Origin: Candidatus Gottesmanbacteria bacterium RIFCSPHIGHO2_01_FULL_40_15
GTDB taxonomy: Bacteria; Patescibacteriota; Microgenomatia; 2-02-FULL-39-11
DNA length: 49,500 nt
NCBI GenBank assembly: GCA_001779115.1
Contig: MFJF01000032.1
Location: forward strand, 1-49,500
Reading direction: 5' to 3'
Part shown: positions 1-49,500 of the stretch, in pieces
How the letters are laid out: every line of letters starts with the position of its first letter
Position numbering within the stretch: position 1 is the first letter of the stretch
Made by a program: the position numbers and the translations under genes
Notes under the pieces: generated by a model
The model's input: the letters and a program-made list of their open reading frames with translations, nothing else
Told to the model about the DNA's origin: nothing
The model's database searches: none

Positions 1-4866
<4,866 letters not shown>

Positions 4867-5782
4867 TTATTAATAATTTTGTGTATTTTCTTGAAATATC
4901 AATCTGTTACACAAATTTATTATTATACTTCTATAATAACAATAACGAATCTCTTTATGTCAAGAGGGAAAGAAGCTAATACTCAATTTTTGAGGTCTTA
5001 AGTTATTCATAAAAAAAATTATAATCTTTTTAAGAGTAAAATTTTGAATTTCAAAATTTGGACTTTAGTCATTTGGAACTTTATTGCGATCTTTTCTTTA
5101 TCTTTTTATAGCAAATAAAACATGATTGGTTTATCCACATAAATATTACAAAAATTCTTAAGCCTATAATTTATTAATAAAGGGTATTACTTTTTTTCTT
5201 TTTTAAATATATATTCCATTCGAAGAATGCTGATTAAACCCGAGTATAAATTATTAAAAGGAATAATTATTGTGCCGGAGATTTTGAAGGATTTTGGGAA
5301 AACTTTCAGAATAATTGAGAATTATTAGGAATTTTAACTTAAATCTTGATTTTAACTATTCTTTTAGCAGGTGAAGATATCCTTTTTGGGAGTTGAAGCC
5401 TTTTTAGCGGTATTAGAAGAACTTCCTATACGGGATTAATACCGTTTTCTGATGATTTCATTTATTCAATACCTCATAGTATTTGTTTGATTTGTTTTTT
5501 ATCCTGATATTTAAATAAATATAATTATATAGGTTAATCTAGAATTTAGAAAATTACTGTACTATAGGTTTCAATAATTAAATTATCCTATTATAACAAC
5601 AAAATTCAATTAATTACTGCATAATATTTATTTTCACGACGTGAAAAATATAAATGTACTTTTAACCAAACGGAAGACAATAATAATTTGCGGTAAGGAT
5701 GAAAATGCAAATGAATCTTTGTATAGATCTTATGAGATTTAAAGTAGTTGAGGATTTAATTTCTAATTATAAACTTATATAA

Positions 5783-7255
<1,473 letters not shown>

Positions 7256-8107
7256 TCAAAATTCTTCCTGATTATCCCAAAGTTTAATTGAGGAGAAAGT
7301 TTCCAGTAATTGGGCATTAATAAAGGATGATGTGACCCTACTTATTTCAGTCTTTTTTTCTTTTACTAATTCATCAGATCTTTCTTCTGCCGCACTCATG
7401 GATAATAAACGGGCAGCAGTAAGAGACAAATCAGTTTCGAGCATAACACGTAAAAAAAGAAGAGAGCGTACCTGGCGGTTGAAAAAATCCAGAATTTTTG
7501 GCAATTCCGGTTCAAATAGTATTTTTATTTCCTGATTTTCTTTTTCATCTGATACTTTTGCCTGAGTGATATCAGAAGTTCCGATCGTTTGATTGACTAA
7601 ACTTACGAATTTGGGATAATATATTATGACAGAGTCGAAATTTTGGGTTTTTTCAATAAAACTTTTAGCTTCTTCTATATTAGGAATATCTTTAGTAAAA
7701 GTGACTGATTCAAATTGTTTCCCAAATCCGGAAGATTGCATATAACCCTGACCGGTGAGTCCGATAACCATAAGTTCGGTTTTGCCTTGTTGTGCGTTAT
7801 TTATAAAAGTGCGCATAACATTGGTATTGACCGCACCGTAAAACCTCTGATTGGACGTCATGGCAACAGATAAAGTTTTTAAATCCAATTTGGGTAATTC
7901 TATTTTTTCTTCTATCTTCATTTTAAAAGCACTGATCCTGACCAAGTGGTAAATATGGCTTATTTCATAATATATTTTGACATTTCTTTCGAACTGATCC
8001 CTTATTTTTTTAATCCGTCCGGCTGAAGCTTCAGTCAGGGCTGAAGTTATAGATTTCATTGTAGTTATATCAATCAGTTCTTCTTTGAGTTGGGTAAGGG
8101 CTGGCAT
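7256..8107 (-). CDS. atpG: F-type ATP synthase F1 gamma subunit
   Basis: Lies between the alpha and beta genes. The N-terminus LKEELIDITTMKSITSALTEASAGRIKK matches the gamma pattern (I..RI.SV.NT.KIT.AM..V.A). Overlaps the atpA 3' end by 34 nt. Confidence 0.8.
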   Translation of the reverse strand: MPALTQLKEELIDITTMKSITSALTEASAGRIKKIRDQFERNVKIYYEISHIYHLVRISAFKMKIEEKIELPKLDLKTLSVAMTSNQRFYGAVNTNVMRTFINNAQQGKTELMVIGLTGQGYMQSSGFGKQFESVTFTKDIPNIEEAKSFIEKTQNFDSVIIYYPKFVSLVNQTIGTSDITQAKVSDEKENQEIKILFEPELPKILDFFNRQVRSLLFLRVMLETDLSLTAARLLSMSAAEERSDELVKEKKTEISRVTSSFINAQLLETFSSIKLWDNQEEF

Positions 8108-9552
8108 TTATTCTCCAGTTCTTTATGAAGACTTTTTAAATTTTCTATAAGCACGTCTAATTCTATTTTGTCTATGGACTCAGAAATTTTTTTAGCCGTA
8201 GTTCCTGCGAGTTCTTTTATTATTAATTGTTTATACTGTTTGACCCAATTAATATCTTTTTCATCGAAAAATCCGGAAAACACAAGCGAGAGAAGTAGTA
8301 TTTGGACTGACGGGGGGATATAAGTCAATGTATCCTGTCTGATTAGCTCTTCCGTAATTTTACCCCTTTTTATTATTAATTGTGTTTGACCGGTAAGTTC
8401 CGTACCAAAGCGGGAAAAACGTTGAAGTTCATGAAAATCAGCTAAAAGAGATCTAATTCTGTCTGATAGTACTTTATGAATAAATTTTTGAGTCTGACGG
8501 CCAACCCGGGTAACGGAGCGGTCAATTTCGATGGCCGGATATTGACCCTGAGCTCTTAGTGAAGCTGAAAACAGAAGGTGGCCGTCGGTCATTGACATGA
8601 CATTAGTCGGAATCAGTGATGAAAAACTTTCCAAATCCGTTTCTATTACAGGGAGAAGGGTTATCGATCCTTTCCCTTTTTTATCGCTGAAATTTCCGGC
8701 CCTTTCAACTAAATGGGAATGCTGGTAAAAAATATCAGCCGGATATGATTCACGGCCTGGTATTCTGCCGGCCAGAAGGGATATTTCGCGCATATATTTG
8801 GCATGGGTAGCCAAATCATCAAGAATTAACAGTACGTCTTTTCCCTGATCCCGGTAATGTTCTGCTACAGAACTAGCCATAGCCGGAGCTATAGCAATAA
8901 GCGGAGCCGAATCGGATGATGAGGCTGCAATTATAACAGTATAGGAGGAACCGCCGTTTTGAATAAGATTTTCCGCAAAGCGTTTTATATCTATTTCACT
9001 TCTTCCCATAGCACAGTATATACAGATGCGATTGAAAACTTTCTGGTGGATTATTATATCCAGAAGAAAGGGTGTTTTGCCGCTACGGGGTTCTCCATAG
9101 AGAAGCTCTCTTTGGCCTTTGCCTATCGGAAGAAGAGTGTCAACAGCGATTAGTCCGGTATAAAATTGTTCGGTTATCAGTTCGCGGCTGTCTATACCCG
9201 GGGCTACCAGATCGAGATCGATCTCAACACCGCCGGGTGGAAGACCCGGCTTACCGTCCAGAGGCAGACCCAGCGGGCTGATTGTCCGTCCGAACAGATT
9301 ATATTGCAATGCCAGTCTTAATCCTTCCGGAGAAACGGTAAATGAATCACCGGGTTTAGAATGGAAGTTATCAAGCATCCAGGCTTCAATTTTTTCCTCT
9401 TCAAGCGCCGTAATAATAGCGCGGTGTCCCTGCGCATCAACTATTACATCGTTTAATTTGGTTGTGGGCAAACCTTCAAGGAACAGAAGATAATCCTGAC
9501 TTTGAATAACAAAGCCAACCTCTTTGGTGCCCGTTTTACGGGTTTTGGACAT
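8074..9552 (-). CDS. atpA: F-type ATP synthase F1 alpha subunit (divergent)
   Basis: P-loop GEPRSGKT in the position of the canonical GDRQTGKT. Also LLILDDLATHAKYMREISLL and YPAIEIDRSVTRVG. Size and operon position fit. Confidence 0.85.
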   Translation of the reverse strand: MSKTRKTGTKEVGFVIQSQDYLLFLEGLPTTKLNDVIVDAQGHRAIITALEEEKIEAWMLDNFHSKPGDSFTVSPEGLRLALQYNLFGRTISPLGLPLDGKPGLPPGGVEIDLDLVAPGIDSRELITEQFYTGLIAVDTLLPIGKGQRELLYGEPRSGKTPFLLDIIIHQKVFNRICIYCAMGRSEIDIKRFAENLIQNGGSSYTVIIAASSSDSAPLIAIAPAMASSVAEHYRDQGKDVLLILDDLATHAKYMREISLLAGRIPGRESYPADIFYQHSHLVERAGNFSDKKGKGSITLLPVIETDLESFSSLIPTNVMSMTDGHLLFSASLRAQGQYPAIEIDRSVTRVGRQTQKFIHKVLSDRIRSLLADFHELQRFSRFGTELTGQTQLIIKRGKITEELIRQDTLTYIPPSVQILLLSLVFSGFFDEKDINWVKQYKQLIIKELAGTTAKKISESIDKIELDVLIENLKSLHKELENKCQPLPNSKKN

Positions 9553-10048
9553 ATTTATCCAGTAACTGGCTGATTTCCCTGCGTTTTATATCCATAAAAT
9601 ATTTAAGGGAAAAATTATGATAAATGCCTTTATAAGCAAAAGCGCAACCCAGAGTAATTGAAGAATCGACTTGTATGTCAAGTATAACATTTTTACTTAT
9701 ATTTTTTTTAAACCAGGAACCTATTTTTTCTTTTTCTTCAGCCATCGGTTCATATGGCAGATAAACATGAATTACTTCTTCCTTATTTAGAAGTCTGTCC
9801 AGTTTGGCAAGGCAAGGGTAAGTATTGCTTTTAGTAAAATTTTTATAAAATTTACTGTCTAAAGAAAGAAGCATATCGGAATCTTCTTTTGTACATTTTG
9901 CTGTTTTTAAAAATTCTTCAAGTGATCTACCGCCTGATGAATAATATTTCTGTTCAAAAAATTCACGCAGGATACGCAACCTTCTGGTAATATCGGTTTT
10001 TGTATAACTTAAGGAAATCAGCTGGGAAAGAAGCTCTTTTTCTTCCAT
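9536..10048 (-). CDS. atpH: Probable F-type ATP synthase delta (OSCP) subunit
   Basis: 170 aa, sits between atpF and atpA and overlaps the atpA start by 17 nt. The C-terminal VILDIQVDSSITLGCAFAYKGIYHNFSLK resembles the OSCP C-terminus. The assignment rests mostly on position. Confidence 0.65.
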   Translation of the reverse strand: MEEKELLSQLISLSYTKTDITRRLRILREFFEQKYYSSGGRSLEEFLKTAKCTKEDSDMLLSLDSKFYKNFTKSNTYPCLAKLDRLLNKEEVIHVYLPYEPMAEEKEKIGSWFKKNISKNVILDIQVDSSITLGCAFAYKGIYHNFSLKYFMDIKRREISQLLDKYVQNP

Positions 10049-10056
10049 TTTTAAAC

Positions 10057-10770
10057 TTATTTAAAAGCGTGACTTTTTTTAGCCTCTTCAAGAGCCTTAT
10101 AAATAAAATCACTTTGATCAGCCAAGGACAACTTTTTATTGACCGTTAACAGCAGCACTTCTTCCAGAATATCAACGATTTTTTCATCCATTATTTTTTG
10201 GCGGTGAGTTTTGTATTCTTCAATTTCCCGGCGGGTTTTAGCCATTTCTTCATCAACCTGCTGTTTGACCCGATTTTCCATTACAGCCGTAAAGCTATTT
10301 AATGAATTTTTGGCATTATCGATAAAATCGGAGGATTTTTCCTCAAGGACTTTCTGGTTTCCGGTTAGATGCTCTTGAATTTTGCTCTCAATTGACCCAA
10401 TGAATTCTTCATAAGATTGATGGGCGGAATTAGCGCTTGTTTCAAATTTCTTCTTTAATTCTTTTTCCAGTCCGGTAATTTCCTTTTTATAATCTTTTGC
10501 CAGTTTTTTGCTTTCCAGTTTTTCCCGATCAACCAGGGATAAGCCTTTTAGTTCAGCTGCAGCCAGAATACTTTGAGCTTTTTGTATAGCCCGCTGAATA
10601 ATTGTTTCCGATTTTATTTTAGCGTCTTTAATAATTTCTTCTTCAGGGGCTTTTTTATTTTTATCCAGAAGGTTTTTTTCTTTTTGTAGGTAATAGAGGA
10701 TTAGGAATAAAAGAAGTAGTAAAGCTATATTAATAATAAAAATTAACAGTTGCAAAAGATTAGGATTCAT
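10057..10770 (-). CDS. atpF: Probable F-type ATP synthase b subunit (long, 237 aa)
   Basis: Single N-terminal TM (LLQLLIFIINIALLLLLFLILYYL) followed by a long charged, coiled-coil-like region. Operon position fits. Confidence 0.65.
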   Translation of the reverse strand: MNPNLLQLLIFIINIALLLLLFLILYYLQKEKNLLDKNKKAPEEEIIKDAKIKSETIIQRAIQKAQSILAAAELKGLSLVDREKLESKKLAKDYKKEITGLEKELKKKFETSANSAHQSYEEFIGSIESKIQEHLTGNQKVLEEKSSDFIDNAKNSLNSFTAVMENRVKQQVDEEMAKTRREIEEYKTHRQKIMDEKIVDILEEVLLLTVNKKLSLADQSDFIYKALEEAKKSHAFK

Positions 10771-10796
10771 AAAGGTACTAATTTCAATAATAATGA

Positions 10797-11624
10797 CTAT
10801 AAACTGAGAATGGCAAGAGACAAAACAATTCCGCCTATTGATACCAAAGCAATCAGAACCACATTTACTATGATCATGCTTTCTATTGACATTTTAGCCA
10901 AAGGGTTTCTGCCGATAGCCTCAATACCTTTAGTAATATTTTTTCCGAATGTGTTGAAGTTAATAAAGATTACTATTACTGCGACCATAGCAGCCATAAT
11001 ATAACGGATAATTTTTTCCGTCTGTTTGGAGGTGCGGATATTAAAAGCTAAAGCTGAGAGAAGCTGTTTAAATGTACCAAAAAGTCCACCTGATGATTTA
11101 AGAAGGGTAGGGGAAGCAGGACCAATGCCGACTTCGACTTTAATTTGCCCCTTTTTAATTTTTTTATCCTGAAAATCGTAATTTTCACCGTCTTTTTCAT
11201 CAAAATCAGATAAAGCTACTCCAAGCATAAAACCACCGAAATTATCGGCTTTTTGGCCATGGCCATTCACGGCAGATGACGTGATAAAATCACCAATCTT
11301 TATCGGACCTCCAAGTGTTGTTATATTAACAAAAGAAACACCGCTTCTGGCGACAGGATGAGTGTCGAGAGTTCTGACAACAAATGCCGGTGACTCAACG
11401 ACAACACCAAACATTTTCTGATCATACTCAACTGCGGCAGGTTCAAGAGTTCCTTCTTTACCGGTTAATGAAACGATATCACCGGGATTGGCTTTATCTG
11501 AAATAGGTAGGGTAAAGGCTAGGTTTAGACTACGGAATTGGGCTAATGTTTTCGGGGGGAATAAAAAAAGTAAAGATACAAGAAGATAGAAAGATAGTTT
11601 AAAGAAGACAGGACGCATTTTCAT
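10797..11624 (-). CDS. Signal-peptide protein ending in an ATP-synthase c-subunit-like helical hairpin (occupies the atpE slot)
   Basis: N-terminus MKMRPVFFKLSFYLLVSLLFLFPPKTLAQ. The C-terminus has two hydrophobic helices joined by the loop KGIEAIGRNPLAK, which resembles the c-subunit EGIARQPEA loop. The gene ends 26 nt upstream of the atpF start. Confidence 0.6.
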   Translation of the reverse strand: MKMRPVFFKLSFYLLVSLLFLFPPKTLAQFRSLNLAFTLPISDKANPGDIVSLTGKEGTLEPAAVEYDQKMFGVVVESPAFVVRTLDTHPVARSGVSFVNITTLGGPIKIGDFITSSAVNGHGQKADNFGGFMLGVALSDFDEKDGENYDFQDKKIKKGQIKVEVGIGPASPTLLKSSGGLFGTFKQLLSALAFNIRTSKQTEKIIRYIMAAMVAVIVIFINFNTFGKNITKGIEAIGRNPLAKMSIESMIIVNVVLIALVSIGGIVLSLAILSL

Positions 11625-11868
11625 GTATTTCCAGAGTAGGTTAAATACAGCTATTTTTCAAGTAGAGCAAGCTAAACCGTAAAAAATAACCCTTTTTGTT
11701 AATAAGATTTTTGATGCAGAATGTTATGTTCAGTATGACTGTATCTATAAAAATTAGATATTGACAATAATTTACTTTTTAATTCATACTGAGGACAGGT
11801 AAAGTTTTCCCGACATCGGCGGGATGAATTTTAATTGAAAAAAAGTTAAACTGGTTAGACATGTTTTA

Positions 11869-13743
11869 TTGTCTTATCAATCTATAATGTCCGTCAGGGG
11901 AATTTTAAAAGATATAACTTCATTAAAAGGACTGGGGGCTTTTAAAGATCAAAATAAAGTCCGGCTTTATTACCTTTCGCAAAATAACCAACTCCAAATC
12001 AATATTTCACAAAGCAGTGACGGACTTAATTTTCCTGAAAGTAAAGACAAACTGATTCTTTATGATTCCCGGGGCAGAAATGTCAGACTTAATAATTTAG
12101 AAACTATAAGGATAAGCCGCCATAACGGCGAATATGTGATGGTATATCGGGTGAAGAAAGGATTGGTCAGTTCCTTATTTACAGCTAGATCAAAAGAATC
12201 TGTTAATTTCAGGACAATAGGTAGGGTTCCGCAAATATCAGATACCGCCCAGATAGTTTCCGATTTCAAACATCATGATAATTTTGTGATGTTTGCCGGA
12301 GGCAGAGATATAAGAATTTTAACTTCCAAAGATCTGGTCAAATGGAAGATGCAGAGGAAAGCAGTTCTTTTATCCGCAAGCGGGAACGGTCACTACGAGA
12401 TCGGTGCCATTGAAAAGATTGCTAACGGAATATCAGTTCTCTTTTTTCAAAAATTTATCAGCGGAGACGGTAAAAGCTATTATTCGATCCACGCGGCAAT
12501 ATTTGATCAAAACAATCCAGAAAAACTGATTTTTAAAACTGAGGACAGTCTATGGGAGCAACCGGGCGAGTGGAGCCATTTGGAAATAAATATTCAACCG
12601 TTCGGACTTATTACGCAAGGCTCAAGGTTGATATCTTATTGGGATCTTAACGGCCGGGAAATACTTTCAATTGTCCATGATCAGGTAAAAAGAGTATATA
12701 CGGAAGAGAAATCGCTTTCCCCGATATTATTGAAAAAAATAAGAGAGAATCCGATATTAAAACCGATTGCCGATCATTTTTGGGAATCCAAAGCAACATT
12801 TAATCCGGCGGCAATTTATGATGAAGGAAAGGTTCATATCGTTTACCGGGCAATCGGGGATCATGACATGTCAATGCTTGGATACGCTTCTTCGAAAGAC
12901 GGGATCAATATTGATGAAAGGTTGGATGAACCTATTTATGTTCCAACTGAGCCTTTTGAATTCCAAAATGCCGATACCGGCAAACCGATCCCTTTATCTC
13001 CTTATGCTTCCGGAGGCGGGGGATACGGCGGTGTAGAGGATCCGAGAATTACCAGAATTGGCAAAAAGTTTTATATGACGTATGTGGCTTATGACGGAAG
13101 TAATCCTCCGAGAGTTGCTTTAACTTCCATTAAAGTATCGGATTTCCGGAATAAAAAATGGAATTGGAAGAAACCGGTTCTTATTTCGGCACCGAATGTA
13201 GTGAATAAAAATGCGGTAATTTTTCCGGAAAAAATTAACGGTAAATATGTAATTATGCATCGGGTTTTCCCCAATATTCTTATTGATTTTGTTGATCACC
13301 TTGATTTTGACGGCAGCCAATTTCTTAGAGGAGATTTCATGATAAGGCCAAGAATAAGCAGTTGGGACAGTAGAAAGGTTGGAGTAGGAGCGCCTCCCAT
13401 TAAAACTGACAAAGGCTGGCTGATCATTTATCATGCAGTCGGAGATGATGATCCCGGACGCTATAAAATGGGAGCAATGCTTCTTGATTTATCAGACCCG
13501 ACCCGAATTATTGCCCGAAGTGCCAAGCCCATTCTGGAACCAGAGGAATATTACGAAAATGAAGGTTTTAAATACGGTGTTGCATACCCCTGCGGTGCGG
13601 TAACATTAGACAACACTCTTATGGTTTATTACGGCGGGGCTGATATGGTGACTTGTGTAGCGACTGCCGAGCTATCCACATTGTTGAACAACCTACTTGA
13701 TCATTCAGAAGGAGAATTGCATAAATTAAACATTCCTCTTTAA
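11869..13743 (+). CDS. GH130-like glycosidase/phosphorylase family protein: degenerate N-terminal beta-propeller-like half plus canonical GH130 C-terminal half
   Basis: NPILKP...WESKATFNPAAIYDEGKVHIVYRAIGD...MLGYASSKDGINIDERL...GGVEDPRITRIGKKFYMTYVAYDGSNPPRVALTSIK...VGAPPIKTDKGWLIIYHAVG. The track start is TTG; an ATG at 11887 is an alternative start. Confidence 0.8.
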   Translation: MSYQSIMSVRGILKDITSLKGLGAFKDQNKVRLYYLSQNNQLQINISQSSDGLNFPESKDKLILYDSRGRNVRLNNLETIRISRHNGEYVMVYRVKKGLVSSLFTARSKESVNFRTIGRVPQISDTAQIVSDFKHHDNFVMFAGGRDIRILTSKDLVKWKMQRKAVLLSASGNGHYEIGAIEKIANGISVLFFQKFISGDGKSYYSIHAAIFDQNNPEKLIFKTEDSLWEQPGEWSHLEINIQPFGLITQGSRLISYWDLNGREILSIVHDQVKRVYTEEKSLSPILLKKIRENPILKPIADHFWESKATFNPAAIYDEGKVHIVYRAIGDHDMSMLGYASSKDGINIDERLDEPIYVPTEPFEFQNADTGKPIPLSPYASGGGGYGGVEDPRITRIGKKFYMTYVAYDGSNPPRVALTSIKVSDFRNKKWNWKKPVLISAPNVVNKNAVIFPEKINGKYVIMHRVFPNILIDFVDHLDFDGSQFLRGDFMIRPRISSWDSRKVGVGAPPIKTDKGWLIIYHAVGDDDPGRYKMGAMLLDLSDPTRIIARSAKPILEPEEYYENEGFKYGVAYPCGAVTLDNTLMVYYGGADMVTCVATAELSTLLNNLLDHSEGELHKLNIPL

Positions 13744-13768
13744 GACAATTAATTAAGACAAATATATA

Positions 13769-15712
13769 TTGATGGTAACTGCCCGAAGATCAGAAGATAA
13801 TCCCATTCTTTCACCCAACAAAGCAGCGATATGGGAAAAAGAAGCCACTTTTAACGGATGCGTGGTTAAAGAAGGAGGGAATTATCATCTGTTATACCGG
13901 GCTCAGGGAGCCCCGCAACAGTATGCCAATGTCCGGATATCGCTTTCTACAATAGGATATGCCAAGAGTCATGACGGAGTACACTTTTCCGGCAGGCGGC
14001 AATTTATTAAGCCTGAATTTGATTGGGAAAGATTCGGCTGCGAAGATCCAAGAGTTTCGCAATTCGAAGGAAAATATTATATATTTTATACAGCTCTATC
14101 GGTATATCCGTTTTCTTCTGAAGGGATAAAAGTCGCATGCGCGGTGACTGATGATTTTTCCGGTATAAGGGAAAAACATCAGGTAACAACTTTTAATTCA
14201 AAAGCATTCGCGTTATTTCCCGAAAGAATCAATGGTAAAATTACTGCGATATTAACGGCCAATACTGATAAGCCGCCGGCTAAAATTTCAATTGCCTCTT
14301 TTGATAAAACAGAGGAAATCTGGTCAAAAAGTTATTGGAATGATTTTTATACCGGACTGGAAAAACAGAGTTTAACACTTCAAAGATCGAGAAATGACCA
14401 TGTTGAAATTGGAGCTCCCCCGATTTCCACACATGAGGGTTGGCTTCTTATCTATTCATATATTTATAATTACTTTATCGGTCATCCGACTTTTGCCATT
14501 GAAGCGGTATTGTTAAAGAAAGATGATCCGAAACAGGTGATTGCCCGTTCCAGACAGCCGTTGATTGTTCCGGAGAAACATTATGAACTTTACGGAAAGG
14601 TACCTAATATTGTTTTTCCGACAGGAACCATAGTATCAGGGGAGGATTTAATCATTTATTACGGTGCGGCAGATACAACAGTTTGTTTAGCTAAAATAAA
14701 TTTGGAAGAGCTTCTTAAAGATTTACTTCCCCAATCGCAAGGTATTCCGGTATTTAACACCAAGAATCTGATTCCGGTTGAAAGATTTTCTGCTAACCCG
14801 ATAATTACTTCAAAAAAAGAAAATAAATGGGAAGATAAATTCACTTTTAACCCCGGTGCTTTATATTTATGCGACAGGATAAACCTTTTATATAGGGCAA
14901 TGGGCAGGGACGATACATCAGTTTTGGGTTATGCTTCAACAAAGGACGGTTTTAATATTGATGAAAGATTAACTTTTCCTGTATATGAACCGAGGGAGGG
15001 ATTTGAGAAAAAGAGCAGACCGGGAAATTCCGGCTGTGAAGATGCCAGGCTGGTTAATATTGAAGACAAGGTATATATGTGTTATACAGCTTATAACGGC
15101 GCAGATCCTCCCAGAGTAGCTCTTACTTCAATAAAAACCACCGATTTTTGCCAAAAAAACTGGCAGTGGGAAAAACCAATATTAATTTCTCCTCCAAATA
15201 TTGACGATAAAGACGCAACCCTTTTCCCGGAAAAAATTAACGGAAAATTCGTATTTTTACACCGATTTAATCCCAATATTTGGATTGATTACATTGATGA
15301 CCTGTCTTTTTCCAAATCTAAATTTTTAAATGGGGAAATACTTCTGGAGCCAAGAGTTTACAGTTGGGATAGCGATAAAATCGGAATCGGCCCACCGCCC
15401 ATTAAGACTGCTTCCGGATGGTTACTAATTTATCATGGTCTATCGCGTTATTCACTTAAATACCGGTTAGGAGCGGCTCTTCTGGCAACAGATAATCCTT
15501 CCCAGGTCCTCGCCCGTCTGGATTATCCCATACTGGAACCGGAGACGGAACATGAGAAAAAAGGAGTAAGACCGGATACGGTATTTTCCTGCGGCGTATG
15601 TGTTATTGAGGATAATTTGTATGTTTATTACGGAGGTGGAGATCAGGTAATCGGAGCTGCCCGTTTATCTTTGTCTAAACTTCTTGAAGAGTTAAGGAAA
15701 TATCATATCTGA
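13769..15712 (+). CDS. Tandem double GH130-like glycosidase/phosphorylase family protein
   Basis: Two complete copies of the GH130-type pattern. Copy 1: NPILSP...WEKEATFNGCVVKEGGNYHLLYRAQG...GCEDPRVSQFEGKYYIFYTA. Copy 2: NPIITS...WEDKFTFNPGALY...LGYASTKDGFNIDERL...GCEDARLVNIEDKVYMCYTAYNGADPPRVALTSIK. Confidence 0.8.
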   Translation: MMVTARRSEDNPILSPNKAAIWEKEATFNGCVVKEGGNYHLLYRAQGAPQQYANVRISLSTIGYAKSHDGVHFSGRRQFIKPEFDWERFGCEDPRVSQFEGKYYIFYTALSVYPFSSEGIKVACAVTDDFSGIREKHQVTTFNSKAFALFPERINGKITAILTANTDKPPAKISIASFDKTEEIWSKSYWNDFYTGLEKQSLTLQRSRNDHVEIGAPPISTHEGWLLIYSYIYNYFIGHPTFAIEAVLLKKDDPKQVIARSRQPLIVPEKHYELYGKVPNIVFPTGTIVSGEDLIIYYGAADTTVCLAKINLEELLKDLLPQSQGIPVFNTKNLIPVERFSANPIITSKKENKWEDKFTFNPGALYLCDRINLLYRAMGRDDTSVLGYASTKDGFNIDERLTFPVYEPREGFEKKSRPGNSGCEDARLVNIEDKVYMCYTAYNGADPPRVALTSIKTTDFCQKNWQWEKPILISPPNIDDKDATLFPEKINGKFVFLHRFNPNIWIDYIDDLSFSKSKFLNGEILLEPRVYSWDSDKIGIGPPPIKTASGWLLIYHGLSRYSLKYRLGAALLATDNPSQVLARLDYPILEPETEHEKKGVRPDTVFSCGVCVIEDNLYVYYGGGDQVIGAARLSLSKLLEELRKYHI

Positions 15713-15779
15713 GACGTTTCGGGAGTATATTTACGACTGCGCTCGAACCTACTTTATCAAAAATTCCTGAACAAAGGAA

Positions 15780-15796
15780 GCCGCCCGCAGGGCGGC
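15780..15796 (+). other. GC-rich hairpin GCCGCCC-gca-GGGCGGC (possible terminator or tRNA-derived relic)
   Basis: Perfect 7-bp stem with a 3-nt loop, 68 nt after the GH130 stop, and no adjacent T-tract. The stem arms are identical to the acceptor-stem strands of tRNA-Thr(UGU) at 20642-20712. Confidence 0.5.
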
Positions 15797-16002
15797 CCAG
15801 GGATTTAGAGCTTCCCCTCCTACCTTTTTATCTTTTAAAAATAAAGATCCAAAGATTTTAAAATTAATAACCACTTGCGATGTTATTGTCCCACCTTTAA
15901 TTACAATTGCAACCAGATTAGATTATAATTCAAGAAATCGATGCTGCCTAAATGGTAGCTTTTTTTTATTGAAACTAGTTATTTCTTTAATATTATAAAT
16001 TT

Positions 16003-17871
16003 ATGGCAATGAATTATGAGTTTGGTAGGCATATTGCTGCTGAGCAACAAGCAGGAAATATACAAGGAGTAAATGCTCTCCGTAGGAGACAGCGTAGTTT
16101 TAATACTGCTATAAGACAAGGAACTTTCCGCGAACTACCTCTAGAGTCACCAGAAAGACGCGAACTAGTGATACGTATTGGAACAGCTATTGAAAAGGAA
16201 GTAGAAAGTTTACAAGAAGCAAGCCTATTAGGCTTACCCTTATATCATAAGGCGATTGTTGATTTGGACCATATATTACTTACAGATATCATTTCCAATG
16301 ATGAAGCGGTAGATATTATTTTGAGATCGGAAACAACTGGTGTTCTTGCTAAATCTCAACAATTATATGGACAATATGAAACTTTTCTTGAGGAATCTTT
16401 TGTTAATGTAATTTTACATAGTGGAGATATAGATTTACTGGATCCAAATAATATTACACAAAATTATTTAATGAGATACCGCAATCTTACTGCAAATGAA
16501 GTAGCACTCGCTGATATAAAACCAGAAGACCGCGTTTTATTTATTGGCAGTGGACCATTACCAATAAGTGCTATAGAAATAGCACGTCAAACTGGCTGTC
16601 AAATTGATTGTGTTGAACATTTTGCTGACAAAGCGGACACCTCACGAGCAGTTATTGATCATTTAGGTATGAGCGGACAAGTACATGTCTATACAGCAGA
16701 AGGGCAGGAATTCCCAGTTAGTAATTATTCTGTTATCCTTGTAGGAGTACTCGCGCAGCCAAAACAGGAAATTATTAATCATATTGAACAGAATACGCAA
16801 GAGGGGGTACGCGTCCTTGCAAGAACAACGGAGGGAATACGAGAGTTTATTTATCCCGAAGCAGAATTTACTACTTCACGTTTTATTCCTCGCGATATTA
16901 ACCATGCAGTAAAAGATCAAGCATTATCAACTATCCTTCTTAAAGATCGCTTAATTGATGCCTCTAAGTTAATACCAAAACAGCTTTCAGCACCACTTCG
17001 CATCATTGATGATGGAGAAGCATATGTTTCTAACATTACTGATCCACAAAACCATTGGCTATATTATGCGTTTGAAGGATTTAATGCCTTAAGTAAACAA
17101 GGTAAAAAAATAGGTCACTTCGTCTCGATCGCAACTGGGCCAGGAGTTGATGCAATTGGGGCTATGGAGATTCTTCACCCTGAAAGAATAACTGTTACTG
17201 ATCTCGTTCCAACAGCCATAGATCAAGCAAGAGAAAATATTTCACGTTATCAAGAACTAGGTGAAAGAACACCCGTTACTTATGTTGTTGGTAATCTTTG
17301 TGAGCCATTGGGAAATGATACCGCTGACGTAATTTATGCAAATTTACCTAATATTCCGATTCCTACTGAACTATTAGACCAACTGCTTGAAGGAATTACT
17401 GCTGCATCATACTTTGATCCAGAAACACTTCAGGGAGTTCCAGAGGACCTGGGGAAATATCTCTTATCATTACAATATGCTTTTCTTCAGCAAGCTAAAT
17501 CACATCTTACACCGGATGGACAAGTATTACTTAATCTTGGAGCTCGCATGCCAATAACAGCAATTAATGACTTGTTTGATAAAGCAGGTTATCAACAACC
17601 AGAAGTATTATCATTCGGTTTTAAATTACAAACAGAACCATTTGATACCATTCCAAATTATGCAGCACACGAAACTTCTGAAGTACAATTCGCCTATTAT
17701 CCTTATCGACAAGCGAAAGAAATTTTAACTGGGAAAAGCATTACAAATTTTAGCGAGCTTACAACACTGCTAGAGCAATTAAAATTAAGTGCAACTGATG
17801 CTTTTGAAAGGCTAAAACAAGGAGAACAATTGGGTCATCTAGTTACACTCCTCTCAGCAAAACCAAAATAA
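16003..17871 (+). CDS. Nicotianamine-synthase-like (SAM aminocarboxypropyl-transferase) domain fused to a second class-I methyltransferase-like domain
   Basis: N-terminal half: VLFIGSGPLPISAIEIA ... NYSVILVGVLAQPKQEIINHIEQNTQEGVRVLARTTEGIREFIYPE, compared with the plant NAS pattern FIGSGPLPLTS ... VVFLAALVGM..K..VI.HL...M.PGA.L..RSA.G.R.FLYP. C-terminal half: FVSIATGPGVDAIGAME...ITVTDL...ADVIYANLPNIP (Rossmann motif I plus an NPPY-like motif). Confidence 0.75.
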   Translation: MAMNYEFGRHIAAEQQAGNIQGVNALRRRQRSFNTAIRQGTFRELPLESPERRELVIRIGTAIEKEVESLQEASLLGLPLYHKAIVDLDHILLTDIISNDEAVDIILRSETTGVLAKSQQLYGQYETFLEESFVNVILHSGDIDLLDPNNITQNYLMRYRNLTANEVALADIKPEDRVLFIGSGPLPISAIEIARQTGCQIDCVEHFADKADTSRAVIDHLGMSGQVHVYTAEGQEFPVSNYSVILVGVLAQPKQEIINHIEQNTQEGVRVLARTTEGIREFIYPEAEFTTSRFIPRDINHAVKDQALSTILLKDRLIDASKLIPKQLSAPLRIIDDGEAYVSNITDPQNHWLYYAFEGFNALSKQGKKIGHFVSIATGPGVDAIGAMEILHPERITVTDLVPTAIDQARENISRYQELGERTPVTYVVGNLCEPLGNDTADVIYANLPNIPIPTELLDQLLEGITAASYFDPETLQGVPEDLGKYLLSLQYAFLQQAKSHLTPDGQVLLNLGARMPITAINDLFDKAGYQQPEVLSFGFKLQTEPFDTIPNYAAHETSEVQFAYYPYRQAKEILTGKSITNFSELTTLLEQLKLSATDAFERLKQGEQLGHLVTLLSAKPK

Positions 17872-17885
17872 CAAGTTTATTACAA

Positions 17886-18602
17886 TCATCCTTGAAGTAA
17901 TTGTTTCAAACCGAATAGGTCAAACACCTCATAATCTGGAGTTATTGTTGTTGGCAAAGGCTCTCTTTTTCTATTTATCCATACATTCGTTATGCCCAAT
18001 GCATTTGTCGGGAGGATATCATATTTATATCCTGCAGCAATATGAAGAATCTCATTTTTTGGTCTTCCAAGAGCATCTAGGGCATAATGAAAAATACGGT
18101 AACTTGGTTTATATGCCTGTATTTGCTCTGCTGAAAGAATTTTATCGAAATGAATATTCATAGCAAGAGCATTTTTTTTGAGAATTGCCTGAGGACCATT
18201 TGAAATTATTGCAAGTTGGTATCTTTTTTGAAGTTCTGAAAGAATTGTATGATCATCAGGAAAAGGTTTCCATGCTGTAATTTTTTTTACAAGCTTTTTA
18301 CCTAAGTTTTTTTTATTAGCATATCCAAATGTAGCGAATGTTTTTTGAAAACTTTCCTGAAGCAAATCTTCATAAGGTATATATGGTCCCAATATGAGAG
18401 AGAATTGGATTTCTTCCCATTTTTTTCGTAGTTCTTCTATTTGCTCCAAGGAAAAATCTGACAATTCCATTTTAAGGAATGCTTGTATACCACTATCCCA
18501 ATCAATTAGCGTTCCATAACAGTCGAAGGTAAGAATTTTTTTGTTTATTAATAACTGCATACGAAAAGTATATAATACATTCTCTACACTAGTATATGCC
18601 AT
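17886..18602 (-). CDS. HAD-superfamily hydrolase (haloacid dehalogenase type II-like)
   Basis: The motif I context ILTFDCYGTLIDWDSG fits, and SNGP plus AYKPSYRIF fit motifs II/III. The likely true start is the ATG at 18560 (MQLLINKKILTFD). Confidence 0.75.
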   Translation of the reverse strand: MAYTSVENVLYTFRMQLLINKKILTFDCYGTLIDWDSGIQAFLKMELSDFSLEQIEELRKKWEEIQFSLILGPYIPYEDLLQESFQKTFATFGYANKKNLGKKLVKKITAWKPFPDDHTILSELQKRYQLAIISNGPQAILKKNALAMNIHFDKILSAEQIQAYKPSYRIFHYALDALGRPKNEILHIAAGYKYDILPTNALGITNVWINRKREPLPTTITPDYEVFDLFGLKQLLQG

Positions 18603-18656
18603 TACCTTCTAGGAATATGAGCTTGACTTAGAAATTTCAATTGTTAAACTATAATT

Positions 18657-18726
18657 GCACTCAATCATTTAGGTCGTCCCTTTTTGTAGCCGTCTCGGAC
18701 AATTCAGGGCGACTTGGATTGAGTGC
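18657..18726. repeat. 70-nt imperfect inverted repeat (long hairpin) in the HAD/recombinase intergenic region
   Basis: GCACTCAATC (18657-18666) pairs perfectly with GATTGAGTGC (18717-18726). An inner helix pairs AGGTCGTCCC with GGGCGACTT (one G-U pair, one bulge). The apical part contains CCGTCTCGG. Confidence 0.6.
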
Positions 18727-18761
18727 ACCGGGGCGGCTATTGAAGTAATAGAGGATTCACA

Positions 18762-18980
18762 ATGTATGATAATAATTCACTAAAATTCTTTTTGTATGCT
18801 CGTAAGTCAACAGATGTAGAGGATAAACAGATTTTATGTATCGAGGCACAGTTTGCTGAAGTACGTGAATATGTTAAACGAGAAGAGATTTCTGTTTTAG
18901 AGGAGCTTATTGAAAAACAATCTGCAAAAGTTCCCGGTAGGCCTATTTTTAACACAATGATTGAAAGGATTGAAAAAGGT
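18762..18980 (+). pseudogene. Truncated serine recombinase (resolvase/invertase-type N-terminal catalytic domain only)
   Basis: FFLYARKSTDVEDKQILCIEAQ...SAKVPGRPIFNTMIERIEKGE matches the serine-recombinase N-terminus (YxRxST..Q..SIxxQ ... RP.f..m...i..G). Similarity stops at about aa 73, exactly where the antisense tRNA begins. The rest of track ORF 18762..19094 is read-through of the tRNA. Confidence 0.7.
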
Positions 18981-18981
18981 G

Positions 18982-19053
18982 AGCCTGGAGTGGGAATCGA
19001 ACCCACACTCATTCCCTTACCAAGGGAACGTTTTACCACTAAACTATCCAGGC
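18982..19053 (-). tRNA. tRNA-Thr (anticodon GGU)
   Basis: Minus strand: GCCTGGA TA GTTT AGTGGTA AAAC G TTCCC TTGGTAA GGGAA TGAGT GTGGG TTCGATT CCCAC TCCAGGC T. All four stems pair. 72 nt; no encoded CCA. Confidence 0.9.
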
Positions 19054-19155
19054 ATATCTTGCAGGTTTTTCTATTCTACAAAATTTATCCATAAGACACA
19101 AACGCAGGTAAAAAATTATAAACATCTTGACAGAAAGTAAATTATTATAAAAAAT

Positions 19156-19168
19156 GGAGGAGGGGAGG
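19156..19168 (+). promoter_or_regulatory. Strong Shine-Dalgarno-like purine tract GGAGGAGGGGAGG
   Basis: Lies 9 nt upstream of GTG 19178, the start of the 68-aa membrane-protein ORF. Confidence 0.5.
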
Positions 19169-19177
19169 TGAATTTTA

Positions 19178-19384
19178 GTGACAAGATACGATAAAGCCTA
19201 CAAAACTGTTCGAAAATATTTTGAGAATCATCCTGATTATAATTCAGTGGTTCATCTGCTGGCCGGAGTAGGTATTGGAATACTTTTAACATATCCTTTA
19301 ATAGGGCCTCATCCGATCAGATGGAGTATTGTATTTCTGACTCTTGCAATACTTGGGCATTTATATCCTTTAACAACCAAGTGA
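19178..19384 (+). CDS. Small hypothetical membrane protein (two predicted TM helices)
   Basis: GTG start preceded by a strong SD. Hydrophobic stretches VVHLLAGVGIGILLTYPLIG and WSIVFLTLAILGHLY. Confidence 0.55.
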   Translation: MTRYDKAYKTVRKYFENHPDYNSVVHLLAGVGIGILLTYPLIGPHPIRWSIVFLTLAILGHLYPLTTK

Positions 19385-19623
19385 GACTGATGTAAATTTA
19401 TTTCAACGAATGATCTTCTGGTCTGTTGATATTTCTAATTCATTTAAAGACCTATAATACATAAAATTAAAAAATGAAAAATAGGATAATTTATTTATTC
19501 ATTATTTGATATGGAGGTTAAATTAATGGTTTAAAAGCGTCCTTAATATATTTACTAGAATTCGAAGATTATAAACTTTATTAAAATTCTTGTAACCCTG
19601 TAGTAGTAATTGTGTGGAATAAT

Positions 19624-20565
19624 TTACTTCAAATATTGATTGATATATTCCAAATGTTCCTCATAAGTTTTTGAACAGTGAATCAGTTTGTTTTTATCGT
19701 GTATGTAATAAAGACATTCAGTTTGAGCCGGATAGACGGCTGCCTTAATTGAAGCGAGTGAGGGATTGGAGATCGGTCCGGGAGGAAGGCCTTTATAAAG
19801 ATAAGTATTATAAGGAGATTCCCTTTTATGATCGGCCGGTTTTATGCGGGGCCACCAGTCGCCGGGTTTTCCCAGAATATATTGGGAAGTGGCATCAATT
19901 TGGAGCTTCATATCGGTTTCAAGCCTGTTCCAAATTATACCGGCAATCAGCGCTTTGTCATCATCTGTGCCTGATTCCCTTTCAATTAAGGAAGCGATTT
20001 TTATGGCGGTGTCGTTTCTGACATCCCGGGCCAGCAGATCAGCCTGAAATTTAGCATTAAACTTTTCATTAAAATTATTTTTTATTTTGTTTATAAAATA
20101 TTGCGGGTTTTCTTCAACATCAAAAAGGTAAGTATCGGGGAACAGAAAACCCTCCTCAGTCAGGGAGAGGAATTCTTCTTCTATACTCTTATCCCATTTA
20201 AAGTTCTTAGCGAGAATTTCAGCAACCTGTTCCTTCCGGAGGCCGGGCTTAAGAAGTGCCCATTTCTGATAAGGATTATGCATCAGAATGTTTACTATTT
20301 GAGGCAGCCACAAATTTCTTTTAATTTTGTATGCTCCCGGTTCAATTACGGGCGGTATTTTACTTACGACTGATAATATTTGAAAAACCGGCAAGTTTCT
20401 TATTATTTTTTCGTTCTTGAGCCTTTCCAAAGCAGTTACACCTCCTGCTTCATTCAATGGGACAACAAAACGGATTTCTTCAGATGATAAAGTTAAGGGA
20501 GCCATCTGATAAATTAAAAACATGATTAAAATAAGCAAAAACGAGGTGAAGATTTTTCCGGTCAT
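19624..20565 (-). CDS. mltG: Endolytic murein transglycosylase MltG (YceG-like)
   Basis: N-terminal TM; FPDTYLF; ASLIERE; IAGIIWNRL...MKLQIDATSQY; YNTYLYKGLPPGPISNPS. Confidence 0.85.
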   Translation of the reverse strand: MTGKIFTSFLLILIMFLIYQMAPLTLSSEEIRFVVPLNEAGGVTALERLKNEKIIRNLPVFQILSVVSKIPPVIEPGAYKIKRNLWLPQIVNILMHNPYQKWALLKPGLRKEQVAEILAKNFKWDKSIEEEFLSLTEEGFLFPDTYLFDVEENPQYFINKIKNNFNEKFNAKFQADLLARDVRNDTAIKIASLIERESGTDDDKALIAGIIWNRLETDMKLQIDATSQYILGKPGDWWPRIKPADHKRESPYNTYLYKGLPPGPISNPSLASIKAAVYPAQTECLYYIHDKNKLIHCSKTYEEHLEYINQYLK

Positions 20566-20641
20566 GAAAACAATTTTAACATCCGTGGTAAAGTCTGATC
20601 TTCAAAACAGTCAGGATTAATGATAAAATAAACTCTAATGT

Positions 20642-20712
20642 GCCGCCCTAGCTTAGTGGAAAAGCGGCGGTTTTGTAAACCGTTGACCGGAGTTCGATTC
20701 TCCGGGGCGGCT
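20642..20712 (+). tRNA. tRNA-Thr (anticodon UGU)
   Basis: GCCGCCC TA GCTT AGTGGAA AAGC G GCGGT TTTGTAA ACCGT TGAC CGGAG TTCGATT CTCCG GGGCGGC T. 71 nt. Confidence 0.9.
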
Positions 20713-20725
20713 CAGTAAATTTCAA

Positions 20726-20808
20726 GCTGGGATACTCAAGCGGCCAACGAGGGCAGTCTGTAAAACTGCTGGCGCAAGCCTACGTAGGTTCGAATCCTGC
20801 TCCCAGCA
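20726..20808 (+). tRNA. tRNA-Tyr (anticodon GUA), long variable arm
   Basis: GCTGGGA TA CTCA AGCGGCCAA CGAG G GCAGT CTGTAAA ACTGC TGGCGCAAGCCTAC GTAGG TTCGAAT CCTGC TCCCAGC A. 83 nt; class II variable arm as expected for bacterial Tyr. Confidence 0.9.
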
Positions 20809-20885
20809 CCTTTGACTTAATTACCCGCTTAATCGAGTTTCCCATTTTTTTCCTTATGGATTTTCATTGACAGGTTAGGGATAAA

Positions 20886-22592
20886 TTGTCAAACTGGAAT
20901 TATCTGTCAGTGAAGAGACAATTATTCATATTATTTTTTGGCTTTCTTTTATACCTTTTATCCGGAAGCCTGGTGCTGGCACAAAATTTCCAATTCCAAA
21001 CAGAAAGCAATAAAGTTTTCCAGGGAAAACCGGAAGTTGATTCACTTTCAAAGAATAATAAGCTCAATCAAATAATTGTTACTTTTAAGAAAAAACCGAC
21101 GGCGGGGGAATTGATTAAACTTTCCCGAAAAAGCAAAAAAAGCAGACTAAAATATGCAATTACGGGTACGGATGCAATGGTATTTGAGGTTTCTGAAGGG
21201 GTTATTCAGGAGAGTTTGAATGAGCTTCGGGCAGATACAATAGTTGAGAGCGCTGTAGTAGATAAAGCACTAGATTTACTTTATATTCCCAATGATCCGG
21301 CTATCAAAGCAACTCCGGCTCCGGGAAAACCGATTCTGCAATGGAGCTTGTATAATCTCAATCTGGTCGGTTCAGGAAGAACTGCTTTTGACATATCCAA
21401 AGGTTCTTCAGGGGTCACAGTTGCCGTATTGGATTCCCAGGTTGATTCTAGTCATGAAGATCTTCAAGGAAAATTTTCCTCTTTAGTTGATTGTACTTCA
21501 GGGAGCTGTCAGACCGTTTCTTCGATGACTGCTAATCCTTCCAACCTTGATGAGAGTCATGGAACTCATGTGGCCGGAATTATCGGAGCGGCTACAAACA
21601 ATAATTTAGGTATTGCCAGTACAGGGTTTAATACCAATATGCTTTACATCAGAATCAGAGACCAGAACGGTAATATGCTGATCAGTTATTTTGTGAATGC
21701 GGTAAGATATGCAGCAGATCACAATGCCAAAATTATTAATATGAGCCTGGGTTCGCTGGCCGCCAATCTTGATGGTCCGATTATTGCCCAAATAAATGAT
21801 GCCGTAACTTATGCATGGAATAAGGGAGTGTTACTGGTAGCGGCGGCCGGAAACTGCGGTTGGAATGAGTCACATCATAAAGCAGCCGGGGATCCTTGTG
21901 ATATTTATGATGAGGCGGGTAATTTTGTCAGACATTCAGTTAACGAAAAATACTATCCGGCGGCATCTCCAAATATGTTAAATGTCGCAGCATTGGATGT
22001 TAATAACAACCTAGCGCCTTATTCCCAGCATAATGATCCGACTGATCCCCAAATAGGAAACTGGATAAGCATTTTGGCACCCGGAGGAAATTTTTCCACC
22101 AATTCCGATAAGGAATTCGGAATAGCTTCAACCTGGCCTTTAAACAGTTATTACTATAACCTTGGAACTTCAGCTGCTGCGCCTCATGTCTCGGGAATTG
22201 CAGCACTTATCTGGGCAGCCAAGCCGGTACTTACCAATTTACAAGTCAAATCAATAATAGAACAAACGGCTAACAAAAATATTGCGTCGGGAACAACCAA
22301 TAATGGCATGGTTGATGCTGTAAAGGCTTTAGACAGCCTGAATGTAACAATTACACCCGTGTCACCAACACCGACTGGTACTCCGGTATTATCGTCAACA
22401 CCGACGCTTACAGGTCAGGGAAAACCAGGGGATGCCAATGGGGATAACAAAGTGGACGGATTGGATTATGTTGTCTGGCTTCAAAATTACAATAAATCTG
22501 TCGGAAACGGCAGGTTAAGCGGGGATTTTAGCGGAAACGGATTTGTTGACGGTCTTGATTACGTTATTTGGTTGAATAATTATAACAAGTGA
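20886..22592 (+). CDS. Secreted subtilisin-like serine protease (peptidase S8) with I9-like propeptide and C-terminal dockerin module
   Basis: Catalytic triad contexts VAVLDSQVD, HGTHVAGIIGA and GTSAAAPHVSGIAAL. C-terminus: GDANGDNKVDGLDYVVWLQNY...GDFSGNGFVDGLDYVIWLNNY (duplicated dockerin Ca-binding segments, nt ~22422-22589). The likely true start is GTG 20910, which gives the signal peptide MKRQLFILFFGFLLYLLSGSLVLAQ. Confidence 0.9.
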   Translation: MSNWNYLSVKRQLFILFFGFLLYLLSGSLVLAQNFQFQTESNKVFQGKPEVDSLSKNNKLNQIIVTFKKKPTAGELIKLSRKSKKSRLKYAITGTDAMVFEVSEGVIQESLNELRADTIVESAVVDKALDLLYIPNDPAIKATPAPGKPILQWSLYNLNLVGSGRTAFDISKGSSGVTVAVLDSQVDSSHEDLQGKFSSLVDCTSGSCQTVSSMTANPSNLDESHGTHVAGIIGAATNNNLGIASTGFNTNMLYIRIRDQNGNMLISYFVNAVRYAADHNAKIINMSLGSLAANLDGPIIAQINDAVTYAWNKGVLLVAAAGNCGWNESHHKAAGDPCDIYDEAGNFVRHSVNEKYYPAASPNMLNVAALDVNNNLAPYSQHNDPTDPQIGNWISILAPGGNFSTNSDKEFGIASTWPLNSYYYNLGTSAAAPHVSGIAALIWAAKPVLTNLQVKSIIEQTANKNIASGTTNNGMVDAVKALDSLNVTITPVSPTPTGTPVLSSTPTLTGQGKPGDANGDNKVDGLDYVVWLQNYNKSVGNGRLSGDFSGNGFVDGLDYVIWLNNYNK

Positions 22593-22659
22593 AAAACGAG
22601 TTATTTTAACACTTGATATTATTGATAGTTTTCTGGGTATACTGGAATAAAATAAGTAT

Positions 22660-23655
22660 ATGTTAAAGACAAAATATCGCCGTTTATTGCTGATAATTGC
22701 AATATTTGTGGTACTTTTTTTATTTTTATTAAAATTAAATTCTACGAAAAAACGGGAAATAGACAAAATTGAAGAGGGGAGTCGTGAAGTAGCCGTTCAA
22801 TTGAATCCAAGAGAAGGAGAAAAAGTAATCGGAGAAAGTTTTGAAGTTATGATATCACTTTCTAAAAGAACAGATAGAGATATAAAAATCAGCGGAGCCC
22901 AGGCAGAGCTTTTGGCCAGTGATGGTTTGAAATTTGATTCGGCAGAATGTTTAGAACCTTTTAATGGACTGCCGTATGTAAAAATTAACGGCAGGATAAT
23001 AACTTTAGTATGTTCCATTTCCATAGACAGCGAAGCCGTAATTATCAGTGATGATGATATAAATTTCGGCAGGGTAAATCTGACAGCAGCCGGAGGGGGT
23101 AAAGCCAGTCAGGAATCATTATCATTTAACAGGGTTAGGGTTACCGAGTCCGGCATAGAGGGAAAAGCACCGGATTTGTCTTTATTGGGTGGTAAAGCCT
23201 TATTCGTGATAAATAATACCGATACAATTAACTTTTATTTTGAACCTAGTGAGGTTATTAATCCACATAATGTCAGGATAAAAATAATAGCCGACTCAAA
23301 TGATAAAAATGTCGCTTTTATTAAAACTGTCGTCAAATTTGATCCTTCAAAAATAAAATTGGAGGGAGAAATTGAAACTTCCACATATTTTTCAACTGTT
23401 GTTAAAAAGCCGGGCATTGATGAAATTAATAAATCGGGCATTGCAGCATTTGTCATTGCTTCATCTCCGACAGACAGTCAACCATCAGGAGTATTTGAAG
23501 TTGCCAATTTCCCGATTTCAACAATTCCGGATGAAAACGGATATGATACCGGAATTGATTTTGCCGTTTCCGAAATGCAAATTGTATCAGGGGACGTGAA
23601 GGAGTTAGCTGTAATTTCTGAGGATGCCATAGTCAGTATAAATAGGGACTTGTAA
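22660..23655 (+). CDS. Signal-anchored protein with two cohesin-like modules (type A + type B)
   Basis: N-terminal TM. Type A: VIGESFEVMISLSKRTDRDIKISGAQAELLASDGLKFDSAECLEPFNGLPYVKINGRIITLVCSIS. Type B: VRIKIIADSNDKNVAFIKTVVKFDPSKIKLEGEI...AAFVIASSPTDSQPSGVFEVANFPIS. Confidence 0.7.
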   Translation: MLKTKYRRLLLIIAIFVVLFLFLLKLNSTKKREIDKIEEGSREVAVQLNPREGEKVIGESFEVMISLSKRTDRDIKISGAQAELLASDGLKFDSAECLEPFNGLPYVKINGRIITLVCSISIDSEAVIISDDDINFGRVNLTAAGGGKASQESLSFNRVRVTESGIEGKAPDLSLLGGKALFVINNTDTINFYFEPSEVINPHNVRIKIIADSNDKNVAFIKTVVKFDPSKIKLEGEIETSTYFSTVVKKPGIDEINKSGIAAFVIASSPTDSQPSGVFEVANFPISTIPDENGYDTGIDFAVSEMQIVSGDVKELAVISEDAIVSINRDL

Positions 23656-23703
23656 AATATTTTTTTTTATACCTATAATGGATTAATAATAAGTAATGTT
23701 TAA

Positions 23704-24237
23704 ATGACAATATCCAGAAAAGAATTTTACAGTCTGATCCTCATACTTTTTTTAGTCCTTTTTCTTCCGGTTGTCATTTATTTTCTGGGTGCAAGAAAGG
23801 ATATAAGGCCAAAAGCAGTTCTTGCGGGAGCAGCTAATTTCCGTTTAAATGCCGATACGACAAGCGTTTCGGTCGGTCAGAGAGTGAACGTATTGGTATC
23901 AACACAAATAACTGATACTAATGTGCGTGTGTCTGGAGCAGACTTCACTCTTTTGTATGACAGGGATAAGCTAAATTTGGTAAGTCTGAATCCCGTTCTG
24001 GGAAACAATTTTACAGAGACAGTTTTGATCGATGACCAAAATTTACCTTACATTGGTGAAGGAGATGTTTTTAGTTATTTACGACTATCAGTCGTTGCGA
24101 AGAAGAATGCAGCAGATTTGGCCGGAGGAACTGTCAGCCTGGCTAACGTAACTTTTGAAGCTAAAAACGGGGGACAAGGGATAATTAAATTTCCGAATGA
24201 AAATAGTGAAATGCAGGTAGTTGGAATAATACTTTAA
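23704..24237 (+). CDS. Signal-anchored single cohesin-domain protein
   Basis: SVGQRVNVLVSTQITDTNVRVSGADFTLLYDRDKLNLVSL...GTVSLANVTFEAKNGGQGIIKF follows the classical cohesin pattern (PGD.V.V.V......I.G.DF.L.YD...L). Confidence 0.75.
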   Translation: MTISRKEFYSLILILFLVLFLPVVIYFLGARKDIRPKAVLAGAANFRLNADTTSVSVGQRVNVLVSTQITDTNVRVSGADFTLLYDRDKLNLVSLNPVLGNNFTETVLIDDQNLPYIGEGDVFSYLRLSVVAKKNAADLAGGTVSLANVTFEAKNGGQGIIKFPNENSEMQVVGIIL

Positions 24238-24368
24238 ATATAATAATGATATAAATTAAATAAAACTATAACAAATTATTTATTAATATAATTTAATATA
24301 AAACTAGCGGGCAAAACAATACAGGAAAAGGATTACCTGTAGATTATATATTTTATAAAAAAAATAAA

Positions 24369-27206
24369 GTGCCTGTTAGGAATATTTTCAGTTTAATCAA
24401 GAAGGGATTTAAGGGTCAAAGAGGAGAGATTGCCACCGTTGTTGCCCTTATCGGACTGGGTATTGTTACCGCCGGAATTTTTGTCGCCAACCAACTAGTG
24501 AAACAGGGGCCAAGAGATATTCCTCAAGCAGCTTCAACCGGATCATGGGTAGATCCGGCAACAGGAGCAGTTTGTAATTCTACAAATTATTTCGTTTACT
24601 ACTCAGGAGGCGGTTGTACCGGAACAGCCGGTTACCGGACGGAATCAATCAGTCCTCAGGGACCGTGTTCAACCAACGGATCCGGAGTCTGTTTTAAAGT
24701 CGGCGGATCTGCCGTTTCTTTTTCGGCCATATCTACATGGTCGTATAGTACCAAGAGCTGTACGGCAAAAAGCGCGACAGTTCCTGCTGCCATGTACAGT
24801 AAAATTATCCAATGTCAATGGAGGGCAGCCAATGCCACTTTTACTCCAACCAAAACTCCGGTTCCGACCAGTCCGCCGAAAACCCCGACTAAGACACCAA
24901 CCAAAACCCCAACCAAAACACCGACACCGATAACTTCTTCAATGTCAGTTACTCTTTCGGCTATTCCTTCAACAGGATCTGTTCCTCTTAACAATGTAGA
25001 CCTTAAGGCTGTAGTTACAGTTTGGGGAGCAGACAGCGGAAGTTTCTATTACCAGTTTGACTGTACCAATAACGGAACTTATGAGAAAAATGTTACCAGT
25101 TCTCAAGCTACCTATACGGCGGTTGATGTATGTGATTACACAAGTTCCGGAACTAAGACGGCCAAAGTCAAGGTAACCGCAGGTTCACAAACTACTACAG
25201 ATACGGTTTCTGTTACGGTCGGCAGCGCAACTACTCCTTCCAAAACCCCTACAAAGACACCGACCGGAACAGGGCCTTCCAAAACTCCGACCAAAACACC
25301 AACAAAATCACCGACACCATATACCGGTGCCAAATCACCAACTCCTTCCAAAACTCCGACGAAAACACCGACGGGCACCGGTCCGTCCAAAACACCTACC
25401 AAAACACCGACCAAATCACCGACTCCGCCTAAGTCGCCTACACCACAACAATCAACTGGCGGAAAAATTTTCCCATTGGAAGATACTCATGTGCGATCGG
25501 GCAGCCCAAACAGTAATTACTGTCAGGATCAGCTTCAGGTTGACGGAGACCCGGTGAAGGTTACTTATATCAAGTTTGATTTAAGAGATTTAAATACTAC
25601 CGTCAATACAGCCAAACTCTGGATGAGGATTACTGATTCTTCATCGGCAACCTTCAGAATCAAGGCAGTTTCCAGTAACAGCTGGACAGAGTGCAGTATG
25701 ACCTATAATAACAGGCCGTCGTTGGGAGATCAGAAAGCGACATTTACTGACGCCACTGCCGGCACCTGGAAATCTGTCGATATTACATCACATGTGAAAA
25801 ATAAAGCAGGTTCGATAATGACCATTGCCGTTGACTCTTCGGGAAGCAACGGGGTTGATTTTTATTCCCGGGAAAATTCAACATATGCGCCTTATATAGA
25901 GATCAATGGTGGAACTGTAGCAGTAACACCAACTAAAACGCCGACGAAAACACCAACAGGTATTGTGCCTATTACTCCAACCGAACCGGTAATTACACCC
26001 ACATCGGGTCAGCCTCCGACACCGCTGCCTGATCAGGTCGGGGTATTTTTCTCACCCCAGGTTGCCGCGGTTCCGCCTGTTACCAATATGAGGATAATGA
26101 TGAATTCCGGAGGAAGATCGGTTGCTTTTGCCAGAGTAGTATTTAATTTTGATCAATCCCTTATAAATTTAAAAAGCGAAATAACGGTAATCGGTCAGAT
26201 GTCGACAATTGTTGAAAAAACAACTATGAATCAGGCTAATTCTTCCGGAAGAGTTGTGATTGTAGCTGCTTCATCACCCGGAGATATTCCGCCCAACGGT
26301 ATTTTTGAATTTGCATCATTTGATATTGATTCCAATACTACTTTAACTGATGCTACGGTAGAGATAATTTTTGATACTTTTGACAGTCAGATTGTGGATA
26401 AACTAGGTCCTGAAATTCCGGCAACATATACAAATGCGTTTATTAATGTGTTTGGTATAACCGAACCTACTGTGACTTCCATAGTTACCCCGACGATTAC
26501 TCCAGGAGGTCCGACTTTGACTTTACCGCCATATGAAACCGGAGTATTTTTCTCACCCCAGGTTGCCGCGGTTCCGCCTGTTACCAATATGAGGATAATG
26601 ATGAATTCCGGAGGAAGATCGGTTGCTTTTGCCAGAATAGTTTTTACATTTGATACAAGTAAAATCAGGATGGCCAGTGAGATAACGACAACAGGTCAAA
26701 TGTCGACGACTGTGGAAAAGACCAGCATGAATAATGCCAACACAACAGGCAGAGCAACAATTGTTATTGCCGCTTCTCCAAGCGATAATCCACCTAACGG
26801 AATTTTTGAATTCGCCTCGTTTGATATAGATGCCAATACTGGTGAATCAGACATCCAGACTTACCTTAATTTTGATCAGGCTGACAGTCAACTTGTTGAT
26901 GCGGCAGGACCGGAAATACCGACCCAATATACCGACGCCGTTATAACGGTTCACGGATCGGCAATATCGGGTACACCTCCTGTTTCTGAGTGTCCAAGAG
27001 GACCGGAAGGTAATTTGGATTGTGACACAATGGGTTGCGTAGATACGGCTGATTTTGAACTGTTCCGACAGGCATACGGAAAAACTGTTGGTGAGATAAG
27101 CGTTCCTGCCGGCCAGCATACTCCTGATTTGGTGACGGATTCATTTAATATGATCGATACAGCTGATTATGAAATTTTGAGAGCCAATTTCGGCTCTTGC
27201 CAGTAA
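24369..27206 (+). CDS. Large secreted modular protein: N-terminal Cys-rich region, Pro/Thr linkers, Ig-like region, DNRLRE-like domain, two type-B cohesin-like modules and a C-terminal Cys-containing dockerin-like module
   Basis: GTG start plus TM. Linkers of (TPTK)n. The DNRLRE-like pattern is FPLEDTHVRSGSPNSNY...VTYIKFDLRDL...AKLWMRI...SNSWTECSMTYNNRP (nt ~25459-25915). Modules at ~26036-26460 and ~26537-26950. The C-terminal 71 aa are CPRGPEGNLDCDTMGCVDTADFELFRQAYG...DLVTDSFNMIDTADYEILRANFGSCQ. Confidence 0.75.
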   Translation: MPVRNIFSLIKKGFKGQRGEIATVVALIGLGIVTAGIFVANQLVKQGPRDIPQAASTGSWVDPATGAVCNSTNYFVYYSGGGCTGTAGYRTESISPQGPCSTNGSGVCFKVGGSAVSFSAISTWSYSTKSCTAKSATVPAAMYSKIIQCQWRAANATFTPTKTPVPTSPPKTPTKTPTKTPTKTPTPITSSMSVTLSAIPSTGSVPLNNVDLKAVVTVWGADSGSFYYQFDCTNNGTYEKNVTSSQATYTAVDVCDYTSSGTKTAKVKVTAGSQTTTDTVSVTVGSATTPSKTPTKTPTGTGPSKTPTKTPTKSPTPYTGAKSPTPSKTPTKTPTGTGPSKTPTKTPTKSPTPPKSPTPQQSTGGKIFPLEDTHVRSGSPNSNYCQDQLQVDGDPVKVTYIKFDLRDLNTTVNTAKLWMRITDSSSATFRIKAVSSNSWTECSMTYNNRPSLGDQKATFTDATAGTWKSVDITSHVKNKAGSIMTIAVDSSGSNGVDFYSRENSTYAPYIEINGGTVAVTPTKTPTKTPTGIVPITPTEPVITPTSGQPPTPLPDQVGVFFSPQVAAVPPVTNMRIMMNSGGRSVAFARVVFNFDQSLINLKSEITVIGQMSTIVEKTTMNQANSSGRVVIVAASSPGDIPPNGIFEFASFDIDSNTTLTDATVEIIFDTFDSQIVDKLGPEIPATYTNAFINVFGITEPTVTSIVTPTITPGGPTLTLPPYETGVFFSPQVAAVPPVTNMRIMMNSGGRSVAFARIVFTFDTSKIRMASEITTTGQMSTTVEKTSMNNANTTGRATIVIAASPSDNPPNGIFEFASFDIDANTGESDIQTYLNFDQADSQLVDAAGPEIPTQYTDAVITVHGSAISGTPPVSECPRGPEGNLDCDTMGCVDTADFELFRQAYGKTVGEISVPAGQHTPDLVTDSFNMIDTADYEILRANFGSCQ
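25236..25427 (+). repeat. Tandem duplication of an 84-nt Pro/Thr/Lys linker unit (PSKTPTKTPTGTGPSKTPTKTPTKSPTP), 108-nt period
   Basis: Copies at 25236-25319 and 25344-25427 differ only at synonymous third positions. A related (TPTK)n tract lies at ~24842-24930. Confidence 0.8.
26043..26636 (+). repeat. Intragenic module duplication (501-nt offset) with a 93-nt perfectly identical core
   Basis: 26043-26135 and 26544-26636 are identical (gtatttttctcaccccaggttgccgcggttccgcctgttaccaatatgaggataatgatgaattccggaggaagatcggttgcttttgccaga). The flanking parts of the two modules are clearly diverged. Confidence 0.9.
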
Positions 27207-27231
27207 AATTATTAAAGGAGGTCAGGTAAAC

Positions 27232-28023
27232 ATGTTAAAAAAATTTAAAAATAGTGAGAAAAACAAATTTTTTCTTATTATTGCACTATTGGTTTTTATA
27301 CCTCTGGGAATTTATGCTACCGGTTTGGTTCAGGATATCAGAAACCGGGCAGCCGGAACTAATGAAGTCGGACTGAGGTTTTCACCAATGTCCGGAATTT
27401 ACAAACCTGGTGATGTTATTGATCTGAAGGTAACTTTACATAAGCTGGTATCAAGGAGCATAAATGTGTCCGGTGCCCAGGCGGTATTTACCGTTAGCGA
27501 TAAATTTAACGTTGGAGAAGTAAATTGTCAGTCACCCTTTGACGGCCTTCCTTTTGTAAAAGTAAACGGTCAGACAGTTACTGTCTTTTGTGCCATTAAT
27601 ACTTTTACTTCACCCGTACCGGTGACTTCATCAGATTTGCCGTTTGCCTCCGTTTCTTTGACCGTTTCCCAGCAGGCACTTGAGGGACAGGCGCTGATTG
27701 AGTTTGTTTCCACCAGAGTAACTGAATCCGGTATATCGGGTCAGGCGCCTGATGTATCGACTGCCGGAACATCGGCTACTTTCACAATTGTAATCCCTCC
27801 AACCTGCCCAAGGGGTGACATGGGTAATCTGGATTGTGATAATTTCGGATGTATTGATACAGCTGATTTTGAGCTGTTCCGTCAAGCTTACGGAAAGACT
27901 GTCGGTGAAATCACTGTACCTACCGGTCAGCACACTCCTGACTTGGTGACGGATTCATTTAATATGATCGATACGGCAGATTATGAAATATTAAGGAGTA
28001 ATTTCGGTACTTGCAGTAATTGA
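27232..28023 (+). CDS. Signal-anchored protein with a type-A cohesin-like module and a Cys-containing dockerin-like C-terminus
   Basis: RFSPMSGIYKPGDVIDLKVTLHKLVSRSINVSGAQAVFTVSDKFNVGEVNCQSPFDGLPFVKVNGQTVTVFCAI. The C-terminal 72 aa (27805-28020) are paralogous to 26991-27203. Confidence 0.75.
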   Translation: MLKKFKNSEKNKFFLIIALLVFIPLGIYATGLVQDIRNRAAGTNEVGLRFSPMSGIYKPGDVIDLKVTLHKLVSRSINVSGAQAVFTVSDKFNVGEVNCQSPFDGLPFVKVNGQTVTVFCAINTFTSPVPVTSSDLPFASVSLTVSQQALEGQALIEFVSTRVTESGISGQAPDVSTAGTSATFTIVIPPTCPRGDMGNLDCDNFGCIDTADFELFRQAYGKTVGEITVPTGQHTPDLVTDSFNMIDTADYEILRSNFGTCSN

Positions 28024-28088
28024 AGTACAAATTAAAAAAATAACAAATAAAAGATACAAACTGATAACTAATATCTAGGTGGGGATTA

Positions 28089-29885
28089 TTGTATATTAGA
28101 TATACAGGCGAATTTATGAATAATATTTTGAAGGACAAAAAGCTAAGGAAAAAGCTGACGATTACCGGGCTTTTGTTAGTTTTACCTCTGATAGTTCTCG
28201 GAGCTTTACAGGTTCAAAATCTGGTCAAAAGAGCGGCCGGATCCAATGAAGTCGGGATGCGTTTTACACCCTCATCTGGAGTATTAACTCCGGGACAACA
28301 GATAACCGTTAAAGTTGCTATGCATAAATTGGCATTAAGAACCATTAATGTTTCCGGAGCCCAGGCTGTTATTGATGTCAGCAGTAAATTTGTTATTGAT
28401 TCGGCTGATTGTGAAGCCCCTTTTAACGGATTGCCCTTTACTAAAATAAACGGCCAATCGGTAACAATAATGTGTGCCATTGCTACTACTGCCAATCCGG
28501 TTCCGGTAAATTCTTCCGACCTTGTTTTTGCCCAACTTAATTTGACTGTTCTAAATTCAGCCGGAGAAGGAAATGCCGAAATCGGTTTTACTTCAACCAG
28601 AGTTACTGAGGCTGGTATTCCCGGACAGGCTCCTGATGTCTCGACAGCAGGAACAGGAGCCACATTCAGTATTTCCTCCAGCGGCGAGATTACTCCGACA
28701 CAGCCGGATACGGGTGATGTTACTCTGTCATTTTCTCCGTCAAGCGTCAATCTGCCCCCTGCATCGAATGTGAAAATAATGGCTGACAGCGGTGGCAAAT
28801 TCATAGCTTTTGTAAGAGCGGTTATTACTTTCGATAATTCCAAAGTAAATCTTAACAGCGAAATTACAACCAACCCGCAACTTTCAACAATTGTTGAAAA
28901 AACCGGCAGAGTTAATGCAAACCAGTTTGGAAGAGCCAATATAGTAATTGCCGCAGCTCCGACTGATAGTCAACCTTCAGGAGTATTTGAGTTGGCTTCA
29001 TTTTCCTTAACCAATATTTCAACAACCGCAGATTCGACCCAGATGAGTTTTGATATTTCCGATATGCAGATCGTAGACGGTACCGGCCAGGAATTATCAA
29101 TCGGCAGCAGTGTGTTAAGTATTACCATAAACGGAAGCAATGTTACTCCATCACCTGGAGGGGAGTTTGAGATACCGATCGGAGAGAAAGACCAGTTGGT
29201 TATTGATATCGGAGGAGAGGGTCCAACGCCTACCGGAGGGTTGCCGACAGATGTACCCGGAAATGTTCCCCAGATTACTTTCTCGGCAGTTCTGGCCCAT
29301 ACCCAGAGTAATCCCGATATGTATTTCCGCTTAAGAGTTAAAGATGAACTTTATTTTCTTGATAATCCGGGAGTTGTTCTTAATCCCTCCTGTACTACAC
29401 CGGGTCCGGGTGACAAAGATTTCTATATACCGATGCGCGCCCAGGGGACTATATACAAGCCGGTTCCCTCAATCAATATTCCGGTGCCAAGCGGAGTCAA
29501 TGTCGCCGATGTGACAGCTGACGGCTGGGTGATTCTCAACGGTGTTTCTCAAAACAGATATTATTCTCTTCTTCTTAAAGCTCCGCTTTTCCGGGGATCC
29601 GAAATGGCCGAGCATGTATTTTTAAAAGGCGGACAAAAGCCGGAGCAGGTGTTTTCTTGGATCAATAATCCTTTAGAACCCGGAGATTTGCCAAATCCCA
29701 ATAACCAGATGCTTCAGGATTGTACCGTTAATTCAATTGACATCTCTTTGATTGTTGCCCGGATCGGCAGCACCAATACACCGGATCTGTCCGTCGGGGA
29801 TGTCAATTTTGACAATATTGTTAACGGAAATGACGTATCAAAAGTAGTCAATACTTTATCGACAAAACCGGATGATGATCTATAA
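28089..29885 (+). CDS. Signal-anchored protein: type-A cohesin-like module, type-B cohesin-like module, unknown ~200-aa domain, C-terminal dockerin-like module
   Basis: RFTPSSGVLTPGQQITVKVAMHKLALRTINVSGAQAVIDVSSKF...; VKIMADSGGKFIAFVRAVITFDNSKVNLNSEI...IAAAPTDSQPSGVFELASFSL; C-terminus NSIDISLIVARIG...GDVNFDNIVNGNDVSKVVNTL. The likely true start is ATG 28116 (MNNILKDKKLRKK plus TM). Confidence 0.75.
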   Translation: MYIRYTGEFMNNILKDKKLRKKLTITGLLLVLPLIVLGALQVQNLVKRAAGSNEVGMRFTPSSGVLTPGQQITVKVAMHKLALRTINVSGAQAVIDVSSKFVIDSADCEAPFNGLPFTKINGQSVTIMCAIATTANPVPVNSSDLVFAQLNLTVLNSAGEGNAEIGFTSTRVTEAGIPGQAPDVSTAGTGATFSISSSGEITPTQPDTGDVTLSFSPSSVNLPPASNVKIMADSGGKFIAFVRAVITFDNSKVNLNSEITTNPQLSTIVEKTGRVNANQFGRANIVIAAAPTDSQPSGVFELASFSLTNISTTADSTQMSFDISDMQIVDGTGQELSIGSSVLSITINGSNVTPSPGGEFEIPIGEKDQLVIDIGGEGPTPTGGLPTDVPGNVPQITFSAVLAHTQSNPDMYFRLRVKDELYFLDNPGVVLNPSCTTPGPGDKDFYIPMRAQGTIYKPVPSINIPVPSGVNVADVTADGWVILNGVSQNRYYSLLLKAPLFRGSEMAEHVFLKGGQKPEQVFSWINNPLEPGDLPNPNNQMLQDCTVNSIDISLIVARIGSTNTPDLSVGDVNFDNIVNGNDVSKVVNTLSTKPDDDL

Positions 29886-29958
29886 ACGGGTACATTTAGT
29901 ATGCGGTTTTTGGGAGTTTTACATTTTTTAGAAAAATTAACCGGAAGGAATAACCTGT

Positions 29959-30549
29959 ATGGGTGAAAAGCAAAAAATATTTATTGTGCTTCTTATTCTG
30001 GCGGTTCTTATAAGCGGCATCATTTATATCAGAAAAAGAAACAGTTCCGTTAAGATTATTCCGGAAGTTCAAATACAGGAGAAAGAAGAAGCATTTGAGG
30101 ATGAAGAAATAAAAGGAGGATCAATCTTTTTAAGTACCGATACGCCCCTGATTAAAGTCGGGAGTGAAGCAACTGTTTCTGTAAATTTCGGGGCTTACGG
30201 TAAAAACATTTTCGGTTCCGATGTAATTCTTCTTTTTGATCCTGAATATTTATCTACTGATGAGAATATGATTGAACCGGGGGATTTTTTTACATCCATT
30301 CCCAGAAAAACAGTTGATACTGACAACGGAATAATCAAAATAACGGCAATAGAGGGGCGGGATGAGGTTCTAACAGAGGAAGTATCAAATGCATTTAGCA
30401 TCAGGTTCCGGGGACTAAAACCGGGTTCCTCGGTTATTTCTTTCAGCTTCATTAAAAACGAGACAAACACAACCACTTTAGTTGAAAGGGGCAGCAGTCA
30501 AAACTTGCTGGACGAAGTACAGTCAGAGACAATTGATATTGAGGAATAA
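29959..30549 (+). CDS. Signal-anchored single cohesin-domain protein
   Basis: TM at the N-terminus. KVGSEATVSVNFGAYGKNIFGSDVILLFDPEYLS...FSIRFRGLKPGSSVISF. Confidence 0.7.
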   Translation: MGEKQKIFIVLLILAVLISGIIYIRKRNSSVKIIPEVQIQEKEEAFEDEEIKGGSIFLSTDTPLIKVGSEATVSVNFGAYGKNIFGSDVILLFDPEYLSTDENMIEPGDFFTSIPRKTVDTDNGIIKITAIEGRDEVLTEEVSNAFSIRFRGLKPGSSVISFSFIKNETNTTTLVERGSSQNLLDEVQSETIDIEE

Positions 30550-30558
30550 TAATACTTC

Positions 30559-31401
30559 ATGAGAAAAATATATACCGGAATAATATTTTCATTCCTAATA
30601 TTTTTATTTTCCGCAGTTAGCGCGGGAAGCGTTTACGCCCAATATTTTAATCTCGAGCTTGAAAATCCCGGACAGTCAATAAATGTAAATGATATTTTTA
30701 ACGTAAAAATAATGATAAATACCCAAGGGGTAGAAGCCATCAACGGGGATGCTTTACTTCAGTTTGATTCGGGAAAAATAAGCATATTATCGGCACAAAG
30801 TGAAAATTTTTTCACTTTCGCTTTTTCCACCTTCATTTCAGGCTCCAATAATAAATATCTGGCTTCAAGTTGGGAGGAGTCAATCGCGCATGCCAAATCA
30901 TCCTCAAGCGAAACGCCGTTTTATACATTGTCGGTTAAAGCAGTCGGTTCAGGACAAACACAGTTAACATTTATCTGCCAGAGCGGATCTGAGGCCGATA
31001 CCAATATTAACCGATCAGCAGATTCAGCCGATGTGGTTAACTGTCCGCTGCAACCGTTAAACCTTAATATCGGTTCTACCAGCGGGAATGGACCAACGAT
31101 AACTCCTCCGGATACTAATCCGACTGATTCGGGATATTTGAGTCCGACACCTGATTACGGACAGTATCCCACGCCGACATTTACTCCGTCTCCGACTCCG
31201 GAACCAACGGAAACGCCGACACCAACACCTGAACCTCCGACTGAAACTCCGACACCAACTGATTTATCAGATTTATCAGCGGATGAAGAGTCAACAATTT
31301 CGGCGGAAGATTTACCCAGAGCTGGAGTATTTGGGTTAACCTTAGGTGTTTTAAGTTTGGGAACTATCTTGACCGCGATAGGTGTTTTGTTTATGCTCTA
31401 A
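30559..31401 (+). CDS. Cell-wall-anchoring cohesin protein: signal peptide, cohesin module, Pro/Thr/Glu linker, LPRAG sorting-signal-like C-terminus
   Basis: Signal peptide ending VYAQ. NVNDIFNVKIMINTQGVEAINGDALLQFDSGKISILS. TPEPTETPTPTPEPPTETPTPT. The terminal LPRAG (31312-31326) is followed by a 24-aa hydrophobic tail, GVFGLTLGVLSLGTILTAIGVLFML. Confidence 0.7.
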   Translation: MRKIYTGIIFSFLIFLFSAVSAGSVYAQYFNLELENPGQSINVNDIFNVKIMINTQGVEAINGDALLQFDSGKISILSAQSENFFTFAFSTFISGSNNKYLASSWEESIAHAKSSSSETPFYTLSVKAVGSGQTQLTFICQSGSEADTNINRSADSADVVNCPLQPLNLNIGSTSGNGPTITPPDTNPTDSGYLSPTPDYGQYPTPTFTPSPTPEPTETPTPTPEPPTETPTPTDLSDLSADEESTISAEDLPRAGVFGLTLGVLSLGTILTAIGVLFML

Positions 31402-31428
31402 CTGAGAAGAATTTAATAAAATTTAATT

Positions 31429-32094
31429 ATGTCATTGGGATCTTTTAAAAAACAGGTTAAATACATTTTACTGATCGCAGTAAGCCTTCTTATTTTTGTA
31501 GCAACTGTTATTTTGGGAAAGCAGGCTTCCGTTTATTTTGCCAGTGCATCCGAATGTCCGGCTAAGAATATAAGAACAGAAAGTGTCGGACCGAACAGTT
31601 CGGTAATCGCCTGGGATACCGATGATCGAACCCAAGGGAGAGTTGAATATGGAACCAATGCGGTTTCCCTGACTTTTACATCTCCTGAAGCGCAATCCAA
31701 AACCAATCATACCGTTCCTTTAACACTTCTGACCCCCAATACCGTTTATTATTACCTGGTGGCAGTCGGGGAGACCAGATGCGATTCAACCGGCCAGAAA
31801 TGTGAAGGTGACTGTGTTCCATACAGTTTTACAACTTCATCTCTGACAAAACAAGGTGATAGTGAAGAGGAAGATGTTACTCCGACGCAAAGAACTATGC
31901 CTTCGGTAACGGTACCGGCTGCTTCGGCTCAACCCACCAGCTCTTTATCACTTTTTTGTAAAGCGGTTCAGGCTAATATCGGTAAGAATGAAACGGTTGA
32001 GTCGGAATGGTCGTCATTGAAAACTTATGACATCGACAGCAACGGAATAATCAACGGCCTTGATGTCATCAAGTGCCAGAAGAGCGGGAAATAA
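31429..32094 (+). CDS. Signal-anchored FN3/purple-acid-phosphatase-N-like domain protein with a single dockerin-like segment at the C-terminus
   Basis: SVGPNSSVIAWDTDDRTQGRVEYGTN...HTVPLTLLTPNTVYYYLV (FN3-type pattern). C-terminus YDIDSNGIINGLDVIKCQ (EF-hand-like dockerin segment, ~32026-32091). Confidence 0.6.
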   Translation: MSLGSFKKQVKYILLIAVSLLIFVATVILGKQASVYFASASECPAKNIRTESVGPNSSVIAWDTDDRTQGRVEYGTNAVSLTFTSPEAQSKTNHTVPLTLLTPNTVYYYLVAVGETRCDSTGQKCEGDCVPYSFTTSSLTKQGDSEEEDVTPTQRTMPSVTVPAASAQPTSSLSLFCKAVQANIGKNETVESEWSSLKTYDIDSNGIINGLDVIKCQKSGK

Positions 32095-32111
32095 AGAAAT
32101 TAATAAATTGC

Positions 32112-33206
32112 CTAAATTTTCTTCTTAACCTTAATCATAAGTGAATTGCTACCCATTTGTTTAAATGACTCCGGCGAATTGAGATATGTTTCCAATTGAC
32201 GAAGACGAGTCAACGCTTCTGTTGACATTTGATTACTATTTTTTTTGATGATCTTTAATAATTCTTCTTCTGAATTCTTAATTTCAGATCTAACTTCATA
32301 ATCAGGGTGAATACGGAGCGTCAAGGGAATAGTCCAAAGAAGCCATAAGACTTCTTGGTCGTTTGGTTCATTCAAATCAGGGTAATATTGTAAAACCAGC
32401 TGTTTTAAGGATTGAACTGAACTAATTTTTTGTCTTAAGCTTTCATCTATAAGCAGGCTATCTTCGGGTGAAAGTGCAAGGTTAATAATTTGAATAATAT
32501 CTTTGTGAAGACCAGAAGTTGGTTTATGGATATCTTTTTTAAATCTTTGCGGAACAAATTGTTTTTCCGTCCATAACAGATAAGGTAATGCAAGAGAGTA
32601 AGCAAAACCGGTAACCTGGCAAATTTGAAAACCTGGATCTTTTATTTTTTTGATCCATTCCTCGTTGGATAATGAAGTAATTTCAGTAGTGCTTCTTTTA
32701 TTATCAATATAAGAAAAATCCGGTCTATTTTTGACGGAAGCTAATTTATATAAAGAAGGTACTACTATGATGGCTTCACCTTCCGGTTTTATCACGCGAA
32801 ATATTTCGTTGATGCTTTTTTGAGGATCAGGAATATGGTCCAAAACATCCAAAGCCAAAATAAAATCTATAGATTCATCTTGAAGCGGTAAAGATTCACA
32901 ATTTCCAACTATTTGATTATTTGAACCGGAAATTCTAAATTCCTGTTCAATTTGAAATTCATCGAAAAACTCCTCATTTAAATCCAATCCTATATAATCT
33001 ACAGAATCGAATTTTTGTTTGATGAGATGAGGTAAGCCTGATTTATGAACTGTGCTAACATTGCAACCGATATCCAGAATGCGGCTCTTCGGTTGGAGTT
33101 CAGGCAAGTTTTGCAGTACCATTCTATATTTACTTTGAGTATACAGACTATTTATGGTCAATAAATATTTTTCCAGATAAAAGTGGTTATAAATTTCCTG
33201 TATCAT
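32112..33206 (-). CDS. Class I SAM-dependent methyltransferase with a ~170-aa C-terminal extension
   Basis: RILDIGCN (motif I), YIGLDLN, IDFILALDVLDHIPDP, IKPEGEAIIVVPS. The start codon lies 1 nt after the stop of the upstream 826-aa gene, suggesting translational coupling. Confidence 0.75.
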   Translation of the reverse strand: MIQEIYNHFYLEKYLLTINSLYTQSKYRMVLQNLPELQPKSRILDIGCNVSTVHKSGLPHLIKQKFDSVDYIGLDLNEEFFDEFQIEQEFRISGSNNQIVGNCESLPLQDESIDFILALDVLDHIPDPQKSINEIFRVIKPEGEAIIVVPSLYKLASVKNRPDFSYIDNKRSTTEITSLSNEEWIKKIKDPGFQICQVTGFAYSLALPYLLWTEKQFVPQRFKKDIHKPTSGLHKDIIQIINLALSPEDSLLIDESLRQKISSVQSLKQLVLQYYPDLNEPNDQEVLWLLWTIPLTLRIHPDYEVRSEIKNSEEELLKIIKKNSNQMSTEALTRLRQLETYLNSPESFKQMGSNSLMIKVKKKI

Positions 33207-33207
33207 G

Positions 33208-35688
33208 TTAAGAAAGGGTTTTTTTCCTTTTAATCAATTCCTGTAAAAGATTTTTATATCCAGGCCAAGGCATAGTATCAGCAAGTTTTGCAAGATCTTC
33301 CCAATGCAGTGATTTAACTTCACTCCTCTCAGGTAATTGAAAATTATCGATATTCAAAGATGAACCGTCAATTTGATAACCGTAAAATGTGACCGTATTG
33401 GCAAGTGATTCAGAAGCATTTGGATCAAGGGGAACATTAACGATGATGGGAAATTTATGTTCCATACTGTTTATCAGTTTCAGTGCATTATCAGCCCCAA
33501 GTTCCTCTATCCATTCTCTTCTTAGAGTTTCCAAAGTACTTTCATCACCGAGTTGACCATTAAACATTCCACCGGAAAGTTTTTCTGAGAATTTTTCTTC
33601 ATTTTGAACGAGGATTTGCCAACGACCGTCAAACATTCTGGTAATCAAACCAATGGCTCCCAGATGAAGTCTGGTGTGCTCATGGAGCTGGTGCGGAAAA
33701 TATAAATATTCATCTTCCCTAATTTCCCTTCCATAATAATCAGTTATTTCAGCAGCCGGACTGTCAGGTTTAAGTCCAAGAAATGCGATTGTTGTGTCTG
33801 TTAGTCTATTTTCCTCAAGAATTTCCCTGAGCCGTTTTACTTTTTTACCTTCAATTCCGATGTCATCTAAGATAAGTAGCCTATTATTCTTCAAAATATC
33901 TCGATAATTTGCGATAAATTGAGGAATATTTTCTATCTGACCGTGGAAATTAATGTGATGTGATCCCTTGATGCCGAAGATATCTTTCAATAATGTACCG
34001 GCAGAAAAACAATTCGGACCGACTGAAATAATTGCCTGTGGGAAATTGTTACTCTGAATCGCTGCATGTGAAGTGGAATCCGTAACCGGAGGCTGAATTT
34101 GCTCTGCAATTCTTATAGTAGCAGCTTCAATTTCTTCTTCCGATATATCGATTGGTTTTTTTGTCTGCCATTCATTAGGGACGAAAGCTTTTTGTCTATT
34201 TCCGACTCTGATTCCGGAAATTAAAGCGTTTTCGTACTTTAGTGCATCGATTCCATAGATATCCTTTGGATAAAGATATTCGAATACGCTGGCGTCCCAT
34301 TTACCTTCCGGGGCAAAAATTTGACGTTTTATCAAATATTCACCAATGCAAACGTTATCCCTCAAGGCGTAATTGACAAATGCTTCCAAGGTATAGCAGG
34401 ATAACTCAAATACTTCATTAGGTTTGTCTTCAAAATTAAGCTTCAATCTCATAACCTGATATTTGTTAGATGATCCGGCATACTTTTGAGGATGCCCGTC
34501 TTTAAGTGCTTGGTATCTACCACCGTCCAAAGTATTTTCCTCCCGTTCAACTTTTATAGGTTTACCAGCCCGATGGCTTGCTAATTCTATTGCTGTTTGG
34601 AATTTATCAATATCACCTCTATTGATAAAGGTTGTAGCCAGGCGATAAACATCTCGTATTTCTGCAGGATCAATGGCGTTTCTTCTTATCATTTTCAACG
34701 CAATTTGAATAATACCCTTCGGTTCATCGTTTAACTGAATATTGAATGTATTTTGAGGGTTATCAGGGTCAATTGTAGGTCTAACTTTTATTTTGTTGTA
34801 TAAAATATATGGATTGGGTTTATAGGAGTCTTCTTTATCCAATATATGAATTCCTTCTACTGCGAAGTTATGCGGGTTATGGAGAGTTATAAATTCTACA
34901 GGTTTATCAATTGGGCCATGCTGTTCCGGAGAAAAAACGCCGTGATGATTAAGTACGTCAAAGAGATCATCTTTTAATCCTTCATATTTTTTACGATATA
35001 AGATGATTTCAGCCATTAGGTCGGACAATCCCAATATTCTTCTGGCTTCAAATCTTGCTTGATTTCCCCATTTATGGGATTTTGACAGGAGAAATAAATC
35101 GATCGGATTTTGTAAATCTTTGGGTTCATTTACGCTTCCAGGTAAGATGTGGGTTAAACCGCGCAGGAGTCCTGTTTGAGGATTTTGCATATAATCGGGT
35201 ACTTCTTTGGCATAATTTATTGAATCTGCTATAAGCTGGTCAACTTCACTTACTGTCAAGGTGACGGTTTCATTATAGCGGGTATTATTAATTGTAATTC
35301 CATAATCAATTCCTGACGGGATAAGATCAGATACCTGGATTCTATGTCTTTGGGCAAATGCTTCCCGATAACGATTATACATTTGTTTTTTGCTTTCACG
35401 TTCATCTTCTTCAGTAACACCTTGAAGCCTGGCCTCCTCTCCATATAACGATTTGATTTCTTTGAGGCGTCTGACTCCACAGATTTTTTCAAAGGCTTTT
35501 GCCAATTGGCGGAATTGTTTTTTAACCGATTGATTTGAGTCATTTTCGTACCAACTCAAATCTTCGGCATTTTCAGGATATAACCTGCCAGGCTGATCGG
35601 GATTATTTGAATCCCAGGCCGGTCCGGCAAAATGGAGGAATCTTGTTCTTCTTAAATCTTGTTGCGTTGAAGATTCTGTTTTAGTCAT
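33208..35688 (-). CDS. 826-aa fusion protein: ~540-aa N-terminal region of unknown function, type-I phosphoribosyltransferase-like domain, Nudix hydrolase domain
   Basis: PRPP-loop-like NNRLLILDDIGIEGKKVKRL (aa 601-620, nt ~33829-33888). Nudix box GQLGDESTLETLRREWIEELGA (aa 711-732; REWIEELG compared with MutT RELQEEVG). N-terminal aa ~325-455 weakly resemble a RelA/SpoT-type nucleotidyltransferase pattern (IRDVYRLATTFI ... FELSCYTLEAFVNYA); I have low confidence in that part. Confidence 0.7.
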   Translation of the reverse strand: MTKTESSTQQDLRRTRFLHFAGPAWDSNNPDQPGRLYPENAEDLSWYENDSNQSVKKQFRQLAKAFEKICGVRRLKEIKSLYGEEARLQGVTEEDERESKKQMYNRYREAFAQRHRIQVSDLIPSGIDYGITINNTRYNETVTLTVSEVDQLIADSINYAKEVPDYMQNPQTGLLRGLTHILPGSVNEPKDLQNPIDLFLLSKSHKWGNQARFEARRILGLSDLMAEIILYRKKYEGLKDDLFDVLNHHGVFSPEQHGPIDKPVEFITLHNPHNFAVEGIHILDKEDSYKPNPYILYNKIKVRPTIDPDNPQNTFNIQLNDEPKGIIQIALKMIRRNAIDPAEIRDVYRLATTFINRGDIDKFQTAIELASHRAGKPIKVEREENTLDGGRYQALKDGHPQKYAGSSNKYQVMRLKLNFEDKPNEVFELSCYTLEAFVNYALRDNVCIGEYLIKRQIFAPEGKWDASVFEYLYPKDIYGIDALKYENALISGIRVGNRQKAFVPNEWQTKKPIDISEEEIEAATIRIAEQIQPPVTDSTSHAAIQSNNFPQAIISVGPNCFSAGTLLKDIFGIKGSHHINFHGQIENIPQFIANYRDILKNNRLLILDDIGIEGKKVKRLREILEENRLTDTTIAFLGLKPDSPAAEITDYYGREIREDEYLYFPHQLHEHTRLHLGAIGLITRMFDGRWQILVQNEEKFSEKLSGGMFNGQLGDESTLETLRREWIEELGADNALKLINSMEHKFPIIVNVPLDPNASESLANTVTFYGYQIDGSSLNIDNFQLPERSEVKSLHWEDLAKLADTMPWPGYKNLLQELIKRKKTLS

Positions 35689-35883
35689 ATGATTTTATAT
35701 AGGCCTATAATAACAAATTACGGGTAAATTAACAAATTTTCAATATCCTTTTTGTACTCATTGGAAAATCTAATGCAATAACCTATAATTTCAACTCCGG
35801 TTTTATTAGTTTATAATTCTTATTTCTTTCTTTTGTATTTTTAATAACTATTTGGAATAATGCTCGCGTAATGTAATGCCAAT

Positions 35884-38265
35884 TTGACTTTTAGAATCAA
35901 AATTGATCTTGATTGTTTAATGGTTAAAATTGAAAATATCACTAATATTTATAGAATACCGGAGCAGAATCGCAGTGCCAGAATTTTTCATGCTCTTCAG
36001 AGTACTTCTAAAAACAGAGTGCATCAGCATACAAAGCCCAGATTTGAAGTGATATTTCCTCCCAATATTATTCCTGAAGATTATATATCCCAAAGAGTTG
36101 GAAATTATAATCCAATGGAATTGAAGTTTGCCTCCGATCCCGTTAAGGATTTGGAAGTTAAAGTATTAATATCCCAGTTATATGACGAATGCGGGAAATA
36201 TATGGAATATAGTGAACTGGCAAAGATTGACACCGCTATATCGTTAATGCATTACGGACATCAGAATCAGACAAGATTTGAAGGTTCTCCCTATGTTGAT
36301 CATCTATTAAAGGTGGCTTTACCATTAGCGAAAAAATATCAGATGGATTGGGAGACAATATCGTCAGCACTTACCCATGATCTTCTGGAAGATTCAGACA
36401 AGAACGGCTATCCGGTAACTAAACTAGATTTAGAAAAACTGTTATCTCCGGTAGTAGCTGATACTGTTGAAAATTTATCAAAAGTCAGATTCGGTCAGGA
36501 AATGCGGGAAGAATATATTGACAGAGTTACCAGGGCAGAACTTTTCAAATCACTGCGGGATAATCCCAGAGCAGCAGTTATTAAAATATACGACAGACTT
36601 CATAATCTTGAGACGATTGAGTTCGTTTCTGAATACAAGAACAGAGAACTAAAAGCTATCGAAACATTACGGTATTACGTTCCGCTGGCTAATTTCTTAG
36701 GTCTTTATGCTGAAGCTCAAGAATTAGCCAGTTTAGCTTTGAAAGTATTGAATCCTGATTTAACGGAAAAAATAGAAGCAATCCGTGAGCAATATAACCA
36801 GTTGATTGAGGAGAAAGATCCGGAAACAAATAAGAATTATCTGGATGAAGTTACGGAAAAAATTGCACGGATTTTGGGGAGACATCCGAAATATATACAT
36901 ATTTATGTTTCAGATATTTATTCCATTTATAAAAATTTGGAAACGGGAAGCAATCCTTCTATTAAACACTGTTTTTTAAGAGTAGATTTGGAAACCCGTT
37001 CCAAGGATAATTGGCTGGATTATGCCTGGTTGTCAAGATTGCACTTATTGACCGATGAAGCTAAAGATTTTTATGCTGAGGAGACATTGTATCCTGAAGC
37101 GATAAGGGAGAAAATATCGGCCAACCGGTTAAATTCACTTGAATTTTTTATGAATTCCGGTTTCGGTCTCAAATCGCAAATTAAATTCAATTATTACCCA
37201 AGTGGCGGTAGTAAAATTTCCCAAATTCCGATAACCGATCTTTATTACCGCAAAACTGCTGAATCGGGCGGATTAATTTCAGATCCTGATATCTTAAGGA
37301 GGCATGATAATGGCCATTCCAAATGGGAACAGATCAGGTTAAATATCGGAAGCGGGATTGAAGAAATGGAAGCGAGCGAAATTAGCCAAAGATTTGACCG
37401 GCTTGATCCTTTTAAAAGGGAAGTGATTGATGATAAATTCAGAACGTGGTATGTAGATGCAGGATCAACTGTATTGGATTTTGCGGTTTATATAGCTTGG
37501 GATCCTCAATCGGGTTCAACAAGGGAATTACGGAATCTAGGTCCGTTTATAGTCAATGGGGAGAAGGTCAATCCTGATTATGAACTTCAGCCAAGAGATG
37601 AAGTGAATATTGGTATTTCGAAAAAAAGAACTATCCATCCAAATTGGATTAAAGCCTTACGTACATCTCCGGATGAAGTTAAACAGGCTATAAGAGGTTA
37701 TTACAGAATCAGACTGACGAGGCAGTTTAGTGAAGAAGCAAAAGAAGTCTTATTAAAAGAAGCAGTCAGAGAGTTGGAAAGGAATATGAACCAGAAACTG
37801 GTAGTTTCAATAAACCGTTCTTCTTTGGTTGCACAGCTAAACAGAGGGGAAGAATTACTGACAGAAATCGCATTGGACGAAGTTGATGAAAATGTAATTA
37901 AACAAATTGCCCGGGAATTGGCCGAATATCAAAATGAAAATGTGTTTATAGCCAATTTTTCATTTTTCCGGGATTCTAAAGGACTTGATGCGAAAGTTTC
38001 AGGAATGATCAGCGGAGAAGGTATAAATATAAAAAGACAGGCGGGAATAGGACCGATAACGGAAGGCGGTCCGGCCAGATTAATATATGTAATTGATCTT
38101 ACTGACAGTCTTCATCAAAAGCATGGAAAAGAAGAGATTATTAAAGCAATTAACAAGATAAAAAATAAATTAGTAAAGAATGAAAAAATTCAGTTTAGTC
38201 ATGTGTCAGTACAATCAATGTCGGAATTGGGATCGGGTAGTTTGGATTTAATGGATTTGCCATGA
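35884..38265 (+). CDS. Long RelA/SpoT homologue (RSH): HD hydrolase domain, degenerate synthetase-like region, TGS, ACT-like C-terminus
   Basis: HD motifs HYGHQNQTRFEGSPYVDHLLKVA, LTHDLLEDS and IKIYDRLHNLETI. TGS-like WYVDAGSTVLDFAVYIA...FIVNGEKVNPDYELQPRDEVNI. The track start is TTG; ATG 35920 is possible. Confidence 0.8.
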   Translation: MTFRIKIDLDCLMVKIENITNIYRIPEQNRSARIFHALQSTSKNRVHQHTKPRFEVIFPPNIIPEDYISQRVGNYNPMELKFASDPVKDLEVKVLISQLYDECGKYMEYSELAKIDTAISLMHYGHQNQTRFEGSPYVDHLLKVALPLAKKYQMDWETISSALTHDLLEDSDKNGYPVTKLDLEKLLSPVVADTVENLSKVRFGQEMREEYIDRVTRAELFKSLRDNPRAAVIKIYDRLHNLETIEFVSEYKNRELKAIETLRYYVPLANFLGLYAEAQELASLALKVLNPDLTEKIEAIREQYNQLIEEKDPETNKNYLDEVTEKIARILGRHPKYIHIYVSDIYSIYKNLETGSNPSIKHCFLRVDLETRSKDNWLDYAWLSRLHLLTDEAKDFYAEETLYPEAIREKISANRLNSLEFFMNSGFGLKSQIKFNYYPSGGSKISQIPITDLYYRKTAESGGLISDPDILRRHDNGHSKWEQIRLNIGSGIEEMEASEISQRFDRLDPFKREVIDDKFRTWYVDAGSTVLDFAVYIAWDPQSGSTRELRNLGPFIVNGEKVNPDYELQPRDEVNIGISKKRTIHPNWIKALRTSPDEVKQAIRGYYRIRLTRQFSEEAKEVLLKEAVRELERNMNQKLVVSINRSSLVAQLNRGEELLTEIALDEVDENVIKQIARELAEYQNENVFIANFSFFRDSKGLDAKVSGMISGEGINIKRQAGIGPITEGGPARLIYVIDLTDSLHQKHGKEEIIKAINKIKNKLVKNEKIQFSHVSVQSMSELGSGSLDLMDLP

Positions 38266-38416
38266 TTATTGACTTAGTTAGGGCTCTCTGATAACATAAT
38301 CAAAATATGAATACAGTTTGTTACAGTCGTTTTTACCTTATCTTAAACCTTCGGATTGAGGTCCTAAGATAAGTTGGAGGTTGAAGGCGCAGTCATTTTA
38401 AATATTAAGCAGAATG

Positions 38417-38443
38417 CCTCCCGAAAAAAAGGGAGGTTTTTTT
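38417..38443 (+). terminator. Rho-independent terminator (CCTCCC-gaaaaaaa-GGGAGG-TTTTTTT)
   Basis: Perfect 6-bp GC-rich stem, 8-nt loop and a T7 run. Lies 152 nt after the RSH stop and 17 nt before the next ATG. Confidence 0.75.
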
Positions 38444-38459
38444 ATAAATAAAATCTAAT

Positions 38460-38834
38460 ATGGCCGGAAGAAATTGTTTGGAAACATCCCAAAAGCCTAA
38501 AACTGACAGAAATCAGGCAAACAGAAATATCTTAACAGGAAGAGTAAGTGGAAAGTTCTATCAGGATGGTCAACCGAGAGGCGGGCAGAAAAATACAAAA
38601 GTCGTTTATATCGCAAGGCAGACGCCTCAGGATTTAACTCTTGAAGAAGTTTTTCAGAGTTTGGGCATAGCTGATTCTCAGTCTCAAGTTCAAAATGTTA
38701 GTGAAGACAGTCAACAGATAGTTTATGAAAAAAAAACCATATTTTTGGATCCTTTAGGAAGACAACAGGGAGTAGTAATAGAACCTATAACCCAAAAGCA
38801 ATATGAAGAATTTCACGGAGATATAGTCCGATAA
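38460..38834 (+). CDS. Hypothetical protein (124 aa, basic/Gln-rich N-terminal half)
   Basis: Only an open frame; no recognisable motif. Preceded by a structured leader and a terminator. Confidence 0.4.
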   Translation: MAGRNCLETSQKPKTDRNQANRNILTGRVSGKFYQDGQPRGGQKNTKVVYIARQTPQDLTLEEVFQSLGIADSQSQVQNVSEDSQQIVYEKKTIFLDPLGRQQGVVIEPITQKQYEEFHGDIVR

Positions 38835-38857
38835 GCTGAAGTTTAATTTCAGGTAAA

Positions 38858-41524
38858 TCAGGGTAAGATTTTGAACCGCAATTGTTTTTTAATCTCGACA
38901 GCAACCAGCGGTATGAGGGAAAAAACGGCAATATAAAGCCATTCCATAGCCATTAGTTTTTCTGTTTTGAAGATGATGTTTCCCAGATCCGTTTGGACAA
39001 CCAGAAGTTGGAGAAGAACAGAGATTATGGCTCCCCAGACCAGATAAATATTGGTAAATATGCCTATTTTGAAGAGAGATTTTCTGGTTGAACGGTTATT
39101 GAAGGCGTGGACTAATTGGGCAAAAGCCAGGGTAGTAAAGGCCATGGTTTGGGCTTCCTTGTAATCAAAACGGTGAAGAGCAAAAATAAACAAGAAAAAA
39201 GTGGCCGTGCCGATAATTGAGCCTTCAACAAGCATATAACCCCATCTTTTTTTATGTAAAAGTCCCTGGGAAAGGTCCCTGGGAGGTTTTTTCATAACGT
39301 CTTTTTCAGCAGGATCCATGCCTAAGGCTAAAGCGGGAAAGCCGTCCGTTACCAGATTAATCCAGAGGATCTGTATGGGAAGGAGGGGCAGCGGGGTGGA
39401 CATAAGTACTCCGACAGTGACAACGATCACTTCGGAGATATTACAGGAAATAAGATACCGGATGAATTTAACCAGGTTGGAGAAAATAGTTCTGCCTTCC
39501 CTGACGGCATCTATTATCGTGGCGTAGTTATCATCGGTTATCACCATATCAGCTACTTCTCTGGTTAAATCCGTGCCTGTTTTGCCCATAGCGATACCGA
39601 TATGGGCAGCTTTCAGAGCGGGAGCATCATTGACACCGTCTCCGGTAACGGCGACCTGAGTATTGGGGATTTTTTTAATGGCATTTATAATTTTAAGTTT
39701 ACCAAGCGGAGAGATCCGGGCAAAAACATTGACACCATTTTGAATTTGACGCGTTAAGGCAGGAAGAGTAAGTTTTTCCACTTCTTTTTCGGATAAAACC
39801 TTATCGAACTCATCAATAATTCCGGCTTCATAGGCTATTGTCAGGGCTGTTTCACGGTGATCACCGGTAATCATTATGGTTCTGATTCCGGCAATTTTAG
39901 CTTCAAGTATTGCTTTTTTAACTTCCGGACGGAGAGGATCCTGCATAGCGGTTATTCCCAGAAAAGAAAGTTCCGATTCGGCAACTTTATCTTCCATAAC
40001 TGCCAGATCTGCTTCTACTTTACTTATCTTTTTTTCTGCAATCAGAAGGCTTCTCAAGCCTTTTCTGGCCATGCTGTCATTGATTTTCAGAAGCTCATTT
40101 TTTTCAATTGTTGAGAGGTTGCATTTCAGAATCATGATTTCGGGTGCGCCTTTGGCATATAATGTATAGTCATTTCCCGATCTGACTATAACACTCATCA
40201 TTTTCTTCTCCGAAGTAAAGGGACTTTCAAAAATACGTTTATGCCGGGATTTTATTTTTTTAACTTCCAAGCCGGCACGGTAAGCGGCAACCAGGAGAGC
40301 AGCTTCGGTTGTGTCACCTATTATTCTGGGTTGGTTTTTTGAGTTTGAATCTATTGAGGCATTATTAGCTAAAACTGCGCCAGTCAACAGATCTATTAGA
40401 GTTTTATTTTTTTTGGTGTTGCTTTTTTTCCCCTGTTGATCAATAAAATTACCCGTTAATTGATATCCGACCCCTTTAACCGATAAAAACTCATTATTAG
40501 GGAGATGTATATTTACGACATTTATTTTATTTTGAGTTAAAGTTCCGGTTTTATCCGTGGCTATTATTCTTACCGCTCCGAGAGTTTCAACTGCAGGCAA
40601 TTTTTTAATGATGGATTTTTTATCAGCCAAACGTTTCACTCCCAATGAAAGAACTATGGTAACAATGGCCGGCAGACCTTCCGGAATGGCAGCTACAGCC
40701 AGAGAGATGGAAACAAGCAGGCTTTCTACAAAAGGAATTTCTTCAAGGATGTTAAGGGCAAAGACAATTGCGGCAATTATTCCGATTATAATTGTTAATG
40801 TTCTTGCGACTGTTTCCAATTCAATTGTAAGGGGAGTTTTTTCAGTTACTGTTTCATGAAGAGAAGTAGCAATTTTTCCAATTTCGGTATCAGAGCCGGT
40901 TGCAACAATGACGGCTTTTCCCCGGCCACTTACCACTTTAGTATCCTTAAATACCATATTATAGCGGTCTGCCAGAGAAACATCATTTTTTAACTCTTGG
41001 GTATTTTTTTGGACAGACAGGGATTCACCGGTTAATATGCTTTCATCAACGGACAGGGAGAATTCCTCAATTAACCTCCCGTCAGAAGGTATTTTTTCAC
41101 CTTCTTCAAGAATCAGTATGTCACCGATTACTATTTCAACGGAGGGAACTTTACGGATTTTTCCATCCCTTAAAACAAGGCTATATTGAATTGCCTTTTC
41201 TTTGAGTGATTCCAGGGTTTTTTCCGCCTTGACTTCCTGAATAAATCCAATTGTGGCATTCAGGATGACAATGGTAAAAATTGCCAAAGCATCAATCAAA
41301 TCTCCTAAAATCAGGGAAATCAGGGAAGCAATTAAAAGAATGGCGACCAGAAGATTCTTAAACTGTTCGATAAAATGGATAATTACAGGCGGTTTGGGTT
41401 TCTCCGGCAGCTTATTTTTTCCATACTTTAGAAGTCTTATCCCGACTTCTTTTTGGGAAAGTCCAATATCGGAATCGGTTTTAAATTCAAGAATTACCTC
41501 CCGGGCAGTTTTTTTATGGAACAT
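38858..41524 (-). CDS. Cation-transporting P-type ATPase (type II, Ca2+-ATPase-like)
   Basis: DKTGTLT phosphorylation motif; TGES; MITGDHRETA; VAVTGDGVNDAPALKAAHIGIAMG; N-terminal Cation_ATPase_N-like LSQKEVGIRLLKYGKNKL; about 10 TM segments. Confidence 0.9.
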   Translation of the reverse strand: MFHKKTAREVILEFKTDSDIGLSQKEVGIRLLKYGKNKLPEKPKPPVIIHFIEQFKNLLVAILLIASLISLILGDLIDALAIFTIVILNATIGFIQEVKAEKTLESLKEKAIQYSLVLRDGKIRKVPSVEIVIGDILILEEGEKIPSDGRLIEEFSLSVDESILTGESLSVQKNTQELKNDVSLADRYNMVFKDTKVVSGRGKAVIVATGSDTEIGKIATSLHETVTEKTPLTIELETVARTLTIIIGIIAAIVFALNILEEIPFVESLLVSISLAVAAIPEGLPAIVTIVLSLGVKRLADKKSIIKKLPAVETLGAVRIIATDKTGTLTQNKINVVNIHLPNNEFLSVKGVGYQLTGNFIDQQGKKSNTKKNKTLIDLLTGAVLANNASIDSNSKNQPRIIGDTTEAALLVAAYRAGLEVKKIKSRHKRIFESPFTSEKKMMSVIVRSGNDYTLYAKGAPEIMILKCNLSTIEKNELLKINDSMARKGLRSLLIAEKKISKVEADLAVMEDKVAESELSFLGITAMQDPLRPEVKKAILEAKIAGIRTIMITGDHRETALTIAYEAGIIDEFDKVLSEKEVEKLTLPALTRQIQNGVNVFARISPLGKLKIINAIKKIPNTQVAVTGDGVNDAPALKAAHIGIAMGKTGTDLTREVADMVITDDNYATIIDAVREGRTIFSNLVKFIRYLISCNISEVIVVTVGVLMSTPLPLLPIQILWINLVTDGFPALALGMDPAEKDVMKKPPRDLSQGLLHKKRWGYMLVEGSIIGTATFFLFIFALHRFDYKEAQTMAFTTLAFAQLVHAFNNRSTRKSLFKIGIFTNIYLVWGAIISVLLQLLVVQTDLGNIIFKTEKLMAMEWLYIAVFSLIPLVAVEIKKQLRFKILP

Positions 41525-41536
41525 AAATAATAATAT

Positions 41537-42190
41537 CTATATTATTCCGCCTAACTGTGACGGTACGAGGATAGAAAGAAATAAATTCATTACTGGACTT
41601 ATTATTTTTAAAACCGGTGAAGCACCGAAAAAAGGGAATATGAGTAGCAGAAGAAATATCATGCCGTATTTTTCCAAATCAAGCCAATCATGATAATATT
41701 TTTCCGGAAGAAGCCCGCCGACAACTTTAAAACCGTCCAGCGGATGGACAGGAATCAGGTTAAAAACAGCCAGCAGTATATTTAACCTTATAAAAGATAC
41801 AATAAGATCAGCCGTCAGGAAACTTAAAGTTAGATTTGGCAGATTTATCAGCAGTCGGAGAATAACAGATGAGATTATCGCCATCAGTATGTTTGACAGA
41901 GGTCCGGCAAAGGAGATAAGAGCGGAGTCCTTTTTGGGATGTCTCAAGTTAAAGGGGTCAAAGGGTACCGGTTTACCCCAACCGAATCCAACCAAAACAA
42001 AAAGCATGGTACCGATAGGATCAAGATGGGCAAAAGGATTTAATGTGAGTCTGCCCATCAAACTTGGAGTGGGATCACCTAGCCGGTCGGCTGAGAATGC
42101 GTGGGAAAACTCATGAACAGTAACCACGATCAGTAATAGAACGGCAAATATTAAAAAAGCGCCAGGATTTCTGAATAATAAATCAATCAT
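41537..42190 (-). CDS. Site-2 protease family (peptidase M50) membrane metalloprotease
   Basis: HEFSHAF (HExxH) within the first TM region; NLIPVHPLDG downstream motif; polytopic hydrophobic profile. Confidence 0.85.
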   Translation of the reverse strand: MIDLLFRNPGAFLIFAVLLLIVVTVHEFSHAFSADRLGDPTPSLMGRLTLNPFAHLDPIGTMLFVLVGFGWGKPVPFDPFNLRHPKKDSALISFAGPLSNILMAIISSVILRLLINLPNLTLSFLTADLIVSFIRLNILLAVFNLIPVHPLDGFKVVGGLLPEKYYHDWLDLEKYGMIFLLLLIFPFFGASPVLKIISPVMNLFLSILVPSQLGGII

Positions 42191-42258
42191 CTTCTTGAGC
42201 TTTAGGGGTTATTTTGTTATAGTATAGCATACAAATTTAATTATTAAGATAAAAAAAA

Positions 42259-42585
42259 ATGGCCAGAATCTGTGAAAATTGCAAAAAGGGAATAGGCTAC
42301 GGGCATGCTGTTTCACATGCAAAAAACAGGGTTCGGAGAATTTTTAAACCGAATCTGCAAAAGATTCGGGTATTAACTGACGGACAGTCCGTTCGGGTAA
42401 TTTTGTGCACAAACTGTATTCAAAGATTGAAAAGAGATTCTACTTTGGGAAAATACAAATTATTTCAGTATATGAAGCAGAAAGAAATTTCCCAAGAGGT
42501 AAGGCCTGTCAAAGAAGTGAAAAAACCGGAATCCGTCGCTCCGGCAAAAGAATTGGAGATTGAGGATATTGTCGGCAAAGCTTGA
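42259..42585 (+). CDS. rpmB: 50S ribosomal protein L28 with a ~45-aa charged C-terminal extension
   Basis: MARICENCKKGIGYGHAVSHAKNRVRRIFKPNLQKIRV matches the L28 pattern (C..C.K....G...SHA.N...R.F.PNLQ). Confidence 0.85.
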   Translation: MARICENCKKGIGYGHAVSHAKNRVRRIFKPNLQKIRVLTDGQSVRVILCTNCIQRLKRDSTLGKYKLFQYMKQKEISQEVRPVKEVKKPESVAPAKELEIEDIVGKA

Positions 42586-42593
42586 TAAACCCT

Positions 42594-43748
42594 TTATTGA
42601 AGTTTTAACCCCAAAATTAATACCAGAATAAAAATAATTATTCCCATAACGGCAGGCGAATATGGATTTACCGACTGGTAGATAAAGCCGGCCAGAATAG
42701 GACCGAAAATCCGGCCGATTGAACCAAAACTCTGCATAAAACCCAAATTACCGCCCTGCTGGTGTGGACTTGATTTTTCCGATACTATTGCCTGGATAAC
42801 GGGAAGGAGAAAACCGTTGCCAACCGCAAAAACTGTTAAACCGGCAAATAAGATTACTGTTGAATTGGAAAGTCCTAACAATATCATGCCGAAAAGAGCG
42901 ATTAAAGTACTAAAAATAAAAAGTCTTTTTTCACCGGTTAATTTTATCGTCGGACCAATAATTACTCCCTGAATTAAAGCTGACAGAATTCCGCCGAAGG
43001 CGAAAAGCAAACTGATTTGGGCTACGGTAATATTAAGAATATCTTTGCCGAAAAGAGACAGGGTAGTAAAGACACCCGATTGGGCCCAAAAAAGTAGCAG
43101 GTTTGAAAAATAAAGAATAACAAGATCGGGATTTGTCGCCTTTTTGAAAAAAGAATTTAGACTGAAATGACTTTTTTCATAGGCAATTTCTTTTCCGGTA
43201 ATTGTTTCTTTAAGGAAAAATTGGGTCAGGATGATACTTATAAAGGTAATGACAGCAGCCGCCAAGAAAGGAACCGATAAGCCGTAGCGGGAAAAAAAGC
43301 CGCCCCAGAGAGGCCCCAGTATAAAACCCAGGGTAATTCCGGCGGCAATAATTCCCATTCCGCCGGCCCGGTTTTTTTTATCGGTAATATCGGCAATATA
43401 AGCCTGGGCAATTGACAGATTTCCTCCTGATGCGCCGTCAATAATACGGGCAATAAGAAGCCAGAAAATTGATCTGGTTGCCGCCATCAGAATAAAGGAA
43501 ATAACCGTACCCCAGAGAGAAAGAAGAAGCAGGGGGCGTCTTCCGAATCTGTCGGACAACCTTCCGAGAACCGGCAGGAAAATAACCTGCATTAAAGAAA
43601 AAATTCCTATTAATATACCTGACATTAAGGGATTACCGCCGTACTGGATAGTTAGAAGGGGCAGAATCGGAAATACAATACCGTATCCGAGAAAATTGAT
43701 AAATACAATAAGAAAAATGAGAAATTTGGCTGTTTTAACGAATTTCAT
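42594..43748 (-). CDS. MFS transporter (12-TM, drug:H+ antiporter-like)
   Basis: MFS motif A GRLSDRFGRRPLLL; hydrophobic throughout. Confidence 0.85.
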   Translation of the reverse strand: MKFVKTAKFLIFLIVFINFLGYGIVFPILPLLTIQYGGNPLMSGILIGIFSLMQVIFLPVLGRLSDRFGRRPLLLLSLWGTVISFILMAATRSIFWLLIARIIDGASGGNLSIAQAYIADITDKKNRAGGMGIIAAGITLGFILGPLWGGFFSRYGLSVPFLAAAVITFISIILTQFFLKETITGKEIAYEKSHFSLNSFFKKATNPDLVILYFSNLLLFWAQSGVFTTLSLFGKDILNITVAQISLLFAFGGILSALIQGVIIGPTIKLTGEKRLFIFSTLIALFGMILLGLSNSTVILFAGLTVFAVGNGFLLPVIQAIVSEKSSPHQQGGNLGFMQSFGSIGRIFGPILAGFIYQSVNPYSPAVMGIIIFILVLILGLKLQ

Positions 43749-43847
43749 GCAATATCAGAAAATAAAATTTAATTATATCAGAAAATCGGAGGTTAACCGG
43801 GTCTTAGCAGAAGAGAATTTCTTTAAATTTTTTTCGGATAATTTAGA

Positions 43848-44699
43848 TCAATGTAAAAGATGTGAAGAGTCGTAAATAAGCGGACGGGCGAGGCTACGAA
43901 GCAGCGGATGGCCGGTTTTTCCCAGCATTTGAGCGAATAACCAACCTTCCTGTTGATTCGGGGTTAAATTACTCCAGACGGGATTTATGGGAATCGTTAC
44001 CAGTCCGGATCTTCTGACAACAGGGAGAATATAATTTTCTTTGATGTTTCCGGATTCATGATCTTCAACTACCCGGTAATTTTTTATACCTCTGGCTACT
44101 TCTTTTCTGGTGATGTTTCTGTATTTCAATGCTGACGGGTTTGTATAAAGAGAAACTCTTAAACTGGCCAGAATTGCTGAAAATACTATATCGGCTTCCT
44201 GCAGAGCCAAAATATCCTGAGGTTTTTTTACTTCATTTTCGGATAAAATCTTCACTACTCTTGAAGCAAGTTGATTGTGGCGGTTTAATCTGGCAATTGA
44301 ATCAAGAGATACACTTCCCAAATCAGCAATCCTTGTGACTATATCATAGGATGAAAAGGACCGGCCGGTTTCGGGATTTATCTGATGATAAAAATATGCT
44401 TCCAATGCAGTAGGAGGCAGAAAGCCGGGATTTTTGAATGCATTTTTTACATTAATGACAGGATTTTCAATTTTTCTCTGTTCCTGAAATGCAAGATATG
44501 ACAGCAGGTAATTTTGGAAACCGGAGCTGTCAAGTATCTGATTTAGAGGTAATGAAGAATTTCCGTTATCTCTTCTAAACATTCGGATCGAGGAAGTAAT
44601 TAAACCGGAAAAAGGAGGAGAATTGGAAAAATTCCTGGAGTTTTCCTGCATGTTTTCGGGAAATTGGTAGTCCTTTTGGTGTTCACCCGGGAAGGGCAT
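43848..44699 (-). CDS. Hypothetical protein (283 aa)
   Basis: Long open frame on the same strand as its neighbours. I recognise no motif. Confidence 0.45.
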   Translation of the reverse strand: MPFPGEHQKDYQFPENMQENSRNFSNSPPFSGLITSSIRMFRRDNGNSSLPLNQILDSSGFQNYLLSYLAFQEQRKIENPVINVKNAFKNPGFLPPTALEAYFYHQINPETGRSFSSYDIVTRIADLGSVSLDSIARLNRHNQLASRVVKILSENEVKKPQDILALQEADIVFSAILASLRVSLYTNPSALKYRNITRKEVARGIKNYRVVEDHESGNIKENYILPVVRRSGLVTIPINPVWSNLTPNQQEGWLFAQMLGKTGHPLLRSLARPLIYDSSHLLH

Positions 44700-44815
44700 A
44701 TATATTCTGAATTAATAAATTTAATTGAAGCATAATTAATCAAGCAGTCTAATCCAATACATCTTCATGATGTATGGACAGTTTTGATGGATATAAGTAT
44801 GATTCTTTTTTATAA

Positions 44816-46105
44816 TCAGTTGGGGAAAACGGTGAGCGTATTATTTTCAAAAGAGTCTATTTTGACAATTATTATTTTTCCTGGATGAAATTCGCCTTTT
44901 TTTAAGATTGCCGGTAATTGGTTGTCCAGAAGAACTTTTTGGAAACCATTTGATTTGTCAAATAAAACCAGGGCTTTTGAATGTCTGTTAAGATTGCTGC
45001 GGAGAAACTTAATGTATTTTTGAGTACTTAATTTTATCAGGGCTTGACTTCTTTTTTTCTTAATAACGGAAGGAACATTTTTTAGCCTTTTTTTCATGTA
45101 GTAGGCTGCTGTTTTTTCCCGGGGGGAAAAGCGGAAAACATGGAATTTGGCAATGGGGGAGTATTTCAGGAAGTTATATGTATTCTCGAAGTCCAGGTCG
45201 GATTCTTCCAAAAATCCTGTAATTATATCGGTACCTATAAAGGTAAGGGGGTTGATTTTTGCAAGTATATTCAATTTTTCCTTGAATTCACCTGCAGTAT
45301 AACCTCGACGCATAAGAGACAGTATTTTATCCGAGCCTGACTGGAGGGGTATGTGGAAGAAATTAACCAGGCGGTTTTGGGGGAGGATACTCCGATAAAA
45401 ATCAAGAAATCCGGAAGTTATACTCCAAGGATGGATGGAACCGAAACTCAAGCGGGGGACTGCCGTATCTTTGAGGACTGACCTGACAAGATTAATAAAT
45501 GATTCCTTACTGTCATAACCGAAAGCTTGGGTGTTAATAGCCGTTAAGATTACTTCACTAATTGAATCTTCCTGATTTTTAATTCTACTGACAATACTTT
45601 TAATACTTTTTGATTCAGGCAGACCGCGAAGATAGGGGACGATACAAAAAGTACAAAATCTCTGGCAGCCGTCCTGAATTTTGACAAGCAGCCTTCCGGA
45701 ATGGAGAAATTTATCTTTTATCAGGGGTGTGTTTTTCCCGGAATAGGCAGGGGCATTATATTGTGCGACTAATCTTTTTATGATTAAATCTGCGGCAAAT
45801 TCTTTGTTGTCATTGTCAATAATTAAATCAACTCCGGAAACTTTTATTTTTTCATTGATCCATTTGGTGGCGGCACATCCGGTGATAATCAGACTGGTTT
45901 TGGGAAGATCTTTTTTCAGGCGGTAGATCATCTGTCTGGCTTCACGCTCGGCTTTTTTGGTAACCGCACAGGTGTTTATGATAAAAAAACCGGGTTTTTC
46001 GGAATCAATGGCAAATCCTTTGGCCATAAGTTGTCTGTCCAAAGCTTCCTTTTCTGCCTGATTGACCCGGCAGCCGAAGGAAAACGAGTTAAAAGTTTTA
46101 TTCAT
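44816..46105 (-). CDS. mtaB: Radical-SAM methylthiotransferase, MtaB-like (MiaB/RimO family)
   Basis: N-terminal UPF0004 cysteines FGCRVNQAEKE ... NTCAVT ... TGC; radical SAM CQRFCTFC; C-terminal TRAM-like region. The start is set at ATG 46105 (MNKTFNSFSFGC) rather than the track's 46150. Confidence 0.75.
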   Translation of the reverse strand: MNKTFNSFSFGCRVNQAEKEALDRQLMAKGFAIDSEKPGFFIINTCAVTKKAEREARQMIYRLKKDLPKTSLIITGCAATKWINEKIKVSGVDLIIDNDNKEFAADLIIKRLVAQYNAPAYSGKNTPLIKDKFLHSGRLLVKIQDGCQRFCTFCIVPYLRGLPESKSIKSIVSRIKNQEDSISEVILTAINTQAFGYDSKESFINLVRSVLKDTAVPRLSFGSIHPWSITSGFLDFYRSILPQNRLVNFFHIPLQSGSDKILSLMRRGYTAGEFKEKLNILAKINPLTFIGTDIITGFLEESDLDFENTYNFLKYSPIAKFHVFRFSPREKTAAYYMKKRLKNVPSVIKKKRSQALIKLSTQKYIKFLRSNLNRHSKALVLFDKSNGFQKVLLDNQLPAILKKGEFHPGKIIIVKIDSFENNTLTVFPN

Positions 46106-46148
46106 GAGAGAGATTATTATACTATGGAAATTGGCGGATAATTTTTGC

Positions 46149-46997
46149 ATGAATGAAATAACTTACCATCTTATTGATTTACCGTTGACCCGTCTGCATT
46201 ATTTAAAATGCGGGCACGGTAAACCCCTGGTTATACTGCCGGCAACAATTTCCGCCATTGATAACTGGTTAAACCTGGTGCAGTTTTTGGCACAGAAATT
46301 TACCGTTTATTTTTTTGAGTTACCCGGACACGGGCAGTCAAAAGCATTTATATCTACTTATAAAAGTGATTTGGTGGCCCGGACGGTTGAGGATTTTCTG
46401 GATAAATTGGGGATAAGCAGATTTTACCTGATGGGATTCTCATTCGGGGGGATTCTGACCATCAAAACTTTGTTGAGATTGGGAGAGCGGGTGGAAAATA
46501 TTATGTGCTTTGCACCGTGTGTTTCCTATAAAGCGGTGCGGTATTCGCCGGTGCGATTTAATATGTTAAGGCAACTGGCCAGGTTTTCTACAGGAAAAAG
46601 CGCTCAAAAATCCTATTTGAAGATAATGCACAACAAAAGAACAGTGGATCTGATGATATTGCTTCTTAAAAAACTGGGACATGTGGAAGCGGATGAAAAT
46701 CTGAAAAATAAACTGCTTTCTTTGCCTGAAAAAACTCTGGAAGTGTTAACCTATCAGGTTAATGAGATTCTGACCACGGATTTTGAACAGTTGGGTATAG
46801 TTATTCCTCAAAAATGCCTGTTTGGTATGTCGATCAATGACCCGTTGCTTGATTATGACGTTACAAAAAGGATTATGAGAAAGCTTTTCAGAGATATCAG
46901 AGTGAAAGAATTTGATTTTCCTTTCCACCAACCGCCCGAGCCGTTTACAGTTGAATATTTGCAACAGCACTTTGGGTATTTGTTAAATGAAGTATGA
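46149..46997 (+). CDS. Alpha/beta-fold hydrolase
   Basis: HGKPLVILPA..., nucleophile elbow LMGFSFGG (GxSxG). The start is set at ATG 46149 (MNEITYHLIDLP), which removes the track's overlap with mtaB. Confidence 0.7.
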   Translation: MNEITYHLIDLPLTRLHYLKCGHGKPLVILPATISAIDNWLNLVQFLAQKFTVYFFELPGHGQSKAFISTYKSDLVARTVEDFLDKLGISRFYLMGFSFGGILTIKTLLRLGERVENIMCFAPCVSYKAVRYSPVRFNMLRQLARFSTGKSAQKSYLKIMHNKRTVDLMILLLKKLGHVEADENLKNKLLSLPEKTLEVLTYQVNEILTTDFEQLGIVIPQKCLFGMSINDPLLDYDVTKRIMRKLFRDIRVKEFDFPFHQPPEPFTVEYLQQHFGYLLNEV

Positions 46998-47031
46998 AAT
47001 GATTAATCACCGGAATTTTATAATTGATAGA

Positions 47032-47997
47032 TTAAGGATAGTAATTTAAGAGGATTCTGCTCCATTCGCCTGACAACCATAAAGGCCCGGTAAAATTTTC
47101 AGGAGGATTATTGATTAAATTCCGTCTTGTTTCAACTGCAGGTTGATAGAATCCGATTACAATAATATCGGGATCGATATCAACCAGACTTTCCAAAGCT
47201 GCAGACCTTACCCATAATGCATATGCTTCAGAGTGTCTGTCAAATTTTAAGTAATTATTGAATAATGAATCCGGAACTTCTGAATTACCCGTTATTTGCT
47301 GGTAATCGTTAAAAATTTGATTGGCAAATTTTATATGACCATTAATTTCATTATGAAGTGCCAAGGCTATATCCAAATCTGATTCAAATCCCGAAGCTTG
47401 ATAAAAGCGGTCTGAATTGATACTGACCGTGTAGTACCAAAGATTATTATCGGAATGCAATCTTCTGGTTGTTGCTGCTAAGGCAACGGAAGTAATGTCA
47501 GGGGGAGGATCAGTCCCGAATGATAATATTTCAAATTTCACCAATCCACCAATATTTGGAATTTGATTGTTTGATAAAACGTTTATTCCAAGGTAATCAA
47601 TTGCATCCCGGAAAGGAGTGAATTGGGAATTGGTCATTTTTGGAATTAAATATTCCAGGAAATACTGACGGGTGACGGTTGTTTTTTCTTCCGAAGACAT
47701 TTGCGGAAAGCGGGTGGGATCTGTTGAAATTCTGGTCGGATCTATAGTTTCCTGCCAATTTTCTTCAATTATTCTGTCTCTTGTTCCGGCATTTCTGACA
47801 CTGTAGTCAGGATCGGGCAGCCCTTCTATTGATTGTTCAATAAAAGCAAGTTCACTTATTTCCAGAGCTTTTTTAAGCTGTTCCTGACGCTGTTGCCGGG
47901 GAGAAATTATTGAGTCACAACCGGATAAGAAAAATTCAGAACCAACCGCTCCACTTAAAAGTGCTCCTACCTTTAATGATTCCCTTCGAGATAACAT
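47032..47997 (-). CDS. Hypothetical lipoprotein with a twin-arginine (Tat) signal
   Basis: MLSRRESLKVGALLSGAVGSEFFLSGC: S-R-R-x-S-L-K Tat motif plus an L-S-G-C lipobox. Confidence 0.6.
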   Translation of the reverse strand: MLSRRESLKVGALLSGAVGSEFFLSGCDSIISPRQQRQEQLKKALEISELAFIEQSIEGLPDPDYSVRNAGTRDRIIEENWQETIDPTRISTDPTRFPQMSSEEKTTVTRQYFLEYLIPKMTNSQFTPFRDAIDYLGINVLSNNQIPNIGGLVKFEILSFGTDPPPDITSVALAATTRRLHSDNNLWYYTVSINSDRFYQASGFESDLDIALALHNEINGHIKFANQIFNDYQQITGNSEVPDSLFNNYLKFDRHSEAYALWVRSAALESLVDIDPDIIVIGFYQPAVETRRNLINNPPENFTGPLWLSGEWSRILLNYYP

Positions 47998-48150
47998 ATT
48001 AGTTTTTCATGAATAGAATTTAAATTTTATAGAAACCGATTATATTAAAAATAGTCAATTTTCTCAAATTTTTCCGTAGAGAGAAGCAGGATATATTTAG
48101 ATGATTTAATTCGACAATTTGATTAAATCACTCTAAATGTTTATAATTCC

Positions 48151-49170
48151 GTGAAATATAAGTTAAATATGGCAGATAATTTAGAAAAACAGTCAAAAGG
48201 CGGTTTAACACGAAGAGAATTTATTAAGTTCGGTACAGTCACAGGAGGAGCGGCTATTTTGTCAGCTTGCATTCCTAGTTCTGCACTTAAGGCTGCAGAA
48301 AAGACATTTACTGCTGCGGAGGGGAATCTTGCATCAGGAATGTCCCAGCCTTTGGCCATAAAGCCGGGAGATTTGGATCCCGGGAAATATGATCCTAATC
48401 TTGCGATCGGTGGAATAGAAGGAGCTTATGCTGCTCAGGGATTCAATCCGGGAGCAATTGAGGGGGCGGCAAAAACGGCTGATTGGTGGAATAAATATGG
48501 TTCTTTAGCTCGAGAAGTTCTTTTTCGATTAGATGCTGCTACTCGAAGACCAACTCAATATTATGATTTTTCCGGAGAGCATCAATCTCCCCGTCCACCT
48601 GATGAGCAGCTTGAAATATTTTATGAATTGGTGGATGCAACCAGGCTAGATTCTAACAGAAAAATGGTTCTAAATATCGGACCAGCCGGAACTATCAGTC
48701 CAATTGAAACAGCCATAAATCAAGATCAAACAACAGTATTTGCAGTGGATGTTGGGCAGCTACCGCCATGGGAATATGTTCCTGAAGTAGCTCAAATTCC
48801 GGATAAAGAAAATCAAACATCCTTTGCTACTTTTTTTAGTTTAGATGTATTTACAATTGATTCAGATAGGATAGGAGGAAAAGTTTTTGACCGGGTAGAT
48901 CTGTTTGCTCCAAATCCTTACCAGACAGACGTAATATTAAAAGGTTGTTTACTGGGAAAAAGATTGGTTATGGTTCCAGATCCGGATATTATAGATTTAT
49001 ATAAACTTGATGACTTAAAAGTGAAGTTGGATGCTATTGGTTGCAAAGCAGAATTAGTTCCTATGAACATTGGGGAGATTAGACAATTAACCGGAGCATC
49101 CCATTCTTGGGCTTTAAAGGATTTCCCGCCTGACATGAGGTTTGATGTGTTGCTTGCTGCTTCTAAATAA
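48151..49170 (+). CDS. Hypothetical lipoprotein with a twin-arginine (Tat) signal; Rossmann/methyltransferase-like motifs in the mature part
   Basis: GGLTRREFIKFGTVTGGAAILSAC (T-R-R-x-F-I-K plus lipobox). Later MVLNIGPAG...VFAVDVG...FDRVDLFAPNPY. The start may be ATG 48169. Confidence 0.6.
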   Translation: MKYKLNMADNLEKQSKGGLTRREFIKFGTVTGGAAILSACIPSSALKAAEKTFTAAEGNLASGMSQPLAIKPGDLDPGKYDPNLAIGGIEGAYAAQGFNPGAIEGAAKTADWWNKYGSLAREVLFRLDAATRRPTQYYDFSGEHQSPRPPDEQLEIFYELVDATRLDSNRKMVLNIGPAGTISPIETAINQDQTTVFAVDVGQLPPWEYVPEVAQIPDKENQTSFATFFSLDVFTIDSDRIGGKVFDRVDLFAPNPYQTDVILKGCLLGKRLVMVPDPDIIDLYKLDDLKVKLDAIGCKAELVPMNIGEIRQLTGASHSWALKDFPPDMRFDVLLAASK

Positions 49171-49494
49171 CTAAGTAATATCTTTTACATCTACTATTTG
49201 AGATAAATTGGGTTGAATAGATTTTTCTCCGTTATCATCATTATCTGTTCCGGATCTAAGCGAAATATCCGTGTTTTGATATTTTTTTTCATATATTCTA
49301 CTTTTTTCAATACAATCGGGAAAATGACCGTTTATACCGCTACATATTGGACAAACGACTTTATCATAAACAGTATCCGGATTATCCTCATATGAATATC
49401 TGATTCTAATTGTATGATCTTCATTTTCTTCTATCAGTTTTATTTCAACCATCCTTTTATCATCCGCTTCCGCTAAACTAATCTTTTTTTTCAA
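49171..49494 (-). CDS. Small hypothetical protein with a CPxC...C motif
   Basis: Open frame with CPICSGINGHFPDC. Its stop abuts the stop of the convergent gene. The true start may lie beyond or near the window edge. Confidence 0.4.
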   Translation of the reverse strand: MKKKISLAEADDKRMVEIKLIEENEDHTIRIRYSYEDNPDTVYDKVVCPICSGINGHFPDCIEKSRIYEKKYQNTDISLRSGTDNDDNGEKSIQPNLSQIVDVKDIT

Positions 49495-49500
49495 TTCGGC

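Follow-up and report, generated by a model that had tools for sequence, protein, structure and literature searches.

Cellulosomes assembled through adaptor and anchoring scaffoldins, namely CipA-SdbA/OlpB of Clostridium thermocellum and ScaA-ScaB-ScaC of Acetivibrio cellulolyticus, are among the known systems closest to the locus analysed here, and in cellulosomes type II cohesins bind X-dockerin dyads. Ruminococcus flavefaciens ScaE (PDB 2zf9), a cell-surface anchoring scaffoldin, is attached by sortase. Cohesin-dockerin modules also serve outside cellulose degradation, as in cohesin 2xdh of Archaeoglobus fulgidus, the GH84/GH33 cohesins of Clostridium perfringens and the amylosome of Ruminococcus bromii, which uses the same principle with other cargo (PMC4611034); all of these are scattered modules or glycoside-hydrolase-based. 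Among CPR bacteria, the Saccharibacterium Southlakia epibionticum has an essential cell-envelope protein with a dockerin domain, SEML1_0315 (PMC10633639), and the main text of that paper does not mention a cohesin.

We analysed a window of 49,500 nt (the whole stretch of DNA under study, contig MFJF01000032.1) from Candidatus Gottesmanbacteria, a CPR bacterium, as an earlier reading of the sequence alone (the sequence-only reading) had supposed. The window contains a nine-gene locus (g1 to g9) that probably encodes a non-cellulosomal, multi-specificity cohesin-dockerin surface assembly, a variant of the known systems, and forms an operon-like, vertically inherited cluster. Like the cellulosomes above, it gathers several cohesin and several dockerin types in one gene cluster, combines cohesins with a dockerin in some proteins, as adaptors do, and places an X-domain plus dockerin beside single-cohesin anchoring proteins. 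Unlike them, it contains no dockerin-bearing glycoside hydrolase, cellulose-binding CBM3 or SLH anchor, its cargo consists of a subtilisin, a CBM96 and an FN3-like domain, each component has an N-terminal hydrophobic segment of its own, and the organism is a small-genome CPR bacterium rather than a cellulolytic Firmicute. The locus shares with the non-cellulosomal examples the use of these modules outside cellulose degradation, and differs in being a whole conserved cluster in which five cohesin types are present and glycoside hydrolases are absent; with SEML1_0315, a single protein from a different CPR class, it shares a dockerin domain on a CPR envelope protein. Full-text literature searches for cohesins or dockerins of CPR bacteria turned up no cluster of this kind, in line with the earlier suggestion that such a locus was undescribed.

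Results

Translation of the window reproduced the coordinates of nine ORFs between positions 20886 and 32094, all on the plus strand, separated by gaps of 9-131 nt and flanked on both sides by strand switches (Table 1). No cohesin or dockerin module was detected elsewhere in the window by HMM scan. A single N-terminal hydrophobic 19-mer (KD >= 2.1) was found in each of the nine proteins, g8 alone having a second, C-terminal one; the nine products are thus exported or membrane-tethered, as expected from the proposed run of consecutive same-strand genes with signal peptides or anchors.

Table 1 Genes and modules of the g1-g9 locus (coordinates refer to the window).
Feature	Position (nt)	Position (aa)	Strand	Content or evidence
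g1	20886..22592		+	Signal peptide, subtilase S8, duplicated canonical dockerin
g1 subtilase S8	21408-22295	175-470	+	Pfam Peptidase_S8 (PF00082) 1.5e-48
g1 dockerin, canonical, duplicated	22404-22589	507-568	+	Dockerin_1 23.1 bits vs cutoff 22.9
g2	22660..23655		+	N-terminal anchor, cohesins A + B, no dockerin
g2 cohesin type A	22777-23235		+	HMM mapping; g2 vs g6 BLASTP 5.95e-69
g2 cohesin type B	23221-23652		+	HMM mapping; g2 vs g6 BLASTP 5.95e-69
g3	23704..24237		+	N-terminal anchor, one cohesin
g3 cohesin	23782-24234		+	Pfam Cohesin 24.7 bits vs cutoff 24.1
g4	24369..27206		+	N-terminal anchor, Cys-rich region, Pro/Thr linkers, CBM96, two cohesins B, DocC
g4 CBM96	25470-25907	368-513	+	Pfam CBM96 E=5.7e-26
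g4 cohesin B1	26031-26462		+	Type B
g4 cohesin B2	26532-26963		+	Type B; AF2 pLDDT 96-98
g4 four-Cys dockerin DocC	26982-27203		+	Profile comparison
g5	27232..28023		+	N-terminal hydrophobic segment, cohesin A, DocC
g5 cohesin type A	27355-27813		+	BLASTP, HMM mapping
g5 DocC	27796-28020		+	Profile comparison
g6	28089..29885		+	N-terminal hydrophobic segment, cohesins A + B, X domain, dockerin Doc6
g6 cohesin A	28239-28697		+	AF2 pLDDT about 80-92
g6 cohesin B	28713-29141		+	AF2 pLDDT about 77-92
g6 X domain, beta-rich	29241-29693		+	AF2 pLDDT 55-83
g6 dockerin Doc6	29658-29882		+	Dockerin_1 22.2 bits; homologs with PF00404
g7	29959..30549		+	N-terminal anchor, one cohesin
g7 cohesin	30082-30546		+	Family profile vs PDB; PF00963 in family
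g8	30559..31401		+	Signal peptide, cohesin, Pro/Thr linker, LPRAG + hydrophobic C-terminus
g8 cohesin	30640-31083		+	hhalign to g7; PF00963 in family
g8 LPRAG + 24-residue hydrophobic C-terminus	31312-31398		+	Translation
g9	31429..32094		+	N-terminal hydrophobic segment, FN3-like domain, EF-hand/dockerin-like tail
g9 FN3-like domain	31567-31776		+	Pfam Pur_ac_phosph_N 1.3e-7
g9 tail, lone EF-hand/dockerin-like repeat between two invariant Cys	31912-32091		+	Weak PF00404

The product of g1, the only enzyme of the locus and its only dockerin-bearing enzyme, is a predicted subtilase (Peptidase S8) that appears active; the Asp, His and Ser motifs of its triad are present in the translation (VLDS, HGTHVAG and GTSAAAPHV, with AAAGN also present). 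The description of the locus as headed by a protease fits the gene order only; two related loci start with a 238-aa dockerin protein lacking the S8 domain. In agreement with the sequence-only reading, no glycoside hydrolase or lyase was found in the locus or in ten related loci. A cellulosome proper was considered and rejected, dockerin-bearing glycoside hydrolases being absent from all of them. The further statement of the sequence-only reading that the locus lacked a carbohydrate-binding module did not hold, as the very domain of g4 that it had called DNRLRE-like is a CBM96. CBM96 and the DNRLRE-like domain are the same, and the first member of the CBM96 family has alginate rather than cellulose as its ligand (PMC9971899). 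Protein g4 joins this domain to two cohesins and one dockerin, and may thereby resemble a scaffoldin with a substrate-targeting CBM. A pair of GH130 genes is found 5-9 kb upstream of the locus, both devoid of dockerin and cohesin modules in the HMM scan.

Internal BLASTP and HMM mapping recovered the ten cohesin-like modules expected and their three proposed classes, type A in g2, g5 and g6, type B in g2, g4 (twice) and g6, and a "classical" type in g3, g7 and g8. Detection by the Pfam cohesin model (PF00963) was uneven. At the curated threshold g3 passed, while g7, g8 and the type B copies of the window had no match, and the isolated type A module of g6 reached 17.6 bits. At the family level, matches were obtained for 11 of 19 type A members (best 2.8e-9), 6 of 10 g7 members (best 4.6e-11) and 5 of 10 g8 members (best 1.6e-4), but for none of the 21 type B members; the g8 homolog P0200 also carries PF00963. 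The best PDB matches of the g7 family profile were type II cohesins (3l8q, E=3.6e-5), and hhalign linked g7 to g8 with 97.2% probability and g3 to either with 95.1%; these sequence relationships support the assignment of g3, g7 and g8 as cohesins.

Structure prediction, also proposed beforehand, covered modules of g4 and g6. The AF2 model of g4 residues 720-945 (pLDDT 96-98 over B2) had cohesins as all of its best 50 Foldseek matches in the PDB, with E-values down to 4.9e-10, TM scores of 0.77-0.78 and rmsd of 2.4-2.7 Å. Type B is thus predicted to adopt the nine-stranded flattened beta-sandwich (jelly-roll) of cohesins despite the silence of Pfam. The best match of the g6 model was the ScaA cohesin dyad 3l8q (1.5e-11), a stronger score than those of B alone against single type II cohesins (about 1e-5 to 1e-6), indicating that A adds to the fold match. 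Non-cellulosomal structures, namely 2xdh, 2jh2, 2vo8 and 2w1n, were also among the matches of the locus models. Taken together, these comparisons support all ten modules as cohesins, which by sequence fall into five types (A, B, g3, g7 and g8).

Of the five dockerin-like modules of at least three types that had been proposed, four are good dockerin candidates of three types, canonical in g1, four-Cys in g4 and g5, and X-domain-linked in g6, the assignments in g1 and g6 being solid. The g1 module, with two canonical DxNxDxxxDxxD-type loops in the alignment, lies above the PF00404 threshold; that of g6, with a canonical loop 2 and an atypical, insertion-containing loop 1, falls slightly under it, five of its homologs carrying a precomputed PF00404 match. 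The four-Cys family (DocC) escaped the same model in all of its 15 members. Profile comparison nevertheless supports a dockerin assignment for the g4 and g5 copies, DocC aligning to the g1-type dockerin with 97.6% probability (hhalign) and having the dockerin 2y3n_B as best PDB match (E=0.0024). Its loop 1, canonical in most homologs, contains Cys residues at positions 2 and 7, and its loop 2 is degenerate; the g4 model shows two helices at low confidence. Confidence was low for the dockerin regions of both AF2 models (pLDDT below 50 in g6 and 42-72 in g4). The fifth module, at the end of g9, amounts to no more than one EF-hand-like repeat, as much EF-hand as dockerin: 9 of 10 family members match PF00404 weakly (best 0.014), the best PDB matches are calmodulin EF-hands (3e-5), and one loop is present. 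Truncated and clasped dockerins have been described (PMC12270676, PMC3821032); unlike the stacking-contact clasps of R. flavefaciens, those of the locus dockerins would be disulfides of invariant Cys pairs.

The LPRAG sorting-type signal attributed to g8 was found together with its hydrophobic stretch, an LPXTG-like arrangement kept as [LM]P[RKQN][AVST]G in the majority of some 25 homologs (LPRTG in L013), with departures to LKRAG in L010 and GPVAG in L012. With one cohesin, a linker and this signal, g8 resembles ScaE and is a candidate anchoring cohesin protein. Unlike ScaE, its motif is LPxAG and no basic tail follows, g8 proteins ending in ...FML or ...IIL; the NCBIfam LPXTG model TIGR01167 had no match to g8 at E <= 1. 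The suggested sortase search, a weak test, returned none across the window, the 10 kb that follow it and the related loci (about 300 kb of related DNA). Sortase has been reported as common to near-ubiquitous in Microgenomates.

Ten further genomes of the Gottesmanbacteria type share the gene order, so that the genes are not unlinked in relatives, the outcome that would have refuted the sequence-only reading. The g6-g9 run, comprising the X-dockerin protein, two single-cohesin proteins and the FN3 protein, is the core and occurs in 11 of 11 genomes. Six genomes have contigs long enough to include the first gene as well, and these keep the order through to g9. On the downstream side, the chromosomal flanks agree with those of L001. 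Beyond this group, metagenomes contain at least about 660 clusters (50% identity) that are defined by type B and lack annotation. Among 50 homologs and 135 further representatives, A and B cohesins are shuffled combinatorially with four dockerin types, the commonest architecture being that of g5, with one or two cohesins between an N-terminal anchor and a dockerin. Of the 135 distant type B representatives, 48 carry a dockerin and 72 have no recognisable partner module. In one distant locus, type B modules share a protein with Pfam-recognised Cohesin and Dockerin_1 domains, and two single-cohesin genes follow. A distant relative encodes a metallophosphatase with a dockerin and a malectin domain.

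Discussion

The gene content suggests an unreported self-assembling surface complex in which a protease and binding domains would take the place of cellulases. After export, dockerins would plug into cognate cohesins in a Ca2+-dependent manner and build a branched complex at the cell surface. Protein g8 would hold it, through its Pro/Thr stalk and an LPxAG-type C-terminal signal either processed by sortase or simply embedded in the membrane, together with g2, g3 and g7 through their N-terminal anchors. The complex would display the active-looking subtilisin, the glycan-binding CBM96 and the FN3-like domain. Judging from co-occurrence, the X-Doc6 dyad of g6 may pair with the always-adjacent g7 and g8 cohesins, which resemble the type II cohesins that bind such dyads. 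The g3 cohesin may receive the dockerin of the first gene, and cohesins of type A or B may receive the four-Cys and Doc17-type dockerins. The role of the complex would be adhesion, proteolysis or both at the surface of the cell, perhaps directed at a host cell. Points in favour of this assembly are the module identities, the N-terminal segment on every protein, the operon-like spacing, the kept gene order, the distant locus with type B beside Pfam-recognised modules, the confinement of the modules to the locus within the window, and the exchange of A and B among dockerin types, as in scaffoldin families. A DsbD-thioredoxin fusion, a protein of disulfide handling, is also encoded on the same contig and fits the invariant Cys pairs of the type A and DocC modules, the g9 tail and g8. 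We counted against the assembly the low confidence of the modelled dockerins, the failure of DocC in Pfam and its degenerate loop 2, the EF-hand likeness of the g9 tail, the shortfalls of the g8 signal and the excess of cohesins over dockerins in the locus (ten versus about five, roughly twofold). Uncleaved N-terminal segments would by themselves tether each protein and leave a scaffold unneeded, which also counts against it.

In an explanation that we consider unlikely, the folds are those of cohesins and dockerins but do not pair with one another: the beta-sandwiches would be stalks or adhesins for host-surface ligands, the dockerin-like tails Ca2+-stabilised end caps, and each protein a lone membrane-tethered adhesin or enzyme. 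The separate N-terminal hydrophobic segment of every protein, the partnerless majority of distant type B proteins and the additional matches of the multi-domain g6 model to generic beta-sandwich adhesins (AgI/II, integrins) are in line with it, as is the essential Saccharibacterium protein, for which a dockerin and no cohesin is mentioned (PMC10633639). It sits poorly with the tight co-occurrence of cohesins and dockerins in kept order throughout the 11 genomes, the dockerins on 48 distant type B proteins, and the best 50 matches of the B-only model, which were cohesins exclusively, with no generic Ig folds. In characterised systems, moreover, mutual binding is the one known job of the two families.

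A small cellulosome-like polysaccharide degrader appears very unlikely. Here CBM96, whose founding member binds alginate, would target an acidic glycan, and dockerin-bearing carbohydrate-active enzymes from elsewhere in the genome would fill the spare sockets left by the surplus of cohesins; the upstream GH130 genes and the dockerin-malectin metallophosphatase could be read in the same sense. However, the GH130 genes and the rest of the window have no module to dock with, the eleven loci lack glycoside hydrolases and lyases, and the one enzyme of the locus is a protease. A sortase-assembled pilus or S-layer-type structure, with the beta-sandwich proteins as pilins or lattice subunits rather than scaffoldins, is scarcely credible: it would suit the row of many small beta-sandwich proteins, the g8 signal and the frequency of sortase in Microgenomates, but the sorting-type signal is confined to one of nine proteins, no sortase gene was found in or adjoining the locus, no pilin motif was seen in its proteins, and the type B fold matches cohesins, not Cna-B or pilin.

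Within the cohesin-dockerin assembly that we favor, a bolder and rather improbable version is that the anchor-cohesin-dockerin proteins are self-complementary blocks, polymerising head-to-tail into surface chains or a lattice by cohesin-dockerin binding. If so, Microgenomates/CPR bacteria would have a lineage-specific, disulfide-hardened "Lego" envelope or tether holding protease and glycan-binding modules against the host cell, and the Pfam-invisible type B would define a large hidden cohesin family dedicated to building blocks.

Organization and conservation of the nine-gene locus

The nine plus-strand genes (g1 to g9) are separated by gaps of 67, 48, 131, 25, 65, 73, 9 and 27 nt, with no clear internal terminator between them on the plus strand; a promoter scan returned many consensus matches and nothing usable. 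A YceG gene on the minus strand precedes the tRNA pair upstream of the locus, and a minus-strand methyltransferase gene lies downstream of g9. Within the N-terminal ~45 residues of each product lies a single hydrophobic 19-mer, so the row of nine exported or anchored proteins proposed in the sequence-only reading is borne out by the ORF map and these N-terminal segments; only g8 carries a second such 19-mer, at its extreme C-terminus. HMM scanning of the window detected no cohesin or dockerin modules outside the locus. A short motif conserved right after the N-terminal hydrophobic segment of proteins with type A cohesins could serve signal peptidase, or some other protease, as a processing site, and cleavage of the N-terminal segments decides whether the proteins are released or tethered.

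Homologs of g6 were found only in Candidatus Gottesmanbacteria (CPR, Microgenomates) or on unnamed metagenome contigs. The scan for related loci, limited to one genome per species and with a 10-sequence alignment as query, yielded 12 loci, all from Gottesmanbacteria or Patescibacteria bins save two labelled 'uncultured Gammaproteobacteria'. These two MAGs (L009, CAYIFB010000025.1; L010, CAZFNL010000090.1) contain a Gottesmanbacteria-type locus with the same gene order, and their labels are probably wrong. Mapping the g1 to g9 products to every ORF in the related loci, with modules annotated by HMMs built here, revealed that the order g6-g7-g8-g9 is kept in 11/11 genomes (the window and ten others), and the full order, from a dockerin-bearing first gene through the cohesin proteins to g9, in the six genomes whose contigs extend that far. 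The genes are thus linked in relatives, so the refuting condition named in the sequence-only reading, a loss of linkage in related genomes, does not arise. The downstream flanks in the related locus L001 are the same as in the window (HD_4 RelA/SpoT-like gene, P-type ATPase and M50 peptidase). Judging from the kept gene order and these common flanks, the cluster is inherited vertically within the Gottesmanbacteria lineage; a mobile element or recent transfer was rejected given the flanks common to L001 and a GC content that departs only slightly from that of the surroundings.

Coordinates and supporting evidence for features of the window and of related contigs (window positions unless a contig is named)
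Feature	Location	Remarks
g1 to g9	20886-32094	plus strand; starts 20886, 22660, 23704, 24369, 27232, 28089, 29959, 30559, 31429
tRNA Thr and tRNA Tyr	20642-20810	upstream of g1
Motif [DE][IL]R.[RK]A[AQ]G[ST].E[VI]	g5 residues 34-46 (~27331-27369); g6 residues 43-55 (~28215-28253)	homologs in alignment A1
Cohesin type g3	g3	passes PF00963, 24.7 bits, cutoff 24.1
Cohesin type g7	g7	PF00963 match in 6/10 members, best 4.6e-11
Cohesin type g8	g8	PF00963 match in 5/10 members
Cohesin type A	g2, g5, g6	PF00963 match in 11/19 members, best 2.8e-9
Cohesin type B	g2, g4 (two copies), g6	PF00963 match in 0/21 members
S8 proteases with mid-protein DocC-like dockerin	L013:4582-7140; L009:1494-3644	related loci
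S8 protease with Doc17-type match	L003:195-2015	C-terminal match; ORF may be fusion or frameshift
DsbD_TM and thioredoxin/AhpC-like fusion	L016:12610-14385	591 aa; same contig, ~2.5 kb past the window end
Type B, PA14, Cohesin and Dockerin_1 in one protein	L018:3952-7427	distant locus, GCA_034680565.1; PA14, Cohesin and Dockerin_1 recognised by Pfam; the next two genes each encode one cohesin
Pur_ac_phosph_N, Metallophos, Dockerin_1 and Malectin protein	L018:12964-15763	GCA_034680565.1; near the type B gene
Collagen-like repeat gene	1-~3500	minus strand; runs off the window
Collagen-like repeat gene, related contig	L017:12381-17498	1705 aa
Tandem GH130 genes	11869-13743; 13769-15712	plus strand
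Nicotianamine-synthase-like fusion	16003-17871	plus strand

Cohesin modules

The module classes drawn up from the sequence alone were reproduced by internal BLASTP, and the estimate of about ten cohesin-like modules of several types held, with ten modules recognized by Pfam, profile comparison or AF2 models searched with Foldseek. In hhalign comparisons the classical types, named after their genes, were related with probabilities of 97.2% (g7 and g8) and 95.1% (g3 with either g7 or g8); types A and B were further off (A with g8, 82%; A with g7, 70%; B with g8, 68%; A with B, 49%), and controls with the dockerin and the X domain, a domain of g6 ahead of its dockerin, stayed below 1%. The PDB matches of the g7 family profile were almost exclusively cohesins (best 3l8q at 3.6e-5). 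The g8 profile matched no PDB sequence, and PF00963 is present in a 51%-identical relative. For type A, the PDB search gave insignificant cohesin matches only (E about 0.5); the g6 copy alone scored 0.0047 against PF00963, and its pLDDT in the AF2 model of g6 was about 80-92.

Searching PDB sequences with the type B profile gave no match. Its AF2 model (g4 residues 720-945, built on 36 sequences) reached a pLDDT of 96-98, and cohesins accounted for 50/50 of its top Foldseek matches in the PDB, with the non-cellulosomal Archaeoglobus cohesin 2xdh among the fold matches. The model was closest to type I cohesins (E to 4.9e-10, target-normalised TM 0.77-0.78, rmsd 2.4-2.7 Å); against single type II cohesins, type B alone reached about 1e-5 to 1e-6 only. 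The best match of the full g6 model was the cohesin dyad 3l8q (1.5e-11 over 365 columns), stronger than that of type B alone, so type A contributes to it. By sequence comparison and predicted structure, all ten modules are of the cohesin family or cohesin fold, and type B is, on the strength of its model, a cohesin subfamily invisible to Pfam.

Dockerin-like modules

Five dockerin-like modules had been proposed; those of g1 and g6 and the Cys-containing form at the tails of g4 and g5 (DocC) stood, but the g9 tail holds only one repeat. The g1 dockerin, with two canonical Ca2+ loops, passes PF00404 (23.1 bits, cutoff 22.9). That of g6 (Doc6), with a canonical second loop and an insertion in the first, falls slightly short of the threshold at 22.2 bits, and a precomputed match exists in five homologs. 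DocC has four invariant cysteines, and no member matches PF00404; hhalign aligned it end to end with the g1-type dockerin (probability 97.6%) and also related it to Doc17, a dockerin type of the relatives (94.5%). In the PDB, the DocC profile matched dockerin 2y3n_B of Cel48 best (E=0.0024), in an alignment that spans both repeats, and the AF2 model contains two helices at low confidence. This four-cysteine variant may be of interest for designer cellulosomes and as an orthogonal protein-assembly part. The g9 tail, with one canonical loop (DIDSNGIINGLD) and two invariant cysteines, matched PF00404 weakly in 9/10 members and calmodulin EF-hands in the PDB at 3e-5, and is putatively a single dockerin-like or EF-hand repeat. 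That the modules of the locus are cohesins and dockerins can be stated with high confidence.

In the related loci L013 and L009 the S8 protease has a mid-protein DocC-like dockerin and no canonical C-terminal one, and the L003 protease has a Doc17-type match; one dockerin type thus seems to have replaced another on the protease in the course of evolution.

Accessory domains and the g8 C-terminal signal

The first gene, g1, encodes an S8 subtilase (Pfam, 1.5e-48) with intact catalytic motifs. The sequence-only reading had recognized a DNRLRE-like domain in g4 and held that the locus lacked any carbohydrate-binding module. Residues 368-513 of g4 match CBM96 (Pfam, 5.7e-26), and because the founding CBM96 is ~30% identical to DNRLRE-domain proteins (PMC9971899), the right domain had been seen, but the absence of a CBM was an error. 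Assignment to the DNRLRE model NF033679 was discarded, as this NCBIfam model was not reported for g4 at E <= 1 and CBM96 accounts for the domain. A PDB profile search with the Cys-rich N-terminal region of g4 was uninformative. The X domain of g6 was beta-rich in the AF2 model, with moderate confidence, and a profile search found no sequence relative in the PDB. An FN3-like Pur_ac_phosph_N domain (Pfam) was identified in g9.

The sorting signal proposed for g8 was upheld in part: the C-terminus has LPRAG followed by 24 hydrophobic residues, but no basic tail, and the NCBIfam LPXTG model was not reported at E <= 1. The pattern [LM]P[RKQN][AVST]G is conserved in most g8 homologs, with departures in L010 (LKRAG) and L012 (GPVAG). 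No ORF of the window or related loci matched an S. aureus SrtA query, a weak test, and no sortase was found in a further 10 kb of the same contig. A sortase family is reported to be near-ubiquitous in Microgenomates (PMC6744442).

Proposed assembly and relation to known systems

Cohesin-dockerin pairing is a well-understood and experimentally tractable interaction module. The analysis establishes the parts, their export signals, their clustering and their conservation; the assembly is inferred. In the proposed complex, dockerins and cohesins would join via Ca2+ at the cell surface; we rate such assembly as somewhat better than an even prospect. The X-Doc6 module of g6, with its invariant neighbours g7 and g8, would be analogous to the cellulosomal anchoring pair of type II cohesin and X-dockerin, and the best sequence matches of g7 are type II cohesins. 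The likeliest anchor would be g8, which has a Pro/Thr stalk and a signal at its C-terminus. Across the related loci, the first-gene dockerin is always found alongside a g3-type cohesin. DocC and Doc17 would, by elimination only, be left for type A and B cohesins; three related loci have DocC with one A module and zero B modules. Type A, DocC, g8 and the g9 tail each contain paired invariant cysteines, which suggests that disulfides stabilise them outside the cell. A DsbD-thioredoxin fusion encoded on the same contig is a candidate handler of these invariant extracytoplasmic cysteines, and disulfide machinery is reported to be widespread in CPR (PMC6744442). The output would be a subtilisin on display together with glycan-binding and FN3-like modules.

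On paper the locus would operate as do its nearest counterparts: scaffoldin clusters of cellulosomes, the ScaE anchor of R. flavefaciens, the amylosome, and the cohesins that Archaeoglobus and C. perfringens have outside cellulosomes. Unlike the cellulosome, it is without dockerin-bearing glycoside hydrolases, the defining feature of the former. To our knowledge, almost nothing is known of how CPR bacteria build their surface and attach to partners, and their envelope proteins are mostly annotated as hypothetical. If the proposal is true, a Microgenomates lineage adopted cohesin-dockerin pairing for a conserved, cellulase-free surface system of multiple components. With about 15 defined modules, pairing is open to direct in vitro testing, no cultivation being needed. 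In agreement with the earlier view that such a system had not been described, our full-text search of the literature on cohesins and dockerins in CPR groups found no cohesin-dockerin cluster for CPR, Patescibacteria, Microgenomates or Gottesmanbacteria. The nearest report concerns a Saccharibacterium in which a single protein with a dockerin domain is essential (PMC10633639).

Wider distribution of type B cohesins

The 50 homologs from the initial two homology searches freely recombine cohesins of types A and B with DocC, Doc17, Doc6 and Doc1 (g1-type) tails. A search of 1.84 billion representatives with the type B profile yielded 660 at E <= 1e-3, of which 525 reached E <= 1e-10. This cohesin subfamily, which Pfam misses, numbers hundreds in metagenomes. 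In a further set of 135 representatives, an N-terminal hydrophobic segment is present in 115, a recognisable dockerin in 48 and another cohesin type in 22; all named entries among the distant proteins are 'hypothetical protein'. The giant relative P0119 (2276 aa, JGI/IMG metagenome) strings together nine cohesin-like modules and ends in a dockerin, a layout that resembles a true multi-cohesin scaffoldin. The Pur_ac_phosph_N protein encoded near a type B gene in the distant locus L018 suggests that g9 may be related to a dockerin-bearing phosphatase and reduced in comparison with it.

Other features of the window

The first ~3.5 kb are GC-rich (GC 0.51) with strong AT skew; rRNA was dismissed as the source, Rfam being empty there and the sequence being a 9-nt-periodic collagen-like Gly-X-Y repeat gene. 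Its counterpart on the related contig L017 has no recorded Pfam match. The two tandem GH130 genes (mannooligosaccharide phosphorylase family) each have an N-terminal extension of ~300 aa, and HMM scanning found no dockerin or cohesin in them. Downstream of these lies a fusion, unusual for a small CPR genome, of a nicotianamine-synthase-like domain and a second methyltransferase-like region.
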